Notes under the pieces: generated by a model
What the model was told of the DNA's origin: nothing
Databases searched by the model: none
The model's input: the letters and a program-made list of their open reading frames with translations, nothing else
Assembly: GCA_965116905.1 (NCBI GenBank)
Contig: OZ220732.1
Location: 704,001-768,000, forward strand
Source of the DNA: Longimicrobiales bacterium
GTDB taxonomy: Bacteria > Gemmatimonadota > Gemmatimonadetes > Longimicrobiales > Gaopeijiaceae
Reading direction: 5' to 3'
Length of the DNA stretch: 64,000 nt
Shown here: in pieces, positions 1 through 64,000 of the stretch
Position numbering within the stretch: the stretch's first letter is position 1
How the letters are laid out: the number at the start of each line of letters is the position of its first letter
Position numbers and translations under genes: made by a program

Positions 1-1714
1 TGTCGGCGAGGTGGCGCCCCGATCCCTCGCTTCTCTCGAAGGCGACTGCCACCGAGTCGACCACCGCCGTGCCGACCAGCGAGTTGCCCTGAACCGCGTA
101 GTGCAGGCCCGTGCGCTCGGCCACCCAGTCCCCCTGCTCCTCGGCTCCGTACTGCACCGAGCCCGTCCACTGCGCCGATCGCCCGTCCGCGGCGATCACG
201 CCCACCTGCCTGCGGTCGCGCCCGTCGTCCGCGGCCACGACCTGGTCCATGGCTGCCTGCGGCGCCACCCCCCGTTCCAGGAGATCGAGCAGGTCGTTGC
301 CGTATTCCACCCGGGTGCCTCCCTGGGTGGCGACGGCGCCGACACCGGCACGGACCCACGGCACCGCGTTGCCCACGCAGGGATTTCGCGTCGTGACCGC
401 CACGCCGGACTCGCCGGTGGCCGGATCGATCGCCACGATCGAAAACGTGTTGAACAGCGGCTCGATGTCGTTGGGAACGGGCTCCAGCCGCACCACGGCA
501 GTGAGCTCCTCGATGTGCTCCAGAGCCAGGTAGATGAGCCCGTCCGGCCCCTCGCGGACGTCGCGGATCCGGCCCAGCTCGCCTTCGAGGAGCGTCTCCA
601 GGCTGACGGCGTCGCGACCCTCGTCCTGACCCTCGCCCTGAGCCTCGCCCTGACCCGCCAGCGTCACGCGCGCGAGCTGCTGGCCAACCAGGCCGCCGAC
701 GAACGCGTTGCCGCGCCACCAGGGGAAGCGGTCACCGCGGTAGATCATCATGCCCGACACGCCGATCGAAGGCGTCCAGACGAATCGGGGGGACTCCAGG
801 CCGGAGCGCTGCGTCTCGTTGGTGAACACGGTGCCGTCGTAGTTGATCCCGTGCGAGACCACCGGCCATCCGTAGTTGGCTCCGCCCACGATCAGGTTGA
901 GCTCGTCTCCGCCGCGGGGGCCATGTTCGTTCGCCCAGACGTCGCCGGTGAGCGGGTCGACCGCCAACCCCTGCATGTTCCGGTGGCCGTAGCTCCAGAT
1001 CTCGGGGAGGGCATCGCCGCGTCCGACGAACGGATTGTCGGAGGGCACGCTCCCGTCGTCGTGAAGCCGCACGATGGTCCCCATGTGATTGCTCAGGTCG
1101 AGCGCCGGGTGATCGGCGAGGGCGTTCGGCGTCACCATCCTGTCCCCCACCGCGACATACAGATAGCCGTCGCGACCAAAGGCCATGCGGCCGGCGAAAT
1201 GGTTGTTGTTGTCACCCCAGGCGTCGGCCACGAAGATCTCTTCCACCTCCGTCACCCGGTCCCCCTCCCAGCGTCCCCGAACCACCGCGGTGGCCCCCTC
1301 CGACCCGTCGTGGTTGGGCTTGCCGTAGCTCAGGTACAGCCAGCGATTCTGCGCGAAGTCGGGGTGCGGGAGCACGTCCATGAAGCCCCCCTGGCCCTCG
1401 TCGCGATAGACCGCAGGCAGGCCCGCCACCGGGTCGGCCTGAAGGACGCCGTCGCGCAGCACCCGAAGTCTCCCCGGACGTTCGACGATCAGCATATCGC
1501 CGCTGAGCAGCCACGCCATCGACCAGGGATGGTCCAGCCCGTCCGCGATGGTCGTCACGCGGAAGTCGTGGCGCGCCGACGAGTACACCGGGGTGGTGGA
1601 GTCGGGGGCGGTGGAGTCGTCGCCGGCAGCCTGCTCCGACGCTGGTGCGGGCGCGCAGGCGCAGGCCAGGGCGGTGAGCAGGAGCGCCGTGACGGGGCAG
1701 GTGGCCGTTCTCAT
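1..1714 (-). CDS. PQQ-dependent sugar (glucose/sorbosone) dehydrogenase-family protein fused to a C-terminal DUF1028 domain; 3' end runs off the window
   Basis: Manual minus-strand translation from ATG at 1714: signal/lipoprotein-like N-terminus, GLDHPWSMAW, GQGGFMDVLPHPDF, NHFAGRMAFGRDGYLYVAVGDR, GRIRDVREGPDG, then in the same frame TFSIVAIDPATGESGVAV...AVQGNSL (DUF1028-like). Absent from the ORF track, consistent with no stop inside the window. Confidence 0.8.
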   Translation of the reverse strand, partial: MRTATCPVTALLLTALACACAPAPASEQAAGDDSTAPDSTTPVYSSARHDFRVTTIADGLDHPWSMAWLLSGDMLIVERPGRLRVLRDGVLQADPVAGLPAVYRDEGQGGFMDVLPHPDFAQNRWLYLSYGKPNHDGSEGATAVVRGRWEGDRVTEVEEIFVADAWGDNNNHFAGRMAFGRDGYLYVAVGDRMVTPNALADHPALDLSNHMGTIVRLHDDGSVPSDNPFVGRGDALPEIWSYGHRNMQGLAVDPLTGDVWANEHGPRGGDELNLIVGGANYGWPVVSHGINYDGTVFTNETQRSGLESPRFVWTPSIGVSGMMIYRGDRFPWWRGNAFVGGLVGQQLARVTLAGQGEAQGEGQDEGRDAVSLETLLEGELGRIRDVREGPDGLIYLALEHIEELTAVVRLEPVPNDIEPLFNTFSIVAIDPATGESGVAVTTRNPCVGNAVPWVRAGVGAVATQGGTRVEYGNDLLDLLERGVAPQAAMDQVVAADDGRDRRQVGVIAADGRSAQWTGSVQYGAEEQGDWVAERTGLHYAVQGNSLVGTAVVDSVAVAFERSEGSGRHLAD

Positions 1715-1732
1715 CGTGGGCAAATCATAGGA

Positions 1733-2079
1733 CTACTTGAACACGCGCGCCAAGCGGATCCGACTCGATCACCACGTTGTCGACGTCGCTGAGTTCCAGC
1801 CGCCTGATCAGTTCGTTGGCCACGTCGTCGTATGTGGTGATGATGACGTGTCCGTTCAGATCCGCGCCCACCTGTGTGCTGGCTTTGCGTCCAGTAGACG
1901 CCGGCCCACCAGTCGTGTTGCTGTCCCTCGCGAGCCATCTGCACCTGAAAAGCCAACTAGAACAGGACGACGAAGGCGGTGAGCACGACCCCGAACTTCA
2001 ATAGCGTCAGGGTCTTCAGTTCGGAATTGTGCCGATGGTTACCGACGAAGTTGGCGATTGCCCCGAAGGGTCCTCTCAT
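1733..2079 (-). pseudogene. Potassium channel/TrkA-type protein remnant
   Basis: ATG at 2079 gives a hydrophobic segment with an internal TAG, then EGQQHDWWAGVYWT; another frame gives DLNGHVIITTYDDVANELIRRL (RCK-like). The pore region appears deleted. Confidence 0.55.
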
Positions 2080-2196
2080 TCCGGCACACCCGTCATCGTG
2101 ACGTGGTTTCGGTCGCGGCGACGTTGCACTGGAAGATAATTGCGTGGCAGCAAGGTGCCCGGTGCACTCTCACGGCCCCGTTTGCCGTCGACAGCT

Positions 2197-2378
2197 TCAG
2201 CCGACCCGCCGGACGGTCAGGAGCTCCGCCGACGCGAGGATCGTCCCGCTATCGAGTGCCTCCAAGAAAGCCAGTCCCGGCTTGGAGGCGTTGAACAGCA
2301 GTGCGCTGACGATAACGTTGGTGTCGAAGACATACCGCGTCACCGCTCGTCAAGAAGCGATTCCAGAATGTCCGGAGT
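2197..2378 (-). pseudogene. Truncated PIN-family toxin (48 codons) preceded by an antitoxin-like C-terminal tail
   Basis: GTG at 2343 translates to VTRYVFDTNVIVSALLFNASKPG..., a typical PIN N-terminus, and stops at 2197; the preceding frame ends TPDILESLLDER*. Confidence 0.55.
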
Positions 2379-3891
2379 CACGCCTCGCTGTCGGCGGGCA
2401 GCCAGCACACTCGGTAGAATCCGGATGAGTTGGTCTTCTCCTCCCAACGGACCCGCTGGTCTTCGAAGGCGAAGGTGCCCGGATCCCGGACCTGAGCGAA
2501 GAGCGCGGCCTCGTGTGCTTTTGCCAGCAGGTGCAGCGTCGCGTCCTCGACCGGATTGCCGTCTTCGTCAGTCACCCTCCCGGTCAGGATGCCCGTCCGC
2601 CATACTGCCCTGCCGTCAGCTGCAATCAGCGGGACGCCGGGTGGGCCGTCCGATCCACAGACATCGTCCAGGATCTCACTCATCGAGGGCGCTTCGAACG
2701 TGACCTCGACCGGACTCGTGACCTCCGGCTGCAGTGCCACTTCAATGGGCTCCGGCGCATACCGCAGCTGCTCAAGATCCGGGTGCGTGAAACGCAACTC
2801 GTAGGTCGCAACGCCCAGGTGGTCGAGTTCAAATCGACCATCCGCGTCCGTCACCGTCCGGGTACCCGATCCCTCCACGTACACAAGCGCACCGGGAAGT
2901 CCGACCCCCAGCGAATCGACGACCGTGCCCGCGACTCGGCGTCCCCTCTCGCCCTCGAATACCACACCCTCATCACCATGGACACGAAGAACCTCCCCGT
3001 GCGTCGTGGTGACGCCTTCCAGCGTGGCCGCCAGGCGGCCCGTGAGCGGGTTCTCCCTGGCGCCGGCGCTGAACATCCGGATATGCCAGGAAGTCACGAT
3101 CCAGGTCCCGTTCGGAAGGCCGTGGAAGACCACCGCGCCGCCGGGCGAGGCGTCCATCAGCCACTGCGGCACAGGGAGATTGACGTAGCGGAAGTCGACC
3201 CGCTGAAGCTCCGCCGTCGCCGCATCGAGCCACAGCGTGCCTGCGATGTCCGGCACATCGCGGTCCGGAACCGGTTCGAAGTCCAGCCCGACAAGCGTGC
3301 GACGTAAGGAGCGGGAACCAGGCTCTGTCTGTACACGCGGTCCTCGACCTCGACCCTTCGTCCCCGTTCGTCGAGCAGCCGGTTGATTCCCAGCATCTCG
3401 TACCGGTAGAGGCCCCGCTCCTGCGTCCAGGCCGCGGCCGCAAGCGCCTTGCGTGCCTCGTTCCAGACCCTGGCGACCGCCATCCCCTCTTCGGGACGCA
3501 CCTCGCAACGCGGGCCGACCGCGGCCGTGATCCCCTCGAGCGTCACCGCCTCGACGGGCGCGGATACTTCAACCGTGAACGTTTCTCCAGCAGAGATTCC
3601 GAAGAAGGCCGAGAACGTGGTCGCGTACCCGATCCGCTCCGCACGTACGCGGTACTCTCCGGGGCCGGGCGCGCGCAGCTCGAACAGGCCGGTGGACGTG
3701 TTGGTCAGGGTCCGCTCGACCGGGTTGCCGTCACGATCCATCAGGGTCATCATCGCACCGCCAATGGCAGCATCGCCCGCAGCGTCGGCGAGCCTGCCAC
3801 GGACGACCTGCGCGTGGATGACGGATGCCGCAGCGGCCTGTAGAGCGACAAAGGCGGTCAGGACGCCGGCCCGTTTTCTGGCTGCTCGCAT
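2378..3891 (-). pseudogene. Carboxypeptidase-regulatory-like domain secreted protein, frameshifted near 3300 and 3'-truncated
   Basis: ORFs 3157..3891 (signal peptide, VRGRLAD...YRVRAERIGY) and 2378..3508 (IAGTLWLD..., VAGTVVDSLG.GLPGA) are consecutive parts of one protein in different frames. Confidence 0.7.
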
Positions 3892-3897
3892 CGTCCG

Positions 3898-5331
3898 TCA
3901 ATACCTCCCCAGCCGCTCCCGGTAAGACAGCACCTCGCGTCTCAACACCGGTGCGAGCAGGTACAGTCCCAGGAGGTTCGGGATCGCGACCACGTAGATC
4001 ATGGCGTCGGAGAGATCGATCAGCGCCCCGAGATTGATGCTTGCGCCCAACACCACGAAGCCGCAGAAGAAGAGCTTGAACCCGGTCTCGACCGAGCGCC
4101 GCTGGCCGGTCAGGTAGGTGAGGGCCTTGAGGCCGTAGTAGCTCCACGAGATCATGGTCGAGAAGGCAAACATCACGGCGGCGACCGACAGCGGCACCGG
4201 TGACCAGGACAGCGTGCTCTCGAACGCCGTCTTGGTCATTTCAATGCCGGTGATGCCGGCGTCGGCGAGCGCGGGATCGTAGATCGTCGTGATGATGACC
4301 AGGGCCGTCATGGTGCAGATGACCACCGTGTCGATGAACGGCTCGAGAAGGCTGACGAAGCCCTCCGTGCAGGGCTCGTCGGTCCGCACCGCCGAGTGGG
4401 CAATGGCCGCGGAGCCGAGGCCGGCTTCGTTGGAGAAGACCGCGCGCCGGAATCCGACGATCATGACGCCGATCATTCCTCCGCCCACGCTCTCCGCCGA
4501 GAACGCGCCCTGCCAGATCTGGACGATCGCGGCCGGCAGCCGGTCGGCGTTGATGCCGATGATCGCCAGGGCCGACAGCACGTAGAGCACCGCCATGAAC
4601 GGAACCAGCCTGGAGGTGACACGGGCGATGCTCCTGATCCCGCCGACGACGACCATCGCGACGGCCACGGCCATGAAGACGCCGAGCAGCCACGCCTTGT
4701 CGCTGAAGAAGCTGTCCGCGGCTCCCGTCACCTCGATGAGGATGGCGGCGGCCTGGTTGGACTGGAACATGTTGCCGATTCCGAGACAGCCGAACACCAT
4801 CGCGGCGGCGTAGAACATCCCCAGGCCGCGGCCGACACGGGGCAGGTTCCGCAGCTCCAGGCCGCGCTGCAGGTAGTACATGGGACCGCCGCTGACCGAG
4901 TCGTCCTTGTGGGTGCGGCGGTACTTCACGGCCAGCGTGCACTCGGCGAACTTGGTGCTCATCCCGAGCAGCCCGGCGATGATCAGCCAGAGGGTGGCTC
5001 CGGGTCCGCCCAGGGAGATCGCCACGGCCACGCCCGCGATGTTTCCGATGCCGACCGTGCCCGACACGGCGGTCGCGAGCGCCTGGAAGGGCGTGACTTC
5101 GCCCGGCTGCGAAGGATCGGTGTAGCGTCCCCTGACCAGGTCCAGCGCGTGCTTGAAGCCGCGCACGTTGATGAAGCGCAGGTAGAGCGTGAAGAAGACG
5201 CCGCCGGCGATCAGCCACGCCACGATGAGCGGCACCTGGGCACCCGCGACCGGCACGGCGTAGAAGATGAAGCCGGCGACGGCGTCGGTGACCGGCTGCA
5301 TCAGCTGGTTGATCCGTTCGTCGAATCCCAT
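3898..5331 (-). CDS. Alanine/glycine:cation symporter (AGCS) family amino-acid carrier
   Basis: FQALATAVSGTVGIGNIAGVA, GGPGA, FSNEAGLGSAAIAH and EPFIDTVVICTMT motifs; multiple hydrophobic helices. Confidence 0.93.
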   Translation of the reverse strand: MGFDERINQLMQPVTDAVAGFIFYAVPVAGAQVPLIVAWLIAGGVFFTLYLRFINVRGFKHALDLVRGRYTDPSQPGEVTPFQALATAVSGTVGIGNIAGVAVAISLGGPGATLWLIIAGLLGMSTKFAECTLAVKYRRTHKDDSVSGGPMYYLQRGLELRNLPRVGRGLGMFYAAAMVFGCLGIGNMFQSNQAAAILIEVTGAADSFFSDKAWLLGVFMAVAVAMVVVGGIRSIARVTSRLVPFMAVLYVLSALAIIGINADRLPAAIVQIWQGAFSAESVGGGMIGVMIVGFRRAVFSNEAGLGSAAIAHSAVRTDEPCTEGFVSLLEPFIDTVVICTMTALVIITTIYDPALADAGITGIEMTKTAFESTLSWSPVPLSVAAVMFAFSTMISWSYYGLKALTYLTGQRRSVETGFKLFFCGFVVLGASINLGALIDLSDAMIYVVAIPNLLGLYLLAPVLRREVLSYRERLGRY

Positions 5332-5346
5332 CCCCGTTCCCCGTGC

Positions 5347-6741
5347 TCAGAGACCCCGGCAGCCGTGCTCGATGCCGGCCTTCACCGCGTCCACCAGCTC
5401 GTCGATGTCCGTCTTCGTGACGATCAGCGGCGGGGCCAGGTTGATCGTGTTGTTCAGTCCCGGGACGCTTCGCGTGGTCCTGCCCACCAGAACGCCCTCG
5501 TCGGCGGCCCTGTTTACGACCGCGGCCATCACGTCCTCGCTCACCGGAGTCTTCGAGGCCCTGTCCTGCACCAGCTCGACGCCGGCCAGCAGGCCCTTCC
5601 CCCTCACGTCGCCGACGTTCCGGTGGTCGGACAGCTCGCGCAGGCGGTCCAGCAGGTACGCCCCCATCACACGGCTGTTCTCGATCAGGTCCTCCTCTTC
5701 GATAATGCGCAGGTTCTCGAGCGCCGCCGCAAAGCCCGCCGTGCATCCGCCGTAGGTGCTGATGTCCCGGAAGTAGCCGTACCTGTCGCTCGGGTCCTCC
5801 AGAAAGGCGTCGAAGATGTCGCCGCGCGCGGCAACCGCCGAGATCGGCGCGTAGGAGCTGGCTAACCCCTTAGCCATCGTGACAATATCCGGCACGAAGT
5901 CGTAGTGCTGATACCCGAACATGGTCCCGGTCCGCCCGAAGCCGCATACGACTTCGTCGATGATCAGAACGACGCCGTACCTGTCGCAGATGTCGCGGAT
6001 GATTCCGTAGTATTCCGCGACCGGAGGGATGATGCCGCCACCCGCGGTGATTGGTTCGAGAATGACGCCGCCCACCGTGTCCGGTCCCTCGGCCTCGATG
6101 GCGTCCCCCAGCGCGTGCGCACACTCCACGTCGCAGTCCGGATAGGTCTTGCCGAACGGGCAGCGATAACACATCGCGTGGGGGATCGCCGCGAACCCGT
6201 CGGGGAACGGCCCGTACGCCTCCTTGCGCTCCTCCTGTCCGCTGGCGGCCAGGCAGCCGATGGTGGTCCCGTGATAGTCGCGGTCGCGGTAGAGAACCTT
6301 GTACTTCCCGGTTCCGCTCTGGTGGGCAATCTGGCGCACCATCTTGATCGCCTTCTCGTTGGCCTCGGAGCCGCTGTTGGCGAAGTAGAGGCGGTCGAGC
6401 TCGGGCAGCCACTGCGCCAGCGCGCTCGCGTATTGGGCCGCCGGCACGGTGCCGACGACGCCCGCGTAGTAGGGCAGGCGCCGGAGCTGCTCGTACACCG
6501 CCTTCGCGATGCTCTCGCGCCCGTAGCCGACGTTGACGCACCAGACGCCGCCCGACGTGCCGTCGAGGTACTCGTTTCCGTGGACGTCCCTTACGCGAAC
6601 GCCCTCTCCTTCCACAAAGACCTGCGGGTCCCGGGTCTCGAGGACGCTGTGCTGAAACAGATGATGCCAGAGGTGCTTCCTGTCCTTCGCGATGATGTCG
6701 CGGGCATCCTGGTCGGACAGCAGCGTGCGGGTGTCGGACAT
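5347..6741 (-). CDS. tpa: Class III PLP aminotransferase, taurine--pyruvate aminotransferase-like
   Basis: DRKHLWHHL, SGGVWCVNVGYGRESIA, NSGSEANEKA, LYRDRDYHGTT, DEVVCGFGRTG and the PLP lysine in TMAKG resemble Tpa enzymes as I recall them; substrate not proven. Confidence 0.75.
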   Translation of the reverse strand: MSDTRTLLSDQDARDIIAKDRKHLWHHLFQHSVLETRDPQVFVEGEGVRVRDVHGNEYLDGTSGGVWCVNVGYGRESIAKAVYEQLRRLPYYAGVVGTVPAAQYASALAQWLPELDRLYFANSGSEANEKAIKMVRQIAHQSGTGKYKVLYRDRDYHGTTIGCLAASGQEERKEAYGPFPDGFAAIPHAMCYRCPFGKTYPDCDVECAHALGDAIEAEGPDTVGGVILEPITAGGGIIPPVAEYYGIIRDICDRYGVVLIIDEVVCGFGRTGTMFGYQHYDFVPDIVTMAKGLASSYAPISAVAARGDIFDAFLEDPSDRYGYFRDISTYGGCTAGFAAALENLRIIEEEDLIENSRVMGAYLLDRLRELSDHRNVGDVRGKGLLAGVELVQDRASKTPVSEDVMAAVVNRAADEGVLVGRTTRSVPGLNNTINLAPPLIVTKTDIDELVDAVKAGIEHGCRGL

Positions 6742-6880
6742 GGGGTTCTGCGGGCTGGAAGAGGCTGGGAGAGGGAAGGGGCCTTGAATATAGGCAGGCC
6801 GGCGCCGGGTCCCGGAGCGCGGGGTTCGGGGGCGGCTTCTGGTGCGAGAGGTCAGGGGCCGAACCTGCCGCTGGTTACTC

Positions 6881-6941
6881 GCCGTTTCTGCCGTTGTAAT
6901 GATGCCGTTTCTGCCGTTGGCGTCACGCCATTTCTGCCGTT
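6881..6941. repeat. Three 15-bp direct repeats GCCRTTTCTGCCGTT with 23-bp period
   Basis: Copies start at 6881, 6904 and 6927 in the divergent intergenic region. Confidence 0.85.
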
Positions 6942-7019
6942 AGCCCCTTCCGGATGTCGTCTTTGACTGCTAGTATCGTTCCACATCGACCATCCGAACA
7001 AGCCTGTGCAGGTGCCCGC

Positions 7020-8270
7020 ATGACCTATCATCCACGAATCGTCGACCGCGAGTTGGCCGAGCGCCTGCAGGCCACCGGTGCGGTGGTGATCGAGGGCCCC
7101 CGAGCTTGCGGAAAGACCACTACGGCCAGGCAGATCGCGGCCAGCGAAGCGCGGCTCGACGTCGACGAGATTGCACGCCGCCTGGCCAGTCTCGAGCCCG
7201 CCCGCGTTCTGACTGGTGACGCACCGAGGCTGATCGACGAATGGCAACTGGAACCGGCGATCTGGAATCACGTGCGGAGGGCGGTCGACGACCGGCGCCT
7301 ACCGGGCCAGTTCATCCTTACCGGATCCGCGGTGCCCGCCGACGACGCGACCCGGCACACGGGAGCCGGCCGGCTGACCCGGCTTCGCATGCGCCCGCTC
7401 TCGACGTTCGAGCTGGGGCGCTCATCAGGCGACGTCTCGCTCTCGAGTCTCATGGACGGCGCGCGTGCCGCAGCCGGCAGGTCGGCGATCCCGCTCGACG
7501 ATCTTGCCGAACTGATCTGCGTCGGCGGCTGGCCGGTCAACCTGGGCCGCACCACCGAAACGGCGCTCCGCGCCAACAGAGACCACCTGGACGAGATCCG
7601 CCGCCTGGACATCGTGAACGGGGACGGCAAGCGGCGAGATCCGGTGAGGGTCGGTATGCTCCTTAGGTCGTTGGCGCGAAACGTCGCCACGCCCGCGGCA
7701 ATCGCGACCGTCGCCTCCGACACCGGCGAGGGCGTGTCCGCGATCAAGGAACACACGGCCGCCGACTACCTCAGGGCGCTGGAACGGATCATGATCGTGG
7801 AAAACCAGCCAGCCTGGCCGACGCACCTGAGATCGAGATCGGTGCTGAGAAACAAGCCAGTCCGGCACCTGGCGGATCCGTCACTCGCAACGGCCGCCGT
7901 TCGTGCTACGCCGGCCCGTCTGCTCCGCGACCTGGACTTCCTGGGGCTTCTCTTCGAGTCGATGGTCGTGCGGGATCTGCGGGTCTATGCCCAGGCGGCG
8001 GATGCCGAGGTGTTCCACTACCGCGAGAAGGGCGGACTCGAGGTCGACGCGATCGTACAGGGCAATGATGGCCGTTGGGCGGCCTTCGAAGTGAAGCTGG
8101 GTGAGCGACGGGTGGACGAAGGCGCTCGCAACCTGCTCCGGCTGGCAGAGAGGGTGGACGAGCGGCGGATGGGGAAACCGGCGGCACTTGGGGTAATCGT
8201 GAGTCGGGGTTACGGGTATACGCGAGAAGATGGGGTACAGGTGGTTCCGGTGGGGGCCTTGGGGCCGTGA
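7020..8270 (+). CDS. AAA_14 ATPase with DUF4143 and PD-(D/E)xK-like C-terminus
   Basis: Walker A GPRACGKTT, LIDEWQ, FILTGS and EVDAIV...FEVK. Confidence 0.9.
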   Translation: MTYHPRIVDRELAERLQATGAVVIEGPRACGKTTTARQIAASEARLDVDEIARRLASLEPARVLTGDAPRLIDEWQLEPAIWNHVRRAVDDRRLPGQFILTGSAVPADDATRHTGAGRLTRLRMRPLSTFELGRSSGDVSLSSLMDGARAAAGRSAIPLDDLAELICVGGWPVNLGRTTETALRANRDHLDEIRRLDIVNGDGKRRDPVRVGMLLRSLARNVATPAAIATVASDTGEGVSAIKEHTAADYLRALERIMIVENQPAWPTHLRSRSVLRNKPVRHLADPSLATAAVRATPARLLRDLDFLGLLFESMVVRDLRVYAQAADAEVFHYREKGGLEVDAIVQGNDGRWAAFEVKLGERRVDEGARNLLRLAERVDERRMGKPAALGVIVSRGYGYTREDGVQVVPVGALGP

Positions 8271-8344
8271 GCCGGATGGCATGTTTCGTGCGTCAATGCA
8301 CGGACAGCGCGGATCGATTCAATCCTCCCCAAGGAGCTTCCCGA

Positions 8345-8917
8345 ATGACACGTTTCCTTCGACCGGTGCTCATCGGAATCGCCGGGGCGAGCGTGCTGGC
8401 CACGGCCGGGTGCGCCAGCCGCGGGCGAATCCCGGAGGTCGCAACCCTGGCACCGTACAACGGCGAGTGGGTGCTCGCAGCGGTCCAAACCACCGGCCAG
8501 CGCCTCCAATTCGTGTCCCCGGAGGGCTCCGGCTTTGTCCGCGGCACAGGACAGAAGGTCTTGGCGATCATGGCGATGCGCGCGGAACGATTCGTGCTGG
8601 AGGTGAGCGATTCGCACTTCCGGGTTTCGAGCGATGAACCCGGCTTCGCCTTTGCGTTGCCTATCGACGGCACCCCGGTGGAAGTCCTTGCTGACGACGG
8701 CGAATTGGAACAATCCATAGCGCTGAGATGGGATAACGGAATGCCGGTCGTCAGGCGGACGCTGCCGGGTTCCGGATGGGTTTCCGAACGCTTTGGGTTG
8801 ACCGCAGACGGGGCGCTGATCATCACCCGTACGGCGGCACAAACAAACAACAGGGGAACGGATGTGCGAGCCTCAGGCGATATAGTAGTCGCCTACACTC
8901 GGAGCACAGGTCCGTAG
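8345..8917 (+). CDS. Hypothetical lipoprotein
   Basis: ATG at 8345 after AAGGAG; lipobox-like TAGC. Confidence 0.65.
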   Translation: MTRFLRPVLIGIAGASVLATAGCASRGRIPEVATLAPYNGEWVLAAVQTTGQRLQFVSPEGSGFVRGTGQKVLAIMAMRAERFVLEVSDSHFRVSSDEPGFAFALPIDGTPVEVLADDGELEQSIALRWDNGMPVVRRTLPGSGWVSERFGLTADGALIITRTAAQTNNRGTDVRASGDIVVAYTRSTGP

Positions 8918-8925
8918 AGGTGAGA

Positions 8926-10104
8926 ATGAAACCCTATCCTATCATCACTACCCTGCTCACCCTGATGGCCCTTGCGGGTCTGTTCTCACTGCGCATCGTC
9001 GGGCTCTACAGCCACCAGGCGCTGGCAGTCGTGCTGCTCCTCGGCCTCGTGTGGGCGATCGCGAGCCGCGGCTGGCTGGCCGGAAAACGGCGCCTGCACC
9101 TCGAACTGCTCCGCGAACCTGGCGGGCGCGACCATCGGCCCCAGCTTCTGCAGGCGATCGGGCGTGCGAGCTTCTGGGCGATGACCGGTACCGCGTGCGC
9201 GGCGGTTTTCCCACGCTCGGCCGAGATGACGCCCCTGATCGCGGGCGTGATCGGGATTGCCGTGCTGCTCGTCGCGGCCTCGTTCCTCGTCCCGCGCCGG
9301 ACCAATGCCGGGCCCACCCTCGTCATGGCGGCAAGCGCCCTGGTCCTGGCGTTCGATCTGGGTCGCGCGTTTGCGGGCGGGGGCTTCCGGGATGGCGAGG
9401 CCGACATCGTGCAGCTTGCTCCACCCTTCGAGGGCGAGTGGCTCGTCCTGCAAGGCGGTCCCAGTCCCCTGCAGAACCACCATCTGTCGGCCTACAACCA
9501 GCGGTTCGCCCTCGATCTCGTGCAGCTGGACAACGGCCGGATCTTCACCGACGAGGCGGGCAACGCGTCGATCTACAGCTGGGAGCAGCCCCTGATATCG
9601 CCCGTGGACGGTACGGTGGTCATGGCAGAGGACAGGATGGAGGATGCGGAGGGCGCGAACTTCGTGACCGATCCCGCGGACGCGGCCGGCAACGTGGTCG
9701 TCATCGAACTCGACACCGGCCACTTCGTCGTCCTTGCGCATCTCCGCCACGGTACGCTCCAGGTCGACGAAGGCGACCGGGTTCGGAAGGGCGATCCACT
9801 GGCTCTGGTCGGCAACTCCGGCAACACGACCATGGCACACCTCCATCTCCAGGTGCAGACCCACCGCGACCTCTGGGACCCCGACAACCGGTCGGTGCCG
9901 TTCGTGTTCGAGGGTGACGGCCGGGTGCTGGCGCGGAATGATCGGGTCGTGGGGGCGAGCAGTTTGCAGCGCGCATTGGCCGCCTTCGAAGACGGGGACT
10001 TCAGACGTGGCGGCAGTACCAGGGCTCGTTCATTTCGCAATCGTAGCAAACGCCGTCCGGATGCGTCCGGTGCCAGGCGATCGTCGCGCTCGCAATCAGC
10101 TTGA
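8926..10104 (+). CDS. Membrane-anchored M23-family metallopeptidase
   Basis: N-terminal TM helices; QRFALD, LAHLRHG, VGNSGNTT and HLHLQ motifs. The C-terminal tail overlaps the convergent ORF. Confidence 0.85.
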   Translation: MKPYPIITTLLTLMALAGLFSLRIVGLYSHQALAVVLLLGLVWAIASRGWLAGKRRLHLELLREPGGRDHRPQLLQAIGRASFWAMTGTACAAVFPRSAEMTPLIAGVIGIAVLLVAASFLVPRRTNAGPTLVMAASALVLAFDLGRAFAGGGFRDGEADIVQLAPPFEGEWLVLQGGPSPLQNHHLSAYNQRFALDLVQLDNGRIFTDEAGNASIYSWEQPLISPVDGTVVMAEDRMEDAEGANFVTDPADAAGNVVVIELDTGHFVVLAHLRHGTLQVDEGDRVRKGDPLALVGNSGNTTMAHLHLQVQTHRDLWDPDNRSVPFVFEGDGRVLARNDRVVGASSLQRALAAFEDGDFRRGGSTRARSFRNRSKRRPDASGARRSSRSQSA

Positions 10105-10249
10105 TGTCCTCGAGCGCCCTGTGGAGCGTGTGATGCGCCGAGCCACCCACCAGGTGTGATACCCGTACTTCCACCTTCACCAGCTCGTCGACGGTTCGGA
10201 GCAGTTCCAGGGCCTCTTTCTCGGCTTGGCGGTGGGTGAGGTCAGGCAT
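10001..10249 (-). CDS. Small hypothetical protein with C-terminal CYDC...C
   Basis: 82 aa from ATG at 10249, directly downstream of the Cys-rich peptide gene on the same strand. Confidence 0.45.
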   Translation of the reverse strand: MPDLTHRQAEKEALELLRTVDELVKVEVRVSHLVGGSAHHTLHRALEDIKLIASATIAWHRTHPDGVCYDCEMNEPWYCRHV

Positions 10250-10310
10250 GGTGGGGTCCTGTCGGTTCGGTGAGTCCTTCTGTACGCGGCCCGCATCCCA
10301 TGCAGTCGCC

Positions 10311-10532
10311 TCAGAACTTCTTCCCGCACATGTCATCGTCCAGGCAATTGAATCGGAACATGCAACAGTTGCCGCAGCAGTACGGGTCTCCCGCCACGGT
10401 TTGCTTGCAACAGTGGAAAAGGAAGCCCGAACTGGACGCAGCGGCCGCGGCCTTCGGGGTGGCGAGTGTCAGTGGCAGCAGAGCCGCGTTCGCCGCGACC
10501 GCGAGCAGGATCCATAGGAGTCTCTTTTTCAT
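10311..10532 (-). CDS. Secreted 8-Cys peptide (CC-x9-CC-x2-CC-x5-C-x5-C)
   Basis: Signal peptide MKKRLLWILLAVAANAALL, GGAG RBS, core CCKQTVAGDPYCCGNCCMFRFNCLDDDMC; paralog at 51595. Confidence 0.8.
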   Translation of the reverse strand: MKKRLLWILLAVAANAALLPLTLATPKAAAAASSSGFLFHCCKQTVAGDPYCCGNCCMFRFNCLDDDMCGKKF

Positions 10533-10579
10533 TTGTCGTTCTCCAGTCTGTGCTTAAGGGGTGGATAGCGGTACATCCG

Positions 10580-11128
10580 TCAGAGTGCGTCAATCGCTTC
10601 TATCATCTGTTCCAACCGGCGGCCGTGCCCATCGAAACGAAGCACACCAGCCGAATCAAACACAAAGACCCAAGGCGTCCTGGAAAACAGAGGGTACATC
10701 GGGTCGGCAGGCGTCAGCGCTTCCGAGCTGAGGACATCTACATCCCAACCAAAGCGTTCGGCATAGGCCACCGCCGGCCCCACGGAATCGTTGGTCACCG
10801 CGATTCTCTGCGCGAAAGGTCTGTCGGTCTGGTCGGCAGCGAAGTGCTCCGCCCATTCCGGCGCCACAGCGTGACAGTGCACGCAATCCGGATGGAAGAC
10901 GTACAGGATCGTAGGAATGCCGGCATCGGTAGCGAGTCGAATGGTCGTGGGGACATCGCCTCCGAAGCTCCCCGTCAAGGCGAGCAAGGTGTCCCCGACG
11001 ACCATTTCGGCTGCGGTCGCCGACGGAGAGCCCACTTGCTGAGCCCGACTGACCGCCAGGACAGCCTGGCTGCCGACCCCCGCCACGAGCAAGAACAGCA
11101 ATGCGTTCAGCCAGTGCGTCGTCTTCAC
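10580..11128 (-). CDS. Exported thioredoxin-fold (TlpA/peroxiredoxin-like) protein
   Basis: Signal peptide, YVFHPDCVHC CxxC motif and cis-Pro loop RTPW. Confidence 0.8.
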   Translation of the reverse strand: MKTTHWLNALLFLLVAGVGSQAVLAVSRAQQVGSPSATAAEMVVGDTLLALTGSFGGDVPTTIRLATDAGIPTILYVFHPDCVHCHAVAPEWAEHFAADQTDRPFAQRIAVTNDSVGPAVAYAERFGWDVDVLSSEALTPADPMYPLFSRTPWVFVFDSAGVLRFDGHGRRLEQMIEAIDAL

Positions 11129-11198
11129 GATGAGGCGCCTCTCTGGATGGAGTGCGGTTTGGGCTGCTATACCTCTCCAAACGCAAGAGGGCTGGTCC

Positions 11199-11219
11199 GA
11201 ATACTGTCATTTTCCGACA
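11199..11219 (-). promoter_or_regulatory. Conserved 21-bp upstream motif, copy 1 (TGTCGGRRAATGMCAGTATTC on minus strand)
   Basis: Near-identical copies at 15129..15149 and 23451..23471, each upstream of a minus-strand gene. Confidence 0.55.
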
Positions 11220-11267
11220 CAGGGCCCGGCCATCCCGTCTTTTCGGATTCCCGGCCCGGACCGCCCT

Positions 11268-11771
11268 TCAGTCCTCCTCCATCCAGTCCATCAGCAGTAC
11301 CCTCATCTCCGGCATCTTTCGCAGCTTTGACATCGTCCGGTTGAGGATCGATCGTGCTGCAGATTGGCTCACTCCAATCGTTTCCGCGGTCTGCTTCAGG
11401 TTACGGCCCATGACCCCCCACACCGTCAGAGTGTCGCGCTCGCGGTCGGTAAGCCGGCTCAAGGCGGCTTGCACGATCGGTTGGGCTTCCTCCCGGCGCA
11501 CCTCGTCCAGGGGATCGCACCAATCCGCCGCCACCTCCATGGGGCTCGCCATTGGCACCTCCACTGCTCGAACCCGCTTCTCCGCCCGTAAGGCGTCGAC
11601 ACAGCGGTTCTTGCTGAGGGTGATTGCCCAACGAGCGAACGAACCGTTCCACTTGAACTGATCCAGCCGCTCCAGGATCGCCAGCCAACAGTCCTGGAGG
11701 AGGTCCTGAGCGTCGTCGTCGTCCCTGGCATACGGGCGAATCGCAACCCAGATGCGAGGGCTGAGTTCCAC
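11268..11771 (-). CDS. ECF RNA polymerase sigma factor
   Basis: Region 2 DDAQDLLQDCW...GSFARWAITLSKNRCVD and region 4 LSRLTDRER...AETIGVSQSAARS. The frame continues upstream (DPVDIERL) to an in-frame TGA, so the true start is uncertain. Confidence 0.85.
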   Translation of the reverse strand: MELSPRIWVAIRPYARDDDDAQDLLQDCWLAILERLDQFKWNGSFARWAITLSKNRCVDALRAEKRVRAVEVPMASPMEVAADWCDPLDEVRREEAQPIVQAALSRLTDRERDTLTVWGVMGRNLKQTAETIGVSQSAARSILNRTMSKLRKMPEMRVLLMDWMEED

Positions 11772-12007
11772 GACCAGCTCACGCAGAAGGTCCTCGTCGC
11801 GGTTGTGAAGCCGCTCGATATCGACTGGATCAGTGATCGATCAGTGCCTTCGCTGGCTGGACAATTGTGGGCATCGACGCCGCCGCGTTCTCGTCTCGTC
11901 TTCTCAGTGCGGTTGGAGCGCACCGGACCTAAAGATAGGCCAAAAGAGCCGCCGGGTACCGGACCGAACTGGAAGTCACGTGGACCGCTGGTTACCATTG
12001 AAGAACG

Positions 12008-13201
12008 ATGGGACTTCTAGCAACGCTCACGGGATCCAAAGCGGTCTCCCGAAAGCCAGTACCCGTGGGGTTCGCTGGCTCAGCCGTCCGTTGGTTTCTG
12101 GGACTGAGCGCGTTGTACGTCCTTTATGCTTCGGCCAACTTCGTCGGTTTCGCCGATGATCTCCGGATCGTCAACCGGCTCGGAATGGTGTTGGGACCCA
12201 CGATGGCGGCCTTGTCACTTCTGGTCGCGCCAGCCACCTTCGCGGCGGCAGCTGGCGACTCCGCCACCAAGGGGCGCGAGCGCGGAACTCTCCCCAAGCA
12301 AGTCGTGCGGTTGGTACTCCTCGCTCTAGGTGCCTATGCGTTGTACGGGGTTGGACCGCGGCTCAGTTCGGCCTTGCTGGTTGTGGAGGGCCGAGCCCCC
12401 ACCGTGGGCGCCACCTCGCAGATCGTGGACAGCGCTCGTTTCTGGGTGCCGAGCACAATCGCCATCTTCACTGTCCTCGCGGGTGTCGCGGGCGGGATTA
12501 CAAGCCGACTTGCGGAGTGGTGGAATCCCGGGCGGCGAGTCACGATGATGTGGTTGTCCTTTCTCGGCTTGTTCCTTTCCTTCTGGCTGCCGCTCCTGCT
12601 GACGACCAATATGATCCTGCACAGTGGCGTCGCACCCGCATGGATACTGCCAGGCTCTCTCCTGCTTCCCACTATTCTGATCGCAGGGATCGCCTGGTGG
12701 CAGGCCGAAGGTCTGCACCTACCGAATGTTCTTCGCCGTCGTCGAGGCCAGGACGGTCCGCACCACCGGCCCCGCCTCGACCGCGTAGACCGCGCCGTCA
12801 ATCCACCTGCTGACAGACCCGACGAGCCCGCCATTGCAGCGGCTACCGCCACCCGGGCCGAGCTGGAGATGATTCATCTGGCCAAGGGGATCCGCAGCGT
12901 GATCGGTCCCAGCGCCAATCTCTCACCGCAACGCGTGGACGAGATCGTCAACCGCTTGGTCGATGCTCCGCGGACTGAGGCAACCAGGCAGGAAGGGGCC
13001 CGGCGAGCACCTGACCGGATCCACCGACCGGCGACCGTGGGTCAATTCTGTACGAACTGGGCCTGCCTCGCGGCAGTCTTGCTGATGGTCGGGATGCTGG
13101 GTGGGGTGCCGCCCAATCTCGCATTGGCAGGGCTCGCGGGCTTGCTGGGGTCTGTCCTTATTCGGACGACAGCGGCCGGGACACTCAGCATGGCTCGGTA
13201 G
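12008..13201 (+). CDS. Multi-pass membrane protein with anti-sigma-like C-terminal part
   Basis: Several TM helices; by eye the N-part resembles 51832..52674 and the C-part resembles 53231..53686. Confidence 0.65.
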   Translation: MGLLATLTGSKAVSRKPVPVGFAGSAVRWFLGLSALYVLYASANFVGFADDLRIVNRLGMVLGPTMAALSLLVAPATFAAAAGDSATKGRERGTLPKQVVRLVLLALGAYALYGVGPRLSSALLVVEGRAPTVGATSQIVDSARFWVPSTIAIFTVLAGVAGGITSRLAEWWNPGRRVTMMWLSFLGLFLSFWLPLLLTTNMILHSGVAPAWILPGSLLLPTILIAGIAWWQAEGLHLPNVLRRRRGQDGPHHRPRLDRVDRAVNPPADRPDEPAIAAATATRAELEMIHLAKGIRSVIGPSANLSPQRVDEIVNRLVDAPRTEATRQEGARRAPDRIHRPATVGQFCTNWACLAAVLLMVGMLGGVPPNLALAGLAGLLGSVLIRTTAAGTLSMAR

Positions 13202-14045
13202 GGCTGGTCCCATTCGTGGTCCAGCCCCTCCTCTGCTCGCGCTGCAAGTCCGTCCTCACTTCCGGCAGCGCATCCGACTCATACTCAAGACCGGCGACAT
13301 CTCCGCAACGATCGGACCCGTAGTATTTGCGTCTGGTTGGGAGGAACTCAGGACTCTCGCAGCGGCGAACCCGGGCTCACCAGCGATCGTAGACCCCGAC
13401 CTCAACGGGATCGGCGCCCCGTGCGCCCTGGGCCAAGACGAGGGGCCTGGCCACCCTCAATACGCCCCCCCGGTGATCGAGTATCCGTGTTCGGACGCCC
13501 AGATGCGGTCGGTTTCGGACGAAACCGCGATTCCCGTGACGCGCGTGAAACAATGTGACGTCGGTGACATCCGTGCCCTGGAGCTCGCCATCCTCAAGAA
13601 CATCGACGCCGAACGGCTCCATCGACTGCTCACCCGCGCCGACGCACGGACTCCCGCGGGTGCCTCGCCCATTCTCCGTCTGTTTTTTTGGCGCGCGGTC
13701 GAACCATGCCGAGTCGGGGCCCTGGCCGCCGCTCTTGACGTGACGGAACGCACCCTGCTGCGCCGATGTCGTGGTCTGGGGATCGCCCGTCCCAAGGATC
13801 TGTGGGCGCTGGCTCGCGTCTTCGCGGTCGCACGGCTGCTCCATTGGAGCAAGCGGCCCTTGAGTTCCGTGGCCCTCGCCCTGGGGTTCTCGAATGACGC
13901 CAACTGCTACCGACTGCTACGTCGCATTCTGGGGAGGACCCTGTCGCGTGACATGACGAGGGACGACATGGATCGCGTCGAGGAGGTCATTCTGAGTGAG
14001 ATCGTCGGAACAAGCCGGACCGCGGGTGATCGCTCGGAGCAGTAA
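13101..14045 (+). CDS. AraC-family helix-turn-helix regulator (start uncertain)
   Basis: LAAALDVTERTLLRRC and SVALALGFSNDANCYRLLRR double HTH at the C-terminus. Confidence 0.75.
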   Translation: MGCRPISHWQGSRACWGLSLFGRQRPGHSAWLGRAGPIRGPAPPLLALQVRPHFRQRIRLILKTGDISATIGPVVFASGWEELRTLAAANPGSPAIVDPDLNGIGAPCALGQDEGPGHPQYAPPVIEYPCSDAQMRSVSDETAIPVTRVKQCDVGDIRALELAILKNIDAERLHRLLTRADARTPAGASPILRLFFWRAVEPCRVGALAAALDVTERTLLRRCRGLGIARPKDLWALARVFAVARLLHWSKRPLSSVALALGFSNDANCYRLLRRILGRTLSRDMTRDDMDRVEEVILSEIVGTSRTAGDRSEQ

Positions 14046-15059
14046 TCAGGTAGCCTCCACTGACGGCGATGGTTGATCCGGTTGCCCCGCACCATTGCCG
14101 ACACCCACCTCGCGGTTTTCGTGCTGCCGGAGGATTTCGGCTATTTCCGCTTTGATTCCTGGTTCTAACGAAATGAAGCCTGACTCCGATTCCTTTGGCT
14201 CGACGGCGACGAACCGGTTGAATTTCTCCCAGTACGACGGCAGGAATTCGTTCGCCTCATATGGCGACTGGATCCCAGCGTCGGCCAGTTCTTGCGGCAA
14301 GGCCTGGCGCAGGATTCGGAAAGAGCGCTTGTAGATGCTTCGGGCCCCAGGTCGGCATGAGGGTAGCACGTTGACGCCCAGTTTCCGCATCGCTTCAGAG
14401 AACCGGCCTGTTTCCCGACGGTCATCGTGATTCCGCAGCGCTCGACCTACGTGAATTGCGTGAAACAGCCCGTTGGATACGATGGTCTCATGGATGGTGC
14501 GAAACCGACACCAGATCGTCTCGCTTTCGACGAATAGTCCGGAGTGAACGCGATCACTCGCGTCATCGACCAGTGCCACCAACTCCCAGGTCCGCTTCGG
14601 CAACCACTGATAAGTGCAACCAGCCTGGTGAAGCAGTCGCCCCTCGGCGAGCTGCCGACCATCGCATTTTGGCGTCGACCGAGTGGAACGGCGTGGGGTC
14701 ACGAGGCCCGACTCGTGCAGATGATTCTTGGCCCAAGTGTATGACCGTGTACCCCCATGGGAGTCCCTGTACGCTCGGTAGAACTTGCGTACAGGCCATC
14801 CCCGGTACCGTTCCGCGTAGAGTGCTACCAACGCGGCAACTTCCTCGTCAGGTGCCCTTCGGGGATTCGTAGCCCGCCGATCTTCAAGCCCCTTCAGGCC
14901 CATTTCCCGGTACCTCGCGACGTATCGTCGGAAGGTCCGTTCAGAGATTCCCAAGAGGTATGCCGCGCGCGACTGACTGATATCACGGCTCGTCCACTGC
15001 TCATAGACCTCAGCAAATCTGGCCGTTCGCAGGTCGCGCATGGTAGATGTCTTGCTCAC
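14046..15059 (-). CDS. ISNCY/IS481-like transposase-derived protein with apparently substituted DDE triad
   Basis: HTH AAYLLGISERTFRRY, GTRSYTW, LVDDAS, LPQELADAGI...EANEFL; LHQAG, IHVGR and SIYKRSF occupy positions normally D, D and E. Confidence 0.75.
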   Translation of the reverse strand: MSKTSTMRDLRTARFAEVYEQWTSRDISQSRAAYLLGISERTFRRYVARYREMGLKGLEDRRATNPRRAPDEEVAALVALYAERYRGWPVRKFYRAYRDSHGGTRSYTWAKNHLHESGLVTPRRSTRSTPKCDGRQLAEGRLLHQAGCTYQWLPKRTWELVALVDDASDRVHSGLFVESETIWCRFRTIHETIVSNGLFHAIHVGRALRNHDDRRETGRFSEAMRKLGVNVLPSCRPGARSIYKRSFRILRQALPQELADAGIQSPYEANEFLPSYWEKFNRFVAVEPKESESGFISLEPGIKAEIAEILRQHENREVGVGNGAGQPDQPSPSVEAT

Positions 15060-15128
15060 TTAGCACTCTCACAGTTGGGTCGCTTGTTCTGGCCGCTCCA
15101 ACCATTTGAAACGTCAGGAAGTCAGGGA

Positions 15129-15149
15129 GAATACTGTCATTCCCCGACA
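15129..15149 (-). promoter_or_regulatory. Conserved 21-bp upstream motif, copy 2
   Basis: Forward gaatactgtcattccccgaca, about 70 bp upstream of the 15059 start. Confidence 0.55.
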
Positions 15150-15454
15150 TTGCGCCCAAAGCGAAGGCGATTTTCGCATGGGTCGCCGCGCTCCGAGTAC
15201 ATCCAGAGTCGCCTTGGCTGGACTTGGTTCCCATTCCGGCCAAGCCGACCACCGATTCCGCCAAGCCGATCGCAGATTCCAGGCGCGATGCCGATCACCG
15301 TCAAAGGAGCGGAGGTCCCTAGGCGCGCTGGGTGGCGGGTGAGGATTGGAGTTTAGGGTGTTGAGTCGGACTTCGTCGAGTCGTAGAGCCGTCTCATCGA
15401 AGTGCCTTTGACAGTGATGCGGTGAGTGTTGTTGAGGAGCCGTCCGAGGGCGCA

Positions 15455-16440
15455 CGTAACGGCATTGTTCCCGATCGGTCTTCTCGCATTCGAGAAGCAG
15501 AGAGAGGCGGTCGTCGAAGGAGAACTCGCTGATGTCGGGCATGGCGGTCTGCTCCTTGAAGGCCTGGGCCATGCCCGAGAGCCGGAGTTCGTGGGGCAGG
15601 TCGAAGGTGGGTTGGCGAAGCATGATCGTCAGGACTTTTTTCCGTTGTGGGAGGTGGTGTAGTACTCGGGCCCGCGGATGTGGGCGCGCTCTGCAGGCAG
15701 GGAGAGTTCATGCTGCTCGGCGGCGGCTTGGTCGCGGCCGGTTGCGAGGATGAAGTTGACGGATCGGTAGCTCAGCGTTCCGAATTCCAGCGCATGGTGG
15801 CAGGCGACCTCCAGACGTTCGGCCGAGTAGGCGCGCAGCGGGCTCATGAGCCCGAAGACAGCTGCGGTAGCCCTGTTCGAGGTGGGGTCGGCTCTCGAGG
15901 AGTTGTGCGATGAACCCGGCCGTGTGCGGTCCGGCCTTGCGGCCCCAGGCGATGAGGCGCGACGGAGTCCACTCGACGTGGGCGCGGTGGGCAGCCGGCA
16001 TGTGCGCCGGTTCGGCCGCGTATCCTCCTCTCCTGTGGATCCGCAGGTGCGCGGCCACCCGTCGGTGCTTGTGGAAGATCTCCACGGTATGGGCAGTGAT
16101 CCGAACGTCGACCTCGCGGCGGGCCAGCACGTGGGGACGCTGTACAGCGCGTGCCCGGTTTGGATGTGGTAGTCGATGTTCACGCGGGCCTTGCGCCACT
16201 CCGCGTACTCGTAGTGCTCGGCCGGGAGTGGCCTGAGCGCCGGCCGGTCCAGATCCTTGAACCAGCTGCGACGGCTGCCGTCGGTCTTTGTCGAACGGCC
16301 GCTCGTTCAGTGCCGCCAGCAGCGGCCGGGTGGCCTCGCGGAGCTCGCCGAGGGAGAAGAACGTCTGGTTGCGCAGCGGCGCCATGATCCAGCGCTCGAC
16401 GTTCTGGACCGCGGCCTCCACCTTCGTTGTCCCGTGGAGA
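15455..16440 (-). mobile_element. Degraded IS21-family element (istA 3' fragments and istB 5' fragment)
   Basis: KVEAAVQNVERWIMAPLRNQTFFSL, VNIDYHI, EWTPSRLIAW and HIRGPEYY in several frames (IstA); LRLSGMAQAF...FDDRLSLLLECE (IstB N-terminus), truncated. Confidence 0.85.
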
Positions 16441-16805
16441 GCCGGGCCGCGCCGACAGCACGGTGGTTCCGTAGCGGGTGGCCAGTTCCTAGTACCGGAA
16501 CACCTTGTACTCGCTATACCGGCAGCCTGTTGATCTAAGTATGTTATTCCCAATGGCATCACTGATCGGCATGCACCGGAATCAGCAGCTACTTGAGCTG
16601 CCCGAGGGCAGGTGGCGGAACGGAAAGTGAGACACATCGGCGACATCGGCGACTTGCCGTGCCATCGCTCCGTTCATGGAAGAGTCGCGCATCCGCTTCA
16701 GAACGCCCGCTGACCAATGGAGAAGCGGTAGGGCGCTTCTCCTAAGGTACGCCCCCAACAATGATCGCACCGTCCAGGCTACCGCAATCCGGGACATCTC
16801 GCTCG

Positions 16806-18008
16806 TCAGGATCGCGCCGCTACCACCTCATAAACCACCACATTCTGCACGTCCATTTCGTCCCTGAGCACCCCCAACACCAGCCCTCCGGTCACATCGA
16901 GGATTCGGAACCTGGGCGGAGTCTCAACCTGTCCCAGCCACTCCCCATCCGCGGAAATGACCGTGTACGGCGACCCCTCTTCCGGGTAGGCCGGCCGGTA
17001 GGAGGGCAACCATACGTTTCCGTCGGCGTCGGCGAAGGGGGTACCGAAGAGCGGTATCGGCTGTCCGATCATGGCACGATACCGGGCCATATCTCCCTGA
17101 ATGATCTCCTCGAGTCGGGCCTCGGATACTTCGAAGTTCATCCGGCTGATCATTCGGGTGTAGGCCTCGCCGTGCTCCAGGAGTTCCCCGGTCAGCAGGT
17201 TGGGCCCGGGCTGCCAGCGCACGATCTGCTCTACCGTCCCGTCCGTCCGCCGCCAGGTGATCTCGGGCCTGTCGGTCCTGGTGTAGACGAACCGCCCCGC
17301 GGCGGTCGTGACCTCGCCACTCGGCCGGATGATCGGCCTCGGCTGTCCCGACCGCTGTCGCGGGACGTGGTCGTACGACGCGACCGTGTCGAGCGCGCCG
17401 GTCTCGGTATCGAACAGGGTGATGTGCCCGGCGAGCCACTCCTCCTCTATATCGACCCAGGAACGGTAGGCGTATCGGTTCCAGAGCAGCAGCTCACCGG
17501 ATGAACCGATCCCCGCCACACCGAACTGGTGTCCCCGAGGGAGGCTCACGATGCGCGCGACCGAACCGCCCACAAAGAGAGTGAGGCGAGACAGGCGATC
17601 ATCGGGCACAAGGACGCTGTCCTGGCCCAGGACGAACAACGAGTAAGCGGAAATGACTTCGCCCGGTCCTTCCCCACGGCTGGCGAGGACCTCGTACGTC
17701 GTCCCGTCCGGACTCAAGACGACCACCTCGCCAGACCAATCGGCAACGACCGCGCGTCCATCGGGGAAGAGCCGGCCGGCGTCGGCGAACTGGAAGATGT
17801 AGTCGCCTGGGCCGCCGCCGTGGCGGTAGATCGGCCCTCCCGCGATGGCGAAGGGCGGCTCGACCTCGGGCACGCCCGTATACTGCACGATCCGGGCGCC
17901 GGCGCTGTCCGAGATCTGGACCGGGATGTCACGTGTGCCGGCGCTGTCTCCTTCGCAGGCGCCGAGGGCTGCCGACAGCATCAGAGCGCACTCGTGTCTG
18001 CGTCGCAT
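16806..18008 (-). CDS. 6-bladed beta-propeller-type lipoprotein
   Basis: Lipobox LGAC, ISDSAGARIV, RGEGPGE and C-terminal VLGVLRDEMDVQNVVVY. Confidence 0.75.
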   Translation of the reverse strand: MRRRHECALMLSAALGACEGDSAGTRDIPVQISDSAGARIVQYTGVPEVEPPFAIAGGPIYRHGGGPGDYIFQFADAGRLFPDGRAVVADWSGEVVVLSPDGTTYEVLASRGEGPGEVISAYSLFVLGQDSVLVPDDRLSRLTLFVGGSVARIVSLPRGHQFGVAGIGSSGELLLWNRYAYRSWVDIEEEWLAGHITLFDTETGALDTVASYDHVPRQRSGQPRPIIRPSGEVTTAAGRFVYTRTDRPEITWRRTDGTVEQIVRWQPGPNLLTGELLEHGEAYTRMISRMNFEVSEARLEEIIQGDMARYRAMIGQPIPLFGTPFADADGNVWLPSYRPAYPEEGSPYTVISADGEWLGQVETPPRFRILDVTGGLVLGVLRDEMDVQNVVVYEVVAARS

Positions 18009-18071
18009 TTCAATTCACCCGCTACCTAGTGCCTGTTTGGACAAGCGACAGCAAGTCCCCCGGTACTCTAC

Positions 18072-19562
18072 TCAAGTGATCACCGTCACCTGTGTCAAGG
18101 CCGCGCGGGCCGAAGAGATATCACCCCCCGCCATCGCCTCAATGAGGTCGGCCACCCATTCCGGCACCCCGAGGTCCAGCAAGAAACCGATGAAGGTCGC
18201 GTGGCAGTTAGGGTTGAGATGGGACAGAGCGGCCGTGGGCACCAAGGTGTTCAACAGCACGCGCGAGGCGGCGTAGTAGTCGTCGTCAAAATCCCAGACG
18301 CCGCTCGTGATACGCTGCTTCCGGAAGAAACCGGGAGTAGTCCAGGTACTGAGCACCGGCATCAAGTGTTCGTCTTTTCCCACACGGATCGCTGCCTCGA
18401 AATCGATGAGCCGAATGTCCCAACTATCGGCATCAACCATCACGTTGTTGCTGGACAGATCCGATATGATCACCCCACGGGCGTGGATTGCCTCGATGGC
18501 ATCGAGAAGCGACTCGGAGAGTCGATGGAACTTCGGTTGGATGTCGTTGAATGACATGCCGTTCCGCGCGTGGGGAAGCCACAAATTTTCAGGCTGACCG
18601 GCGGCAGTCCTCAGCATTACGCCTTGGATCTTCTCTGCCGCCATGAATAAGTGCTCCCACTCCCTGAAAAGCTTGATCGGGCGCACGGTGCAGTCCAATC
18701 CCTCTAGGTGTCGCAATACGTCGAACTCGTGCTCAAGGAGCAAATGGGAATCTATGGTGGCCGTTCCCCGCGTCGTCCGGTGCACGTGCGGTCGAGCCTC
18801 CTTGATAACGACCGTGCTCCCGGATTCCAGATCGATGGCTTCGTACACGCCCCCCCTGTTGTTGGCGGAGATCATCGCCGTGACCTCGAACGAGCCGCCG
18901 ATCACCGCTCCGTCGTCTTCTTCGCCGGACTCCTCGAAGGGATCTTCAACCCACGGCGGAAGCGAAAAAAATGCTTGGCGCTGGTCCCGCATCTCGCTCC
19001 CGTCCGGCCCCGTCAACACGGTGACCTCGAATCCGTCGGGCGTGAGTCGGCTTCGGGGCCTCATCCCTCCGTAGCGATAATACAGGACTTTGCTGTCTTT
19101 GTACCGTCGATCAGAGAGGATATACTGGCCTACAAAGTCCTTCCCTGCAGTCTCTTTGTACAGAGTCTCGAGCAGATTCAGGAATGCCTCATGGTTCGGT
19201 GGATAGATTGTTATGAACTTGCCTCCGCCACCCCGATCACGGTTTTTGCCGTTTTGGAATTCGAGAAGCTCAGGGCCGGCGGTGCATTTGAACGAAATGT
19301 CGCGTGCGACACATACTCTCGTCACGAGCCCTAAGAGCTCCTTTGCGCAATCAGGAATGCTAGAGACGTGGATCTTGAATCCCTGCTCAGGCACTTGGTG
19401 GACGAAGCGGTCGACCTGCAACCAGATATCGTGACGGCGGACATGCCACCCCGATTCCGGCAGGTATGATAGCACCTCATCCCGGAAATCACTCCGGACC
19501 GGCGCGAGAGCCGGCGCCTCGTACCATTGCTTGCTCGCTAACTGGTGCGCGTTTCTACTCAC
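18072..19562 (-). CDS. Class III lanthipeptide synthetase lyase+kinase subunit (LanKC lacking the cyclase domain)
   Basis: Lyase motifs QGFKIHVS, GKFITIYP and ILSDRRY...YYRYGG; kinase motifs NRGGVYEA...VVIKEARPH, HARGVIISDLSSNNV and LIDFEAA. The stop falls right after the kinase domain. Start at GTG 19562 is inferred; the ORF track starts at 19700. Confidence 0.88.
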   Translation of the reverse strand: MSRNAHQLASKQWYEAPALAPVRSDFRDEVLSYLPESGWHVRRHDIWLQVDRFVHQVPEQGFKIHVSSIPDCAKELLGLVTRVCVARDISFKCTAGPELLEFQNGKNRDRGGGGKFITIYPPNHEAFLNLLETLYKETAGKDFVGQYILSDRRYKDSKVLYYRYGGMRPRSRLTPDGFEVTVLTGPDGSEMRDQRQAFFSLPPWVEDPFEESGEEDDGAVIGGSFEVTAMISANNRGGVYEAIDLESGSTVVIKEARPHVHRTTRGTATIDSHLLLEHEFDVLRHLEGLDCTVRPIKLFREWEHLFMAAEKIQGVMLRTAAGQPENLWLPHARNGMSFNDIQPKFHRLSESLLDAIEAIHARGVIISDLSSNNVMVDADSWDIRLIDFEAAIRVGKDEHLMPVLSTWTTPGFFRKQRITSGVWDFDDDYYAASRVLLNTLVPTAALSHLNPNCHATFIGFLLDLGVPEWVADLIEAMAGGDISSARAALTQVTVIT

Positions 19563-19581
19563 GACGCTGGGATGTGAAGGG

Positions 19582-20748
19582 TCACGAGGTGACGATCGCC
19601 GATGGTGGACACTCGACGTCGCCCACAAGATCGACGAATGGATTAGCGGTCGGCTGGAGCAGCCGTTGAAAGAAAAGCCCCACTCCAGCAGTACCAGCAA
19701 CGATATCGTTGCTGATCCGAGACAACCAGCGATCCGGATACGCGAACCCTTCGGGCCGGGGAATCCGATACAGCAGCAACGTTCGAGCGATGTCGGCGCA
19801 CCGATCGAGATACTCCTCTTTCCCCGTAGCGATGAAACAGTCGAGCATGTATTCGCCTATGCCGGTGAGTCCGCTTTCGAGGCCCGGCTGAATGGTCCAA
19901 ATCGATGCAGTTGCCTCAGCGATCGTCTCTGCAATCTCGAGATAGCGACGGTCGCCCAGTCCTAAAGACATTCGTAGCGCAACCCCCCCAATTCCCACAG
20001 CACCGCTTCCCCAATACGGAAGCACGACATTGCCCCCGGCGTACGCCGGCCATGTCCATCCGTGAGAGCCATCCCGCCGATGCGCAAAATCGAACTCGAA
20101 GGCCTTGATCGCCGACTCGACGAAGCGATCCTCCCCTGCCGTGTGACCGGCGAGCATGAGAAACAGTCCAACCCCGCTGGCGCCGAATCCATAGCCAAGA
20201 GGAGCCTCCTCGCCAGACATCGGAGCCCAGGTCAGGCCAAGTTCCTCACGGATGGCCGTCTTCACCAGCCACTGGGCAGCGGAAACGGCCCCTTCCAGAT
20301 ACTCTTGCCGCTGGGTCTTTTCGAAGAAGTACAGGCTCGTCATTCCCCAGCCAGCGTCACCGTGGAACATGGACGCTTCCGAGTGACGTAGCGGAGAGGA
20401 GTAGCTCAACGATATTGCCTCCTCCGCCTTTCTCGTCATGCCCAGTTCGGACAAGCAGTATCCGATTCCCGCCAAACCTAGCCAATAACCAGGAGCATAT
20501 CTGTCCGTACTCAAGTGTTGTCGCTCAATCCACTTGACCGTAGGGGCCGCTAATCCTCTCCCCACACGATATAGGAACAGCGCAGGTCCAACGGCTCCGT
20601 GGGCCAAGCTCATGGGGTTTGTACCGAACACTTCAACACCCGCTGGCCATAGGCGATCCGTTCGCTCCGGCGTTGCCGTGGCTTCAACGTAGTCCGCCAT
20701 GCCGTCCAGTGTCTGGCGGATGTCCTCTTTCAACTCGCTTGGGATCAT
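19582..20748 (-). CDS. Stand-alone LanC-like cyclase of class III type (no zinc-binding Cys)
   Basis: ATATPERTDRLWP, SLAHGAVG, LPYWGSGAVG, PGLESGLTG and RISNDIVAGTAGV resemble the LanKC cyclase domain; WCxG/CHG zinc motifs are absent. Confidence 0.85.
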   Translation of the reverse strand: MIPSELKEDIRQTLDGMADYVEATATPERTDRLWPAGVEVFGTNPMSLAHGAVGPALFLYRVGRGLAAPTVKWIERQHLSTDRYAPGYWLGLAGIGYCLSELGMTRKAEEAISLSYSSPLRHSEASMFHGDAGWGMTSLYFFEKTQRQEYLEGAVSAAQWLVKTAIREELGLTWAPMSGEEAPLGYGFGASGVGLFLMLAGHTAGEDRFVESAIKAFEFDFAHRRDGSHGWTWPAYAGGNVVLPYWGSGAVGIGGVALRMSLGLGDRRYLEIAETIAEATASIWTIQPGLESGLTGIGEYMLDCFIATGKEEYLDRCADIARTLLLYRIPRPEGFAYPDRWLSRISNDIVAGTAGVGLFFQRLLQPTANPFVDLVGDVECPPSAIVTS

Positions 20749-20840
20749 TGCATTCCGTAAAAAAGGCGTTCGTACCCAACAAGGCAGCCGCAGCCTGCCG
20801 CCAGGTGACGTTAGACGGGCTTGGATACCGGCGTGAGCCA

Positions 20841-20886
20841 CCTGCACCGCGGGGTGAAACCGAAGAACCGACCGCCGCGGTGCAGG
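20841..20886 (-). other. Stem-loop between precursor and cyclase genes
   Basis: 12-bp perfect inverted repeat CCTGCACCGCGG/CCGCGGTGCAGG with CTTCGG in the loop region on the minus strand. Confidence 0.7.
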
Positions 20887-20909
20887 GTGAACTCACGCAA
20901 CCGGGGCAA

Positions 20910-21053
20910 CTAGTTGTCGCCGGTATCGTTGCAGTGGATGCTGATCTCGGACGGCTCCATTTCGCCGCAGTAATAGCTGTACTTACTGTCGACCAAGGCC
21001 GTCGGGTCGTCCTGCGCGACGCTCAGACGCTGCAAGCCGAGGATCCTGCTCAT
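20910..21053 (-). CDS. Class III lanthipeptide precursor (47 aa)
   Basis: Manual translation MSRILGLQRLSVAQDDPTALVDSKYSYYCGEMEPSEISIHCNDTGDN*; AAGGAG RBS; ILGLQ leader and two S-x2-S-x2-C motifs. Confidence 0.9.
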   Translation of the reverse strand: MSRILGLQRLSVAQDDPTALVDSKYSYYCGEMEPSEISIHCNDTGDN

Positions 21054-21460
21054 GGTGTACTCCTTACCGCAGGGGTTCACTTAGTCAAGCTCCACAGCGG
21101 AACTCAACTCCAGGCGATCCGGCTCCAACTGGAAACCTAGTCTGAATCACCTGACGCAATGCTAACCTCCAGGGACCTGCTCCGCAAGTTGTTGGCAGGT
21201 TGTGTGTTAGGAGCATATCCATTGTCCGGTCACGCGAGCAAATAGCGTGGCCGGTCCTGGGGGATCCAAGGCTACGCACTTGGAATCCACAGGCGGATAC
21301 TGGCGCTCGATCTGGGCTATGCTGAAGCACGACTTCCGACCTCTACCTGGTGAGCGCCCGACACGTTAAGCAGGTCCTCGGCCGCAAGACGGGCGTAGGG
21401 ACTGCGAGTGGCTCGCGCAGCTTCTGGAGTGCGAGCTGCTCGAGAGCAAGTTGGAGCTCG

Positions 21461-23338
21461 CTAGCGATACCCAGCCGCTTGAAGGGCGAACAGTTCGGCG
21501 TACTGACCTTCGGCATCCATGAGCACTTCGTGGCTGCCTTGTTCGAATACCGATCCATCTCTGAGGACGATGATGCGGTCGGCCATTCTCACGGTCGAGA
21601 ACCGGTGACTGATCAGAACGCCGATTCTGCTCGAAACGAGATCCGAGAACCGTTGGAAGACCTCGTACTCCGCTCGGGCGTCCAGGGCAGCGGTTGGCTC
21701 GTCGAGAATCACTATCTGCGCGTCGCGCATGTATGCGCGGGCGAGAGCGATCTTCTGCCACTCGCCACCCGAGAGTTCAGCACCCGACTGGAAACGACGG
21801 CCTAGCAGTTGCTCATACCCATTCTCCAGTCCACTGATGACGCGGGCGGCCAAGCTCTTCTCGGCTGCGGCCACTACCCGGGCCATGTCGTTGTCGGCCG
21901 CAACGCACCCCACTGCAATGTTCTCGCGTGCTTTCAAGTCGTAGCAGAAGAAGTCCTGGAGGATGACTCCGAATGCTCCCCTCAAGGACTCCAGATCGTA
22001 CAGCTTGAGATCCCTTCCGTCTAACAGGATCCGGCCCTCCGTCGGATCATAAAGACGAGTCATGAGCTTCACCAATGTCGTCTTTCCTGCCCCATTCTCT
22101 CCGACTAGTGCAACGCATTCCCCCGGAGAGATTTCGAGCGATACATCACGGAGGGCCCATCGCTCGGACCCAGCGTATCGGAACCCGACGTTCTCGAACA
22201 CCAGACCACGTCGAATGGGATTGGATACGATTATTGCGTTCACCGGAGAGACAATCGTTGAACGAACCTCGAAAAACTCAAAGAGATCTTTGACAAACAG
22301 CCCCTGCTCGTAACCTTGCGCGACCCCCATCAAGATCCCGGTGATCAAAGTGCGACTACGCTGGAAAGCCCCGGTCAGGAATGCGAGCGTCCCAATGGTA
22401 ATGATGCCCATCGCGGCTTCGTAGACGATCGTGGCCACGGCGCCGTAGTAAGCCAACGTGGATACCGACGCCAACAGAATGCCGGTAACAGTACGACTCG
22501 TGGCAACTCGACGGTGTTCGGCAATGTAGTCGTTTGCCAATGTCGAATACCTGTCGGCCAAATGTTCGGATAGACCGAAGAGCTTAATCTCCTTTGCTGG
22601 CAGGATATCGGTTGCGAGCCATCTGTAGTATGCCAACTCTCGGCGCTCTCGCGTCCACTGAAACATGAATGAGTAGGTGATTCCAGCGTACTTGGCCTCA
22701 CCGAGCACCGCTGGTAGCGTCGCCAACAAGAGAATAAGGAGCAGCCAAGGCTGGAAGGCGATGATTGCGGCAAGGAGAGACATCACCGTTACCGACTGCT
22801 GGCCGATCGTTAGAACCTGGGACAGTAGAGTGACGCGTCGGGACGTATGCACCCTCGCTCGCAAGAGCTTGTCGAAGAAGCTCGGATCTTCCAGCCTCTC
22901 TAGGTCAAGCACTCCGGCGTGACGCATCAAACGCACGGACAACTCGTTCGTGAAAAGTTCGCCTAGAAGATTCTCAAGCAGGCTTCCGATGCGTTGCAAC
23001 ACGTCCGACAGAAGGGCGATCGCCAACTCGAGTAGCACGAGCTTGATCAACAGTCCCCAGTTCAGAGGTGGCGACTGGACGCTGACGACGACGGCGTCGA
23101 TGATGAGCTTGCCTACCCACAGCATCGCGATTGGCATGAGCCCGACTAGTACGCGAACGGTCACGATTCCCAATGCGTAAGTGGGCTTAGTCGACCAGAC
23201 CAGCTTTACGAAGCGGGCGATGCTGCGAAGGGCCGCGAGCCGCTCCTTGATCGGCGGTATCGGCCGACCGTCACGGGTCCTAGGCCGATAAAAGGCGCCC
23301 GGCGTCACGGCAAGTGCTCGGGTGCCGTGGTGGCGCAC
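21461..23338 (-). CDS. ABC exporter, fused permease/ATPase (LanT-like by context)
   Basis: TM domain, GENGAGKTT, LSGGEWQKIALARA, ILDEPTAALD and ISHRFSTVR. Confidence 0.92.
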   Translation of the reverse strand: MRHHGTRALAVTPGAFYRPRTRDGRPIPPIKERLAALRSIARFVKLVWSTKPTYALGIVTVRVLVGLMPIAMLWVGKLIIDAVVVSVQSPPLNWGLLIKLVLLELAIALLSDVLQRIGSLLENLLGELFTNELSVRLMRHAGVLDLERLEDPSFFDKLLRARVHTSRRVTLLSQVLTIGQQSVTVMSLLAAIIAFQPWLLLILLLATLPAVLGEAKYAGITYSFMFQWTRERRELAYYRWLATDILPAKEIKLFGLSEHLADRYSTLANDYIAEHRRVATSRTVTGILLASVSTLAYYGAVATIVYEAAMGIITIGTLAFLTGAFQRSRTLITGILMGVAQGYEQGLFVKDLFEFFEVRSTIVSPVNAIIVSNPIRRGLVFENVGFRYAGSERWALRDVSLEISPGECVALVGENGAGKTTLVKLMTRLYDPTEGRILLDGRDLKLYDLESLRGAFGVILQDFFCYDLKARENIAVGCVAADNDMARVVAAAEKSLAARVISGLENGYEQLLGRRFQSGAELSGGEWQKIALARAYMRDAQIVILDEPTAALDARAEYEVFQRFSDLVSSRIGVLISHRFSTVRMADRIIVLRDGSVFEQGSHEVLMDAEGQYAELFALQAAGYR

Positions 23339-23450
23339 GTGAACGCGCCGCGTTCCAGCATCGCCCAGCTCTTCAACGGCCTCTCCGTCTCAACCCTTGG
23401 GGTGCACTTCCTGGCCAACTTGCCTACTCAAACGTTAGGGGAGCTGGCTG

Positions 23451-23471
23451 GAATACTGGCATTCCCCGACA
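23451..23471 (-). promoter_or_regulatory. Conserved 21-bp upstream motif, copy 3
   Basis: Forward gaatactggcattccccgaca upstream of the ABC exporter. Confidence 0.55.
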
Positions 23472-23510
23472 TTCGGCCTGAACGGATATGCTCGGGGGAA
23501 TCGGCCAGGT

Positions 23511-23744
23511 CTACGACGAGACAACGAAGGAACGATCCGTGCAGAACCCAAAAGCGACCGCAACACCGGAACACGCGCAACCCCTTGGCTTGCTACACTG
23601 CTTGTCTCGAGAAATGCAACTATCGCCGCACGGCTTCCCCGTTCGGCAGACCCGGCAACATGACGTTGTTGGCTCCGTCGTCGTACAGGACGCGGAACCG
23701 AAGACCAACAGCATTGCGAGGGCCACAATGACGGGTGCCTTCAT
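23511..23744 (-). CDS. Small Cys-rich lipoprotein-like peptide
   Basis: AGGAGG RBS, ATG at 23744, lipobox-like GSASC, then CCRVCRTGKPCGDSCISRDKQCSKPRGCAC. Confidence 0.72.
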   Translation of the reverse strand: MKAPVIVALAMLLVFGSASCTTTEPTTSCCRVCRTGKPCGDSCISRDKQCSKPRGCACSGVAVAFGFCTDRSFVVSS

Positions 23745-23880
23745 CAGTCTGGAGCCTCCTGCCGTACGTGAGCGCAATCCGGACATCCGAAGTGTCGGCC
23801 GCCGGCCAGTCGCGCCTGCCTGATATAGACCAGAACCCCCGATTCGCCGGGGCCGCTTCCCCCTATGGACATCACGTACT

Positions 23881-25050
23881 TCAACTAGAGGGCACGGTGT
23901 GCCGCTTTGGATTCGAGACGGCATGGACATCCTCGTCCCGCACGCTCAACCTCGCGATGCGCCAAGGGGGGAAGTCCTTGTTGATCAGCAAGTAGAGAAA
24001 CCGTCCTCCCCCCAGAACCACAGAGTTTTCGGGCAGCGGCACGTCCTGATACAGCCCGGTACCAGTGTGGCGGTCATAAAGGTCAATCAGCACATGAGAC
24101 CACCGGAATGCCGTTCCTTGTGTCGCGTCATAGGTGGCCCTCGTAAACATGAGGTGGCGTTCAACCACATCGATTCGGTGAATGAATTCGAAACTGGCCA
24201 GGAAGTCACCAAACGAGGCGCCGTAGGCCTCGGAGCCCGCGAGAGCGCCTCCCTCCAACACCGGGATCGGCCGAAACGACTCTGAAGGCTCACCAATCAC
24301 GCCCACGGTATCTCCGTCAACGTTGAGGATCGTCGCAGGAAAACGGGCACCCGACATCGCGTAGATGGAGTCACCGCCGACCGCAATCGGCGTTCCCACC
24401 ATCGAACTCCAGTATGGCCTCTCATGTGTGAGGAACGGGTAGTTGAAGCCGCTCCAAGCCAGCTCCGCGCCGATGAGCCGATGAAGGATGGGCGGGCGGC
24501 CGCGCGAATCAAACCATGTTTCGTGATCAGCAGCCCGCGTCATACGTACTATCAGGTCCGGGCCCATCGCGATCACGCTCGTGGCCGGTCCAGGTATTGG
24601 CAACAGTGTGTCCGACTGCAGGTCACTGGTCAGGTAAGTCAGGTTCGACTGCAGAGAGTTCGGTACCACGATTGCGCCGGAAGCCGTTTCGGCAACACTG
24701 TTGATCCAGCGGAATTCGAAAGGACCGTCGCCGAATCTGCCAAACGATGCGACCAATCGACCGTTCTCGGCGTAGCGCCGAATCCTTGGCAGGAGATTGT
24801 CGCCAACAACGAAGCCTCCGTCCCGAAGCTCCGCAAAGGCGCCGATTTCGGCGATGGAATCGCCTGGGTCTTCTTGTAGTTCGATAACGTCCTCGACTTC
24901 GAACACCTGCTCGAAGGTCGCCGAGACCGGCTCCAAGTCGTCCGTGGACTCCGCTGCCTGCCCGCAAGCCACGAGCAGCGACGCAATTGGGATCGCAGAT
25001 AGGCAGCACTGGCGTGCCGGCCCACGACGGTCGTTCAAGACCGACATCAA
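23881..25050 (-). CDS. 6-bladed beta-propeller-type lipoprotein
   Basis: Lipobox LVAC and FGRFGDGPFEF motif. Confidence 0.75.
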   Translation of the reverse strand: MMSVLNDRRGPARQCCLSAIPIASLLVACGQAAESTDDLEPVSATFEQVFEVEDVIELQEDPGDSIAEIGAFAELRDGGFVVGDNLLPRIRRYAENGRLVASFGRFGDGPFEFRWINSVAETASGAIVVPNSLQSNLTYLTSDLQSDTLLPIPGPATSVIAMGPDLIVRMTRAADHETWFDSRGRPPILHRLIGAELAWSGFNYPFLTHERPYWSSMVGTPIAVGGDSIYAMSGARFPATILNVDGDTVGVIGEPSESFRPIPVLEGGALAGSEAYGASFGDFLASFEFIHRIDVVERHLMFTRATYDATQGTAFRWSHVLIDLYDRHTGTGLYQDVPLPENSVVLGGGRFLYLLINKDFPPWRIARLSVRDEDVHAVSNPKRHTVPSS

Positions 25051-25069
25051 GCTCGAGTGTTATCGAAGG

Positions 25070-25312
25070 TCAGTTAACGATGATCTCATCTAGGCAGCAG
25101 ATGTAGTTGTAGGTATCGCAACTATCTCCAACACAACGATAGCGCTGGTTGGGATCACCATAAGCCCCATCCACACAATACTCATCTTCAGCAGGGCAAT
25201 ACCCGTCGCTAGCTCTCACTGGCACAGGCTCTACCGTCGCGTAGGCGATCATCAGCGCTACTGCCAGCGCTGTTGCGCACGCCGCACGCATCCACTTACT
25301 GATGGCGTTCAT
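25070..25312 (-). CDS. Secreted acidic 6-Cys peptide
   Basis: AAGGAG RBS, signal peptide, core CPAEDEYCVDGAYGDPNQRYRCVGDSCDTYNYICC. Confidence 0.78.
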   Translation of the reverse strand: MNAISKWMRAACATALAVALMIAYATVEPVPVRASDGYCPAEDEYCVDGAYGDPNQRYRCVGDSCDTYNYICCLDEIIVN

Positions 25313-25329
25313 TCTGGTCTTCTCCTTGG

Positions 25330-25995
25330 TTATGATTGACTGCGGATTGCTTCGCTAGGGAATATGCCCAAGAGGCTCCCAACCTGAGCCTCGAAGCTCC
25401 AAGCGCAACTCAGGGCATTCTGCCTGGAGTCGGCCATGACGACCGTGCCTGTGTGATCGACAAGGATCTTTGTGTTTCCGAGTAGCGGCCCAAAGTCAGC
25501 CAGCGCTTGTTCCCGAGACAGCGACTTTATTCTCGTCCCTCGAAGCCCTTGCCGTGCAGTCCTCGGTATCTCGTGTTCTGCCAGGCCGACTACCAGCAGA
25601 TGACGCGTCAGAGAGTCACCTCTTGACAGCCCATTCCATAGGCCGAACCTGCCGGTCAAACAGGTCGCGCAGCGCTCAATGTCCACGATCCAGAGTAGAC
25701 TATAACCCGAGTCCGAAGAACTGCCGGTGGCAGGGTGCAATAAGGACGGGAGTCGCAGTTCCGCACCGACCAGCCGGTCCTGGACGACCAGCCTTTCTGC
25801 GGCACCCCCGGTAACCTGTATGACCGCCTGAAGATCCCGGTTCACTGACGCCGTTTTCCACACCCAAAGTAGGGCGCCGACAACCAAACCGACGGTGACA
25901 AGCTCCCAGACTTGCCGACCCTGAAGATTCCACATTGTTGGCACGCTCCCCGAAGCCAAAGCCTCCCTCGTCTCCAAGATTCCTCCCAGAAACAC
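25330..25995 (-). CDS. Membrane-anchored thioredoxin-fold-like protein
   Basis: N-terminal TM helix, LLWIVDIERCATC CxxC and NTKILVDHTGTVV strand. A TTGACA-N16-TACCGT promoter-like sequence lies upstream (about 26033..26060). Confidence 0.65.
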   Translation of the reverse strand: MFLGGILETREALASGSVPTMWNLQGRQVWELVTVGLVVGALLWVWKTASVNRDLQAVIQVTGGAAERLVVQDRLVGAELRLPSLLHPATGSSSDSGYSLLWIVDIERCATCLTGRFGLWNGLSRGDSLTRHLLVVGLAEHEIPRTARQGLRGTRIKSLSREQALADFGPLLGNTKILVDHTGTVVMADSRQNALSCAWSFEAQVGSLLGIFPSEAIRSQS

Positions 25996-26143
25996 GTTCC
26001 TCCCAAGAGGCGTTCAAGGGCTGATCCTCCGAACGGTAGGATACAGAATACTGCTGTCAAGTAGGGTCACCATACGCACGTGAAATGGCTGGTGCACTAG
26101 CACGTATATGGCCGCCTATGTCGGCGTGCCAGTCACCCCAATG

Positions 26144-27490
26144 TCACCCCCCCACCACCACCCGGCTCACCACCAGCGTCGCCACATCGAACTCATCGCT
26201 CTCCAGATGCGCCACGAGCCCATCGGGTCCGAACGCGATCGGCATCGCCGGCTCCCCGGCCGACAGCGTCCCCACGTATTCCCGGTCCGCGTTGTACACG
26301 TCGATCGGCCCCTCGTCGTCCCACGGATTCTCACTGCGGCGCTGGATCCACAGCCCGCCGTCCCAGGTCGCCCTGATCCCCTGAACCACGGGGACTTCGT
26401 GGTAGAATTCGCGATCCCGAATTCTTCGGCGGCTCTGCTCGGGGTCCCTACCGATCGGCAGGCTCGTAGAGGGAGGAGTCGCCAACCACTCCTCAAGACG
26501 CTGAAGGTGGAAGGCGATCGTTCCCCGCCGGATCCGTTCCGACACCGCCTCCGGCAAGAGCGGCCGGCTCAGCACCTCGGTCACCGATCCATCGGGCGAG
26601 GTGAGCTTGATGACGTACGCCGAGGAGTCGGAATAGGCGATGGTGCCGTCGGGCAACACGTCCCAGTGAAACCCCGGCTCAAAGTACCGGTCCTCTACGG
26701 CCGCGACGATCGCCGGCCAGTCCTCCAGGCTCGTGGATGTTGGCGGCTCGGGACGCGGAGCCCGCCAACCCTGCAAAACCGGCTCCCTTGCGGTCACATC
26801 GCCGGAGAGGTCCAGCGCCTCGAGCGCGCGGTCATCGACGCCATCCGTTTCCTCGTCCGGGTACTCCATGAGCCGGTTCATGAAGTTCATCATCTCGACC
26901 AACACGCCCTCGACGCCGCGAGCGATAATCCTGTCGCCCAGCGGATCGGCCCGAATCTCCTCGTGACGAAGCGCGGTGGACAGCGTTCTTGGCTCGCTGG
27001 CCGACCTGACGAACCGCTCGAGTTCGCCGTCCGGGCTGAACACCTGGACCGCCGAATGCTCCGTGTCGGGCACCGCAAAGCGGCCGTCGCGCCACACCGC
27101 GAGCGCCCGTATTTCCTGAAACTCGCCCGGGCCCTCGCCCTCGCGGCCCACGACACGCACAAGCCGGCCATCGGGTCCGACGACGACGACCCGCTTGTTG
27201 AAGGCGTCCAGCACGAGCAGGTTGCCGGCTCCGTCGAAGCTCGCCTGCAAGGCAGGGACCGGCCCGAAGAGGGCCCACTCCGGCGCGTTCACGCCGCCCG
27301 CTCGATACACCTCGGTCACGTCCACGGTCAGCGGACGGTCCTGCGCGGCGGACGCGGTGGGGAGGATGGGGGCAAGGGAGAGGGTCAGGGCAATGGCCAG
27401 GGTCTGGGCCAGAGCCAGGGTCTGGGTCGAGCAAACGGCCGGGGCCTGCGCCAAGCCAATATGCACGGGAGGCGACAGGCGGTGTTTCAC
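26144..27490 (-). CDS. 6-bladed beta-propeller-type secreted protein
   Basis: Signal peptide, VGREGEGPGEF and C-terminal AFGPDGLVAHLESDEFDV. Confidence 0.8.
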   Translation of the reverse strand: MKHRLSPPVHIGLAQAPAVCSTQTLALAQTLAIALTLSLAPILPTASAAQDRPLTVDVTEVYRAGGVNAPEWALFGPVPALQASFDGAGNLLVLDAFNKRVVVVGPDGRLVRVVGREGEGPGEFQEIRALAVWRDGRFAVPDTEHSAVQVFSPDGELERFVRSASEPRTLSTALRHEEIRADPLGDRIIARGVEGVLVEMMNFMNRLMEYPDEETDGVDDRALEALDLSGDVTAREPVLQGWRAPRPEPPTSTSLEDWPAIVAAVEDRYFEPGFHWDVLPDGTIAYSDSSAYVIKLTSPDGSVTEVLSRPLLPEAVSERIRRGTIAFHLQRLEEWLATPPSTSLPIGRDPEQSRRRIRDREFYHEVPVVQGIRATWDGGLWIQRRSENPWDDEGPIDVYNADREYVGTLSAGEPAMPIAFGPDGLVAHLESDEFDVATLVVSRVVVGG

Positions 27491-27619
27491 CAGGTTGGCT
27501 GTCCTTTATGTGCGTGGCTGGAGCAGCTGGAGTTGGGGACTCGGGAATCTATCGTATCGGCTTGACTGGTTCGTGCCGAAATAATATGATGAATCGCATT
27601 TGAGATACAGGAGGTTCGC

Positions 27620-27901
27620 GTGAAGACGCAGAGTTCGATGGTGCATGTCCGGATGGACACCGAGATGAAACGGAAGGCGACGGCAGCGCTCGCGGCGATG
27701 GGCCTGACGGCTTCACAGGCCGTGCGGCTCCTGTTCCATCGCATTGCCGTCGATCAGGCTTTCCCGCTCGAACTGAAGGTTCCAAACGCGGAAACACGGG
27801 CGGCCATGGCCGAAGTTGACGAGATGATCAACACGCGCGCGGCGCGATTCGCAAGCGCGGACGAGATGTTTGCGGAGCTTGAAGACGCCTCCGACCGGTA
27901 A
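27620..27901 (+). CDS. dinJ: RelB/DinJ-family antitoxin, copy 1
   Basis: VHVRMDTEMKRKA...MGLTASQAVRL...PLELKVPNAET. Confidence 0.88.
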   Translation: MKTQSSMVHVRMDTEMKRKATAALAAMGLTASQAVRLLFHRIAVDQAFPLELKVPNAETRAAMAEVDEMINTRAARFASADEMFAELEDASDR

Positions 27902-28205
27902 GCGGGCCAAACCGCCACGCCGGGTTGACTACTCCCGACGGTTCCTAAAGGACTGGAAGCGCCTCTCGCGTTCGGGTCGATACGACATGCACCGGCTGAA
28001 GGCGGTCATGCTCCTCCTCATCGCCAACGACACCCCGCTCGGTCCTGAATGGAGGGATCACGCGCTCAAAGGCTCATGGGCTCCCTACCGCGAATGCCAC
28101 GTCGGCGGTGACTTTCTGCTCATCTATCGCATCGACGACACAGACGGGCCGAGCGGTTCCGTCTACTTTGCCCGGGCCGGTACGCATGCCCAGTTGTTCG
28201 AATGA
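27870..28205 (+). CDS. yafQ: YafQ-family mRNA interferase toxin, copy 1
   Basis: FLKDWKRL, DHALKGSW..YRECHVGGDFLLIY and RAGTHAQLF. Confidence 0.88.
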   Translation: MRSLKTPPTGKRAKPPRRVDYSRRFLKDWKRLSRSGRYDMHRLKAVMLLLIANDTPLGPEWRDHALKGSWAPYRECHVGGDFLLIYRIDDTDGPSGSVYFARAGTHAQLFE

Positions 28206-28339
28206 CGACCGCTGACACTTCGGTCAGAACCGACAGCCTCGGCGGCATCGCGAGTCGCTGCCAGGAATCTGTACTCGCCGGGACCGCCGCGCGCACCATG
28301 GCCCGATTTGGAGCACATGGTCTGGCGTCCGCGACCAGG

Positions 28340-29047
28340 TCATTCGTCCCTTGCCACGTTCAGCTCGTGGACCGTCTCGCCAGCTCGCGTAAGCCTTAGC
28401 CCCTGAAACGGATCCGGCAGGCTTGACACACCGTGTCCGGCGGCCGCGTTCCCCAGAAAGATCTGGCCGTTCCCATCGCGCACATAGACGCCGACCCGGC
28501 CATCCTGGTCGTCCAGGGTCAACACGAGACCCTCGGTGCCGCGATCCGAATCGAGGCCAAAGTTGACACGATAGTGGCCGTCGAGCTCAAGCAGGCCGTA
28601 CCCCGTGCGCTCGAACCCCTCGGGATCATTGATCACTACGCCCGTGCTCGGCCCGAGGCGCCTGCCGATGTTCGGATCGGGCTTCGGGTCGCCGATGGCA
28701 ATCCGGTCAAAGCCGTCCTCGCTGAGAATCAGGATCCCGTTGGTCGAGTGCTGATAGTCCCGGTACCAACCCATATACCGTTCCAGGTCCGGAAACCGAG
28801 GTCCCCAGAGATTCCGCACGCGGGCTGTGTCGGTGCGAACGCGGTTGTCGGCTTCGGGAATGGGCGCACCGATGAGGATCCGTTCGCGTCCCGCATCGTC
28901 CTCGACAATCAGCCCGCGCACTCGCAGGACACCATCGGTCCCCGTCCCGCTCCTGACGAACAGGACGGCCAGTGCAACGGTCATCAGGATGGCGTATGCC
29001 TGGAGCCAACGGACTGCTCGTGTCAGTCGTTCGGTCTTCGTACTCAC
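28340..29047 (-). CDS. Membrane-anchored hypothetical beta-rich protein
   Basis: Single TM helix followed by LRVRGLIVEDDAGRERILIG; plausible coding composition. Confidence 0.65.
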   Translation of the reverse strand: MSTKTERLTRAVRWLQAYAILMTVALAVLFVRSGTGTDGVLRVRGLIVEDDAGRERILIGAPIPEADNRVRTDTARVRNLWGPRFPDLERYMGWYRDYQHSTNGILILSEDGFDRIAIGDPKPDPNIGRRLGPSTGVVINDPEGFERTGYGLLELDGHYRVNFGLDSDRGTEGLVLTLDDQDGRVGVYVRDGNGQIFLGNAAAGHGVSSLPDPFQGLRLTRAGETVHELNVARDE

Positions 29048-29350
29048 TGGTTTTCTCCGCGGAAGCTGGGTAGTTGTGCAATCGGCGATCATCCTGCTAT
29101 TGGACACCCCGATCGTTGGACCAGGTTGTCCGGTAGACGGACCGCGGGCTGATTGTGGGAACGCGGTCGAGCTTTCGAACGATCTCTACCCCCGCCCCTA
29201 CCCCGCCGGCCCCACAGGATAGTCCTCGCGTCTGCCCGTATCGCCCGGCTGGATGACGAAGTCCCGCCGGTCCCGGTAGAGACGTGCGCGGTTCAGCACG
29301 TGGTCTTCGGCGTCGACAGTCGCAGATCGCTTCAAGTCATCAACTGCACA

Positions 29351-29386
29351 TTGACAACTGTATACCATCATGCCCATTATTGTCAA
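29351..29386 (+). promoter_or_regulatory. TTGACAA...TTGTCAA inverted repeat including a -35 box, probable operator/promoter
   Basis: ttgacaa-N22-ttgtcaa about 30 bp upstream of ATG 29417. Confidence 0.5.
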
Positions 29387-29416
29387 CCATCAGTCCCTCA
29401 AGACGCGGACAACGGC

Positions 29417-30493
29417 ATGTTTGGACAGCGACTTCGGCTCGCCCGCAGGCGCGCGGGCCTTTCTCTGCGGTCGCTTGCAGAGCGGATGGATCCGGGGGTT
29501 TCCGCGCAGGCGATCAGCAAGTACGAGGCGGGCAAGATGATGCCGTCTTCGGCTGTCCTGGTCGCCCTCGGCGAGGCGCTCGACGTCTCGCTGGACTTCC
29601 TCATGAGCGACCGGATCGACGTCCTCGACGGTCTCGAATTCCGCAAGGACCCGGGCACCTCCAGCCGCGACCGGGCGCGCGCCGAAGCCGTGTTGATCGA
29701 CAAGCTCGAGCGGTATCTGACCATTGAGGACATTCTCGGGATTCCGGCGGCCGGCGACCGGTTCGAACACTGCCGCTGCGACTGCATCGCCACTGAAGCC
29801 GAGATCGACGAGCGCGCCGACCGGCTTCGCGAGGACTGGGACCTCGGCATGGATCCCGTGCCCAGCCTGTGCGCCCTCCTGGAGGACAAGGGGATCAAGG
29901 TCGTCGAAGCCGACCTGCCGGAGCGGATCAGCGGTCTGGCGTGCCGCGGCATGCGACGGGGCAGGGTCGTCGCCGATGCAGTCGTGGTATCGACGCGGAC
30001 GAATGTGGAACGCAAGCGCTTCACGCTGGCGCATGAACTCGCGCACAAGATCATCCGGTCCACCGGGAACCCCGCGATCAGGCTGGAAGCGGCCATGAAC
30101 CGGTTCGCGGGCGCGTTCCTTGTCCCCGGCCGGGATCTGCTGGAGAAGATCGGCGGAAGGCGCCGGCGGGTTACGTACTACGAGATCGCGCGGCTCAAGC
30201 ATGCGTACGGAGTGTCGGCGGCGGCCATGCTGGTGCGGCTGGGCCAAGTCGGTGTGCTGCGTCCGTCTGCGGTTCGGCGGGCGTTTGCGACGTTTGCGCG
30301 GTCGTGGCTGACGTCCGAGCCGGAGCCGATCCGCGACGACCAGGGGTTCGGGGCGTTCGAGAAGCCGCAGCGGTTCAGGAGGCTGGTGTGGCAGGCGGTG
30401 GGGGAAGAGCTGATATCACCGGTTCGCGGGGCCGCGCTGCTCGGGGAGTCGCTTGAGGTGGTGGAGTGGCAGGTTAGCGGACCCGTGGGGTGA
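29417..30493 (+). CDS. XRE HTH plus ImmA/IrrE (M78) metallopeptidase
   Basis: MFGQRLRLARRRAGLSLR HTH; RFTLAHELAH and NRFAGAFLVP. Confidence 0.9.
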   Translation: MFGQRLRLARRRAGLSLRSLAERMDPGVSAQAISKYEAGKMMPSSAVLVALGEALDVSLDFLMSDRIDVLDGLEFRKDPGTSSRDRARAEAVLIDKLERYLTIEDILGIPAAGDRFEHCRCDCIATEAEIDERADRLREDWDLGMDPVPSLCALLEDKGIKVVEADLPERISGLACRGMRRGRVVADAVVVSTRTNVERKRFTLAHELAHKIIRSTGNPAIRLEAAMNRFAGAFLVPGRDLLEKIGGRRRRVTYYEIARLKHAYGVSAAAMLVRLGQVGVLRPSAVRRAFATFARSWLTSEPEPIRDDQGFGAFEKPQRFRRLVWQAVGEELISPVRGAALLGESLEVVEWQVSGPVG

Positions 30494-30589
30494 GGGGAGA
30501 AGGGCGCTACCGGCGTGGGGTGTCCTTGTCCTGGACAGCAGGGATCCCCATATCAACGGGGAGAGGATCGCACGGGAGTTTCGGGACCT

Positions 30590-31048
30590 ATGGACAAGAT
30601 CACTGAGGCACATGGTGGCGGAGCTGTGACAGGCCGCTGGACGGACATCGACCCCACCAAGTACGACGACGCCCACGAGGTTCAGGGGCTCGAACTGGAC
30701 ACGGGCTATTTCATCTCGCCGTACGACGTGCCTGATGGCGTACGCCTGCACTTCACGGCCCAAAGGGGCTACCTGATCGAACTCCGCTATCTTACCGACC
30801 AAGAGAAGATCGACTTCACCGAAACTGAGCTTCCCGAGATTCACTTCGGCCTGGGCCGCCACTCAAACCGGCTGGTGTCGCTGGAGGTCGCCGCCACAAA
30901 GGGGTTTCCTGAGTGGGAAAAGGTCGAGTCATTGCTCTCAACGCTGACCAGTCAGCGGAACCACACCAACCATTTCGTGGCGCGATCCGTGTTGCGCGAC
31001 TTTTGGTCCCGCCTGGCCGAACAGGTTCGGGAGATGCAGACGGGGTGA
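30590..31048 (+). CDS. Hypothetical protein
   Basis: ORF with globular composition; no family recognised. Confidence 0.45.
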   Translation: MDKITEAHGGGAVTGRWTDIDPTKYDDAHEVQGLELDTGYFISPYDVPDGVRLHFTAQRGYLIELRYLTDQEKIDFTETELPEIHFGLGRHSNRLVSLEVAATKGFPEWEKVESLLSTLTSQRNHTNHFVARSVLRDFWSRLAEQVREMQTG

Positions 31049-31080
31049 GCCTGCCCCACTGAATTACAGGAGTTCGCGGT

Positions 31081-33435
31081 TCAGTCTGGCACCGGCATCC
31101 GGTAGCCAACGTGACGCTCGTTCAGGATGTAGGCTGCGCTCGCCGCGTCCTCGCCCAGCTTGCGGCGGAGCCTCTTGACGACGGCGTGGACGAGCTTCGG
31201 GCTGGCGCGGTTCGGATAGCGCCCCCAGGCCTGGCGGAGCAGTGAGCGGTACGTGAGCACCCGTCCGGCGTTGGCCGACAGTAGGCGCAGCACCTCGTAT
31301 TCCGTGACCGTGAGTTCTACCGGACGCTCGGCCAGCGTCACCTGGCGTCGCTCGTAGTCGATGGCGAGCTCTCCCAGCACAAACGGTTCCGGCTCCGAGT
31401 GCTTTCTCAGTGCCGCCCGGACCCTCGCTGTCAGTTCCGTCAACGAGAACGGCTTGACGACGTAGTCGGCTGCGCCGGCCCCGAGTGCCCTCGCGATCGT
31501 CTCGGCCCTTCCGTACGCCGAGATGAAGATGACCGGACGGTCGGCCAGCTCGGGAACCTCTTCCATCAGCTTGATGCCGTCGGTCCCCGGCAACATCAGG
31601 TCGAGCAGGACCAGGTGCGGTTGCTCTGCGCGGATGACGCGGGACAGCTCCCGGTGGTCGCCCGTGACCAGCACGTGGTAGCCCGCCGTCCTTAGCGCAT
31701 CGCGGACGAAAAGCAGCGTTTGTGGATCGTCGTCCACCACCAGGATGCGCTCGCGCTCCCGTGCCCGCGCCGGAAGTCGCCGGTCCTGCCGGTCCTGTCC
31801 TGCTTGACCCTGTTTGGAGCGCGCCGTTTCAGCGTCGACACGGGCTTCTTCGGCCACCGGGACCGTGAACGTGAACTGCGCGCCCCGACCCTCGCCAGCG
31901 CTCGTGGCCCGGATGCGCCCGCCGTGCGCCTCGACCAGTCCCTTGCAGATGAGCAGGCCCAGTCCGTGCCCAAGGCCGCCCTCCGCGTCATCCATGATTG
32001 CCTGCTTCCGGAACAGGTGCGGGATACGGTCGGGTGGAATGCCCCGGCCCCGGTCGGAAACCGAGATCGCGACATGCGTTCCGTCGCGCCACGCGGCTAC
32101 GTGAATGGGCGACGACTCCGGAGAGTGCCTTGCGGCGTTGATGAGGAGGTTGTTCAGAACCTGGGAAATGCGTTGCCGGTCGACCATCACGAGGGGCAGG
32201 TCCAGCGGAACGTCGATGACGATCGTGTGGCGGCCGGCGGCGGTCTGGAACGTGGTCCTCGCCGCGTCCACCAGCGCCCCGACGTCCGAGGTCTCGGGCA
32301 CGACCGACAGCGTATCCGTGGCGATGCGTCCGGCATCGAGCAGGTCGCTGACGAGGCTGCTCATCTGATCGGCCTGTGAATTGATGATTCGGAAGAACTG
32401 CAGCATTTCTGCCGGGGCGAAGCCGGGCGATGCATCGAGCACGGCGCCCGCACAGCCCTTGATTGAGGTGAGCGGCGTTCGCAATTCGTGACTCACGATC
32501 GCGAGAAGCTCCGTGCGCATCCGCTCCAGTTCCTCGAATGGGGCAAGATCCTGCATCGTGACCACGACGAACTCGACTCCGCCGTTGGCTGCATGGATCG
32601 GCGTGACGTTGACCAGCGTCCTCACGCTCCGGCCATCGGGCACCGAGAGCACGATCTCCTCGTTGCGCAGCGTCTCACCGCGCCTCAGTTCGTCTGAAAT
32701 CGCGGGATCTTCCGTGAGGTCGACCTTGCGCCCGTCGGCCCCACGGGACGTGACGATCTCCAGCAGGTGCTCAATAGGGCGATCCGGCATCCTCAGCCCT
32801 TCCACGATCCGCGTCGCCTTCCGGTTCCACGACACCAGACCGCCGGTCTTGGCGTCGAAGAGAACGACGCCGACCGGCGAAGTCTCGACCAAAGCCTCCA
32901 GCTTCGCCCTCGCACGAAGCTCGTCCCGGTAGGCGCGAGCGTTGGCGATCGCCGCGGCTGCTTGAGGTGCAAAAAGCACAAGCATATCTTCGTCTTGGTC
33001 AGTAAACTCCTGTCCGCCTTCCTTATCAGCAACAACGAGGGTGCCCAGGTGCACACCTTGATGACGGATCGGCGTGGCTTGTAACGTGTTGCCCGGTTGC
33101 CCGGCCCGCTTTTCATCCGGCGCGACGCCGGAAGTTGGAACGCGGTGGGGTTGGCCCGGCTCGTCGGTGGCCGTGAGGTATCCTTGCCGGGCCCCGGTCA
33201 AAGCGCGAGCGCTGTCCACGACCTCGCGCAACACGGTGTCGAGGTCCAGGCTGGCGCTGATCCGGACCAAAGCCCGGGACAGTCTCGAGTGGCGCTCCCT
33301 TAACGCCCTGTTCTGGCGAAGGAGCTCGTCCGGGTCGTTCGTCACGGGTTTCTCCTTCCCATGCCTGAGCGCAGTGTAACGTGGATGGGGGATTATCGCC
33401 AGAGAATCGCCAAGGGCGGGCCGTGTGTCGCCCAC
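31081..33435 (-). CDS. Hybrid GAF-PAS histidine kinase / receiver / OmpR-type winged-helix protein
   Basis: VSHELRTPLT, NLLINAARHS, DRGRGI, GHGLGL, ILVVDDD, LLDLMLP and ELTVTEYEVL...HVGYR. Confidence 0.9.
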   Translation of the reverse strand: MGDTRPALGDSLAIIPHPRYTALRHGKEKPVTNDPDELLRQNRALRERHSRLSRALVRISASLDLDTVLREVVDSARALTGARQGYLTATDEPGQPHRVPTSGVAPDEKRAGQPGNTLQATPIRHQGVHLGTLVVADKEGGQEFTDQDEDMLVLFAPQAAAAIANARAYRDELRARAKLEALVETSPVGVVLFDAKTGGLVSWNRKATRIVEGLRMPDRPIEHLLEIVTSRGADGRKVDLTEDPAISDELRRGETLRNEEIVLSVPDGRSVRTLVNVTPIHAANGGVEFVVVTMQDLAPFEELERMRTELLAIVSHELRTPLTSIKGCAGAVLDASPGFAPAEMLQFFRIINSQADQMSSLVSDLLDAGRIATDTLSVVPETSDVGALVDAARTTFQTAAGRHTIVIDVPLDLPLVMVDRQRISQVLNNLLINAARHSPESSPIHVAAWRDGTHVAISVSDRGRGIPPDRIPHLFRKQAIMDDAEGGLGHGLGLLICKGLVEAHGGRIRATSAGEGRGAQFTFTVPVAEEARVDAETARSKQGQAGQDRQDRRLPARARERERILVVDDDPQTLLFVRDALRTAGYHVLVTGDHRELSRVIRAEQPHLVLLDLMLPGTDGIKLMEEVPELADRPVIFISAYGRAETIARALGAGAADYVVKPFSLTELTARVRAALRKHSEPEPFVLGELAIDYERRQVTLAERPVELTVTEYEVLRLLSANAGRVLTYRSLLRQAWGRYPNRASPKLVHAVVKRLRRKLGEDAASAAYILNERHVGYRMPVPD

Positions 33436-33613
33436 GGGTCGTAGGGCGGGCTGTATGGTAGGAGGGCAGGTGTCGGTATCCTCGTTCGATTTCCTTGAGT
33501 CGGTCTTCGCGACTCATAGAGCTGAGGCATACAGATGCTCGGATGGCAATGTGGTGCTTGTCAAAACGATAAGGGAGAGTTAGGCGTCACCCTCTAGACA
33601 AGGCAAGTGAAAG

Positions 33614-36430
33614 ATGTCTGGCGTTATCTATTCTTTGCGACAAGTTAATACCGCCACCGGGACCGCCGGTGGCTGGGGGTTGACGAGTTGTCTTCGCAGA
33701 TACCTCCGTCGTCGCTTCCAATCCGGGCTCGCAATTCTGGTGATCGTAGCCGTGGGTGCGTGCGACCACCCGCCCGCCGGATTCTCCATTGAGTCGGCGT
33801 TCGAGATCGTTGATTCGCTCAGCGCGATGCGCGACCGCGGCCCAATTCAAGGCGCGCGCGAAGCATGTGCGAATGAGACCGAGCCCGAAGCGGACATGGC
33901 CACCAGCGGCACATCGTCGGACGTCCTATTGTATGCCGCGCTTCACCTTAGACGACTGGGGTTCTCCTGCACCGTGCGCTCGGTGAGACAGGTGGGTGGC
34001 AGCGCCACGGGGATTCGGATCGATGCCGCGAGCGAATTGGTCGCTTGGCGCGACGGCCGCGCTTCGTCGGCAACTGCGGCACTGATGGCGATTTCTTACC
34101 ATGCTGACCCTGGCCGAGCGCCCGATGCGTACCGACTGTGGCCGATCGTCGTCGGTCTCGAAGGCATCCGCGCGTTTGTGGAATCAGATGCAACGGACGA
34201 TATCGGGGACCTCGTCGTTACGATTGGCGACATTTCGGACTGGGCTGCCGGTGTCACATCGACTTGGTTACAACCCTTCCCTTCACCGGACAATGACACG
34301 TACTCTACCCAAGTCGCTACTTCAGGCCCCGTTGGACCAGCCCTCCCGGTGATGTTGGCGAGTGCTCCAGGATGGGTGATTGGGACGAGCGCGGAACCGG
34401 TTACCGAAGCAGTCAGCCTTGGTTTCTCTGGCATGGGCGAGTTTCCGATACTCGGTGAACCGCCTCCAGCCAATCGGACTCTCCTGCGTTCTCACGGAAT
34501 CGCACCTACGCCCATCCGGCCGGTTGCCTTTGCGAGCGATCATCAACCGATTGGACGCGCCGGGTCCACCTCGGTTGCGCGGAACTCAGGATCGGTTCTG
34601 CGCGGCAAGGGCGACGCGTTCGTCCGTGCGCTACGCGCGGCGGCAGCACCATCACAGCCCGCGTGGACAATGGAGGGGCATTGGTACTGGCTTTTGGGAA
34701 TCTGCCTTCCATTGATACTCGTGGGCCTCGCTCTCCAAACGATTGTCATCAATACGCGGACGCGCTTGTCGAACGTCAAGAGGGCGATTGAGAAACTGGG
34801 GCTATGGCTTCATCGTAGCGACAAGGCGTTGGCAAAGCAGACAGAGCAGCGGCAAACTCTCAATGAGGCGAGGGACGGGTCCCGAGCAGTCCTGAAACGG
34901 TTGCCGGCCTGGTTGTGGCTGAAGTTGGTGGGTGGAATCGTACACCGTAGGCATCTACGGGATGATCTGCGAAGGAGAAGGGCAGATTACTTGAGCCATT
35001 TGGAGGTCCAGAACGAAGTGCTGACGAAAAGACAGGAGGGCGAGCGAGGGGACAGATCAAGACTCTTTGGCGGAGTCTGGGAGGGTGTCGCCACGGTTCT
35101 CGCTAAGGGCGGTGTCCTGCCTTTGGTGATCGGTGGGTTGACTGCCGCCGGATCGCTCGTCGCTGTGCACTGGTTGGAAATACAGGTTCAGCAACAATTG
35201 CTGCCGGACTCACTTTTCGACTTGGGAATCCTGCTTCCGTCGGTGGCCGCAGTATACGTCTTAGGGTGCCTTTTGGCACAGGTGCTGGCATCGCCCAAAG
35301 ACAGACACAATCCGATCGCTGCATTTGCCTGGGGAAGCAGCCTGGTTGTGTACCTCGGTTTGAATGCAGTGGAGTTGAGCGGCTTCGACGATGCGATCAA
35401 CAACCTATACGACTCCCAGACGATCGACATGATGTTTGCAAGCCTGGCCATGGTGCTGATCAGTCGTGAGATCCTCTACTCCAGACGGAAGGAGAGGCAG
35501 AGGCACCAAGTGGAAGCGGACTACACAAAGGAACTCGATGCGGTCAGCGATGCGCTCTGGTTTGCCAGTTCGGGAGAGCGGCGAGAAGCACTTCTGCGCT
35601 CGGTGACGGGAGTCGTGTACCTCGGACTTGCCGCTCACTGTGTCTGGCGCGGACTCGGCGTGGTCCTGAGCAGCGAACAGGTGCCCGTGGGCCTGGTGCC
35701 GGTTACAGCGGTCACCGCAGTCGCGTTGTTGGTTCCGCTCGCGACCCTGTTCCTGGGCAACGTGCCTCCTGCCCCAACCACGGACCAGGGCATCAACGTC
35801 AGGAGCGCAGCCCCGATACTCTTGGCCATGGTCGGTTCAACACTCGCCTGCGCCGATCCGTCGGATCACCGATTCGAAAACGATCGTCACCTTACGGCGA
35901 TTCGCATCGATATGCGGGCTGCGGAGGATGCGCCAGTCATGTACCGGGTCTTCAGCGGAGATGACGGTACTCGGCAGGTCGAGCAGACGACAGTAGACCG
36001 AGCCGGTTTCGCTTTGCCCGCGGTAGGGCGCCGCGATACGGTTGTGATGGAAGACACCAGGCGCAGGCAAGTGCGGTTGGTCATCGAAGACAGCAGTGCT
36101 GCCGACATGATGGCAATCTGGCGGGGGAACGACAGCATCGCGGTTCTGCGGGCCGATGGCATCGAGCCTCGTCGAGGCTCCGACCCACGGGTCGTCGAGC
36201 GCTGGTTTGACACGGAGGACGACCGTTCGATGACCCTTCTGGTCGAACTCCCCAGATGTTGGTCCGCTGATCTTGTGGTGGTTCGGCGATTCAGCGGCAG
36301 GGCGGCAATGGAATTGGCGGGGCACGTTGTCGAACCCGATACAATTGTCGGGGATCGTCTTGATATGGAAGTGCTCACGACCGTGACGCAACAGCATTCG
36401 ATGCCAAGGTGCTGTACAACGTCGAGCTGA
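33614..36430 (+). CDS. Large membrane protein with possibly degenerate M28 peptidase-like N-terminal domain
   Basis: 938-aa ORF with many TM helices; ISYHADP, LEGIRAF and DLVVTIGD echo M28 layout without clear metal ligands. Confidence 0.5.
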   Translation: MSGVIYSLRQVNTATGTAGGWGLTSCLRRYLRRRFQSGLAILVIVAVGACDHPPAGFSIESAFEIVDSLSAMRDRGPIQGAREACANETEPEADMATSGTSSDVLLYAALHLRRLGFSCTVRSVRQVGGSATGIRIDAASELVAWRDGRASSATAALMAISYHADPGRAPDAYRLWPIVVGLEGIRAFVESDATDDIGDLVVTIGDISDWAAGVTSTWLQPFPSPDNDTYSTQVATSGPVGPALPVMLASAPGWVIGTSAEPVTEAVSLGFSGMGEFPILGEPPPANRTLLRSHGIAPTPIRPVAFASDHQPIGRAGSTSVARNSGSVLRGKGDAFVRALRAAAAPSQPAWTMEGHWYWLLGICLPLILVGLALQTIVINTRTRLSNVKRAIEKLGLWLHRSDKALAKQTEQRQTLNEARDGSRAVLKRLPAWLWLKLVGGIVHRRHLRDDLRRRRADYLSHLEVQNEVLTKRQEGERGDRSRLFGGVWEGVATVLAKGGVLPLVIGGLTAAGSLVAVHWLEIQVQQQLLPDSLFDLGILLPSVAAVYVLGCLLAQVLASPKDRHNPIAAFAWGSSLVVYLGLNAVELSGFDDAINNLYDSQTIDMMFASLAMVLISREILYSRRKERQRHQVEADYTKELDAVSDALWFASSGERREALLRSVTGVVYLGLAAHCVWRGLGVVLSSEQVPVGLVPVTAVTAVALLVPLATLFLGNVPPAPTTDQGINVRSAAPILLAMVGSTLACADPSDHRFENDRHLTAIRIDMRAAEDAPVMYRVFSGDDGTRQVEQTTVDRAGFALPAVGRRDTVVMEDTRRRQVRLVIEDSSAADMMAIWRGNDSIAVLRADGIEPRRGSDPRVVERWFDTEDDRSMTLLVELPRCWSADLVVVRRFSGRAAMELAGHVVEPDTIVGDRLDMEVLTTVTQQHSMPRCCTTSS

Positions 36431-36550
36431 GCAACTGCACGCCAAACGAGCTGAACGCGCAACTTGCGTTGCTCGCGCGTGGCTTCGGCTTGGTCGCTTT
36501 CTGGGCACGGTCTTCTTGGCCCCAACACCTTTTCACAGGGAATACGTTCG

Positions 36551-36890
36551 TCAGAGCGCTTCACAGCTCCGTTGACCACAGCGCTGAATGACCGGAGCCG
36601 GGTTGCCAGGAATAGTGCCACCATGTCCCGATACCGGGTGCCGGTGGAAAGCCAGCCACCCACCTAGCCACAGTCCGAAATGCCCGATCCACGCCTGGCA
36701 CCAGTTTGCGCGATGACTTCCGGACATGGCAATCAGGTGCCAGACGCGATCCGCTCGATACCTGTTCTTCCTGGGCAAAACGCCTTGCCGATACAGGCAA
36801 TCGTGCACCACACCGGCAACGTCTACTTTCGACCAATGGACCAAGGGTCGAGCAAGCCACGGAATTGAACTGTAGTCTCTCCTGAAGCAA
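36551..36890 (-). pseudogene. DUF1353-like fragment
   Basis: DYSSIPWLARPLVHWSKVDVAGVVHDCLY...RADRVW...LGGW; no proper 5' end. Confidence 0.55.
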
Positions 36891-36979
36891 TCATGCTCGG
36901 CTGGACAACAGGGCGCCTGGTTTGGCCGGTTGGCTACTTACCGTCGTACGCGGTTTACGTCGTCAAAGCGTCCCGCTGT

Positions 36980-37864
36980 TCAGCCAGCCCCCCAAGGATC
37001 CAGCGGCGGCACCGCCCTCCGCAGGCGCAGCTTCGTCCACATCGCCGAATGGTCACTCCAGCCCGGGCGGCGCCACTGGTGATGGTATCCGCTGCCGACC
37101 ACCTCGAAGTGTCGCGACACGAAGGTGTGATCGAAGCAACGCGGCCCATCACCCTTGCTCACACGGTGCGTCACGGGAGCCTCCACCTCAAACCCGTGGC
37201 GGTCACGGAATGCATCGCGCAAGCCGTGGCGTGACGTGTCCGCGAGCACCGACCTGACGCCCGCAGACCAGTCGGCACGAGGCCGGCCACGGAGCCTTCC
37301 ACGCGGCGGTCCCATCGCGCCATCGGCAGTAACCTCGGTTTCCGCGAATGTCAGGAACTGGCCCGACCTCAGAAACCGCCTCGGTTCATTGAAGTCGCCG
37401 GTGAGAAGGCGCGCGGAATCGCCCGCGCTACGGAGGGCCAGCGCCAGCGTCTCGAAGGTCTCGATCTTCTGCCACTTATGCCCGCTCCCGTGCGGGATGT
37501 GGGCGGTGAAGACATCGACATCCCCGTCAGGCGCCTTCACTGTGACTCGGCCGAGCACCTCCGGAAACGGAGCCGAACAACGCCAGGCGTCGCCTCCCGG
37601 AGGGTCGGTCACGGGCCAGCGGCTCGCGATCACGCAATGGTACTTCTTCTCAACCTTGCGGTCGCGGCAGGGCGATGGTTCGTGACTGTGCCAGACGTGT
37701 GCAAGCCCACGAGCTTGGAGCGCCTTGGCGATGTCGCACTTCCTGTCCGAACGGACCTCCTGCAGCGTGACGATGTCCGGCTCGGTCGACGCAATCGCGG
37801 TTGCGACGGTCTCGATTCGCTTTGACGAGCCGAGCTGGTCAACGTTCCAGGAAAGCAGATACAC
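36980..37864 (-). CDS. Endonuclease/exonuclease/phosphatase (EEP) family protein
   Basis: LLSWNV, DIVTLQEV, LTGDFN, FDHTF and SDHSA motifs. Confidence 0.88.
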   Translation of the reverse strand: MYLLSWNVDQLGSSKRIETVATAIASTEPDIVTLQEVRSDRKCDIAKALQARGLAHVWHSHEPSPCRDRKVEKKYHCVIASRWPVTDPPGGDAWRCSAPFPEVLGRVTVKAPDGDVDVFTAHIPHGSGHKWQKIETFETLALALRSAGDSARLLTGDFNEPRRFLRSGQFLTFAETEVTADGAMGPPRGRLRGRPRADWSAGVRSVLADTSRHGLRDAFRDRHGFEVEAPVTHRVSKGDGPRCFDHTFVSRHFEVVGSGYHHQWRRPGWSDHSAMWTKLRLRRAVPPLDPWGAG

Positions 37865-37984
37865 CGTTGGAGCCTTAGTTGAGCGTGGGCTGCCTCTGCA
37901 TTATGGGTCCCGAGCCGGGCCTCGCGCAACGGCTGCTCGTCGACGGCGAGTAGGGCTCGAGCCGGCCGACTACGGCGGGCCCCT

Positions 37985-38833
37985 CTACGGCGGGCACCCC
38001 AACCTGGCCGGATCGACCGACAGGCCCGAGTAAGCGTCCGCACGTCCCCGCAACACCCGCGTCGCACAACCGGGGGGCAGGACTCTTGACGACAGGGTGA
38101 TCGGCAAGGGCGCCAGGCGCGTCTTCGCGGCGCGCTCCATGAAGGTCTGGGAATAGGCTCGGATGTGCGTGCCCCTGCGGTATACCTCGATCATGTAGAG
38201 CTGGCTGGTCGGCAGGGACTCGAACTGTGGCCAGCCCCCGGGCAGAAGGCGCTCGTCGAGGTAGACGGAAGGCTGGACCAGGTTGCCGCGGTAGTAGACG
38301 CACCTGCTGAACCCGCACGGCGTGGTGAAGATCCCCGAGCGAGATGCGACAAAGTCGGCAGCCGACCAGTGGCCGCTGCTCGCGAAAGCCGCTTCATCGT
38401 ACGTTCGCACCACGGTTGCCACAGCACGGTGCCGGGTCCGGAAACGATCCATGACGATTTCGAGGCCCTCCAGCAGAATCGGGCTCGGCTGAAGGCGAAG
38501 GCGCATCGGTTCGTCCCCGGTCCCCGCGGCGACATCGACCGTGAGCGTCTCGTATCCCAGCCGCTCCGCCGTAATGGCAATGCTGCCCGCACCGACGCCG
38601 CAAAGAAGGAAGCGGCCGTCGCTGGTGGTCAGTGCCGGCCGATCCGCCACCTCTGCGGACACGCGAACGACGTCCAGCGGCGCCTCGGTCGCAGCGTCAA
38701 CGACCTGTCCGACGACGCGGCGCTGATCCGGCTCGCAAACGGGCTGGGCGTCGGCCGAAGAGACGGTGACCGCGGCCAGCGCCAACGACGCGAACAACTG
38801 CGGGAAGCTCGGACCTTCGATTGCTCTCAACAT
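37985..38833 (-). CDS. Carboxypeptidase-regulatory-like domain secreted protein
   Basis: Signal peptide, VVGQVVDAATEAPL, AERLGY, PSVYLDE and IEVYRRG. Confidence 0.7.
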   Translation of the reverse strand: MLRAIEGPSFPQLFASLALAAVTVSSADAQPVCEPDQRRVVGQVVDAATEAPLDVVRVSAEVADRPALTTSDGRFLLCGVGAGSIAITAERLGYETLTVDVAAGTGDEPMRLRLQPSPILLEGLEIVMDRFRTRHRAVATVVRTYDEAAFASSGHWSAADFVASRSGIFTTPCGFSRCVYYRGNLVQPSVYLDERLLPGGWPQFESLPTSQLYMIEVYRRGTHIRAYSQTFMERAAKTRLAPLPITLSSRVLPPGCATRVLRGRADAYSGLSVDPARLGCPP

Positions 38834-39084
38834 TCTGGCGGGCTTCCTTCGTTGGCTCCCTTCGCGGGCTCCATGGGCGGGACGGGTTGCAGGCACACTG
38901 CGCCGTGGGAAATACCCCGCAGGTGTCTTCGGGTTCCGGGGCGGGCCGTTCCTTGCGATCCGAAATGTCAACTACGGTTTCCATTAAGTGAACTCTGGTT
39001 GACATCCGGGGCCTGCGTCAGCTTCGTTTCCTCCCTGACCAGTCACTGTTGGTGGCCTCCACGGAGTGCGACCGCTGCCTGCCG

Positions 39085-39375
39085 CTACCCGATCAGTTCG
39101 ATCCTCAGATTCAGGCCGAGCACGTTCGCAGCCGCGGCGAGCGTGTCCAGGCGAATGTGGTCGTTGTCCGGGTCGAGAATCCTGTCCAGCTGGCTCCGGC
39201 TCGTCTGCATCGCTCGAGCCATGGCGCTCTTGCTGATCTGCTGCCTTTCCATGGCCTGCTCCAACTGCCAGGCCAGCACGCGTTTGATAGCACTGGTATT
39301 GGTCTCTTCGAGGGTTCCCTGCTCGGCCAGATAGTCCTCGAAGGAGGAGCCGATCCGTCCCTTCGTCTGCGTCAT
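39085..39375 (-). CDS. XRE/HTH antitoxin
   Basis: IGSSFEDYL...ISKSAMARAMQTSRSQLDRILDP. Confidence 0.85.
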   Translation of the reverse strand: MTQTKGRIGSSFEDYLAEQGTLEETNTSAIKRVLAWQLEQAMERQQISKSAMARAMQTSRSQLDRILDPDNDHIRLDTLAAAANVLGLNLRIELIG

Positions 39376-39719
39376 GACGTGATTTCCATTGCTCGTTGCC
39401 TCGCCAGCTCCAGGTCTCTTTTCGGGATCTTCCGTGTTTTCTTCACGAAGCCATGTAGCAACACCATACGGGCAGCGTGGACCACAAAGATCACCCGCGC
39501 AATGCGCCTTCCGGTAAGGTTCGAGCGCACCTCCCAGAGTCCGTCGCCCAGAGTCCGGCACAGCGGCATCCCGATCGGCCAGCCAAACTCCGCAGTGGCT
39601 ATGTCCCGTCCGACGATACGCCTGCTTTCCGGGTCCAGGGCGAGAAGCCAATCCCGGACTGGCTCCTTCCCGCTGGAGCTTCGATAGAATGCGGCCGGTA
39701 TCCTCTTGAGTGACGCCAA
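39372..39719 (-). CDS. RelE/ParE (Gp49-like) toxin
   Basis: FYRSSSGKEPVRDWL, GLWEVR and LLHGFVKKT; overlaps the antitoxin start. Confidence 0.85.
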   Translation of the reverse strand: MASLKRIPAAFYRSSSGKEPVRDWLLALDPESRRIVGRDIATAEFGWPIGMPLCRTLGDGLWEVRSNLTGRRIARVIFVVHAARMVLLHGFVKKTRKIPKRDLELARQRAMEITS

Positions 39720-39785
39720 GCGTACCTCACAAAGTACAGTGTACCATATATCGTACAATCCGTCAATCGAAGACCGATCGTCCTG

Positions 39786-40148
39786 GTGATCGGCGAACCA
39801 GCGCAACCTATGCCAGTCGATTCACTATCCGATCAGCGAATGGGGCGAGAGCTGGAGGGTCGTCGGCCGCCTGGACGGCTGGGCGGAGACTCGGCGGGCG
39901 CACGATCCTTCACGTTGCTACATGAACTCGCTCATCTGTGGCTCCGCGAGCCCGGTGTGAGCGCGGGCGATCCGACGGATCCCGTCGAGGTATACTGCAA
40001 CAGGGTGGCCTCCAGCTTCCTGCTGCCGCAAAACGAACTCGACAGAGAGGATCGGCTGGAGGCATCGGGATCGCTTACCGCCACGAAGGTCGGGAAGGTC
40101 CTGGGCGTCAACCCGCGCAATGCCCACGCGATCTTGCCAGCCGGGTGA
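39786..40148 (+). pseudogene. ImmA/IrrE metallopeptidase remnant
   Basis: ARSFTLLHELAHLW...EVYCNRVASSFLLP, without N-terminal HTH and with an internal deletion. Confidence 0.65.
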
Positions 40149-40178
40149 CAGAGCCGTCACTCACTGGGTCGGGCACGC

Positions 40179-41663
40179 TCACGGCACCTGCCATCTCCCG
40201 CGGCGCAGCAATTCGCCGCTGCCCGCCCCGGCCAGGATCTCTCCGTCCTCGTACACCACGTCGCCCCGGCGCAGCGTCATCACGGGCCAGCCCGTGACTT
40301 CCCACCCCGTGTAGACCGAGAAGCCGGCTCCGGAGAACATGTCCTCGTCGCGGATGGTTCGCGTCTCGTCCGGATCCCAGAGGACGATATCGGCGTCGGA
40401 GCCCACGGCGATCGTGCCCTTTTGCGGGTAGAGGCCGAAGAGCCTGGCCGCGTTGGTCGAGGTCACCGCCACGAAGCGCTCCTCGGAGATGCGCCCCTTG
40501 ACGACGCCCTCGGAATAGAGCATCGGCCGCACCACCTGGAGATTGCTCAGGCCGGCGCGGTGACGGGAGATGGTCTGCGACGGGTCCATCTTCTCGTCGC
40601 GGCGATACGCGACATGGTCCGTGGCGAGCACGTCCACCGATCCGCTGGCGATGCCCGCCCACAGCGCGTCCTGGTCACGCTGCTCACGGAGCGGCGGCTG
40701 CCCCACGTAGAGCCCGCGGTCGGGGCCCTCGAAGCGCTCGCGCGTGAAGTGGAGGTAGATGGGCCGGGTCTCGACGAAGACGCTGAGCCCGCGGTTCCGA
40801 GCGTCCTGCAGCACCCGCAGTGCGCCTTCGGAGGAAACGTGAACCGCGTAGATGGGCGCGCCAGTGGCCTCGGCCATGGCGACCGCACGCTGGGTGGCCA
40901 CCACCTCGGCAAGCACCGGACGGCTGTCCGGGAAGTACTCGAGCGAGGTGCGCCCGGCGGCCGTCAACTCCCCGACCGCGTGGGCCAGGATGGGCCAGTC
41001 CTCGCAGTGCACCATGGTCAGGATCCCGTTGCGCCCGGCCGCTTCCATGGTCGCTATGTAGTCGGGCACTGCGGCGTCGAACACGGTCCACACCATGAAG
41101 ACCTTGGTGCTGGTCTGGCCGGTTTCGGCGGCCAGGGTGGCCATCTGGCCTGCCTGGGTCTCGGGGGTGATGCCCGCGTGAAGGATGACGTCCGCGATCG
41201 CCTGCTCGCGGATGAGCGCCGCCTCGCGCTCGATGGCCTGCGCGAGGCTTCGCCCCTGGGCGTGCCAGGCGAAGTTCGAGATGGTGGTGATGCCTCCCGC
41301 GAGCGCCGCCTGCGACCCCGTGCGGTAGTCGTCGCGGGTGCTTCCCCCCAGGTGTACGTGGGGATCCACCCCGCCCGGCATCACCAGCAACCCGGTGGCA
41401 TCGATGGCGCGGGCGCCGTCCCCCGCCGCCAATCCGGTCCCGATCTCGACGATGATCCCATCCCGCACGCGCACGTCCGCGTCGAATCGCCCCTCCGAGG
41501 TGACCACGGTGCCCCCGCTGATGAGGATCTCTTGCGCGGCCAGGTCGGGTGCGAACGCTTCCGCCGCCAACAGGCCGGCCAAGAGGGCGGGGAGAGCCAT
41601 TCCCGGTGAGGGGACGGTGCCGATGCGGGTGGCGTGGCTCGGCAGGCGGGTCATCGCGTCCAT
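40179..41663 (-). CDS. Dihydropyrimidinase/hydantoinase-like amidohydrolase with N-terminal signal-like segment
   Basis: PGGVDPHVH, AALAGGITT, MVHCED, VHVSS, PPLR, ATDH and GSDADIVLWDP. Confidence 0.88.
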   Translation of the reverse strand: MDAMTRLPSHATRIGTVPSPGMALPALLAGLLAAEAFAPDLAAQEILISGGTVVTSEGRFDADVRVRDGIIVEIGTGLAAGDGARAIDATGLLVMPGGVDPHVHLGGSTRDDYRTGSQAALAGGITTISNFAWHAQGRSLAQAIEREAALIREQAIADVILHAGITPETQAGQMATLAAETGQTSTKVFMVWTVFDAAVPDYIATMEAAGRNGILTMVHCEDWPILAHAVGELTAAGRTSLEYFPDSRPVLAEVVATQRAVAMAEATGAPIYAVHVSSEGALRVLQDARNRGLSVFVETRPIYLHFTRERFEGPDRGLYVGQPPLREQRDQDALWAGIASGSVDVLATDHVAYRRDEKMDPSQTISRHRAGLSNLQVVRPMLYSEGVVKGRISEERFVAVTSTNAARLFGLYPQKGTIAVGSDADIVLWDPDETRTIRDEDMFSGAGFSVYTGWEVTGWPVMTLRRGDVVYEDGEILAGAGSGELLRRGRWQVP

Positions 41664-41783
41664 GAGGTCGAACCATGAGGCGTGTTCGGCCGTGTGACAA
41701 GGCCATCGGGCGACTGGGGCCCCTTGACTCGTTCACACCAAAACGGTACGATGGGTCGCAATTGAGATACAGGAGCTTATCGC

Positions 41784-42065
41784 GTGAAGACACAGAGTTC
41801 GATGGTGCATGTCCGGATGGACACCGAGATGAAACGGAAGGCGACAGAAGCGCTCGCGGCGATGGGCCTGACGGCCTCGGAGGCCGTGCGGCTCCTGTTC
41901 CATCGCATTGCCGTCGACCAGGCGTTCCCGCTCGAACTGAAGGTTCCAAACGCGGAAACGCGAGCCGCCATGGCCGAGATCGACGAAATGGTCAACACGC
42001 GCGCGGCGCGATTCGCGAGCGCGGACGAGCTGTTTGCAGAGCTTGAAGAAGCCTCCGACCGGTAA
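41784..42065 (+). CDS. dinJ: RelB/DinJ-family antitoxin, copy 2
   Basis: Near-identical to 27620..27901. Confidence 0.88.
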   Translation: MKTQSSMVHVRMDTEMKRKATEALAAMGLTASEAVRLLFHRIAVDQAFPLELKVPNAETRAAMAEIDEMVNTRAARFASADELFAELEEASDR

Positions 42066-42369
42066 GCGGGCCAAGCCGCCACGCCGGGTCGACTACTCCC
42101 GAAGGTTCCTGAAGGACTGGAAGCGTCTCTCGCGTTCCGGCCGATACGACATGCGTCGGCTGAAGACGGCCATGCTCATTCTCATCGCCAACGATGCCCC
42201 ACTCGGTCCTGAATGGCGGGATCACGCGCTCAAGGGCTCATGGGCGAGCTACCGGGAATGTCACGTCGGCGGTGACTTCCTCCTCATCTATCGCATTGAC
42301 GATACAGACGGGCCAACCGGCTCCGTTTACTTTGCCCGCGCTGGCACGCATGCCCAGCTGTTCGAATGA
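42034..42369 (+). CDS. yafQ: YafQ-family toxin, copy 2
   Basis: Near-identical to 27870..28205. Confidence 0.88.
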   Translation: MQSLKKPPTGKRAKPPRRVDYSRRFLKDWKRLSRSGRYDMRRLKTAMLILIANDAPLGPEWRDHALKGSWASYRECHVGGDFLLIYRIDDTDGPTGSVYFARAGTHAQLFE

Positions 42370-42456
42370 CCAGGCAGATACGGGCCACATTCTGTCCGGC
42401 GACCGTCGACCTGGACCTGAGACGGGGGTATAGCCGGGTGGGACGCGGCGGGCATG

Positions 42457-42933
42457 CTATCGGGGCTCAAGCACAATGACATCCACCCCTTCGACATCCT
42501 TGAGGTGGAGTTCGATCAACTTCCTGACGGTAGGCCACTTGAGTTTCCCGAGTCCGCACCCGAGCGCCGGAATGGCGATGGAGTCGATTCCCCGCCATGC
42601 ATCATCCGTTTTCAGGTAGCGAATGAGCTTTGCCAATGTGGCCAGTCCACGTTCCACGTTTTCCAGGCGGCTATTGTCCTTCCAGTGATCCTTGGTCGCA
42701 AAGTTGATGATGTAGCTCGGCCCTTCTCCCTTGTTCTCGTGCACGAACAGGTGACCCGGCTTCATGCTTCCCTCGCGGCACCGCTCCTGGTATTCCTGGA
42801 AGTTCTCCGGAAACCTGTTCTTGAACTGCAGTGCGAGTCCCCGTCCCATGACGCCTCTGCAGTTCACGGAGTTGACCATGGCGTCTACGTCCGGGGCAAA
42901 CGTGAATATGTCACCCTTCTCGACCCTGATCAT
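42457..42933 (-). CDS. Macro domain protein (DarG N-terminal-like)
   Basis: GDIF, VNSVNCRGVMGRGLALQFK, IINFATKDHW and SIAIPALGCGLGKL. Confidence 0.88.
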   Translation of the reverse strand: MIRVEKGDIFTFAPDVDAMVNSVNCRGVMGRGLALQFKNRFPENFQEYQERCREGSMKPGHLFVHENKGEGPSYIINFATKDHWKDNSRLENVERGLATLAKLIRYLKTDDAWRGIDSIAIPALGCGLGKLKWPTVRKLIELHLKDVEGVDVIVLEPR

Positions 42934-43169
42934 GTCTTCATATCCCCCCCGATGTTCAGGACGGGGAAGGCCCCGCCGGTAGCAGCGAATAATAACATGG
43001 CCGCTTTGGCCGGACGGATTGGCGACAAGAGCGAGCGACTGGTACCAGATCGACGAAGTCGAGCGGGTCGAAAAACTGATTGGCGTCCACCCGCGTAGGA
43101 CAACTGACGAACCCGGCAAACGGGCCGGAACGTTCACCCAGCCGACCGCGGCTGAATGGGAGGTGTGTG

Positions 43170-43814
43170 ATGATCGAAGACATCAGGACTGCCGCAAGCG
43201 GATTCGTACTGCGCTGGACCGTTCTCTGCGGGCTCGGTCTGGCGGGCGGGCTGGCCGTCGGCCTGGGCCTGGCAGCACCGGTCGAGGCGATCGTGGGCAT
43301 GATGTTGGTGACGCCCGTCACCCTGGGGTTGGCCGGTTCGATGTTCGGCGGCGCCCAGTGGCTGGCCCTGGGAAGGAACCCGCGGTTCGGCGCGTTATGG
43401 ATCGGGGCCTCAGGTCTCGGCCTCGGTGTCGGCATGACCGTCGGCATCGTGCTGGTCGAGGTGCTCGGCCAGGCGCTGACCGGCGAGCCGATGCGTCTGG
43501 CCACGCTCGACATGCTCGGCCGACTCGGCGGGTTGACGTTCGTCGGGGCGTTCGCCGGCCTTGGGCTGGGCGCCGCGCAGTGGCTGGCGCTCCGCCCGGC
43601 GGCCTCGATGGCCCGGCGGTGGATCCTCTTGTGCGTCGCCGGATTCGGCATCGGACTGCCCGCCGGCAGCCTGGCCGCGGAACTCGTGGGAGGACTCCAG
43701 AGCCCGGTTGGCTTCGCCGCCTTCCTGGCAGTCGCCGGATTGACACTGGGAGTGTTCACGGCCAGGAGCGGGGCGGCGATTGCCGCCGGACTCGCGCCTC
43801 GACGCGCGGATTGA
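43170..43814 (+). CDS. Gly-rich multi-pass membrane protein
   Basis: GGAGG RBS; two GxAQWLAL repeats and hydrophobic helices. Confidence 0.7.
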   Translation: MIEDIRTAASGFVLRWTVLCGLGLAGGLAVGLGLAAPVEAIVGMMLVTPVTLGLAGSMFGGAQWLALGRNPRFGALWIGASGLGLGVGMTVGIVLVEVLGQALTGEPMRLATLDMLGRLGGLTFVGAFAGLGLGAAQWLALRPAASMARRWILLCVAGFGIGLPAGSLAAELVGGLQSPVGFAAFLAVAGLTLGVFTARSGAAIAAGLAPRRAD

Positions 43815-44086
43815 ACCGGCGGTGGGTCTCTGGTGGGAGAAGGGGTAGAGGACGATCACGCGGCCCTGGCCCGCTCGCGACGCGCCTTCACCGCGACTTG
43901 TGGACGGCGAGTGAACCAAAGACTCCACGATCACACCTATCGCGGTCCGACCACGCCGGCCGTCTCGGCCCTCCTCAACCTTGCGGTCCACCACGGCCGA
44001 TAAGACACGAATCTTACAGGAGCCCGGCGGCTCGCGCGGGTGTTCGGTAGGCGCCGGGGAACAGTCGTCGCTCGGCACGGGCACAG

Positions 44087-45086
44087 TCAACGCCGCGGAT
44101 CCGACAGTCTTGGTTCCAGTAGATGCAGGTACGGCACGCCCTCTTCCGTCTCATGGTAGGCAACGACGTACCGGGAACCCTTTGCGAAGCCGAGCAGGTA
44201 CCCGTCGGTGTGGTGACGGGCGATCGTGAGACCCGTTTCGGGATCGATCAGGTCCACCCATCCGTCGTGTTCGAGACGCGGTGGCACTGTCGCGCTCGGG
44301 GTTCCCGCAGGGCTGCGCCGCGTCCAATCGGGATCCGGAGTGGTCCAAACAAGCCACAATCCATCGGGATCCAGCATGAGCCCCCGGTTCCGCGAGCTGG
44401 GGAACGTATTCCCATCCGGAGCGTCGTCGTCGAAGGCCTTGACCCGCCGCTGGAACTCCCCTGTCAGCCTGGGCCTGGACTCCATGCTCCAGCGGCTCAG
44501 GATGTTGGCATCGGCTCGGATGGTCCAGACGGTGTCCCCTCCATCCCCCGTCAGCTTGTAGGAGGTCGAGGAAGGGCCTCGGTACACGCCGCCTTCGTCG
44601 CCGAAGGACTTCATCTCTCCCGATGGTGTCAGGACGTGGAACCTGTAGCCAACGGCAGTCGGTGTGGGCACGTCCGCGCTGAGCACGACATCATCGGAAT
44701 CCATTACGAAGGTGTCGATTGGCTGGCCCGGGTATTGGTCGATCCTCACGACATCGAAGTCGTAGTCGAGCACCGCCGTCCGCGGCGATGGTCGAAGACG
44801 TGGACTCCGGTTGACGTATGTCGCTGACGATGATCCGGCCCAGGCGGTCGACAGCCACTCTTGAGAAACGAAAAACGACGTGAAGTCCCGGCCCGTCGAG
44901 TCCGCCGATCGTCGCCACCGTGTCGAGCGTGATCCGGCAGGTCGCGCAAGCTACTTCGCCGGACACGAGCTGGCGTTCCTGCGCTGGCAGCGGCGGCGGC
45001 GCGGCGTGCAGGCCGAGTAAAGCGAGGAGGCAGGGGGCGATCATCATGCGACTGCAGCGCGGTCGAAAGCGCTCTCGGAAACTCAA
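44087..45086 (-). pseudogene. Beta-propeller-type secreted protein, frameshifted near 44800
   Basis: ORF 44691..45086 (signal, CATCRITLDTVATIGG) and ORF 44087..44773 (C-terminal part ending ETEEGVPYLHL) are in different frames. Confidence 0.65.
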
Positions 45087-45282
45087 CTTCGTGCCTCCCC
45101 TCGTCGCTGCTTGCTTACCGGAAGGCTCATCCTACTGAACGATGTCTTGGCCATGTCAGGTTTGAGCGGGTCAGACGGCGTTGGGCGTAGGGCTGGTCGC
45201 AAAGCTCCGACGCGTCGCGTTGCGCGATCCCCGGGTTGACCACTCCGGACAGGGTGCTCAAAGACCGGAGGCCGTCGTTGCC

Positions 45283-47031
45283 CTAGGACGCTTGGCCCGC
45301 AACAACCCGACTAACCACCGCCCTCGGGACGTCCAGCTCATCAGTACGGCGCAACAAGACGACATCTCCCTTCGCGTCGAGTAGCCGTTCATCGGCGTCC
45401 AGCCTGACTCTGAAGAGCGCCGTGGCCGGCTCCAGGTCCCATGCGCGCCACGTCACACTGTCCTGATCGGTGAAGTGGTAGTCGCGCACCCAGAGCCTCT
45501 TGTCGAAGTCGATGAAGACCGAATCGATCGGCGGTGCCAGTTCATTCGCCGGCCACAGGTTCATCGCCAAGGGGGACGCGTCGACGGCGGCCATCTCCTC
45601 TTCGGACCAGACCGTGCTCAGCAACTCGGCGTGCCTGGACGGCATTGCAGCCATGTACTCGCGCGCCACGCGCAGCTGATTCGCCGACACGCGAGTCGGC
45701 GGCGGCATCGGGATGCGGCCGACCTCGCTGCCGTCCCACCTGAACACTTGGATGGCTTCCTGATCGGTCTCGGCAATGACGAAATGATCTGCGGAGGCAG
45801 CCATCAACGACCGGTGCCCGAAAAGTACGCCGCCGCTGGCGTCAGTTCCGTAGTAGTGCTCGTAGCCCTTGGTCTGGGCGACGATCTCAAGTTTACCTTC
45901 GTCGTTCACAGCAACATACTCGACCGAGTCCCATGTCCGCCCCCGGAAGTCCCCGAAGGCCCTGGATTCCGAGTCACCGAACACAATGCGACCGTCCCGA
46001 TGAACCGCTACCGGGGGCACAGATAGCGAGCCTTTGAATGGGACAGCCTGATAGCTCAGGTCGCGCAGAAAGGCACCGTCGTGGTCAAGCGACACGACGC
46101 GACGCCGGAGTATGTCCCAGAGCGCGATGCCCTGCGGACCACGCAAGGCACGGGAGATGCGGCCGAATTCGCGTGGGCCGCCACCCTCCCTGCCGAAACC
46201 CCGGATCTCTCCCGATGCCATGTTCACGAAGTGGACTTCGGTCCGCTCCACCAATGCCAATCCATCGCCGGGAAGGAAGAATCCGGCGGTAATGAAAGAC
46301 AACGCGTCGGCCAAGTCCGGATGTTCCGATGTGTCGAAAGTCGATACGCCGGGAACCAGAAGCTGGACCCCGGGGTCTGGCGCGCCGGCAACGGCCGCTA
46401 CGGCAGCCGCCAAGTCCCCTGGGTGCAACGCTCTCTCCGAGACAAAGGTAGGAGTTCCAGGGATCTCAAGGATGCTCGCCAGAGCCACGTCTCGCGCCAG
46501 ACGATTCTGGCTCTCGTCGCCACCCATGCAGGCGACGTACGACCGAAAGTCGCTGATCCCCAAGCTCTGTGCGAAGCGAGTCCAATCCCGATCGTCGAGC
46601 CATGTCTGATCGGCAAGCAGCGATTCGTGGGCCTCCCGAAACAGCCCGAATTTCTCGGCGCAAATGGCAGCCAAGGCGGCTTCAGTGGCGGCAGCCCCAC
46701 CGTTTGACGGGACATGCCGTACGACCACAGTGAGGTCCTCCTGGCTCACAGCCTCCAACACGGCTGGCGCCAATCTTCGGCACACCTCGCACTCGTAGTC
46801 GATGAACTCTACGATGACGCCTCCTGAGGAGGACTGTCCGAGGCGGCTTGGTGCTTCCACCAAAGTGTTCCAGTTGCGAGAGACTCGGCGCTGCTCGTCC
46901 CACCCGCGGTACGTTGAGCCAATCCACCGCCCGACCACACCGGACGGATTCAGTAGCAGGAACGCGAGAGTAACGACTATCGCAATGTTGGCGACCCGGT
47001 TCCAGCGGTCGCGCTTGTCTCGGTCACTCAC
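45283..47031 (-). CDS. DsbA/thioredoxin-domain protein fused to a beta-propeller domain
   Basis: TM anchor, IVEFIDYECEVC, AALAAICA, IPGTPTF, then FGREGGGPREF and RRTDELDVP. Confidence 0.82.
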   Translation of the reverse strand: MSDRDKRDRWNRVANIAIVVTLAFLLLNPSGVVGRWIGSTYRGWDEQRRVSRNWNTLVEAPSRLGQSSSGGVIVEFIDYECEVCRRLAPAVLEAVSQEDLTVVVRHVPSNGGAAATEAALAAICAEKFGLFREAHESLLADQTWLDDRDWTRFAQSLGISDFRSYVACMGGDESQNRLARDVALASILEIPGTPTFVSERALHPGDLAAAVAAVAGAPDPGVQLLVPGVSTFDTSEHPDLADALSFITAGFFLPGDGLALVERTEVHFVNMASGEIRGFGREGGGPREFGRISRALRGPQGIALWDILRRRVVSLDHDGAFLRDLSYQAVPFKGSLSVPPVAVHRDGRIVFGDSESRAFGDFRGRTWDSVEYVAVNDEGKLEIVAQTKGYEHYYGTDASGGVLFGHRSLMAASADHFVIAETDQEAIQVFRWDGSEVGRIPMPPPTRVSANQLRVAREYMAAMPSRHAELLSTVWSEEEMAAVDASPLAMNLWPANELAPPIDSVFIDFDKRLWVRDYHFTDQDSVTWRAWDLEPATALFRVRLDADERLLDAKGDVVLLRRTDELDVPRAVVSRVVAGQAS

Positions 47032-47067
47032 GCATCAAGCCTGACGTCGATGGATCACGATGGTCAA

Positions 47068-47265
47068 CTACTCTTCGGGGCATTTTATCCCAGACCCGCG
47101 TGCGTGGCCGATTGGACACACCCATGCGATGCATTCGTCGTCCGTACATGTCATGCAGCCACTGGTGTGGGTCTTGCAATCCTTTTGCTGAGCGTGGACA
47201 GGCTTCGCTTCCATTGAGAGCAGGCCAACCAGGAGCAAGCCGAGGATCTGGAGGGTGCGGTTCAT
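47068..47265 (-). CDS. Secreted 6-Cys peptide (65 aa)
   Basis: AGGAG RBS, ATG at 47265, signal peptide ending VHA, core CKTHTSGCMTCTDDECIAWVCPIGHARGSGIKC. Confidence 0.78.
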   Translation of the reverse strand: MNRTLQILGLLLVGLLSMEAKPVHAQQKDCKTHTSGCMTCTDDECIAWVCPIGHARGSGIKCPEE

Positions 47266-47313
47266 GGGGTTTCTCCTTCTGCGTTGGTGGGGATGGACAT
47301 CCCACTGGTTACC

Positions 47314-47690
47314 GAGTGGCGACTCTCGCCCCTCTATATATCTGACAGTTCTCGCGGCGGAAATGTGCAATCGGGCTGCGAACGACCCCCGATCACCGCA
47401 GGTCAGTTCCTCCCCCGGTGAGCGCTCGGGCCACCTCGGCAAGGCCGGCGCCATGACCATCGGTCACGACCCGCCCCTCCTGGTCCAGCGCGACTATCCA
47501 TGGGGTCCGTCGCGCCAGAATGGCGGCCTCCGGCTCCCCTGCAGGGTGCTCCAGGGACAGAACGTCAACGGGCCAACGGTGCTCCCTTGCGAAGTCGATC
47601 GCATCGGCCAGGGTCCCGTCAGGGTGCCTCACGGGAACTGACGACAGATTGTAGCCAATCGGAATCGGGTCGGCCTCGCGCCGCGCCTTC
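47314..47690. repeat. Diverged duplicate of 50650..51160 with a 150-bp internal deletion
   Basis: Long near-identical stretches from gagtggcgactctcgcccctctat to gcatcggccaggg, then a jump to tcccgtc. Confidence 0.9.
47338..47370 (-). promoter_or_regulatory. Putative ECF promoter TTGCAC-N17-TGTCA, site A
   Basis: Minus strand ttgcacatttccgccgcgagaactgtcagata upstream of peptide gene 47265. Confidence 0.6.
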
Positions 47691-47704
47691 CGGTCTCCAA
47701 TCAA
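47393..47704 (-). pseudogene. Truncated copy of the thioredoxin-fold gene lacking signal and active-site segment
   Basis: Matches 50739..51299 except for 50 missing residues including FDPDCAHT. Confidence 0.8.
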
Positions 47705-47724
47705 CTCCAGGTTATCACAACAAT

Positions 47725-48933
47725 TCAGCTGAACGGTACCAGTCTGCGTCCCTGGACCTGTCCGGCGAACCGTCTGTCTACGTGCAGTCCCCAGACATGC
47801 GTGGACGTAGCATCGCGAAGCATGAATTGTTCCGGCAAAAGGACGCGACGTGGTGGCGACTTTGGCTGCGCGCGGTCGATGGCATACCAGACGGCCATCG
47901 AGTCGTTCGGTTCGTTACTTCGAAGCCATACTTCGTTTGACGCTGTTGCCACAACAGCGGTAACGGGTGGCAGGTGATCGGGAATGTGGAGGGCCGCTTC
48001 GACCAGGTCATGGAGAGTCGAAGTCGCCAGAGAGTCGTCGCTCGACCGCAGCCTTCGAGATATGCTTTGCATGTGCGACGCGACGACCGTCTCGACGCGC
48101 TCCCGGTCCAGAAGCGACAACGGCAACTGTAGTCGTGCTTCTAGCACGGTATCTTGGCCCGGCACCACCTCGACCACCCCGACCTCGCCTGTACCCATGT
48201 TCCTGTTCACGATTCCCACCGCACCCGCCTGCCGGTTCCAGTACATCAAGTCATGATCGGCAAATGGCTGGCCGGAGAACACCTGGTTTCGACGCACCGA
48301 GATGCCCAAGGTCCGCCCGGAAGAGTCAAACATGGCCACCGTATCGGCCACCCATTCATCGTCGGCCAGCCGAAGATGCGCCGCAGCAACCTGCCAACCG
48401 GGGTGTCCCAACTCCCAGCTGAACACCCGGTGCGGAAAGGGAAACCGCCCGCGGGCAAGCAGGGTCCCATCGCCGAGAACTACGATACCCCCCTGGAGCC
48501 ATTGGTCGGGCGGGCTTCGCATCGTCCGCACAAGACGACCATCGAGCAGGAATCGCCCAAACCCGCGATCATATTGGACCCAAAGCCCGGTCGAATCCAG
48601 CTGGACGTTTCGAGGGTTACCCAATTGTGCGACATCGTCTCGAGGCCACAATTCCAACACGGGCTCACCCAAGTGACGCGAATCCCAAACCGTGACCCTG
48701 CGAGGCTGAAGGACAGCGATCATGGTGCCGGTGCTGGTGGAGCGCACGTTCTGTAGAAACGGCAACGCGTTATCGGTCCCCGGCTCTCCTCCGATGACCT
48801 TGTCGTATTGCGTTGACCAGTCCTGTGGTACAGCACGGGCATTTGCCTCAACAGGCTTCCCAACACCGATGGTGTAGAACAATGCGGCAAACCAGAGCCA
48901 CATGAGGCGTCCCGTTGTTCCTTTGCCGATCAA
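47725..48933 (-). CDS. Divergent beta-propeller-type secreted protein
   Basis: Signal peptide; C-terminus EVWLRS...WYAID...RRVLLP resembles the neighbour 48930..50171. Confidence 0.7.
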   Translation of the reverse strand: MIGKGTTGRLMWLWFAALFYTIGVGKPVEANARAVPQDWSTQYDKVIGGEPGTDNALPFLQNVRSTSTGTMIAVLQPRRVTVWDSRHLGEPVLELWPRDDVAQLGNPRNVQLDSTGLWVQYDRGFGRFLLDGRLVRTMRSPPDQWLQGGIVVLGDGTLLARGRFPFPHRVFSWELGHPGWQVAAAHLRLADDEWVADTVAMFDSSGRTLGISVRRNQVFSGQPFADHDLMYWNRQAGAVGIVNRNMGTGEVGVVEVVPGQDTVLEARLQLPLSLLDRERVETVVASHMQSISRRLRSSDDSLATSTLHDLVEAALHIPDHLPPVTAVVATASNEVWLRSNEPNDSMAVWYAIDRAQPKSPPRRVLLPEQFMLRDATSTHVWGLHVDRRFAGQVQGRRLVPFS

Positions 48934-50171
48934 TCCGGATCCCCAGTGTGGCGAACCAATAGGCGGCCAACCACATAGCGTACGTCAAAGGAATCGAATC
49001 GGGTGCCCCACAGAACGGATTCAGTAGCGTCGAAAGGCAGAAAGGTAGCTGGCAACAGGACTCGTCGTACGGCAGAGGCAGAGTCCCGCGCAACTCCGAC
49101 CTGTACCGCATACCATACGTCCAGCGAATCAGCACCCGCGTCTTCGTACGTCCTCATCCACATCTCACCGTTGGACAGTAATGCCATGTTACGGACGGAC
49201 GGATAGTTCTCGGGCACGTACAAAGCCTCTCGAACGGCCCTTCGTGCGTCGGCCAGGAGCGCATCTGACCTCCGGTTCGCTATGGTCGTGGCGACGTTCT
49301 CGACGAGCTCTTCCACTTCTTGCACCGGCAGGGCAATGGGTGGGAACCGTAGACTTCGGAACCAAACGGTATCGCCGTCCGCTGACAGCTCCGTCAAATG
49401 GACCACCCCTGGATCCAGGCCTCTTTGTCGGGTGACGACGACCGTCTTCGACCACGAATTATAGCTTGCTTGGTCAGTGTCTCGGTATGGTTGCCGCGAG
49501 AACGAGGTCAGGCCGGAACTCTGATCGTTCTTGCCAGTCGCAAGAATCTCGTTTCGAACATCAAGCATCGTCAGGACATCAACCGTCCAAGCGCCGTCCT
49601 GTTCCCTCAGACGGACGACGGGCAACTCCACCACCGGATCGTCACCCCACCATCCAGACATGTAATCCGGTGAAACGCTGGGATAGGCCAAAAAGCTACC
49701 GTCGTCAAGCAAGAGTGCGGGGCGAAATCGGAATCCGCGATGGCTCACGGAAAGGGGTATGGACACCGTGCGCAGGTATTCTCCGTCAGGCGAGAACAGG
49801 ACGAAGCGATCCCGGTCACGCACCTGGAATCCATCAGATGTGACCTGGACTCGATCAGGGCGTCGGAACTCTCCCGGTCCCTGTCCTTCGCCTCCGACCG
49901 AAAACAGGGGTGAACCGTCAGGCGTCCAGACGGTCACCCGAAGATCACTGGGATCGACAACGTAGACCCGGGTTCCCTCATCCCCCAGGCCGACATCAGA
50001 TACCCTGGTGAAGGCAGCGTCTGTTCCGTGCAGGCTGCCTATTTCATACCGTGGCACCGTGACCCATGTATCGACGGCGTCAAGGAATTCCGGCGGTGGA
50101 TCGTCACCGCACCCATAACCTGCGGCAAGGACCGAGGCAACGATCCACCACCGCCGGAAACCGAACGTCAC
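48930..50171 (-). CDS. 6-bladed beta-propeller-type lipoprotein
   Basis: Lipobox GYGC, VGGEGQGPGEF and C-terminal LWGTRFDSFDVRYV. Confidence 0.8.
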   Translation of the reverse strand: MTFGFRRWWIVASVLAAGYGCGDDPPPEFLDAVDTWVTVPRYEIGSLHGTDAAFTRVSDVGLGDEGTRVYVVDPSDLRVTVWTPDGSPLFSVGGEGQGPGEFRRPDRVQVTSDGFQVRDRDRFVLFSPDGEYLRTVSIPLSVSHRGFRFRPALLLDDGSFLAYPSVSPDYMSGWWGDDPVVELPVVRLREQDGAWTVDVLTMLDVRNEILATGKNDQSSGLTSFSRQPYRDTDQASYNSWSKTVVVTRQRGLDPGVVHLTELSADGDTVWFRSLRFPPIALPVQEVEELVENVATTIANRRSDALLADARRAVREALYVPENYPSVRNMALLSNGEMWMRTYEDAGADSLDVWYAVQVGVARDSASAVRRVLLPATFLPFDATESVLWGTRFDSFDVRYVVGRLLVRHTGDPD

Positions 50172-50175
50172 GCCG

Positions 50176-50622
50176 CTAGCCTAGCTTAAGCGCACTGCCC
50201 GGAAGAACTCCGTCGGAGCCTTGGGCCACGACAAACCCGACCAACGAGCCACCGCACTTCTTCCGGACGAGAAGCCGGCCGCCTTGAGTGGCCACGAAGT
50301 AGGGAGTGTCAGCGGGCAAGATGCCGCCGTCTGCCACTAGTGCGAGGACTTCCTGCGTGGCAGCTTCTTCCTCGACCGGCGAGAGCGCGAATCCTCCACA
50401 CAGCTCGGAACCCTCGTCCGGGAGACACATGCCTCGACCCTCGACGGGACCCGCGCCGACCGCGCATTTGGAGAATCCGTATTTGTCGTCCTCCTGATCG
50501 TCGCAGAGGTCGGTGTCCAGGTCGCAGGTATAGCACTGCGCCATGGCGGGCGTTCCGCCAAAAGCGATTCCCATTAATGGAAATCCGACCATCACCATCG
50601 CGGCCAAGAGTTTCCTTTTCAT
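50176..50622 (-). CDS. Secreted protein with N-terminal acidic 6-Cys module (148 aa)
   Basis: GGAGG RBS, ATG at 50622, signal ending AMA, then CYTCDLDTDLC...C...C...C and a C-terminal extension. Confidence 0.78.
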   Translation of the reverse strand: MKRKLLAAMVMVGFPLMGIAFGGTPAMAQCYTCDLDTDLCDDQEDDKYGFSKCAVGAGPVEGRGMCLPDEGSELCGGFALSPVEEEAATQEVLALVADGGILPADTPYFVATQGGRLLVRKKCGGSLVGFVVAQGSDGVLPGSALKLG

Positions 50623-50672
50623 ACTGCTACCTCCGTAGCTGTGGGATTCGAGTGGCGACTCTCGCCCCTCTA

Positions 50673-50706
50673 TTAACTTGACAGTTCTCACGGCGGAAAT
50701 GTGCAA
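50673..50706 (-). promoter_or_regulatory. Putative ECF promoter, site B
   Basis: Minus strand ttgcacatttccgccgtgagaactgtcaagttaa. Confidence 0.6.
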
Positions 50707-50738
50707 TCCGGATGCGGACGACCCCCGATCACCGCAGA

Positions 50739-51299
50739 TCAGCTCCTTCCCCCGCTGAGCACTCGAGCCACCTCGGCAAGGCCGGCGCCATGACCATCGG
50801 TCACGACCCGCCCTTGCTGGTCCAGTGCGATTATCCATGGCGTCCGTCGCGCCAGAATGGCGGCCTCCGGCTCCCCTGCAGGGTGCTCCAGCGACAGAAC
50901 GTCAACGGGCCAACGGTGCTCCCTTGCGAAGTCGATCGCATCGGCCAGGGGGCCCAACGAAATCGCTAGAAGGCGATATCGTTCGGCCTCCTTGCCGGCA
51001 AGCCAGGAAGACCAGGCTGGCGCAACACGACGTGTGTGGGCGCAGTCAGGATCGAAGACGAGGAGCAGGGTGGGCTGGCCCGCCCCCAACTCGGCCGGGG
51101 TCCCGTCGGGGTGCTTCACGGAAACTGACGACAGATCGTAACCGACTGGAATCGGCTCAACTCGCGAATCGGCATCCCACATCGCGGCACTCAGGATCGC
51201 CACCTGGCCAATCGCCGACGCAGCCAAGACCGTGGTGAACGAGTGGCTGCGCCAGGCTCGTCCAAGCGGCAGCCTCCGGCTTTCGGCGCTGTTCGCCAT
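50739..51299 (-). CDS. Membrane-anchored thioredoxin-fold protein (CxxT)
   Basis: LLVFDPDCAHT and RTPWIIALD...DGHG; paralog of 10580..11128. Confidence 0.8.
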   Translation of the reverse strand: MANSAESRRLPLGRAWRSHSFTTVLAASAIGQVAILSAAMWDADSRVEPIPVGYDLSSVSVKHPDGTPAELGAGQPTLLLVFDPDCAHTRRVAPAWSSWLAGKEAERYRLLAISLGPLADAIDFAREHRWPVDVLSLEHPAGEPEAAILARRTPWIIALDQQGRVVTDGHGAGLAEVARVLSGGRS

Positions 51300-51358
51300 G
51301 AGATGTCTGCTCCAAGTGATCCAAGGCCGAATCCGGTCGATTTACCTCGGCCGTCCAT

Positions 51359-51391
51359 TTAACTGACAGTTCTCGCGGCCCAAATGTGCAA
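51359..51391 (-). promoter_or_regulatory. Putative ECF promoter, site C
   Basis: Minus strand ttgcacatttgggccgcgagaactgtcagttaa upstream of 51299. Confidence 0.6.
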
Positions 51392-51495
51392 TGCACCGTT
51401 CCACAGGGGTGGGTCGCGGGTGCGCTGGCCAGCGCGGTCAGGGTCGTGCCGGGTCGCGTGGAGGGCTCGGTCCGAGTCGGCGCCGACCACGCCAA

Positions 51496-51528
51496 TTGCA
51501 CTTTTCTGCTCTGAGAACTGTCAGTTAA
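51496..51528 (+). promoter_or_regulatory. Putative ECF promoter, site D
   Basis: ttgcacttttctgctctgagaactgtcagttaa upstream of peptide gene 51595. Confidence 0.6.
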
Positions 51529-51594
51529 TAGGAACCCGCGAGTTTCGATTCACTACATCAGGGGCCGTCAGGTCCCGAAACGGAGGGACGAACG

Positions 51595-51792
51595 TTGCGA
51601 ACGATCAGGGTGGTCCTTATCCTGCTCAACCTCGTGTTGGCGGCGGCTTTACTGACGCAGGCGAGCGCGGCGCGTTCGACCGACGCCATGCGCACTTGCT
51701 GCCGGGGCGATGGTCCGGAAGCGTACTGTTGCTATGGCTGCTGCTGGCTCTTTTCAAATTGCGACAGGAGCAGCGACTGCCAGGACGGGTGA
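51595..51792 (+). CDS. Secreted 8-Cys peptide (CC-x8-CC-x2-CC-x5-C-x5-C)
   Basis: GGAGG RBS, TTG start, signal peptide, core CCRGDGPEAYCCYGCCWLFSNCDRSSDC. Confidence 0.8.
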   Translation: MRTIRVVLILLNLVLAAALLTQASAARSTDAMRTCCRGDGPEAYCCYGCCWLFSNCDRSSDCQDG

Positions 51793-51831
51793 ACAGCGGA
51801 AACGGCTCTCCAGAGGGACACGACGGCGACG

Positions 51832-52674
51832 ATGGCGGAAACAAATCGCGGCTACGCAGCCTGGATGGGCCCGGTCGCGAGAGCGATGTGGCCCTGGTGT
51901 TTGCTCTTCATCGTCGGCAAGCCGCTGTTGGAACTGAGGCGGCCGCCGTATGAGTGGTCGGTAAGCTCCCTGAGGTGGCTGTGGGGTGTCACCGAGGACG
52001 CCGCGTTGGCTCTCCCGTTCCTGATCTTCGCGGGTGGCGTGGCGCTGGTTCGGGTGCTGGGAGACTCCCGCCGCCTCGTACGGACGGCGGTGGCTGTCGG
52101 ACTCTCAGCGGGTGCAGTCACATATGCCTTGGGCGCGTGGGTCGCTCCGGAGGTACACAGTCGATTTCTGGCTGCTCTGGATCCCGAAACCGTGGATTTG
52201 CGCCAGTTCGGGCCGAGAACCCCGCCCGGCATCGTGGAGAATCTGCGGTTCGTGGAGGCAAACCCTCCCGGGGAGTACACCCTGAACGTAGGGGCCCCAC
52301 ACAGGTTCCCGCCGAGCGTGCTCCGTTGGGAGCTGCATCGCCCTCCCGCCATGGCGGTGTTCGCCGTCATCAACGTGCTTCTGGGTGTGCTGGCCGCAAA
52401 GCTGACCCTCGAACTCAGTCGTCGGGCGCAGCGGAACGCTCGACTCGCGATCGGTGTGTTCGGCGGGATCGCTTTCTTCGCGTGTCTCGCGGCGGCATCT
52501 CCCGTGGAGCCCTTTCTTCGCGATGGCACCATGCGATCGGGTGTCCTCGGTGCCTGGGTGCCGTTGGCCTTCCCGTTGGCACAGACGTTGGTGCTCGTGC
52601 ACCTGCTGCGCCGACGGGAGCACCGCCACCCCAACACACGGCCGGCCGAGTCGTTCGGTAGAGGACCGATGTGA
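51832..52674 (+). CDS. Multi-pass membrane protein
   Basis: About six hydrophobic helices; lies between the peptide gene and the ECF sigma gene. Confidence 0.7.
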   Translation: MAETNRGYAAWMGPVARAMWPWCLLFIVGKPLLELRRPPYEWSVSSLRWLWGVTEDAALALPFLIFAGGVALVRVLGDSRRLVRTAVAVGLSAGAVTYALGAWVAPEVHSRFLAALDPETVDLRQFGPRTPPGIVENLRFVEANPPGEYTLNVGAPHRFPPSVLRWELHRPPAMAVFAVINVLLGVLAAKLTLELSRRAQRNARLAIGVFGGIAFFACLAAASPVEPFLRDGTMRSGVLGAWVPLAFPLAQTLVLVHLLRRREHRHPNTRPAESFGRGPM

Positions 52675-52704
52675 GTCCCGCAACAGCACAGTCCGTGGGC
52701 TTCG

Positions 52705-53253
52705 ATGAGTGAATCGAAACGGCCCGACTTCGACGGTGTTCGGGAAGCGCTACAGCGCTTTGGACCCCTCATCGAGACGGTCGCCGAAAAATATGCGGAA
52801 GATGGCGATGACCAGGATGACATATACCAGGAGATTTGTGTCCGCATCGCGAAGCGTCTACACCAGTACGAAGGCAAGGGCGCGCTGGGTGGTTGGATCC
52901 AGAAGCTGGCACATCGTGTCGGCTTGAATTGGTGGAACGGGCGCACGGCCCACGAGGAGCGGCTGGAACGATACGAAGCGGAGATGCTGCCGATGGACCT
53001 TGCTGAGTCCCTGATCGACAACCCGGAGAAGCTGTTCGACTACAAGGAATTCCTCCAAGGCCTGGGACACGTGCTCACCCGCCTCCCGGAACGACAGTCG
53101 GATGTGATGATCTTGATCCACCTGCACGGGCTCAGTTTTCCTGAGGTGGCGAAGATCCTGAAGTCGAAGGAATCCACGATCCGATCTCATCATCGGCACG
53201 CCAGAAGGAATCTTCGGAGGATGCTGGGAGATGGAAATGATGACTTGCCCTGA
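52705..53253 (+). CDS. ECF RNA polymerase sigma factor
   Basis: DDQDDIYQEI...GALGGWIQKLAHR and LTRLPERQ...GLSFPEVAKIL...STIRS. Confidence 0.88.
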   Translation: MSESKRPDFDGVREALQRFGPLIETVAEKYAEDGDDQDDIYQEICVRIAKRLHQYEGKGALGGWIQKLAHRVGLNWWNGRTAHEERLERYEAEMLPMDLAESLIDNPEKLFDYKEFLQGLGHVLTRLPERQSDVMILIHLHGLSFPEVAKILKSKESTIRSHHRHARRNLRRMLGDGNDDLP

Positions 53254-53686
53254 CTACATGGTGCTGGCCCGCACGGACTTGCGTAATGCCGACCCGGAGT
53301 TGGTCGAGCACCTGAAAACCTGTCCATCGTGCTGGCTCGACTGGCAGATTCTGCACGGTCTGCGTCACGTGTTGGACCCCCAGAGACCGGTTCGAGCCGA
53401 TCTGAACGAGCGGGTGATCGCCAGGCTGGCCCTGAGCGCAGCGCAGCTGGAGAGGACGCTGCGGTGGCAGGATCTCACGATGTCCGCGGTGCTGGTCGTG
53501 GTTGCGACGGGCGTCTTTTTTCTGGCGACCGATACTGCGGGCTCGGTTGTGTCCGTCTCCACGGCGCTCTACGTGATCGTGGCAGGTCTCGCGGCGGCGC
53601 TGTACGTGAAACGTGAAGACCGTAACGAACGCGCGGTGGCATTGGCGGCGGCGGGGGTGGTGATTCCGGAGGATGGCGATCAGTGA
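53231..53686 (+). CDS. Zinc-binding anti-sigma factor (ZAS-type) with two TM helices
   Basis: EHLKTCPSC (H-x3-C-x2-C); overlaps the sigma factor stop. Confidence 0.8.
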   Translation: MEMMTCPDYMVLARTDLRNADPELVEHLKTCPSCWLDWQILHGLRHVLDPQRPVRADLNERVIARLALSAAQLERTLRWQDLTMSAVLVVVATGVFFLATDTAGSVVSVSTALYVIVAGLAAALYVKREDRNERAVALAAAGVVIPEDGDQ

Positions 53687-54316
53687 TTCGGGCGCATGCC
53701 GATCACCTGAAATCAGAAGAGCGAGTCTGCCCGCCAGTGGAGTTGCCACCCGGCGGTAACCGAGCCGAGTCCGTCGATGCCCGCGTTTGAAGTCAGACGT
53801 CGCGCCACATCGAAGGGCGGGCCGTGGCCGCGCTGGCTGGCGATCAGGACATCTGCCGTTGGACTGGACAGGTGCTCGTTGCGGCCGCGCTCGCCGAACA
53901 CTACGGCTTTACCGACATCGACGGGCGGTCGCCCCGGCCGCTCACGCTGGATGGTGTTTGACGTCGGTCGCCCAGGGCGGTGGCCGCGCGGCGCGGGTGA
54001 GGGGACGGCCGGAGTCGTGGCGAGGAATTCGGGGAGATCCTCCCCTGTGATCATCCGCGGATGGTTCCCGATTACGTGCGAAGGTCTGCCACCAACCGGC
54101 ATAACCGCCGTCTCGTCCTCGAAGCTCACCCAATCCGCGTCGAATCTCTGATAGAGCTCAATGCCCGCCAGCGTGATCAGATTCGCGGTACTCCCAGCGT
54201 TGCTGCTCGACCATCTGGACCGGGGCGCTGTCGCTCCCTTGGCGTCAGGAGTTGGTCATCAGGTGACCCGATAGCCCTGGATCGGTCATCCACCGTCATT
54301 CCATGCCTTGTCCCGT

Positions 54317-54336
54317 ATATACGTTTGTGCGTATAT
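54317..54336 (+). promoter_or_regulatory. Palindrome ATATACG-N6-CGTATAT, probable ArsR operator
   Basis: Perfect 7-bp inverted repeat ending 7 bp before ATG 54344. Confidence 0.6.
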
Positions 54337-54343
54337 TCGGAAC

Positions 54344-54658
54344 ATGCTCACAACACTCACTGCTCTCGCCGAGCCGACTCGACTCCGCATCGTCGAGCTA
54401 CTGCAGTCGAGTCCGCGGTACGTCGGCGAGATCGAGAAGCTCCTCGTGCTCAGCCAGCCGCAGGTCTCGAAGCACCTCCGGGTGCTGCGGGAGGCCGGGG
54501 TGGTCGAGTCCACGGTGGTTGCTCAGCGGCGGCTCTACGAGCTCCGTCGACAGCCCTTTCAGGAGATGGCCGTGTGGCTGGAGGGCTACCGCCGATCCTG
54601 GGAAGGCCATCTCGACGCACTCGAGGCGCACCTCGAACAGATTGGAGACGACCAATGA
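54344..54658 (+). CDS. ArsR/SmtB-family regulator
   Basis: ALAEPTRLRIVELL and SQPQVSKHLRVLREAG. Confidence 0.9.
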   Translation: MLTTLTALAEPTRLRIVELLQSSPRYVGEIEKLLVLSQPQVSKHLRVLREAGVVESTVVAQRRLYELRRQPFQEMAVWLEGYRRSWEGHLDALEAHLEQIGDDQ

Positions 54659-55212
54659 ACGAATCCGAAGCCAGCGGAACCCTCGGGGAGCAGGGGGGCA
54701 GACAGGTCCTGCAATTCAGGCGATTCCTCGGGCACTCGCGCGAGCGCGTTTGGCGCGCCATCACATCCGAGAGCGAGCTGTCCGCGTGGTTCCCGGCTCG
54801 CATGACGGGAGACCGCAAGGTGGGTGCGGCCCTCCGTTTCGTGTTTCCGCCCGAGCCCGGTCAGACACCCTCAGACTCGGACGAAGAGGGATTGGTGATG
54901 ACAGGTGAGATGCTGGTTTGCGATGCACCCAATGTGCTCGAATACCGGTTGGACGCGGACGTGCTGCGATGGGAACTTGAGGAAAGCCCTGGGGGCACGC
55001 TACTCACGTTCACGCACACCTTCGACGAAAAGGGGCGGGCGGCGCTGTATTCCGCTGGCTGGGATCACTGCCTCGCATCGCTGGAGGCACGGCTTGGCGG
55101 GGATCCGGTCGAGCCCTTCACGCGGGAGCGCCACGACCAACGGTTCGCCCACTATGCACGTCGGTTCGGGCCGGATGGGGCGGTACATCGGTCTGCGGAG
55201 ACACAGACATGA
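54655..55212 (+). CDS. SRPBCC (AHSA1-like) family protein
   Basis: ERVWRAIT...LSAWFP, GTLLTFTH and AGWDHCL; ATGA overlap with the ArsR gene. Confidence 0.85.
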   Translation: MNESEASGTLGEQGGRQVLQFRRFLGHSRERVWRAITSESELSAWFPARMTGDRKVGAALRFVFPPEPGQTPSDSDEEGLVMTGEMLVCDAPNVLEYRLDADVLRWELEESPGGTLLTFTHTFDEKGRAALYSAGWDHCLASLEARLGGDPVEPFTRERHDQRFAHYARRFGPDGAVHRSAETQT

Positions 55213-56435
55213 TCCGCAGCGTCCGACCTGGCAGCTCGATCCTGTGTGCGGTGAGCGTTCTGACCGCCGGATGCGACCGCTCCGCGCACCCTGGACGTGA
55301 TTTCGTCGTACGGGACAGCGCGGGCGTGACGATCGTAGAGAACCGACGTCCACAGCCGGGGCTGCGACTCGGATGGCGGATTGGCTTGGCCCCGTCACTC
55401 TCCATCGGCGGCGCCACGGATAGTCCCGCACACGAGCTGTTCAACGTGACCGACGCCACCAGGCTCGCGGACGGTACCATCGTGATTGCCGACGCCGGGT
55501 CAGGTGAGTTGCGAGTTTTCGACGCGTCCGGGGCCCATCGTGCATCGTGGGGTGGCCGGGGCGAGGGTCCCGGCGAGTTCGGCAGCGCAGCGCCATCGAC
55601 GGTCGGACCCTGGCCCGGCGACTCGCTCGCGGCGTCGGACACCTTCGCGAGGCGGGTCTCCGTGTTCGGCAGCAATGGCGAACACGGCCGCACCTTCGTA
55701 CTGGAGTCTCCTTACTACCGCCTGCGTGGCGTGCTCCGCGACGGCAAGATGTTCCTCGGGAACGGTTCCACTTTGGCGTCCGCAGTTGTCGGCACCGGTG
55801 TGGCCCGCCGAGAAATCGCATACGGCATCGCGCGGCCGGACGGGGGCCTGTACAAGGCGCTCGGGACACGTCCCGGCGAGGAGTGGTATGTCGTATCCGA
55901 GAGCCAGGGGATGGCCGTGTACCCCCAGCCGTTTGCCCGCTCAACCGTGACGGCCGTGTGGGGGGACCTGGTTGTGATCAGCCCGAACGCTCGCTACGAG
56001 TTGCAAGCATATGACGCCGGCGGGGCACTGGCGATGCTCGTGCGACGCGATCACGACCCGCGGAGTCCGACCGGAGCCGATGTTGACGAGCACCTACAGC
56101 AGCTATACGCAGACGCCTCCGAGGAGGAGCGGGCGTCCGCGCTGGCCGACCTGCGCGACATGCCGCGCGTGGAGACCTTCCCCGCATTTGGCCGTATTCT
56201 GGCCGATCGTCTGGATCATCTCTGGGTGGAGGAATACCCGTTGCCCGGCAACACTGATGGATCGACTCGGGTGTGGACCGTATTCGGCCCCAACGGGCGC
56301 ATGCTCGGTCAGGTCGAAACCCCGGTCGGACTGAGAATCTTCGAGATCGGGGCAGACTACATCCTTGGGTCGATGGCCGATGACCTCGGGATCGAGTCTG
56401 TCCAGCTCTGGTCGCTCGACCGCGACGAGTCCTGA
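55209..56435 (+). CDS. 6-bladed beta-propeller-type lipoprotein
   Basis: Lipobox TAGC, VRDSAGVTIVEN, GGRGEGPGEF and EIGADYILG...DDLGIESV. Confidence 0.82.
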   Translation: MIRSVRPGSSILCAVSVLTAGCDRSAHPGRDFVVRDSAGVTIVENRRPQPGLRLGWRIGLAPSLSIGGATDSPAHELFNVTDATRLADGTIVIADAGSGELRVFDASGAHRASWGGRGEGPGEFGSAAPSTVGPWPGDSLAASDTFARRVSVFGSNGEHGRTFVLESPYYRLRGVLRDGKMFLGNGSTLASAVVGTGVARREIAYGIARPDGGLYKALGTRPGEEWYVVSESQGMAVYPQPFARSTVTAVWGDLVVISPNARYELQAYDAGGALAMLVRRDHDPRSPTGADVDEHLQQLYADASEEERASALADLRDMPRVETFPAFGRILADRLDHLWVEEYPLPGNTDGSTRVWTVFGPNGRMLGQVETPVGLRIFEIGADYILGSMADDLGIESVQLWSLDRDES

Positions 56436-56590
56436 AGCGAGCGTCCGAAGGACCGATTCTCGCGCAAAGTGCATATTCGTCTGATTACCGGACACTATTA
56501 CGGCTATTCTTGACATCACATGTCCCGTTAGCGATCTTCTGTGCCCCCTTGGGGCCCCCGATCGCAGCCCCAACCAACGAGACCCGCTCC

Positions 56591-57844
56591 ATGCCGATCA
56601 CCCAGCTGGAACTCGCTCGCCGTCTGCGGGCCGCCCGGAAGTCCTGCCAAATCACCCAGGCGCAGGCCGCGAAGGCCCTCGGGATTCCGCGCTCTGCCGT
56701 GTCCCAGCTGGAAACGGGACAGCGCGGTGTGTCGGGGCTGGAACTCTACCGGCTGGCGCACCTCTATTCCCGGGCTGTCGGAGATTTCCTGGAGGAGCAG
56801 CTCGACGAGAGCAGTCCGGTTGCGGCGATGTTCCGGGCGCACCCCGAGCTGAGGGAGAGCCCTGCCGCGATGGAGTCCCTTCGCCTCTGCGGAGAACTCA
56901 CTCGTGAGGTAGCGCACCTGCACGAGTTGCTCGAACTGGACCGCGGAATCTCGGCGATTCCCGAGTACTCTCTCCGGATGCCAAAGTCGAGGTGGGGTGC
57001 CGTGCAACAGGGGACGGAAGCAGCCGAAAAGGAGCGTCGGCGACTCGACCTGGGAATCGCCCCGCTTCCCGATGTGGCCGACCTCCTGGGAGCACAGGGC
57101 ATCACCACCGTCCTTGCGGAAATGGACGATGGTATCTCCGGGCTCACTCTGATCAGCGCCGACGGCAATGTCGTCGTCGCGGCAAACCGGACCCATCCCA
57201 TCCTGCGCCGCCGGTTCTCGTTCGCGCATGAGTACGCTCATGTCCTCCTGGATCGCGAGTCGAAGGCGATCCTGAGCCACGCCCGAGACCGGTCGCGCCT
57301 GACGGAAGTGCGAGCCAACGCGTTCGCGGCGTCATTCCTCATGCCGGCCGACGGCGTGCGCAGCTACGTAAACGCCCTGTCCAAGGGACTGGGAAGCCGG
57401 ACCAGAGCGGACACGTTCGACGGAGAGGCACCCACGCGCGTCGAGGGAAGAAAGGCTGCCGACACACAGAACATCGAACTGCATGATGTCGTGAGGATGG
57501 CCCATCATTTCGGAGTCAGTTGCACCGCCATGCTGTACCGACTGAAAGGGCTCGACTTCGTGACCGAGGAGGAGCGCCTATCGCTGGCCGAACTGGACAG
57601 CGCGGGACTCAGCAAGGCCCTCAGAGAGTTCCTTGGCGTTCCGCAACCCGACGATTCCGACGGCGAGATGCGGGTTCACGCCAGGTTCGTGGCGATGGCG
57701 ATCGAGGCCTACACGCGCGCCAGGATCACGCAGCGCAAGCTCGACGAGCTGGGACGTCTGGTTCAGGTATCGGATCTGAGCCAGCGGCTGTGGCAGGCTC
57801 GCTTGGGGACCGGGTGCCGTGTGGTGCACGAAGGGGTTCGATGA
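56591..57844 (+). CDS. XRE HTH plus ImmA/IrrE metallopeptidase
   Basis: ITQAQAAKALGIPRSAVSQLETG; RFSFAHEYAH and EVRANAFAASFLMP. Confidence 0.9.
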   Translation: MPITQLELARRLRAARKSCQITQAQAAKALGIPRSAVSQLETGQRGVSGLELYRLAHLYSRAVGDFLEEQLDESSPVAAMFRAHPELRESPAAMESLRLCGELTREVAHLHELLELDRGISAIPEYSLRMPKSRWGAVQQGTEAAEKERRRLDLGIAPLPDVADLLGAQGITTVLAEMDDGISGLTLISADGNVVVAANRTHPILRRRFSFAHEYAHVLLDRESKAILSHARDRSRLTEVRANAFAASFLMPADGVRSYVNALSKGLGSRTRADTFDGEAPTRVEGRKAADTQNIELHDVVRMAHHFGVSCTAMLYRLKGLDFVTEEERLSLAELDSAGLSKALREFLGVPQPDDSDGEMRVHARFVAMAIEAYTRARITQRKLDELGRLVQVSDLSQRLWQARLGTGCRVVHEGVR

Positions 57845-58122
57845 GCGGTGGCACGCGCGGGCTCGGCCGCAACCGGCGGATCTCGAACCAAAGGTGTGGC
57901 CGCGCTAGGACTCGGTCGCGACGACCACATGGTGATCATGAATGCGAGTGAAGCGCGGGATCACAGCCTCGTTCTCGGGCCCGACTGCGCTGAATCTCGC
58001 ACCCACCCAGTTGCCGAACACTTCCCTCAGCGGACTCAGTCCTTGAAGATGTCCCCCTGACGGAGCGTCGTGTCTTCTACCGTTTCGTACCAGAACCCGT
58101 GGACGGCGGACATCCTCGCGCG

Positions 58123-58455
58123 CTAGCCTCCGATCTCCCAGTCCAGTACGGTCGGGGCGGCATCGCTGACGCTGCCACTGATCCGCGTGCCAGCGCGATG
58201 TTCATAGTGTTCCGAATACTCGGAGAACGAGCTATCGAAACGCTGACCCTTTCCGTCGTCCAGCTCCTTCATTGCCTCGACGGTCGTCGCATTTGGTACC
58301 CGGACGATGAAGGGCAGTCGCTTCTCCTCGGCAACCCGCAACAGCACCAGGCGGATGACGTCGGACACGGAAAGGCCCATTGCCTTGAGCGCCTCGGTGG
58401 CACGCGCTTTGGTGTCGCTGTCGATTCTCGCGCGCACGACGGTGTCTGTACTCAT
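58123..58455 (-). CDS. Orphan RelB/DinJ-family antitoxin with aberrant C-terminus
   Basis: VVRARIDSDTKARA...MGLSVSDVIRL...VPNATT; no toxin follows. Palindrome TGTAGC-N9-GCTACA at 58473..58493. Confidence 0.75.
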   Translation of the reverse strand: MSTDTVVRARIDSDTKARATEALKAMGLSVSDVIRLVLLRVAEEKRLPFIVRVPNATTVEAMKELDDGKGQRFDSSFSEYSEHYEHRAGTRISGSVSDAAPTVLDWEIGG

Positions 58456-58537
58456 TCTGGATCTCCTGTGTGTGTAGCGTCAATGTGGCTACAGACCGAC
58501 CCGGCAGCAAGACTAGCGCCTGACTGGCCGGACCGCC

Positions 58538-59425
58538 ATGCCGAGCTCGCCCGGCCTCGCTGCTCACCTCTACATCCCCGAAGGATTCGACGAGAACGGC
58601 AGCTGCCCGGCAATCATCTACTCCGGACCTTTCAACCAGGTGAAAGAGCAGACCGGCGCCGTCTACGGTCCTCGACTCGCTGAGCGGGGCTACGTCACCA
58701 TCGTCTTCGACCACATCGGCTACGGCGACAGCGAAGGGGAGATTCGCAACAACGAGAACTCCTTCGTGAAGATCGAGAGCATCCGTGACGCGATCAGCTT
58801 CATGGGAATCCTGCCCTTCGTCGATCGTCAGAGGCTCTTCGGGCTGGGCGTTTGCGCCTCGGGCGGCTACATCGCCCTCGTCGCCACGACGGACAAGCGC
58901 CTCAAGGCCATGGCTTCCGTCTCCGGTATGCTCGGCAACCAGCAGTCCTACTTCGGTACGATGGATCGAGAGACGATCACCGCGCTGATCACGGCACAGA
59001 ACGTCGGTCGGCAAAAGACCTACGAAACCGGTCAGGTCGAGTATGTGGACGCCTTGGGGCTGGAAGCGGGCAAGGATGCCCCGGAAGGCGCCTTGCGCGA
59101 CGGTTACGACTACTACATGACCGAGAGGGCCGGTGCCCAGACCTACCCAAACTACAACCACCTGGCACCGTCCTTCATGCTGGAAGCACCGATGCTCGCC
59201 GATGCGATGAGCTACGCGCCCTATCTCTACACGCCGTTCATTGGCATCCATGGTGCACACGCCGGCACCGCGCCTTTGACCACCTCATTCCATGAAAAAG
59301 CGTCTGAGCCCAAGGAGCTGGTTGAGATCTCCGGCGCTACGCACGTCTCGCTCTACGATATCCCGGAAGATGTTGACCGGGCCGTCGAGGCCATGGACCG
59401 CTTCTTCAAGAAGCATTCGGCCTAA
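58538..59425 (+). CDS. Alpha/beta hydrolase (possibly 5'-truncated)
   Basis: VKEQ, GYGDSEG, GVCASGG nucleophile elbow and GATHVSLYD. Confidence 0.85.
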   Translation: MPSSPGLAAHLYIPEGFDENGSCPAIIYSGPFNQVKEQTGAVYGPRLAERGYVTIVFDHIGYGDSEGEIRNNENSFVKIESIRDAISFMGILPFVDRQRLFGLGVCASGGYIALVATTDKRLKAMASVSGMLGNQQSYFGTMDRETITALITAQNVGRQKTYETGQVEYVDALGLEAGKDAPEGALRDGYDYYMTERAGAQTYPNYNHLAPSFMLEAPMLADAMSYAPYLYTPFIGIHGAHAGTAPLTTSFHEKASEPKELVEISGATHVSLYDIPEDVDRAVEAMDRFFKKHSA

Positions 59426-59471
59426 CGAAAGCCGCCAGCCCACCTTCGAGGGACAGCTACGTCACGCGCGA

Positions 59472-59640
59472 CGCTACCCGACCAACTCGATCCTCAGGTT
59501 CAGGCCGAGAACGTTCGCGACAGCGGTGAGCGTGTCGAGGCGAATGTGGTCGTTGTCCGGGTCGAGAATCCTGTCCAATTGGCTTCGGCTCGTGCGCATC
59601 GCCCGGGCCATGGCGCTCTTGGTGATCTGCTGCCTTTCGA
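59472..59640 (-). pseudogene. 3' fragment duplicate of the HTH antitoxin at 39085..39375
   Basis: ERQQITKSAMARAMRTSRSQLDRILDPDNDHIRLDTL...IELVG nearly identical; 5' half absent. Confidence 0.8.
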
Positions 59641-59911
59641 GGAGATGCTGTTGGCCAGGCAGGTACGGGCCGCGGACGATACCCGTACGTCGTCCGCCGG
59701 TCCGCCAAGCGCGTCCGACCTGAATCGGAAGGCCACCGAGCACGGAGTCGCGGCGATCTGGCAGGATGCACGAGAATCGCTGGACAACAGTGTTCGGACG
59801 TACTACACGAAATCCGGCATCACCTACCTGCAGCGGACGACCACCGTGCCCGATGGCGTGCGTGTCCGCGGGTCGCACTGCGTAACGATCGGCGAACCCG
59901 GGGAATCCGGA

Positions 59912-60226
59912 TCACGTTCTATTCGGCGGCCGTCGACCTATGTTACTAGTCTGGACATGTACCCGCAGCTTGACACCTTCTCCTAACAGAATGGCGATCT
60001 GGCCAAGGAACCAATCCGACTCATGGTGGTACTCAATGCCAAGGCCATTCTTTGGAATGACCCTCCACCACGGCAGACTGGTGTACGCATCCCGTGACCA
60101 TATGGCTTTACCCACGTGCATGGGAGTAGTGCCGAGTTCAGATGCGATTTCGCTGTGGGTTCTGACCGTTCCCTTGGGAATGGCTCGTACAGCTTCACGG
60201 ATTCTCTCATACGTAGTCAGGGTCAT
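59912..60226 (-). CDS. Alkyltransferase-like (MGMT family) DNA-binding protein
   Basis: AIPKGTVRT.SEIA, VGKAI and LPWWRV (Trp in place of the catalytic Cys). Confidence 0.75.
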   Translation of the reverse strand: MTLTTYERIREAVRAIPKGTVRTHSEIASELGTTPMHVGKAIWSRDAYTSLPWWRVIPKNGLGIEYHHESDWFLGQIAILLGEGVKLRVHVQTSNIGRRPPNRT

Positions 60227-60454
60227 GAGCTACCTGGTGTCCAGACGACTTCAAAGGCATTTGTCACATTCGCCAGCCGTTCCTGTCCGTCGCTTTCTCC
60301 CCTCGACGCCTTGAGCTTCTGTCCAGCTGCGGCCTTCACGGCGCAGATGGCGATCACCGAGTTGTCAATGACCATTGAAAATGGCCAGCGGAGACGTGGA
60401 CGGTTCCGACGCCCTGCTGTCGACCGCAATGGACACCCCCTAACGGAGCCGCCG

Positions 60455-60961
60455 CTACCTGCACCACCCCTCGTTCACCCGCAGATAGCCGGCGATGATC
60501 TCGTCCACCTCCTCGGTCAGTACCTGCATGATAAAACCGCCTTCTCCGGCGTGGAATCCCAAATTGAAGACCCCGGGCGTCGCGTTTGCCGTCTCTTTGC
60601 CCGCGCCGTGGGGGTCATCGAGCGGTTTTTCAAACACAACGACGTACGCAAAGGCCTCATCCAAGACCTTCACATCCGCATAAATGGTGGGCTGAGGCTC
60701 GTACTTTCGCTCTCCGTACACCCGTGCTACGCGGAGGCGATTCTCGATCATCCCCTCGACACGATCAGGGGTAAGCCCCTCAATGGCCTTTGCGTGGTCA
60801 CCGTAAAGCCCGAGTCCAACCATCACCGTAACGGGCCCGCATTCGGTGAAGTACCTGAACCGGTCGAAGTCGGAGACAGACTGCCCCTCCGCTGGGAGAG
60901 GGAGGGCGAATCCCGCGAGGAGAAGCGCGGGGACGCGGAAGCAAGGGAGTACGGTTAGCAT
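60455..60961 (-). CDS. Secreted hypothetical protein
   Basis: Signal peptide, two Cys; no family recognised. Confidence 0.6.
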   Translation of the reverse strand: MLTVLPCFRVPALLLAGFALPLPAEGQSVSDFDRFRYFTECGPVTVMVGLGLYGDHAKAIEGLTPDRVEGMIENRLRVARVYGERKYEPQPTIYADVKVLDEAFAYVVVFEKPLDDPHGAGKETANATPGVFNLGFHAGEGGFIMQVLTEEVDEIIAGYLRVNEGWCR

Positions 60962-61089
60962 CGAAGGGTCCTCGAACAGATTCTCGAAGGGGATCAGCGC
61001 CCCCAAGCGGGAGCTAACGGTATCCCTGGGCTCGTCACCACGTCAAGCATAACGTCGGCCAGTGATGGGCATGCGCCGGAGAATCCCAA

Positions 61090-62490
61090 TCACCCCTCGT
61101 TCCCGAGCACTATTTCGATCCAATCTGATGGCCGTCCTTGCTGAAGCAACTTGAAGACCGAACGACGCGCCACGTGGAATCCGGAGTTGAACGCTTCCTC
61201 CGGGCGCTTGGCCGATGGCGTGTTCTTCGCGTGGATGATGTCTGAGCGGGTCTTGTAGAACTGCCGCACATCATCAAACACGCGCCGTCTGGTCTTCCGA
61301 TCGGATTCGAGGAACCAGGCAGCTCTGGCCGCAAGCGTTTGGCTGCTGGTCCAGCCTTGTCGGTACATCTGCTCCAATACGATCGCCAAGTCCAGGATAC
61401 TGTCGGTGGCGGCGTACTGTCCTGCCCGTGCGAGAGCTTGTGAGAGTCTCGCGACAACGGGCTCCAGATCGCCAAGACGGCTATCGTCCAACGCTAGGAA
61501 GATTCGCTTGGCCTCGCCGAACGCCTCATCGTCGAGTTCGCTGGGGCTCCGCAGCCTGGCGACAGACAGTTTCCATGCGGTCGGTGTGGTACTGCCGTGG
61601 TAGTGCGGCTGGCCGAGCAGATGCAGGACCGTGCGATGAACGCAATACTCGATTTCCATCAACGGAACGACCGGCACGCCATGCGCGACCGCGAGGAGTT
61701 GGATGAACGTGCGCGCATCCTCGAAGAACGAACCTCCCCAGTCCAACTGAGGTTCACGTTCTTCGTCTGCGGGACCCAGAGAGAGCTTCCACGGGACGGG
61801 GCAGAGCATCGCGCCGACCGCAACATGGCCGCGACCTCGGGCGAACTCCGGTGCGACATCTTCCAACACACCTTTGTTGACAAAGGATTCGGTACGCTTC
61901 AGCGGTCTAGCGATCAGGTCGTCGGCGACCTGCAGGTCCTCGGTTAACTGCAGACCGTGGAAGAGTGAGACGTGGTATGCCACGGTCAGTTCGCTGGCAC
62001 CCGGGGCAGCGTCATCGCGGGCCGAATCAAGCAGTGACTCCAACTCGGTCGATGCGACAGTGAACTTGTCTTGGCCCGTCCGTCGGGCGCGAGACATGAG
62101 CCCCGCGACGATTCTCAAGCATGAGGTTTTCCGAGTTTGGTTCAGGATGCGGAACGAAAACTCATGTCCGCTTTCATCTTCCTCCAACACCGGCGTCAGG
62201 ACTGTGTGTTGGCCCACCTTGCGGGCGGCGTTTTCCAACGCTGTTCGCAGCGGTGGATATCGCTCCTTGGCATGGATCCCCTTGCTACGCCAGACATGCT
62301 GATAGAACGCGACACGGTCACGAGCTGGTTCAGATGCCGCGAAAGGCATCGGAAAGCGAGCGTCATCTAACTCTCGCTGGCGCTGTCTCTCAAGCATCTC
62401 ATCGAAGTAGTAGCGCTCGACTTCGTGGAGACGCTCAAGGGCCTCCACGAGGTTGGCTCGCCAATCGTTCCTATCGCACTTTGGTGTCAT
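61090..62490 (-). CDS. HEPN-domain protein
   Basis: C-terminal LDLAIVLE...LAARAAWFL...FYKTRSDIIH (R-x4-H). Confidence 0.75.
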   Translation of the reverse strand: MTPKCDRNDWRANLVEALERLHEVERYYFDEMLERQRQRELDDARFPMPFAASEPARDRVAFYQHVWRSKGIHAKERYPPLRTALENAARKVGQHTVLTPVLEEDESGHEFSFRILNQTRKTSCLRIVAGLMSRARRTGQDKFTVASTELESLLDSARDDAAPGASELTVAYHVSLFHGLQLTEDLQVADDLIARPLKRTESFVNKGVLEDVAPEFARGRGHVAVGAMLCPVPWKLSLGPADEEREPQLDWGGSFFEDARTFIQLLAVAHGVPVVPLMEIEYCVHRTVLHLLGQPHYHGSTTPTAWKLSVARLRSPSELDDEAFGEAKRIFLALDDSRLGDLEPVVARLSQALARAGQYAATDSILDLAIVLEQMYRQGWTSSQTLAARAAWFLESDRKTRRRVFDDVRQFYKTRSDIIHAKNTPSAKRPEEAFNSGFHVARRSVFKLLQQGRPSDWIEIVLGNEG

Positions 62491-62543
62491 CGTCCGTCCG
62501 AATGCATCGACCTCGCCACTGCCGGGGCCGGTCTAGGCCCCAC

Positions 62544-64000
62544 TCATCCGTAGCAACTCCGCTCGCTGAAGGTACCGTACAACCCGAGTTCCGCCTCCTC
62601 GAACTCCGGTGCGTACATGTAGCCTGGGAAGTTGATGGTCGCGAGAGTCAGCCTGGTGATGTAGGCCGGGTATTCGGCACTCCCCACTCCCAGCATCATG
62701 ATGTCGTTCGCCTCCCGGCTGACCAGTGTTTCGCCACCCCATGTTTGACTACGCTCGGCCTTGGCCGCCACACATGAATTGAGGTGGCCCTCGGGCGGGT
62801 ATGGCGAGTTGTCGTAGTACGACAACATCGGGATTCCGTACACGCCCGTTGGGAACCGCTTGGCCCAGTCCAGCTCTTTCTCGATGCCGCCGCCGTCTAC
62901 GTCGGCAAAGGTCCTGCGCCAGATGTATTCGACAGCTTCCCGGGCGCGGTCGCTCGTGGCGATACTGACCGTCTTGGTTCTGCCGGACTGGGTTTCATAG
63001 GTGTAGCTGTCGCCCGGCATGAACTGGAGTACATGGCCGATCTCATGGAGGGCGAGGGACACGTCCGCCACGCTCATGGTGATCAACCCGGCGGGTATCT
63101 GCTCCAGGGAGTCGGCGATGGCGGCCCGGTCGGCAATGTCATAGATGCAGTCTGCCGCCGTTCCGGGAGGCGAACCCGCCGTGCGGGAGACCCATATGTG
63201 GATACCCGCCTCAAGAGTGTCGCCAGCCCGAAATCCGGGCATTCCGCTTGGGCAATCTGGGTCGGCCTGGAACACGTAGGGCCGCGGCACCGACGGTACC
63301 AGGACGGCACCCCACCGCCTGACGGCCTCGGCAATCGCGTCACGAAACATGTCGTCGATCGGCGGCACTCCGGACCACGACGGCACTTCATGGATGTGGA
63401 AGGGGAACAGGCTCCTGACCACCAGGACATCGCTGCTGCCGGTCGCCGGCCCCAAGGTGGCCGTGATGGTCGCCTCGCCTTGGCCGAGGGCAGCGACCAG
63501 ACCCTGAGCATCCACAGAAGCCACTAGGGGCGAACGGGACGCCCACGTGAACTTCGCATGGGGCATCGGATTGCCCATCGCGTCCTCGGCCGCGGCCGAG
63601 AGGCGCACCGTGTCGCCCGCCACCAGAACTGCGTGGGTGGGCGGAACAGTCACCGAGACCTCCGCGGCCTCCTGGTGGACGGTGACCTGCATGGTACCGG
63701 ATATGCCTTCCGCCGCCTGTACCCGCGCGGTGATGGTCGCCTCGCCATCACTCAGGCTGACAATGGCGCCGACCATGGGCTGGTCGGTGATGTCAGTGCC
63801 AGCAACTGCCGGGTTGCTGCTCTCCCAGGCAATCGCATATCCAGACATCGGTTTGCCGTACTGATCACGCACTTCTGCGGTTACGAAGGCGAATTGGCGG
63901 TGGGCAGTCATCCGAAGGGCGGGTGGTGTGAGCACGACGACCGACGGTTGGGGAGGTTCGTCCGGCGGTGTGACCGCCGATGGGTCGTGCTGACAGGAAA
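62544..64000 (-). CDS. Ig-like repeat protein with HExxH zinc metalloprotease-like domain; 5' end at or beyond the window edge
   Basis: WESSNPAVA and WASRSPLVASVDAQGLV (Big_2-like); ALHEIGHVL, a distal His and a DIMM Met-turn-like motif. Confidence 0.75.
   Translation of the reverse strand, partial: SCQHDPSAVTPPDEPPQPSVVVLTPPALRMTAHRQFAFVTAEVRDQYGKPMSGYAIAWESSNPAVAGTDITDQPMVGAIVSLSDGEATITARVQAAEGISGTMQVTVHQEAAEVSVTVPPTHAVLVAGDTVRLSAAAEDAMGNPMPHAKFTWASRSPLVASVDAQGLVAALGQGEATITATLGPATGSSDVLVVRSLFPFHIHEVPSWSGVPPIDDMFRDAIAEAVRRWGAVLVPSVPRPYVFQADPDCPSGMPGFRAGDTLEAGIHIWVSRTAGSPPGTAADCIYDIADRAAIADSLEQIPAGLITMSVADVSLALHEIGHVLQFMPGDSYTYETQSGRTKTVSIATSDRAREAVEYIWRRTFADVDGGGIEKELDWAKRFPTGVYGIPMLSYYDNSPYPPEGHLNSCVAAKAERSQTWGGETLVSREANDIMMLGVGSAEYPAYITRLTLATINFPGYMYAPEFEEAELGLYGTFSERSCYG

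Follow-up and report, generated by a model that had tools for sequence, protein, structure and literature searches.

Members of the Gemmatimonadota encode a previously undescribed family of eight-cysteine mini-proteins. The full genetic unit to which it belongs runs thioredoxin-fold protein, propeller lipoprotein, peptide, membrane protein, ECF sigma factor and zinc-motif anti-sigma factor. That an exported disulfide mini-protein and a dedicated thioredoxin are here placed under ECF control seems to us very probable; that the mini-protein is the ligand in a sigma feedback loop, which is our reading of the whole, is given a little less than an even chance (about 0.45). The literature covered (mostly outside subscription journals) contains no description of the peptide family or of the six-gene unit.

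The loop would operate as follows. The eight-cysteine mini-protein is likely exported by Sec and folded oxidatively, its disulfides being made by the neighbouring membrane-anchored thioredoxin-fold protein, and the dedicated propeller lipoprotein would handle it. It would then likely act as a ligand whose signal a membrane protein of predicted LptF/LptG fold passes on to the anti-sigma factor. Once released, the ECF sigma factor would drive expression of the peptide and thioredoxin genes and of those for other secreted cysteine proteins, making the loop self-amplifying. Type A units likely work with the related membrane protein and, in place of an anti-sigma factor, with an AraC-like regulator and a sigma factor that is weakly translated. 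A more specific version, which we consider unlikely, sees a four-disulfide pheromone, folded with the help of an intramembrane contact between an Asn of its signal helix and a Gln of the thioredoxin anchor, and perceived by an ATPase-less receptor derived from LptF/G that would act on the ECF sigma factor via a sensor-less anti-sigma factor; peptide-less units would then be eavesdropping receivers.

The window, i.e. the whole stretch of 64,000 nucleotides that was analysed, comes from a Longimicrobiales bacterium and carries two such loci. Locus A (10311-14045) comprises:

10311..10532, minus strand: peptide A, 73 aa, carrying the family Asn in its signal-like N-terminus, frame CC-x9-CC-x2-CC-x5-C-x5-C
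10580..11128, minus strand: thioredoxin-fold protein A, membrane-anchored, with CVHC, T-cisPro-W and a Gln in the anchor helix
11175..11219, minus strand: A-type promoter-like motif TGTCGGAAAATGAC-N21-GCGTT, conserved in orthologues, preceding the operon of thioredoxin and peptide
11268..11837, minus strand: ECF sigma factor A (TIGR02937, 84.7 bits, cut-off 42.9)
12008..13201, plus strand: A-type membrane protein, 397 aa, in its N-terminal part a distant relative of the B-type LptF/G-fold protein
13101..14045, plus strand: AraC-like (HTH_18) regulator (PF12833, 39.1 bits, cut-off 33.6)

Locus B and its neighbours (45283-53686) comprise:

45283..47031, minus strand: fusion of a DsbA-like thioredoxin domain (PF13462 and PF01323 exceed their cut-offs) with a propeller-like domain, clustering with the propellers
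47068..47265, minus strand: 65-aa signal-bearing six-cysteine peptide, unrelated to the CC peptide
47343..47370, minus strand: B-type promoter-like motif, ahead of the six-cysteine peptide and the DsbA-propeller fusion
47393..47704, minus strand: second thioredoxin-fold gene copy, truncated and without the active-site region
47725..50171, minus strand: two beta-propeller proteins (48930-50171 and 47725-48933) of a generic family, outside the peptide's dedicated subfamily
50176..50622, minus strand: 148-aa signal-bearing cysteine protein, unrelated to the CC peptide, behind a B-type motif
50679..50706, minus strand: B-type promoter-like motif, ahead of the 148-aa protein and the two propellers
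50739..51299, minus strand: thioredoxin-fold protein B, monothiol CAHT
51364..51391, minus strand: B-type promoter-like motif, ahead of thioredoxin-fold protein B
51496..51523, plus strand: B-type promoter-like motif TTGCAC-N16-CTGTCA, followed in this order by peptide B, membrane protein, ECF sigma factor and anti-sigma factor
51595..51792, plus strand: peptide B, 65 aa, TTG start, frame CC-x8-CC-x2-CC-x5-C-x5-C
51832..52674, plus strand: B-type membrane protein, 280 aa, its family having the predicted LptF/LptG transmembrane fold and neither jellyroll nor coupling motif
52705..53253, plus strand: ECF sigma factor B (TIGR02937, 81.6 bits)
53231..53686, plus strand: predicted anti-sigma factor, CP...HxxxCxxC, short loop between two hydrophobic segments, no own sensor domain

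The original prediction had singled out the two peptides by their signal-like N-terminus and shared frame CC-x8/9-CC-x2-CC-x5-C-x5-C, and a six-frame search of the window for CC-x6..12-CC-x2-CC-x5-C-x5-C indeed returned these two alone. The whole genome yields four matches, all four preceded by a hydrophobic N-terminus, against none in the reversed genome and none in each of six block shuffles. Searching the genome contigs for a DNA pattern of the cysteine spacing alone gave at least 121 stretches, with no family member among the matches listed. Of the YCC and FxNC said to be common to both peptides, the latter must be amended: FxNC is literal only in peptide B, peptide A reading FNC, and its Asn is present in 44% of the family. 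Metagenomes expand the family to 212 clusters at 50% identity (matches G159, with two stops, and G285 were left out as spurious). The view that it belongs to no named bacterial family has held, Pfam, NCBIfam and PDB sequence searches all being empty; PF14055 (NVEALA) had no match at E 0.1 among 103 members. Viral contigs contained no member, and 7998 candidates included no fused form of 176-2000 residues, which is weak evidence. In the Atlas, leads at 0.80 to clusters of Acidobacteriota and Pseudomonadota fall below the Atlas evidence level. The suggested likeness to eukaryotic disulfide-rich toxins, such as knottins and conotoxins, found no support: searching with the structure model, a confident one (pLDDT 85) that predicts a hairpin fold, returned nothing at E 0.001 (best Z 2.1), a search that is weak for so small a domain.

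Eight cysteines, packed within 28-29 residues of the mature part, are found in exactly that number in 150 of 153 family peptides, and the aromatic positions flanking the CC pairs are conserved. Three divergent variants have six, Cys4 and Cys5 having gone together; the argument for their pairing is weakened by several single-cysteine losses among the matches. The precursors display, by inspection, a basic start, a hydrophobic core and a cleavage-like site. The broad subfamily has a clear cleavage-like site, small-x-small then Gln, and many B-type precursors align without a clear signal-peptidase site. The Asn of the hydrophobic helix precedes the first CC by 24-26 residues in 116 of 142 sequences. 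This invariant Asn of the signal helix, the anti-sigma factor, the propeller partner and the promoter-like motif go beyond what had been predicted.

Pattern search combined with neighbourhood analysis, the check proposed with the original prediction, places the peptide with its partners across 44 loci and 151 genomes. Within 4.5 kb of the peptide the 44 loci carry the thioredoxin (38), the membrane protein (40), an ECF sigma factor (40), an anti-sigma or AraC-like gene (39) and the dedicated propeller (17). In the genome studied here the thioredoxin, membrane-protein and anti-sigma families have no members outside the four peptide loci. Among 151 genomes of the family, 17 have the peptide, 15 the thioredoxin (14 of them with the peptide) and 16 the B-type membrane protein (13 with the peptide). 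The association is not obligatory. Ten loci chosen for having no listed peptide match all had the membrane protein directly followed by an ECF or anti-sigma gene, with no peptide nearby in eight; conversely, thioredoxin, propeller and peptide follow one another without the membrane protein in two genomes of another family, as well as at loci L111 and L112. Since the peptide half and the sigma half are thus separable, the membrane protein may sense something else.

The peptide could also be an effector, antibacterial or host-directed, its production being controlled by the sigma unit on another cue while the membrane protein and the propeller serve production or self-protection. We regard this as somewhat unlikely, yet it has precedents. 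In bacteroidetocin (class IIf bacteriocin) regions of Bacteroidales, a cysteine peptide is paired with a thiol oxidoreductase and a five-TM protein, and full activity depends on both (PMC6671954), and gallocin A requires disulfides and a thioredoxin-like neighbour (bioRxiv 10.1101/2022.12.05.519244). The present unit resembles the former in its small cysteine peptide with a dedicated thiol oxidoreductase (here of thioredoxin fold, at 38 of 44 loci) and in a multi-pass membrane protein of unknown role, compared by description only; it differs in having a Sec-type N-terminus instead of a double-glycine leader, eight cysteines instead of four, no peptidase-ABC transporter in the cluster, and an added propeller, ECF sigma factor and anti-sigma factor. 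Several peptide paralogues per genome, and a B-type motif that also precedes unrelated secreted cysteine proteins as in a cargo regulon, would suit an effector. The composition of the mature domain does not: it is acidic (median net charge -3, with +2 or more in only 9 of 153) and under purifying selection, with dN/dS of 0.11-0.29 in the family and 0.23-0.29 among eight peptide A orthologues, which show no excess of amino-acid change. Nor is a double-glycine leader conserved (18 of 153 have GG or GA no farther than 14 residues from the first CC), and the two C39 peptidase genes of the genome are far from its four loci. Finally, metagenome loci of free-living type carry the same unit, so that a target in a sponge host is not needed.

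In the loop that we prefer, the thioredoxin-fold protein would fold the mini-protein. The thioredoxin-fold genes of loci A and B were correctly called homologous: they are 36% identical over 107 aa (E 3e-20) and have the motifs named for them (F.PDC.H, RTPW and DGHG). Their family matches the fold of 2m72 (E 4.8e-7, most of the profile aligned), and P-W is invariant in its cis-Pro loop. The active site is CxxC in 15 of 35 members, CxxS in 15 and CxxT in 5, which makes the role of an ordinary dithiol oxidase impossible for 20 of them; VKOR and DsbD-type genes are present in the genome. The best PDB sequence matches of the dedicated propeller are NHL-repeat structures. Thioredoxins combined with NHL propellers are known from NHLRC2 and SOQ1; the resemblance lies in a thioredoxin fold paired, by adjacency or fusion, with a six-bladed propeller, the difference in separate genes with a peptide as partner.

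The monothiol sites bring to mind a periplasmic buffer of metal or oxidant, in the manner of bufferins, which would be induced via the zinc-motif anti-sigma factor, with the monothiol thioredoxin keeping or resolving thiols. Bufferins are described as Sec-exported, copper-binding cysteine peptides under SigF/NrsF control (PMC11626156), and they share with the present family a cysteine-rich mini-protein (its Sec export being likely here), several loci per genome and an adjoining ECF and anti-sigma pair. The dense cysteines, the CP...HxxxCxxC anti-sigma factor and the 20 CxxS/T thioredoxins would fit. Yet the MNIO enzyme (DUF692, PF05114) has no gene in this 97% complete genome, the Caulobacter positive control being detected, and its place is taken by the thioredoxin, the propeller and the LptF/G-fold protein. 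His and Met together make up 2.5% of the mature part, the inspected cluster list has no metal transporter among recurring neighbours of the 44 loci, and the confident folded model with its almost fixed, even number of cysteines better suits disulfides. We find such a buffer improbable, and we rank metal binding below both the signal and the effector reading.

To return to the signalling loop, its candidate receiver is the membrane protein. Membrane proteins A and B, presented as related in the original prediction, show no relation by BLASTP (E 1.2), and it is profile-profile comparison of their families that brings them together (probability 84-92%, E about 1e-6, 210 columns). The B-type family model (pLDDT 89.7), built on the paralogue in locus L002 rather than on the window copy, suggests an LptF/G transmembrane fold: it superposes on LptF/LptG with Z 18.6 (rmsd 3.2, 229 aligned), the next unrelated structure scoring 8.6. 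PF03739 gives weak matches in 18 of 33 family members (best E 1.2e-4), and global hhalign with the genome's own LptF/G yielded no alignment of use. What is shared with LptF/LptG is the predicted six-helix fold. The periplasmic jellyroll is missing, the model having no strand; helices 3 and 4 are joined by some 45 residues, and helices 51-80 and 83-117 abut. The ATPase-coupling motif E-x2-A-x2-A-x-G is in 0 of 33 rows, and a motif scan detected no ABC ATPase in the 44 peptide loci; unlike LptF/LptG, the protein also lacks a paired subunit and is linked to a sigma unit. The genome's true lptF-lptG pair is separate, both subunits having the coupling motif.

In a known class of systems, an ECF sigma factor is paired with a zinc-binding (ZAS, HxxxCxxC) anti-sigma factor. 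The present units resemble them in a sigma factor of sigma2 and sigma4 domains only, an adjacent HxxxCxxC anti-sigma factor (the motif being in 17 of 18 of type B) and a promoter-like motif before the sigma operon; they depart from them by a third membrane component of LptF/G fold and, in type A, by having no anti-sigma factor. The anti-sigma factor has no periplasmic domain, so that a separate sensor is needed. An ECF gene does lie beside each peptide, as had been claimed, but the two share no more than 25% identity and lie in separate clades. Locus A is a second type, with its own sigma clade, a probable ATC start and an AraC-like gene in place of the anti-sigma factor, such a gene being near 20 of 21 loci with an A-type membrane protein. 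The sigma A frame opens 22 codons before its first GTG (11771), and ATC at 11837 is the probable start; that of the AraC-like gene is uncertain, probably after 13200. The A-type membrane protein has a C-terminal extension with two further hydrophobic segments, and the A-type motif scores 12.9 bits in this genome, inside the background range. In one sponge metatranscriptome, contigs of a 95% relative cover 8797-11525 at a flat depth equal to that of unrelated neighbours, DNA carry-over being possible; locus B is barely covered.

The B-type motif, TTGCAC-N16-CTGT, has 183 matches in 53 genomes, against 4 control matches, and is found in 37 of 42 genomes with the B-type membrane protein vs 1 of 11 without, these being related genomes and not independent. 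Eight of the nine sites in this genome precede a peptide, a thioredoxin or a small secreted cysteine protein; at 16 of 37 sites examined elsewhere no module gene lies within 1.5 kb downstream. As judged from sequence, the motif appears to tie peptide and thioredoxin to the B-type sigma unit, and sigma factor B presumably recognises it, ahead of its own operon included; ECF autoregulation has a precedent (PMC7776599). The folding catalyst and sigma circuit of its own, with which the peptide had been credited, find support in gene context and motif.

The same arrangement might instead embody a built-in brake or redox probe: the peptide, retained in the envelope and possibly uncleaved, would hold the membrane protein or the anti-sigma factor off until its disulfides fail to form. 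In both types its gene immediately precedes that of the membrane protein, also at loci that have lost the propeller, the helix Asn keeps its distance from the first CC, and the B-type regulon includes thioredoxin- and DsbA-like genes. We find this very doubtful, because the broad subfamily has its clear cleavage-like site and because sigma units without peptide, and peptide units without sigma unit, both exist.

Multi-disulfide mini-proteins have so far been found mostly in eukaryotes. With a single fixed eight-cysteine scaffold common to over 200 clusters (at 50% identity), this bacterial family is a source of natural scaffolds, with a possible dedicated foldase. Thanks to the promoter-like motif and the six-gene unit, the loop can be put directly to the test in a laboratory host, even if the organisms themselves have not been cultured. 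If true, coupling of an ATPase-less LptF/G fold to an ECF/anti-sigma pair would give ECF signalling a new way to receive input, and, should the peptide be a pheromone, this would be a new kind of bacterial peptide signalling.

Both cysteine peptides of the original prediction, peptide A (10311-10532, minus strand) and peptide B (51595-51792, plus strand), were confirmed at these positions in the window. The 4.2-Mb genome contains four copies of their frame, CC-x8/9-CC-x2-CC-x5-C-x5-C; the reversed genome and six shuffles, used as controls, contain none. Of the 52 other genomes in the genus, 39 have relatives of peptide A, and a 40-sequence profile run against 1.84 billion representatives gathered 212 clusters at 50% identity. 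Among the 150 matches listed, nearly all are short, signal-bearing and built on the eight-cysteine frame; a 484-residue repeat protein in the list is a false match. The relatives bear database names of Gemmatimonadota. Across 401 genomes of this phylum, the peptide is found mainly in a single group of family rank, where 19-20 of 69 genomes have it; two members, verified by gene context, belong to a second group, and none was found in the others searched. A sponge metatranscriptome includes a relative of locus A, on contigs that may stem from DNA carry-over rather than from expression. Pfam and NCBIfam gave nothing over noise for 103 members.

Our best reading, to which we give a probability of roughly 45%, is that the peptide is a ligand in a positive feedback loop: the mini-protein would be exported and disulfide-bonded. 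From the first CC onward, 150 of 153 complete sequences have exactly eight cysteines. In the same set, Tyr or Phe directly precedes the second CC in 93%, Trp, then Phe or Leu predominate after the third, and the median net charge is -3. Three divergent six-cysteine variants have lost Cys4 and Cys5 together (in two of them the Asn discussed below is missing as well), which suggests that these two are bonded to each other; single-cysteine losses are also seen. An AlphaFold model of one member (pLDDT 85) shows an N-terminal helix, a beta-hairpin and a short helix, and found no clear match in structure searches. With dN/dS of 0.11-0.29 in two orthologue sets (n=8 and n=4), the peptide is under purifying selection. 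This, its acidity and the lack of a double-glycine route make it rather unlikely that the mini-protein is an effector, even though bacteroidetocin and gallocin offer precedents.

As to its neighbours, we compared 44 loci, four of this genome and 40 picked from longer contigs among the matches. Within 4.5 kb of the peptide lie a thioredoxin-fold gene (38), a membrane protein (40; 21 of type A, 19 of type B), an ECF sigma factor (40), an anti-sigma (19), an AraC-like regulator (20) and a dedicated propeller, of the lipoprotein subfamily tied to the peptide (17); as the profiles were built from these same loci, the counts measure co-location, not discovery. Independently of them, no partner family occurs in this genome outside its four peptide loci. 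The dedicated subfamily accounts for one of about 111 propellers in the genome, at 489 bits against 82 for the runner-up. Across 151 family genomes the peptide, the thioredoxin and the B-type membrane protein track each other, present in 17, 15 and 16 genomes respectively. More distant members, in 23 metagenome loci, many of them short, show the order thioredoxin, propeller, peptide, membrane protein, ECF, anti-sigma, which is complete in this genome at the paralogous locus L002; at both window loci the dedicated propeller is lost. The unit consists of two modules. Thioredoxin-propeller-peptide is present by itself in the second family group, and likewise at L111 and L112; membrane protein-ECF-anti-sigma stands alone at eight of ten loci chosen for having no listed peptide match; of the remaining two, one is interrupted by a contig end and one carries a divergent peptide. 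At L112 thioredoxin, propeller and peptide are duplicated in tandem, as identical copies with no sigma unit. Directly behind peptide A, a small ORF (10001-10246, minus strand) is conserved in six A-type loci and has no Pfam match. Transposase remnants flank locus A at 14046-16646 (an IS481-like HTH at 14046-15059, and more fragments), and both window loci have a GC content of 0.62-0.63, lower than the 0.68 of the genome.

The window also holds other small-peptide genes:

18072-23338, minus strand: lanthipeptide-like cluster with split class III/IV synthetase
18072-19700, minus strand: kinase/lyase part of the synthetase
19582-20847, minus strand: LanC-like part of the synthetase
20910-21080, minus strand: lanthipeptide-like precursor, 47-56 aa, two S-x2-S-x2-C motifs
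21461-23338, minus strand: ABC transporter of the cluster
23881-25050, minus strand: propeller lipoprotein behind the next peptide
25070-25312, minus strand: 80-aa signal-bearing cysteine peptide unrelated to the eight-cysteine family, directly ahead of that propeller

Similar cysteine peptide/propeller pairs elsewhere in the genome involve four of 111 propellers when strictly filtered, where chance would give 0.27.

The thioredoxin-fold protein has one hydrophobic helix, at its N-terminus, in which a Gln is invariant, together with an invariant first cysteine and a Thr/Ser-cisPro-Trp; thioredoxin-like and protein disulfide isomerase chains rank best in a PDB sequence search. Since its active site reads CxxC in 15 of 35 sequences, CxxS in 15 and CxxT in five, an isomerase or holding role would fit better than a plain oxidase. 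The genome has VKOR and DsbD-type genes; a search of it for DsbB found none. In 142 of 153 cases the N-terminal hydrophobic helix of the peptide contains an Asn; of 300 signal-like ORFs in the genome, six do so. Because two distant genomes without the membrane protein retain both this Asn and the anchor Gln, our guess is that the two may recognise each other within the membrane. A role of the mini-protein as brake or redox probe seems to us improbable.

Upstream sequences bear on the proposed loop. The motif TTGCAC-N16-CTGT(C/T)(A/T) stands in four copies at locus B; its spacing is that of ECF promoters, and a promoter role is predicted. ECF sigma factors commonly drive their own operon (PMC7776599). 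With a matrix from ten sites of other genomes, six sites of this genome score above 20 bits, and two controls give none; a broader one, from 65 sites, found 11 above that score and again none in controls. Over 53 genomes the plain pattern has 183 matches against four in controls, and 37 of the 42 genomes that encode the B-type membrane protein contain it, against one of 11 without. At eight of nine sites in this genome, what follows is the peptide, the thioredoxin or a further small secreted cysteine protein. Of 37 sites examined in other genomes, 21 sit ahead of a module-family gene; the remaining 16 include, as judged by eye, one DsbA-like gene and two efflux-adaptor-like genes. In two genomes (L315, L324) the motif precedes such a periplasmic adaptor-like gene, which may offer a way across the outer membrane. 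In several genomes (L307, L317, L333, G000:C1:1565323) the motif also lies within or next to one and the same enzyme-like gene. At L330 (G000:C1:394340-394915) an ArsR-like regulator, by eye, is followed by a tiny, very cysteine-rich ORF, and a strong motif lies on the opposite strand with no clear gene downstream. At L283 (G000:C1:364753-369241) A-type and B-type motif-like sites stand together, upstream of a propeller run and a six-cysteine secreted peptide.

The B-type motif is absent from type A loci, where a different one, weak in this genome, precedes the thioredoxin gene. The A-type sigmas form a clade apart, the midpoint split having a support of 99/96; a single further long-branch sigma, which comes from a B locus, falls on their side. 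Of 12 A-type sigma genes inspected, nine have a frame that begins, after a stop, with ATC or ATT, and three have ATG at this place; the ATC or ATT lies behind a purine-rich stretch. In the window this is:

11835-11837, minus strand: probable non-canonical ATC/ATT start of the A-type ECF gene (nine of 12 loci inspected)

Such a weak start could stand in for the absent anti-sigma.

Where present, the anti-sigma contains two hydrophobic segments but lacks a sensor domain, so that the simplest reading would make the membrane protein the sensor or transducer. The A-type and B-type families of this protein are distant homologues. A model of the B type (pLDDT 89.7) matches LptG/LptF at Z 16-18.6, the next fold scoring 8.6; Foldseek also ranks Lpt chains top, but at E 0.03 or worse. 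Unlike LptF/LptG it has no jellyroll, and the coupling motif shared by the genome's true LptF and LptG appears in none of 33 membrane-protein rows.

A literature search found no description of the peptide family or its unit. With its cysteine peptide, dedicated redox partner and ECF control, the unit resembles a bacteriocin-type or bufferin-type cluster, yet belongs to neither. The likeness to bufferins would favour a metal buffer, but the modifying enzyme of bufferins is missing here, and we hold this reading improbable. Under the preferred reading, of a ligand in a feedback loop, the categorically new possibility is the candidate receptor of LptF/G fold.

Follow-up and report, generated by a model that had tools for sequence, protein, structure and literature searches.

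Lanthipeptides are divided into classes by the architecture of their modifying enzymes, and the class III enzymes (LanKC) are described, in the accessible parts of the literature, as one polypeptide with the order lyase-kinase-cyclase. The usual class III core peptide contains two Sx2Sx2-5C motifs (PMC8341899, available text), and in class V the kinase and the lyase are separate proteins (PMC11330476, available text). For ThurKC, the accessible sections of PMC10604976 report that the lyase-kinase part alone was inactive, that activity was regained with the cyclase as a separate protein, and that the dissected halves did not run as a stable complex in gel filtration. The mechanism of the zinc-free cyclase and its control over dehydration were stated to be unresolved in the passages available from PMC10604976, PMC11330476 and PMC13504147.

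The locus described here lies in a Longimicrobiales genome, within a stretch of 64,000 nucleotides that was analysed as a whole and is called the window below. Its genes are read on the minus strand in the order ABC exporter, precursor, cyclase, lyase-kinase, and its features are as follows:

21461..23338, minus strand: ABC exporter, permease and ATPase, 625 aa (ABC_tran and ABC_membrane)
20910..21053, minus strand: precursor peptide, 47 aa (called from a Shine-Dalgarno site and sequence features)
20825..20909, minus strand: RNA hairpin between the precursor and cyclase genes (z = -5.0)
19582..20748, minus strand: stand-alone zinc-free class III cyclase, 388 aa (LANC_like; NF038151 positions 483-831)
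19563..19581, minus strand: spacer of 19 nt from the cyclase stop to the lyase-kinase start
18072..19562, minus strand: lyase-kinase didomain, 496 aa, GTG start (RamC_N and Pkinase; NF038151 positions 4-445)

The NCBIfam model of class III LanKC (NF038151, 833 positions) was covered by the two enzymes in a complementary manner, positions 4-445 by the lyase-kinase and 483-831 by the cyclase, with the order inverted. The first-pass annotation had described a separate cyclase gene 5' of a lyase-kinase gene that ends after the kinase, and this layout was confirmed by the complementary coverage and by the junction sequence. The lyase-kinase ORF ends at the last kinase helix (position 18072), its GTG start at 19562 aligns with the ATG starts of two related loci (L001 and L002), and an identical 496-aa product is present in the protein collection. 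The longest ORF in this frame is open back to 19700; the overlap of reading frames noted earlier at 19582..19700 is thus only open frame 5' of the true start, and the two genes are 19 nt apart. Since the GTG start has no clear Shine-Dalgarno site, the lyase-kinase is likely translated by re-initiation after the cyclase stop. The ABC exporter, which occupies the same place in L002 (87% identity, dN/dS 0.13), is likely the export route of the peptide. Hairpins were also predicted at the corresponding site in L002 (z -5.5), L003 (-4.7) and L001 (-4.0) with changed stem sequences, and the hairpin in the window is likely a stabiliser of the precursor message or an attenuator of read-through. Sigma-70 promoter and terminator signals showed no excess over shuffles.

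Around the cluster, positions 14046-16646 of the window hold an IS481-like transposase ORF and apparent fragments of a second transposase, which we take to be IS21-like. The flanks at 10580-14045, 16806-18008 and 23881-27490 encode two regulators, an ECF sigma factor and one of AraC type, together with CxxC-containing thioredoxin-like ORFs and a number of proteins predicted to be beta-propeller lipoproteins. The gene at 16806 has paralogues elsewhere in the genome, and an AraC-like gene also lies 5' of the precursor in L003 and L005.

The catalytic residues of the lyase-kinase were mapped on those given for ThurKC, namely eight lyase residues and the kinase set (PMC10604976, accessible sections). 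The lyase residues K65, H67, K94, K108, K117, D152, R163 and R191 of ThurKC correspond to K63, H65, K92, K106, K115, D151, R163 and R195 of the window enzyme, so that an OspF-like domain with the aligned Lys/His/Asp/Arg set of class III LanKC is present. In the kinase, the Lys-Glu pair (K254, E279), D368 and the DFE motif (D387-F388-E389) were all found. K63, H65, K92, K115, D151, R163, R195, K254, E279, D368 and D387 are invariant in 43 of 43 rows, and K106 (40/43) and E389 (42/43) are nearly so. In comparison with L001 and L002, the cyclase has a dN/dS of 0.18-0.19 and the lyase-kinase one of 0.16, near the 0.13 of the exporter. By these ratios purifying selection is acting on both halves, and both look functional.

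The cyclase was modelled with a pLDDT of 88, and its best fold match was the ThurKC chain (TM 0.77). Read off the profile alignment, the zinc-ligand positions of NisC (S726/F770/D771 in ThurKC) are occupied by G247/E291/S292, without the Cys/Cys/His triad, which agrees with the earlier remark that the cyclase lacks zinc-binding Cys motifs. A network of R610, D667 and D771 is needed in the ThurKC and TherKC cyclases; as far as the available text of the sources goes, it is specific to subclasses III-a and III-c, class III-b enzymes without it still cyclise, and PneKC, which lacks it, uses another residue pair. In the window cyclase the network is not plainly kept: opposite D667 the profile alignment places F188, opposite R610 F128 with H129 adjoining, and opposite D771 S292, in a column that is acidic in 14 of 27 rows and Ser in 12; D131 and E291 lie nearby. 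The published III-b and III-c cyclase signature motifs, as written, are absent from its sequence. Because PneKC also does without the network, this divergence was taken as a caution and not as a refutation.

In terms of class, the one-polypeptide arrangement of class III LanKC is replaced by two genes, whose products score 395 and 215 bits with NF038151 and so both stay under the 575 bits that this model requires of a whole protein. The cyclase does not have the zinc Cys-Cys-His set of class IV LanL, and both halves score higher with NF038151 than with NF038150. The kinase and lyase of class V are on separate polypeptides, and the contrast drawn with that class in the first reading stands, as RamC_N and Pkinase share one 496-aa ORF. 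The window system appears to work like a class III LanKC while departing from its one-polypeptide definition. Another LanC-like match in the genome, at C1 2346156-2347277 (within a 922-aa frame, 2346108-2348876), was considered as a partner and rejected as distant and unlinked.

The precursor has an ILGLQ leader, two SxxSxxC motifs (S23-x2-S26-x2-C29 and S35-x2-S38-x2-C41) and a short tail, and was the sole leader-like small ORF in a pattern scan of the 4.2-Mb genome. Its match to the class III lanthipeptide model NF038159 was weak (E 0.008, under the cut-off). The ring residues are kept in L001-L003 and other positions vary; dN/dS over 45 codons was 0.8-0.9 with respect to L001 and L002, with the Ser/Ser/Cys scaffold retained. 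The class III character ascribed to this peptide from the start is upheld by the leader, the two motifs and the scaffold common to L001-L003.

Searches with each half returned many split relatives. Among the 34 cyclase matches, 27 were of 379-416 aa (one marked partial by its source), and among the 120 lyase-kinase matches listed, 43 proteins of 473-532 aa without a LanC domain ranked above the first fused LanKC. All eight lyase-kinase-only protein ends that were inspected stop at the same helix; most of these proteins, including those of Streptomyces, were classed by length alone. One split pair has adjacent accessions (HEX7089413.1 and HEX7089414.1), and equal longest-contig sizes in nine lyase-kinase-only/cyclase pairs suggest linkage. 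The clusters P0059, P0060 and P0062 comprise 57 sequences, mostly Streptomyces lyase-kinase-only proteins of about 513-546 aa, for which L004 is the nearest split locus in the tree. A plasmid search gave only remoter matches (at most 40% identical), and the two records inspected were fused LanKCs.

Gene orders were read in DNA from 89 scanned loci and L090. The cyclase precedes the lyase-kinase in the window, L001, L002 and L003 (lyase-kinase cut by the contig end in L003), so the cyclase-first order was indeed found in other genomes, at 83% (L001), 83% (L002) and 60% (L003) identity to the window. The lyase-kinase precedes the cyclase in L004, L010 (two pairs) and L026 (cyclase cut); the order precursor, lyase-kinase, ABC, cyclase occurs in L005 and its near-copies L006 and L007, and lyase-kinase, precursor, ABC, cyclase in L090. 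L008 has ABC followed by cyclase, the rest missing. Fused LanKCs of the same wider clade are common (L009, L011-L013, L015-L018, L020-L024, L029), and they also account for three of the four matches in the 401 genomes around G645 and for one of the two matches around G072. The window locus belongs to a multi-phylum family whose split members show four gene orders and lie nested among fused LanKCs; the inversion is a trait of one subclade.

Several of these loci have features of their own. In L010 (3908-12547) a single precursor precedes two split lyase-kinase/cyclase pairs, which are only distantly related and have a permease gene in between; subunit mixing or two-step modification is possible there. 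The enzymes of L001 and L002 are 97-98% identical and their precursors identical, although the records are titled Bryobacterales and Gemmatimonadetes; this would reflect either a recent transfer between phyla or a mis-binned L001 contig, which is 3.2 kb long. L011 (4465-5718), L021 (7155-8468) and L023 (6437-7594) each have, directly after the fused LanKC, a second LanC-like gene that is distantly related. In L012 (3569-4356 and 8779-8910) a fused LanKC occurs with five related precursors that have SxxSxCC-x2-3-SCxSxxC cores.

FastTree trees were built for each half (176 and 169 rows). In both, the window falls in a 15-row clade with support 100 that contains every cyclase-first locus present in that tree and is nested in starred clades (22 and 25 rows) that have no fused member. 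Beyond the starred clades, split and fused rows interleave. A single origin of the split was rejected in AU tests run on an LG+G4 quick tree of 40 hand-picked rows of the 176 (all 25 split rows held together as one clade, the other 15 rows being fused; p 4e-7), and so was a single clade of 21 core split rows (p 0.003), a group chosen after inspection of the tree. The sampling behind these trees was uneven, the split rows coming from query-centred searches and many being classed by length only. Given the interleaving and the rejection of a single split clade, the linker would have been cut more than once, or later re-fusions would have occurred. The cluster is patchy, being present in 2 of 53 genomes of the genus and with three strong matches among 401 genomes of the phylum, and its GC content is 0.58 against 0.68 for the genome. 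These facts point to horizontal spread of the cluster.

The same facts could be read as signs of a decaying, horizontally acquired cluster with non-working fragments, along with the transposase remnants 1.5-4 kb away and the database protein P0031, which suggests a deleted copy in a relative. Such decay deserves hardly any credence, as the frames are intact and their dN/dS (0.16-0.19) is like that of the ABC gene, the catalytic residues are invariant, the ring residues and hairpin are conserved, and the layout is retained down to 60% identity. P0031 (581 aa, from a 4.23-Mb ENA contig and known from the protein alone) has about 92 mid-cyclase residues (approximately 127-218) joined in frame to the lyase-kinase. 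It could equally be cited for one permuted cyclase-lyase-kinase protein that a sequencing error has broken or that read-through or programmed frameshifting makes whole, an idea that the frame open back to 19700 would also suit, as would L003, where the cyclase and lyase-kinase are in frame with one TGA between them. However, most of the cyclase is missing from P0031, which looks like the product of an assembly error or of a deletion in a close relative that removed the junction between the two genes. The junction sequence itself was checked, as the first reading had advised, against short-read contigs from two studies that span the cluster (17901-23678 and 17764-23800; one of the two is possibly from the source sample), and neither a difference nor a gap was found. 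The junction measures +19 nt in the window and L001, -4 (an ATGA overlap) in L002 and +3 with GGAGG in L003, and the lyase-kinase of each of these three relatives has its own ATG while its frame offset relative to the cyclase varies; no single recoding event fits all of these junctions. No permuted protein was present among 345 collected proteins or among the best 150 of a profile search over 1.84 billion proteins, and all 27 of 27 long matches, at best 40% identical, were in the normal LanKC order. The frameshifted, circularly permuted protein that the first-pass annotation had kept in play was thus rejected, and we regard it as very improbable. A simple frameshift in a normal lanKC had been dismissed there already, and rightly so, as two assemblies show no indel and the order is inverted.

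We consider it likely that the locus is a class III LanKC-type cluster in which the synthetase has been divided at the linker between kinase and cyclase, the cyclase gene coming first, and that the two products act in trans, the cyclase being needed for activity. This two-component reading was first proposed from the layout, and the conserved loci, selection, catalytic residues, complex model and ThurKC dissection argue for it. The ILGLQ leader would bind in the groove that lyase and kinase form, a mode known from ThurKC and TherKC; the kinase would phosphorylate S23, S26, S35 and S38, and the lyase would eliminate the phosphate to give dehydroalanines. The free cyclase is predicted to dock on the N-terminal segment of the lyase-kinase, a lyase loop and the kinase C-lobe, and not only ring closure but also the activity of the kinase would probably depend on it. 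Two rings would then be formed with C29 and C41, as labionins or as lanthionines that leave a dehydroalanine over, and the product may be exported by the ABC transporter with its leader trimmed by a protease encoded elsewhere; a genome scan with a strict motif of M1 leader peptidases found nothing, although so narrow a motif could miss one. The split probably goes back to fission of fused LanKCs within the same wider clade, either repeatedly or followed by re-fusions, after which the gene order would be free to change.

The heterodimer prediction that had been suggested as a check gave a complex score of 0.90 against 0.49 for the best control, with contact agreement of at least 97% and a partner pLDDT of 92; the score mark was reached by 116 of 157 solved pairs and 2 of 215 mismatched pairs. 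Since structures of fused homologues have been solved, the model expresses resemblance to these enzymes and does not demonstrate binding. The modelled interface comprises residues 3-16, 173-179, 324-334 and 441-460 of the lyase-kinase and 31-47, 82-91, 281-286 and 326-346 of the cyclase. A tighter interface evolved after fission was also considered and gave no signal, as split members show no higher conservation of the predicted interface columns than fused ones do (conservation ratio 1.20 vs 1.22 for the cyclase; 0.87 vs 0.75 for the lyase-kinase, which is not enriched). This lack of extra conservation, and genes that can be 2-2.6 kb apart, would suit the main rival, in which the lyase-kinase dehydrates by itself and the free cyclase comes into play later, without a functional complex, either like a class I LanC or just to steer rings that would close in any case. 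Such independent, sequential action seems unlikely to us, since cyclase mutations in ThurKC and TherKC impair dehydration, and the invariant or nearly invariant cyclase residues D31, P35, F41, T43, N44, R344 and S346 lie in the modelled interface. As dissected ThurKC formed no stable complex, a lasting heterodimer is not assured for the window pair even if action in trans, the reading we prefer, is correct.

A natural split into lyase-kinase and cyclase was not found in the accessible full-text literature. Tentatively, and leaning slightly against so broad a statement, we propose that the family represents an undescribed two-component synthetase, in which a lyase-kinase works with a free, zinc-independent cyclase as an obligate activating subunit, that it occurs in Gemmatimonadota, Acidobacteriota-labelled, Chloroflexota, myxobacterial and probably Streptomyces genomes, that it arose repeatedly at one linker, and that it is missed by mining rules requiring kinase and LanC in one protein. 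If true, the subunits of two-pair loci such as L010 may combine freely with each other to act on a single precursor. One such rule, in the available text of PMC7268733, demands the kinase and LanC in the same protein and would leave split clusters unclassified, and their products are therefore probably unexplored. A naturally free cyclase would allow cyclisation to be studied apart from dehydration, with titratable coupling, and subunit swapping may be of engineering use. The Streptomyces lyase-kinase-only proteins occur in cultured species and could give easy access if a partner cyclase is confirmed.

Compared with known systems, the window pair is closest in parts to the class III LanKCs (ThurKC, TherKC, PneKC, SalKC and CurKC), sharing a homologous lyase, a kinase with the DFE motif, a zinc-free cyclase and a precursor with a hydrophobic LxLQ-type leader and two SxxSxxC motifs. 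It differs in being two polypeptides with the cyclase gene first, in being about 27-30% identical to the solved enzymes where comparable, and in not plainly keeping R610/D667/D771. Class I also has its dehydratase and cyclase on separate genes, but LanB uses glutamyl-tRNA and LanC uses zinc, neither of which is used in the window system. Class VI LanKCb of streptococci, reportedly a kinase-cyclase without lyase in the work of He et al. 2023, resembles it as a truncated LanKC-type architecture with another cut, whereas the window kinase keeps its lyase and it is the cyclase that is detached. Class V likewise spreads phosphorylation-elimination chemistry over several polypeptides, and some class V clusters are said (Pei et al. 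2022) to have a stand-alone LanC; unlike these, the window lyase and kinase stay fused and LanKC-derived, and the cyclase is of class III type. The artificially split ThurKC, as described in the accessible sections of PMC10604976, was cut at the same kinase-cyclase position and its halves were active in trans, but it is a laboratory dissection, while the split in the window is natural and, by sequence comparison, under selection.

Follow-up and report, generated by a model that had tools for sequence, protein, structure and literature searches.

The window, a 64,000-nucleotide stretch of contig OZ220732.1 of a Longimicrobiales bacterium, contains a unit of four genes, all on the minus strand, for an ABC exporter, a peptide precursor, a stand-alone cyclase, and a stand-alone lyase-kinase. 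The exporter gene (21461..23338) encodes, from its first GTG, a 625 aa protein comprising permease and ATPase (Pfam ABC_tran, E 4e-34; ABC_membrane, weak), with no peptidase family among the Pfam matches listed for it. The precursor gene (20910..21053) encodes 47 aa plus stop (MSRILGLQRLSVAQDDPTALVDSKYSYYCGEMEPSEISIHCNDTGDN, translation of 21053..20910) and is preceded, 6 nt 5' of the ATG, by a ribosome-binding site read in the sequence, TAAGGAG (21060..21066, minus strand). The cyclase gene (19582..20748) encodes a 388 aa stand-alone cyclase of the zinc-free, class III type (P0003; LANC_like, E 8e-23), and the lyase-kinase gene (18072..19562), which starts 19 nt past the cyclase stop, encodes a 496 aa stand-alone protein from a GTG at 19562 (P0050; RamC_N, E 8e-56, plus Pkinase). 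The region 17900-21600 is present in two assembled contigs from two studies with no differing bases or gaps, and either contig may be the source of the window.

The block that the window has in common with a related locus, L002, is exactly the four genes, including an exporter gene that is 87% identical and in the same position (dN/dS 0.13). Three minus-strand ORFs that flank the cluster (16806-18008, 23881-25050, and 26144-27490; 389-448 aa, with signal-like N-termini) were considered as cluster members and rejected: they lie outside the common block, and two of them (16806-18008 and 26144-27490, the latter with a weak beta-propeller match) have paralogues elsewhere in the genome. Also outside the common block, just upstream of the exporter gene, is a 139-aa ORF (23511-23930, minus strand) with a Cys-rich C-terminal part, no Pfam match, and one weak NCBIfam match below cut-off. 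The wider surroundings contain an AraC-type HTH gene (13101-14045, plus strand), an IS481-like HTH ORF (14046-15059) with apparent transposase fragments beyond it, to 16646, and a stretch (27561-28206) that recurs, at 89% identity, some 14 kb farther on in the genome (G000:C1 745723-746370); an ORF within the duplicated stretch (27870-28205) is, by eye, presumably of the YafQ toxin-antitoxin type. There is no protease gene within the cluster, and peptidase matches in the genome (3 M1, 9 M16) are too common for the leader protease to be picked from them. The genome contains no second close copy of either synthetase half and one weak LanC-like match elsewhere (G000:C1 2346897-2347421; 32% over 177 aa, E 1.5e-4).

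The G+C content of the block is 55-60%, vs. 67.7% for the genome. Of 52 further genomes of the genus, one, which carries L002, has a close cluster; when 400 more genomes sampled from the phylum were searched, the L002-bearing genome came up again, together with a more distant split system, G382. The combination of patchy occurrence and low G+C content suggests that the cluster has spread horizontally.

Directly 3' of the precursor stop is a long, G+C-rich hairpin having no U tract (20831..20902, approximate ends, minus strand; z −3.42, with 0 of 200 shuffles as stable). A hairpin follows the precursor stop in all seven stretches that were folded, with differing sequences and with z of −2.65 to −4.18 relative to shuffles. 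The hairpin likely serves to stabilise precursor mRNA or to limit read-through. A scan for promoters and terminators gave a yield no greater than that for shuffled sequence. A stretch of about 40 nt 5' of the precursor gene (about 21075-21116, minus strand) differs hardly at all between the window, L001, and L002, with divergence farther upstream, and is possibly a promoter or regulator site. In a further related locus, L003, an ORF at about 1003-1413 that by eye is AraC-type regulator-like lies directly 5' of the precursor gene, with transposase-like ORFs ahead of it.

The precursor and its relatives

The first-pass annotation had proposed an ORF at 20910..21053, giving no strand, with a class III (I/L)LxLQ leader and two S-x2-S-x2-C motifs in a net acidic core. 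The ORF is real: it is on the minus strand, has 47 codons plus stop, and has a good ribosome-binding site. The leader motif is ILGLQ at residues 4-8, in the form described in PMC8169954, and the core motifs are SKYSYYC at residues 23-29 and SEISIHC at residues 35-41, each S-x2-S-x2-C, giving a skeleton of S23, S26, C29, P34, S35, S38, H40, and C41 with an acidic tail. The segment from Ser23 contains 3 Tyr and has a computed net charge of −4 and GRAVY of −1.04.

The background set for assessing chance occurrence comprised the 26,948 ATG-started ORFs of 25-80 aa in the 4.2 Mb genome, with nested starts taken separately. LxLQ within the first 20 residues occurs in 30 of these ORFs, 4 of which also contain any [ST]xx[ST]x2-5C motif; the combination of LxLQ and two SxxSxxC motifs occurs in the precursor alone. 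Irrespective of leader, the two-fold SxxSxxC motif has 9 occurrences among the 8.4 million six-frame codons of the genome. A 173-codon open frame on the other strand overlaps the precursor gene, and GC3 is 0.89 for the precursor frame vs. 0.54 for the opposite-strand frame. The match of the precursor to NCBIfam lanthi_III_b is weak (E 0.0076; 16 bits, not reaching the cut-off of 30), and a Pfam scan of the precursor gave no match.

Four related precursors are available for comparison: those of L001 and L002, which are identical (MSRVLRLQRLKVSRDHSLGFVHSGISDHCTDMHPSGVSDHCCATGQE), that of L003 (MARILRLQTLSVSTQHSLGFLQSNDSDHCSGWSPSAVSNHCCVQAD), and P0049 (MSRILGLQRLSVSKDDPTALVDSNLSICCGGVLPSVVSVHCGGTGDD), a peptide record with a longest contig equal in length to that of cyclase P0006. 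All eight skeleton residues are present in 5/5 precursors, with both Ser-Ser-Cys motifs at the same positions; the length (46-47 aa) and the gene position are kept; and skeleton codons show synonymous changes. The proposed acidity extends to the family, with a net charge from Ser23 of −2 to −4 in 5/5 precursors. The proposed Tyr-richness applies to the window peptide and was rejected as a family trait, the cores of 4/4 relatives having no Tyr. A third Cys is present in the precursors of all four relatives and not in the window precursor, and the P0049 core is hydrophobic. Outside the skeleton, the core changes rapidly: for 17 variable core codons compared between window and L002, pN is 0.57 and pS is 0.47, vs. 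pN of 0.07-0.09 for the enzymes. This change is relaxed or selected, 17 codons being too few to decide; positive selection was rejected as a conclusion, the ratio of 1.4 over 17 codons not being significant and the skeleton positions having been picked after viewing the alignment. We conclude that the window peptide adds one more member to an established precursor type.

A synthetase divided between two genes

The locus encodes a class III LanKC that is split, with the cyclase gene first and the lyase-kinase gene second, and the two halves match complementary parts of NF038151: that is, model positions 483-831 for the cyclase (E 3e-63; class IV model, 8e-52) and model positions 4-445 for the lyase-kinase (E 9e-118), with the class IV model, NF038150, scoring lower in both cases. 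The cut-off of NF038151 is 575 bits, and both halves score below it (395 and 214). The first-pass annotation was right in placing modifying enzymes next to the precursor, and left unmentioned the two-gene split, the more unusual feature. Its proposal of a class III-type precursor modified by those enzymes is supported by the gene context, by the skeleton that the four relatives keep, and by the lyase and kinase residues described below, all of them intact.

In the lyase-kinase, the positions of the eight lyase residues of ThurKC are taken by K63, H65, K92, K106, K115, D151, R163, and R195, in an alignment that assumes an inferred three-residue offset between PDB and paper numbering. In 47 aligned homologues, seven of these residues are invariant and K106 is nearly so, and the kinase residues K254, E279, D368, N373, and D387 are invariant (47/47). 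The predicted model of the lyase-kinase has pLDDT 90.5, with CuvL and ThurKC as the best fold matches, and dN/dS relative to L002 is 0.16.

The AlphaFold model of the cyclase has pLDDT 83.5, with residues 30-52 and 288-291 low, and its best Foldseek matches are ThurKC structures 8sao and 8sam (TM 0.72-0.73). The zinc-ligand positions of the cyclase are occupied by G247, E291, and S292, which makes the cyclase class III-like; across 29 rows, the three zinc-ligand columns contain no Cys, and His occurs at one column in one row. Five polar residues, R29, D31, R32, R344, and D348, are invariant in 29/29 sequences. ThurKC residues D771, F770, R610, and D667, each of which is required for labionin in ThurKC according to PMC10604976, align to S292, E291, F128, and F188 and thus are not kept in the window cyclase. 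The same source describes sequence conservation of such cyclase residues as poor, and therefore their loss does not exclude cyclase activity. With the ThurKC labionin residues lost and other polar residues invariant, the ring chemistry is unreadable from sequence. The cyclase has dN/dS 0.18 relative to L002 (pS 0.37-0.39 for the three large genes).

To determine gene order we used 2 genome loci, 67 metagenome loci, and G382, obtained by DNA pattern or genome search with no length filter. Nine loci carry both halves of the window's clade as separate genes. The order precursor-cyclase-kinase is found in L001, L002, and L003, with the exporter gene in front in L002; the order kinase-then-cyclase is found in L005, L006, L017, and L019; and in L004 and L081 the kinase gene is first and a transporter-like gene lies between the halves. 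Because L001 and L002 share one precursor sequence and 96% identity, they count nearly as one; L001 is on a 3.2-kb contig labelled Bryobacterales, a label that could be a binning error. In many of the other fetched loci the enzyme is an ordinary fused one, near 900 aa in length, or the LanC-like protein is unrelated. ILxLQ-type precursors with different cores are present in the kinase-first loci L004, L006, L017, L019, and L081; none was seen in L005, the contig of which begins within the kinase gene. Two kinase-then-cyclase split systems occur about 2.7 kb apart in L006 (2908-6176 and 8906-11101, the second cyclase cut by the locus end). L010 (3395-6128) shows another break, in which a 228-aa lyase stands by itself and overlaps a 705-aa ORF for kinase plus cyclase, either by frameshift or as a true split.

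A cyclase-kinase fusion hidden by a frameshift was considered and rejected, since cyclase stop and kinase start are separated by 19 nt in both the window and L001 and by 3 nt in L003, and overlap in L002. We conclude that the split is no frameshift, since the cyclase-first order is impossible by frameshift, both halves are under purifying selection, and nine other split loci and stand-alone clades exist.

Trees built with FastTree and with LG+G4 place the stand-alone cyclases in one group nested among fused LanKCs (33 of 117 rows, support 98, FastTree; 26 of 48 chosen rows, 85/99, IQ-TREE LG+G4), within which the cyclase-first group has support of 100/100. The stand-alone lyase-kinases likewise form one group nested among fused LanKCs (45 of 138 rows, support 99). 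Length limits were applied to the database proteins of the trees (cyclase, 212-678 aa; kinase, 272-868 aa), and fused clade members could be missing as a result; some of the proteins may be contig fragments. The next wider group includes L057, a fused enzyme, and more than one fission or a re-fusion is therefore possible. Stand-alone halves are recorded in S. virginiae, S. venezuelae, S. exfoliatus, S. avidinii, and Myxococcaceae, several on contigs of 7-9 Mb; both halves are recorded in Streptomyces sp. NPDC006459, with 156,640 bases given for the longest contig of each, which suggests that they are on one contig. Among viral contigs, 30 pattern matches included no relatives; among plasmids, five records had 27-32% identity, and both annotated ones were named lanKC. 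In a relative on a 4.23 Mb contig, P0034 (581 aa), cyclase residues 127-219 are fused in frame to almost the whole lyase-kinase, which looks like an internal deletion that removed the cyclase end.

The natural break (496 + 388) matches the point at which ThurKC has been cut artificially (486/487, giving 1-486 and 487-872). According to PMC10604976, the artificial halves modified substrate only when both were mixed and formed no stable complex; CcaM, an enzyme with a class III cyclase domain, was inactive when split, according to PMC10676384. A search of the open-access literature, with most subscription journals outside its reach, found no report of a natural split LanKC. The precursor type itself is known; what sets the system apart is the conserved, reordered two-gene synthetase.

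Proposed pathway, known systems, and alternative explanations

Four of five testable defining features of class III are present: an LxLQ leader, S-x2-S-x2-5-C motifs, a lyase plus Ser/Thr kinase with catalytic residues, and a LanC fold free of zinc ligands; the fifth, a single-chain LanKC, is absent. The Cys-Cys-His zinc site that defines class IV (LanL) is absent; the separate LanK and LanY that define class V are absent, lyase and kinase being one 496-aa protein; and class I does not apply, there being no LanB family in the 12 neighbouring proteins scanned and no zinc ligands in the cyclase. The class IV LanL enzymes (CuvL, 8car and 8cav; VenL; SgbL) have a homologous lyase-kinase, CuvL being the top fold match for that of the window, but are single chains with Cys-Cys-His zinc ligands where the window cyclase has G247, E291, and S292. 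The class VI enzymes are kinase-cyclases that lack a lyase. The cores of labyrinthopeptin, curvopeptin, SapB, and erythreapeptin are mostly hydrophobic.

Class V (LanK, LanY, LanX, some with a cyclase) and class VI (LanKCb) resemble the window system in departing from the three-domain single chain; in class V, kinase and lyase are separate, whereas in the window RamC_N and Pkinase are fused and the cyclase is the separate part (PMC12328550). ThurKC/AncKC and andalusicin (PDB 8sam, 8sao, 8sap; PMC10604976 and PMC8169954) share with the window the LxLQ leader, the S-x2-S-x2-C motifs, the lyase and kinase catalytic residues, and a zinc-free toroidal cyclase, and ThurKC is the best fold match of the window cyclase and among the best for the lyase-kinase. 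Going by the same sources, ThurKC differs in being one 872-residue chain, vs. two genes, cyclase first, at the window locus, and the window differs from ThurKC/andalusicin in having one two-motif precursor, no methyltransferase, and an acidic core. Labyrinthopeptin (LabKC), curvopeptin (CurKC), SapB (RamC), and erythreapeptin, as described in PMC8341899, have two S-x2-S-x2-5-C core motifs, an ILELQ-like leader, and a cluster without a protease, and differ in having fused LanKCs and Actinomycetota producers; for these systems, as for the window, labionin vs. lanthionine is unpredictable from the motif. Noursin, the product of NorKC, is alike in having a class III enzyme with a divergent cyclase and a His in the core, and differs in having a single-chain enzyme, one Cys, a Thr-His crosslink, and an S9 protease in the cluster (PMC10206099).

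With a probability of about 0.8, we conclude that the window contains a real precursor in a four-gene unit and that its product would be dehydrated and cyclised to a two-ring lanthipeptide of the class III type by a natural two-protein synthetase. Sequence shows directly that the four genes are there, that the synthetase is split, with lyase and kinase residues intact and zinc ligands missing, and that the Ser/Cys skeleton is fixed; the steps that follow are modelled on ThurKC, CurKC, and LabKC. The lyase-kinase would bind the ILGLQ leader, phosphorylate S23, S26, S35, and S38, and eliminate phosphate, with loss of four H2O, to which T44 may add one. The separate cyclase would then dock in trans and add C29 and C41 to dehydroalanines, yielding two rings. 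The ABC transporter would export the peptide, and a protease encoded elsewhere in the genome probably would cleave the leader.

An alternative account holds that the lyase-kinase makes dehydroalanines and that the cyclase is an activator or partner, with rings forming spontaneously or not at all. The loss of the ThurKC catalytic positions from the window cyclase fits this account, as do published descriptions of the CcaM class III cyclase domain as required for dehydration and forming no ring (PMC10676384) and of ThurKC dehydration as needing the ThurKC cyclase (PMC10604976); the canonical S-x2-S-x2-C spacing of Cys29 and Cys41 in 5/5 precursors and the five invariant polar residues of the cyclase nevertheless make it very unlikely. 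Quite unlikely, in turn, is a variant compatible with the main explanation, in which a noursin-like His crosslink or metal binding operates and His40 plus acidic residues form the functional core. His40 is present in 5/5 precursors of the cyclase-first group, all of them acidic, and the divergent class III cyclase of noursin forms a His-to-butyrine link in a product that binds copper (PMC10206099); however, the Thr-derived residue of noursin is three positions before the His, whereas the precursors here have His40 within their second Ser-Ser-Cys motif and lack a conserved Thr.

Two further alternatives question the locus itself. The patchy occurrence of the cluster, its low G+C content, the transposase-like remnants close by, and the resemblance of the relative P0034 to a deletion product could indicate a broken or mis-assembled LanKC in a decaying cluster. 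This explanation is already largely refuted and has little probability left: a frameshift could not place the cyclase before the kinase, two contigs are identical base for base, the two halves have dN/dS of 0.16-0.18, nine further loci are split, and stand-alone halves make up whole clades. Hardly credible at all is the explanation that the precursor ORF is a chance reading, or that the true substrate is another peptide; the weak family score and the overlapping 173-codon opposite frame would allow it, but the motif combination is unique in the genome, the relatives keep position, length, and skeleton with synonymous changes at skeleton codons, and GC3 favours the precursor frame.

Returning to modification by the two-protein synthetase, the label 'labionin-type' in the first-pass annotation holds as a name for the motif and not for the product: in some systems such a motif ends as lanthionine with a dehydroalanine left free, according to PMC8341899 and PMC8169954, and the window cyclase lacks the ThurKC residues that labionin needs. 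For the product of this locus, lanthionine rings plus a free internal dehydroalanine are the outcome we would place first, at a little below even odds; labionins or a mixture are a real possibility, placed second; and other chemistry is unlikely. The role might, tentatively, be that of a signal specific to the strain, or of a competition peptide with a narrow target, more than that of a membrane-active antibiotic, a doubtful assignment that follows from the acidic core and from non-skeleton residues changing several times faster than the enzymes.

Implications of a naturally free cyclase

How zinc-free class III cyclases activate cysteine, and how lanthionine or labionin is chosen, remain unsolved. 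Work has been slowed by the difficulty of obtaining a lone class III cyclase domain (PMC9828337), and ThurKC cyclase mutations disturb dehydration too (PMC10604976). With a naturally free cyclase, dehydration and ring closure would be separable and separately mutable, and halves could be swapped between systems. The same split is carried by cultured Streptomyces, and testing therefore is independent of the genome of uncultured type studied here. In a large survey, classes III and IV were assigned only with kinase and cyclase in one protein, and 1,392 LanC-like proteins were left unclassified (bioRxiv 2020.03.13.990614); under this one-protein rule, split systems would fall among those 1,392 proteins.

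We see an even prospect that the locus represents an undescribed, widespread lanthipeptide subclass in which a lyase-kinase acts with a free, zinc-independent cyclase having active-site residues of its own. Such a subclass would have arisen by fission of LanKC, followed by a later reshuffle to the cyclase-first order, would have been missed by one-protein mining rules, and would produce an acidic two-ring peptide that combines a fixed skeleton with a fast-changing surface.

Follow-up and report, generated by a model that had tools for sequence, protein, structure and literature searches.

The locus at positions 44087 to 53686 of the window (the whole 64,000-nt stretch of Longimicrobiales DNA analysed here) raises the question of what holds together a set of small cysteine-rich peptide genes, propeller genes and thioredoxin-like genes around an ECF sigma/anti-sigma pair. 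A first-pass annotation had listed these genes, all of which are present at the positions it gave, and had proposed a constant scaffold and promoter carrying variable peptides and propellers. We favour, at about even confidence, a model of the locus as a conserved regulatory socket with exchangeable gene pairs, in which a mini-protein docks by its tail on its own propeller and presents its head. The gene content, promoter-like motif, junction, cargo, pairing, cysteine patterns and head change were established from sequence and comparison, while the complex of peptide B with its propeller is a prediction.

The conserved core comprises a one-cysteine thioredoxin-fold gene, divergent promoters, an 8-Cys peptide (peptide C), a membrane protein of LptF/LptG fold, an ECF sigma factor and a membrane-anchored ZAS anti-sigma factor. 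It was found in 30/37 genomes of the genus and in 0/24 genomes of two other families. Sigma and anti-sigma genes accompany the membrane gene at all 39 of its loci, with a propeller at 37, peptide C at 32 and the thioredoxin at 26; these counts and those given below for the cassettes come from genomes that share kinship, and the peptide B loci were collected on the basis of peptide B. All parts of the locus are under purifying selection.

The rightward operon opens with peptide C (51595..51792, + strand), which had been counted among the variable cassettes; instead, it is a constant part of the core, its eight cysteines (CC-x8-CC-x2-CC-x5-C-x5-C) being invariant in 30/30 aligned sequences, with no invariant Trp. 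None of 30 members matches any Pfam model at E 0.01. The next gene (51832..52674, + strand) encodes a multi-pass membrane protein whose predicted model (pLDDT 88) is helical throughout, without strands, and is closest to LptG (6mit_G: Z 15.9, rmsd 4.2, 235 residues aligned; next unrelated fold, Z 6.9); PF03739 is matched below threshold in 4/26 distant homologues. The protein therefore appears, on its model, to share the six-helix transmembrane fold of the type VI ABC proteins LptF/LptG, but it lacks their β-jellyroll, is shorter (280 aa versus about 355), is encoded by a single gene and has no recognised ATPase gene beside it. The annotated ECF sigma/ZAS anti-sigma pair was confirmed. The sigma factor (52705..53253, + strand, 182 aa) consists of regions 2 and 4 only, with Sigma70_r2 (PF04542), r4_2 (PF08281) and TIGR02937 above cut-off, and the anti-sigma factor (53231..53686, + strand) carries two hydrophobic transmembrane helices and a C-x20-H-x3-C-x2-C signature whose ligands (C6, H27, C31 and C34) are invariant in 33/33 aligned homologues. 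This agrees with the definition of ZAS anti-sigma factors (H-x3-C-x2-C plus a fourth ligand) in the relevant passages of PMC4598750. As far as that source describes SigR/RsrA and SigW/RsiW, the likeness extends to H-x3-C-x2-C with a fourth Cys, to the probable inclusion of a thioredoxin-fold gene in the regulon (as for SigR) and to the membrane anchor (as for RsiW); here, however, there are two transmembrane helices with almost no outer domain, the 8-Cys peptide and the LptF/G-fold protein are co-transcribed with the pair, and the likely regulon consists of exchangeable cassettes.

A promoter-like motif, ATTGCAC-N11/12-GAGAACTGTCA, occurs in four copies, one before each of four transcription units: upstream of the operon just described (51495..51523, + strand), upstream of the thioredoxin gene (51364..51392, − strand) and within two socket copies. 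Copy 1 (50649..50707, − strand) contains the motif at 50679-50707 and a leader with a GGCGA-GAG-TCGCC hairpin, and copy 2 (47313..47371, − strand) contains the motif at 47343-47371 and the leader up to the cassette junction. A matrix built from 60 sites of other genomes returned 11 sites of at least 18 bits in this genome, three of which do not face a recognisable cassette, and none in two controls; the motif was found in 28/30 genomes with the core and in 0/7 without it. Scans for sigma-70 promoters and terminators gave results at chance level only. The sigma-54 consensus contains a GG element, and comparison by eye ruled out a sigma-54 reading of the motif, as no conserved GG lies upstream.

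Behind the thioredoxin gene, the shared promoter and leader end at a single sharp junction, beyond which the cargo differs between orthologous loci. Homology of socket copy 1 stops abruptly at about 50649 in a nine-way alignment, and a contig of public run X4 likewise becomes dissimilar at 50649. Of six orthologous intact sockets, three contain peptide B (this genome, G061 and G062), while G034 has an unrelated 6-Cys peptide, G001 a 4-Cys peptide and G029 an ECF gene, and remnant sockets carry peptide A (this genome) or another 4-Cys peptide (G062); the proposed constancy of scaffold and promoter with varying peptide and propeller is thus borne out by different cargo behind the same junction. 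The different cassettes have no common coding 5′ part, and the alignments suggest that cassettes are likely replaced by recombination in the shared thioredoxin-end, promoter and leader sequence. Elsewhere, the motif lies upstream of 3/37 other peptide B ORFs and 0/12 other peptide A loci. As most cassettes lack it, the link of the cassettes to the sigma factor appears to be a local capture.

These distributions bear on whether the locus is a private signalling system, with the peptides as secreted signals and the propellers as receptors acting on the membrane protein and anti-sigma in positive feedback. Such a system would suit the placement of peptide C, membrane protein, sigma and anti-sigma in one operon behind the motif, as well as the trios of membrane gene, ECF gene and propeller without an anti-sigma that we detected at seven distant loci (the range outside the phylum being covered by 123 50 %-clusters of the membrane protein). 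However, most peptide A and B cassettes are distant from a sigma module or motif, and peptide B is present in genomes G008, G016 and G017, in which neither core nor motif was detected. We consider signalling quite improbable for the locus as a whole; it may apply to peptide C alone.

Peptide B (50176..50622, − strand, 148 aa) consists of a signal-like N-terminus, a hypervariable head and a conserved tail. Originally described as a 6-Cys protein, it has seven mature cysteines, six in the head and one in the tail, which are invariant in 30/30 aligned sequences and are the only invariant residues. It is present in 24/53 genomes of the genus, with a median identity of 16 % in the head and 32 % in the tail. 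The pN/pS ratio is 0.49 for the head, 0.26 for the tail and 0.31 for the propeller; the head value is below 1, and the five pairs compared provide no evidence of positive selection there. None of 30 members matches any Pfam model at E 0.01. The model of the peptide alone is mediocre (pLDDT 66), and a fold search with it returned nothing at E≤0.001, while an Atlas search gave leads under 0.9 only.

The gene that follows peptide B (48930..50171, − strand) encodes a propeller with a lipobox-like Cys21; a lipobox was found in 17/36 partner propellers using a crude pattern. Matches of the propellers to DUF5128 or NHL models stay below cut-off (this partner versus DUF5128, PF17170: 18.1 bits, gathering cut-off 22.9), and the nearest PDB hits are NHL structures (1e-17 over about 95 residues). 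A second propeller of the cassette (47725..48933, − strand) belongs to the same clade but, according to the motif scan, has lost the predicted docking motif discussed below. Across genomes, a propeller follows peptide B in 36/38 ORFs, and all 35 such propellers placed in a tree of 271 fall in one clade of 52 (support 1.0). Only nine changes are needed on that tree, compared with a mean of 33.4 and a minimum of 30 in 300 shuffles.

A comparable pairing holds for peptide A (47068..47265, − strand, 65 aa), which has a signal-like N-terminus and a 6-Cys mature part. Homologues were found in 16/53 genomes of the genus at E≤0.1, and no Pfam match was obtained at E 0.05. Its partner gene (45283..47031, − strand) encodes a membrane-anchored protein (TM 16-34) in which a DsbA-like domain (CEVC; PF13462 and PF01323 above cut-off) is fused to a propeller, and this fusion follows peptide A in 11/11 hits at E≤2e-4. 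Peptide-propeller pairing is therefore borne out at the level of families, though co-inheritance alone can explain it. Two genes of the array are decayed. The thioredoxin remnant (47393..47704, − strand; tblastn) is the 3′ part of a thioredoxin gene, retaining 203 nt that are 96 % identical to the intact copy; about 50 codons, including that of the active-site Cys, are deleted and no Cys remains. The last propeller (44087..45047, − strand; pieces 44691-45047 and 44087-44773) is, as annotated, a remnant: this six-bladed propeller gene has a 109-nt deletion relative to an intact 384-aa homologue in L031. An assembly error was rejected as the source of the break, since an extra base at 44775 (public runs X1 and X2) leaves the frame shifted on account of that deletion.

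Given that the genome is rich in propellers (about 113 ORFs) and that two genes of the array are broken, chance might be imagined to have brought unrelated propeller paralogues and decayed gene duplicates to an ordinary stress-sigma locus. This is very improbable. Candidate peptides are statistically associated with propellers, 13/31 lying within 1.5 kb of one compared with 75/728 small genes (p 1e-5), pairing is fixed across genomes and selection is purifying; the clade pairing of peptide B and the fusion pairing of peptide A largely refute a chance collection.

How peptide B might contact its partner was addressed by complex prediction. The model scored ipSAE 0.83 against 0.00 for the best control (the score mark used is reached by 116/157 solved pairs and 2/215 mismatched pairs), with at least 78 % of contacts in agreement between runs and a partner pLDDT of at least 59. 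The best contacts of the model link tail residues 73-86 to propeller residues 112-121, which contain an S-x-Y-x-G-F motif present in 29/35 partner propellers, 3/17 other members of the clade and 3/219 other propellers. The propeller is thus predicted to hold the conserved tail, leaving the variable head free of the main interface. Some head residues (4-8 and 30-40) also make contacts in the model, and head and propeller similarity are correlated (Mantel r 0.37, 20 non-redundant pairs), so a cognate component is still possible.

The location of this modelled interface is central to the suggestion that these are effector-immunity pairs, that is, polymorphic antibacterial peptides that harm competitors and are neutralised by the downstream propeller. 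The peptide-then-partner order, one-to-one pairing, remnant arrays and exchange through upstream homology are all reminiscent of toxin-immunity cassettes as portrayed in passages of PMC3482391, where two-gene arrays likewise place the small gene first behind a constant upstream part; a tight complex is also predicted, and an adjacent cognate partner gene, a candidate for the immunity role, follows peptides B and A with the frequencies given above. In those same passages, however, the 3′ toxin tips are swapped on a constant gene body, whereas here the unit of exchange would be the entire gene, start and signal peptide included, behind a promoter. In polymorphic toxins the trafficking body is N-terminal and constant and the toxin domain C-terminal and variable; peptide B is the reverse, with a variable N-terminal head, and the modelled contact is through its conserved part. 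No toxin domain was recognised in domain-profile searches, and 0/6 proteins matched in a PHROGs search. Counted from the first Cys, the median net charge is −7 for peptide B, −3 for peptide C and −5 for the others, with 8 % or fewer positive, which argues against pore-forming cationic peptides. Heads of about 30 % identity are paired with propellers of about 70 % identity. The effector-immunity proposal is supported by the family-level pairing but weakened by the tail interface, the divergence of heads relative to propellers and the acidic peptides, and we judge it unlikely. A contact through the conserved tail rather than the variable head favours display or carriage.

Carriage could also serve maturation. 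The propeller would then be a dedicated folding chaperone or modifying enzyme gripping the tail in the manner of a follower peptide, a thiol oxidoreductase would set the disulfides, and the freed head would be secreted. In RiPP biosynthesis, leader or follower logic combines a conserved recognition part with a variable core, and the conserved tail and variable head of peptide B resemble it; the DsbA-propeller fusion that partners peptide A is also in keeping with maturation. The one-cysteine thioredoxin-fold protein (50739..51299, − strand) is membrane-anchored (TM 21-39, alignment of 26) and its profile weakly matches PDI and thioredoxin-like structures. The annotation as a thioredoxin holds for the fold, but the window's protein has C-A-H-T and no CxxC; the active-site types among 37 are C-x-x-S (27), C-x-x-T (7) and CxxC (1), with two unparsed. 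Methylamine dehydrogenase provides a comparison, its light chain being disulfide-rich with a Trp pair for TTQ and its heavy chain a propeller. According to bioRxiv 10.64898/2026.03.05.709764, the mau cluster contains MauD/MauE and the six disulfides of the enzyme require MauD; one of 26 thioredoxin members weakly matches MauD (TIGR02661, E 8e-4). Both loci unite a small exported Cys-rich protein, a propeller and a dedicated thioredoxin-fold protein. The present locus differs in having a hypervariable small protein without a conserved Trp pair and a core in which neither MauE nor MauG could be recognised; in addition, 34/37 thioredoxins have C-x-x-S/T where MauD has CxxC. Against maturation, the alignment shows no evident conserved site at which head could be cleaved from tail, the core contains no recognised protease or exporter, and neither peptide A nor peptide C has a distinct tail. 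We regard maturation as rather unlikely; its sole real difference from display is the end point, a head that is free or displayed.

Two further systems invite comparison. Bacteroidales neighbourhoods of NVEALA (PF14055), DUF5128-type propellers and TlpA-like proteins also adjoin a small Cys protein, a six-bladed propeller and a thioredoxin fold, but none of the 60 peptides scanned (30 peptide B and 30 peptide C) matches PF14055. The UmbA lectins of umbrella toxins, in the portion of PMC13274773 consulted, are similar in that diversified exported modules, some of them six-bladed propellers, recognise varied targets; in that system, variable binding on a toxin particle falls to the propeller, whereas the propeller of the present locus is more conserved than its partner, with no trypsin-like or toxin component recognised. 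Literature searches returned no description of this socket, peptide and propeller system, in line with the suggestion that it is undescribed. Passages on propellers were absent from the main texts of PMC7826278 (ECF reclassification), PMC10469786 (Palauibacterales) and PMC12426817 (sponge peptides), whose supplements may list an ECF group with this promoter or context. We consider it a system of a new kind, a judgement based on its failure to fit the systems compared and on the blank literature searches rather than on function.

If the locus is a conserved socket with exchangeable pairs, the ECF sigma factor would likely transcribe all four units through the shared motif, including its own operon, with peptide C and the LptF/G-fold protein providing the sensing input to the anti-sigma factor. 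Each cassette would yield a disulfide-rich mini-protein, probably exported through Sec, whose disulfides may be formed with the aid of the DsbA domain and the one-cysteine thioredoxin as isomerase or chaperone. Its constant tail would dock on the propeller partner, as modelled for peptide B, and its variable head would be presented in the envelope or at the surface. Our best guess for the ligand of the heads is non-self, i.e. a host, phage or competitor surface. Tentatively, and as a possible rather than a probable reading, we propose a diversified-binder system, in which a sigma-run socket swaps disulfide-knotted mini-proteins clipped to propellers, the heads recognise foreign surfaces, and peptide C with the LptF/G-fold protein forms a new sensor for a zinc anti-sigma factor.

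The predicted interface, the single promoter motif and the single junction offer testable handles on this proposal. If true, variable disulfide-rich mini-proteins carried on dedicated propellers would form a natural library in these bacteria, with a defined promoter socket as the site of exchange, and the jellyroll-less LptF/G-fold protein beside a sigma/anti-sigma pair would represent a new use of that fold. The large and unexplained expansion of propellers in this genome would also gain a role, and the same might hold for comparable neighbourhoods in other phyla.

All genes that the first-pass annotation had listed for this array were found in the window (G000:C1:704001-768000), which belongs to a 4.21-Mb genome assembled as one contig. 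Pfam/NCBIfam matches were returned for the sigma factor and the DsbA domain; the propellers fell below the cut-off, and no other gene of the array was named. For the thioredoxin and peptide B, named homologues carried the label Gemmatimonadota. An iterative search returned ~113 ORFs of one propeller superfamily in the genome, so claims about neighbourhood require a control. To the left of the array lie a gene pair at 41784–42369, which we take to be antitoxin–toxin-like, and a gene at 42457–43137, presumably macro-domain-like (labels assigned by eye).

The core comprises a thioredoxin-fold gene, putative divergent promoters, the 8-Cys peptide C, a membrane gene, an ECF sigma factor and a ZAS anti-sigma factor. 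The membrane gene matched in 30/37 genus genomes and in 0/24 genomes of two other families of the order. Forty stretches, some ending at contig ends, were fetched around membrane-gene matches, and 39 contain the gene; all 39 carry the sigma and anti-sigma genes, 37 a propeller, 32 peptide C, 26 the thioredoxin and 7 DsbA. A draw of 301 genomes from the phylum yielded 17 with peptide C and 22 with the membrane protein, almost all of them members of the organism's own family. The thioredoxin has a single active-site Cys in 34/37 cases, and the anti-sigma carries the ZAS signature in 33/33; the definition is that of PMC4598750, which cautions that zinc has a structural role in most ZAS proteins. 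For the membrane protein, the model (pLDDT 88) aligns over 235 residues with the transmembrane fold of LptF/LptG (Z 15.9, rmsd 4.2), against Z 6.9 for the next unrelated fold, but lacks the jellyroll. The genome holds three core copies and a fourth, variant module (10311–11771, −) encoding an ECF-like sigma, a thioredoxin with intact CxxC and a peptide C homologue, where no membrane gene or motif was found. In a distant form (loci L206, L207, L208, L209, L210, L217 and L218), the membrane gene, ECF sigma and a long propeller ORF are consecutive, with no ZAS anti-sigma, peptide C or motif. An intact propeller gene (55209–56435, +) lies 1.5 kb to the right of the window's core; no peptide or motif was found before its start.

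A 29-nt promoter-like motif, consensus TTGCAC(G)TTT-N7-GAGAACTGT(C/T)A, precedes the thioredoxin, peptide B, peptide A and peptide C genes, facing the downstream gene at all four window sites. Its bipartite form, with GTY 18 nt past TGCAC, resembles that of ECF promoters. A matrix built from 60 sites in other genomes detected 11 sites of at least 18 bits in this genome, against 0 in a 2-Mb Markov control and 0 in the reversed genome. Eight of these lie inside modules with core or cassette genes, two just beyond propeller genes (one antisense-facing), and one has no labelled neighbour. With 1 mismatch allowed, the motif was present in 38/53 genus genomes (control hits: one in all). In the set of 37 genomes for which core and motif were both scored, it occurred in 28/30 with the core vs 0/7 without, although these genomes are kin rather than independent and the search pattern derives from core-proximal sites. 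That the array was assembled by chance appears extremely unlikely.

Nine copies of a stretch that we call the socket were aligned. Their identity runs from the 3′ end of the thioredoxin gene, present in eight copies, across the motif into a short leader, and stops abruptly ~20–60 nt upstream of the next start codon, where one follows. The leader hairpin (GGCGA-GAG-TCGCC) lies at 50649–50672 and 47313–47336 (−) in the window, ending at the cassette junction, and is a perfect 9 bp in some relatives; it might make the transcript more stable or mark the site of crossover. One contig (depth 2.6) from an unrelated run, labelled sponge metagenome, is ~88% identical to 50649–50966 and then diverges at the same point. 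Behind the intact thioredoxin at orthologous loci we found peptide B in the window and in relatives G061 and G062, an unrelated 6-Cys peptide in G034, a 4-Cys peptide in G001, and an ECF gene with propellers and peptides behind it in G029; at the seventh locus, G033, no thioredoxin was found. The cargo of remnant sockets is peptide A in the window and another 4-Cys peptide in G062. The single sharp junction and the differing cargo bear out the proposal that scaffold and promoter stay constant while peptide and propeller vary, and we infer that cargo may be exchanged via recombination in the shared socket stretch. The propeller that is broken in the window has its intact homologue in G034, where it lies on the opposite side of the core and behind its own motif. 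A contig from public run X2 (depth 2) omits the DsbA–propeller gene and most of peptide A (45164–47211), possibly a strain variant or an artefact.

The proposed association of peptides with propellers was upheld: in this genome, 13/31 candidate Cys-rich ORFs with a signal peptide have a propeller no more than 1.5 kb away, vs 75/728 small genes (p 1e-5; counts from a home-made gene caller, some candidates being false). Peptide B (50176–50622, −) matched in 24/53 genus genomes, and 36/38 family ORFs in the fetched loci directly precede a propeller (two of these ORFs stem from a single split gene). A tree of 271 propellers places all 35 peptide B neighbours in a single 52-member clade (support 1.0); of its 17 remaining members, 11 are further propellers in peptide B operons. 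Smaller peptide families (two pairs each) likewise match their own propeller clades. For peptide A (47068–47265, −), 16 matches reached E≤0.1. Each of the 11 with E≤2e-4 is followed by a DsbA–propeller fusion, of which two are split and one runs off a contig end; of two examined among the five weaker matches, one has such a fusion behind it and one does not. Because the motif lies upstream of only 3/37 other peptide B ORFs and 0/12 other peptide A loci, both pairs are mostly independent of the socket.

Further Cys-rich ORFs were observed. At 23511–25312 (−), a 6-Cys peptide (25070–25312) is followed by a propeller (23881–25050) and a 10-Cys small lipoprotein-like ORF (23511–23744); the peptide has two paralogues at other genomic positions, and one of these sits immediately upstream of a same-clade propeller. 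At G000:C1:3178673-3179471 (−), no more than 1.2 kb from a propeller, is a tandem run of three 4-Cys peptides that end in C-x3-4-C-x4-5-CC. A tandem row of five signal-peptide ORFs (95–111 aa) at G000:C1:3900342-3901963 (−), whose hydrophobic, Gly/Ala-rich C-termini contain four Cys apiece, is >20 kb from any propeller, and we take it to be a separate, bacteriocin-like system.

Thirty of 35 peptide B proteins were aligned; of the five left out, four were split or truncated and one had its partner fused. Seven Cys are invariant, while median identity is 16% in the non-Cys head, 32% in the tail and 38% in the propeller; pairs with 70% identical propellers have heads ~30% identical. The peptides are acidic in net charge. 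Over five close pairs, pN/pS was 0.49 (head), 0.26 (tail) and 0.31 (propeller), which argues that all three are real genes with the head changing faster, at a value short of positive selection. The variability of the Cys-peptides described earlier does not extend to peptide C, which keeps its 8 Cys in 30/30 and belongs to the constant core.

The predicted complex of peptide B with its partner propeller (48930–50171) scored 0.83 vs 0.00 for the best control, each partner having its own 30-row alignment and the controls being unrelated proteins rather than other propellers. The scoring mark was reached by 116/157 solved complexes and 2/215 mismatched pairs, a calibration that is rough for this case; contact agreement between runs was at least 78% and partner pLDDT at least 59. 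The model supports the predicted binding of peptide B to its propeller. The most certain modelled contacts join tail residues 73–86 to propeller residues 112–121 and 139–150, the former carrying an S-x-[YHFW]-x-G-[FYW] motif present in 29/35 partner propellers, 3/17 other clade members and 3/219 outside the clade, and lost from the window's second propeller (47725–48933). The conserved tail therefore seems to be a handle, with the variable head left mostly free. Maturation of the peptide followed by release of its head is an unlikely reading; the locus shares a parts list with the mau cluster, yet the tests that define membership place it outside. At locus L049 (13846–16652, +), the array behind a core includes a propeller, a thioredoxin-like gene with CxxC and a small 13-Cys protein that bears a Tat-like signal; together we take these to look like a methylamine dehydrogenase light-chain set.

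The suggested likeness to polymorphic effector–immunity or ligand–receptor pairs holds for cassette-array behaviour, yet the defining tests for polymorphic toxins place the locus elsewhere; toxin–immunity pairs are unlikely, and private signalling very unlikely. Sources compared were PMC3482391, PMC4598750, PMC13274773, PMC10469786, PMC12426817 and bioRxiv 10.64898/2026.03.05.709764; PMC7826278 gave no passage on propellers, and no description of this system was found in the literature searched. Beyond the anatomy, conservation, junction and pairing documented here, we favour, with middling confidence, a sigma-controlled export-and-display system. The ECF sigma would control the module, mini-proteins would be exported and oxidatively folded, peptide B, held on its propeller as in the one predicted complex, would be displayed, and cassettes would be swapped.
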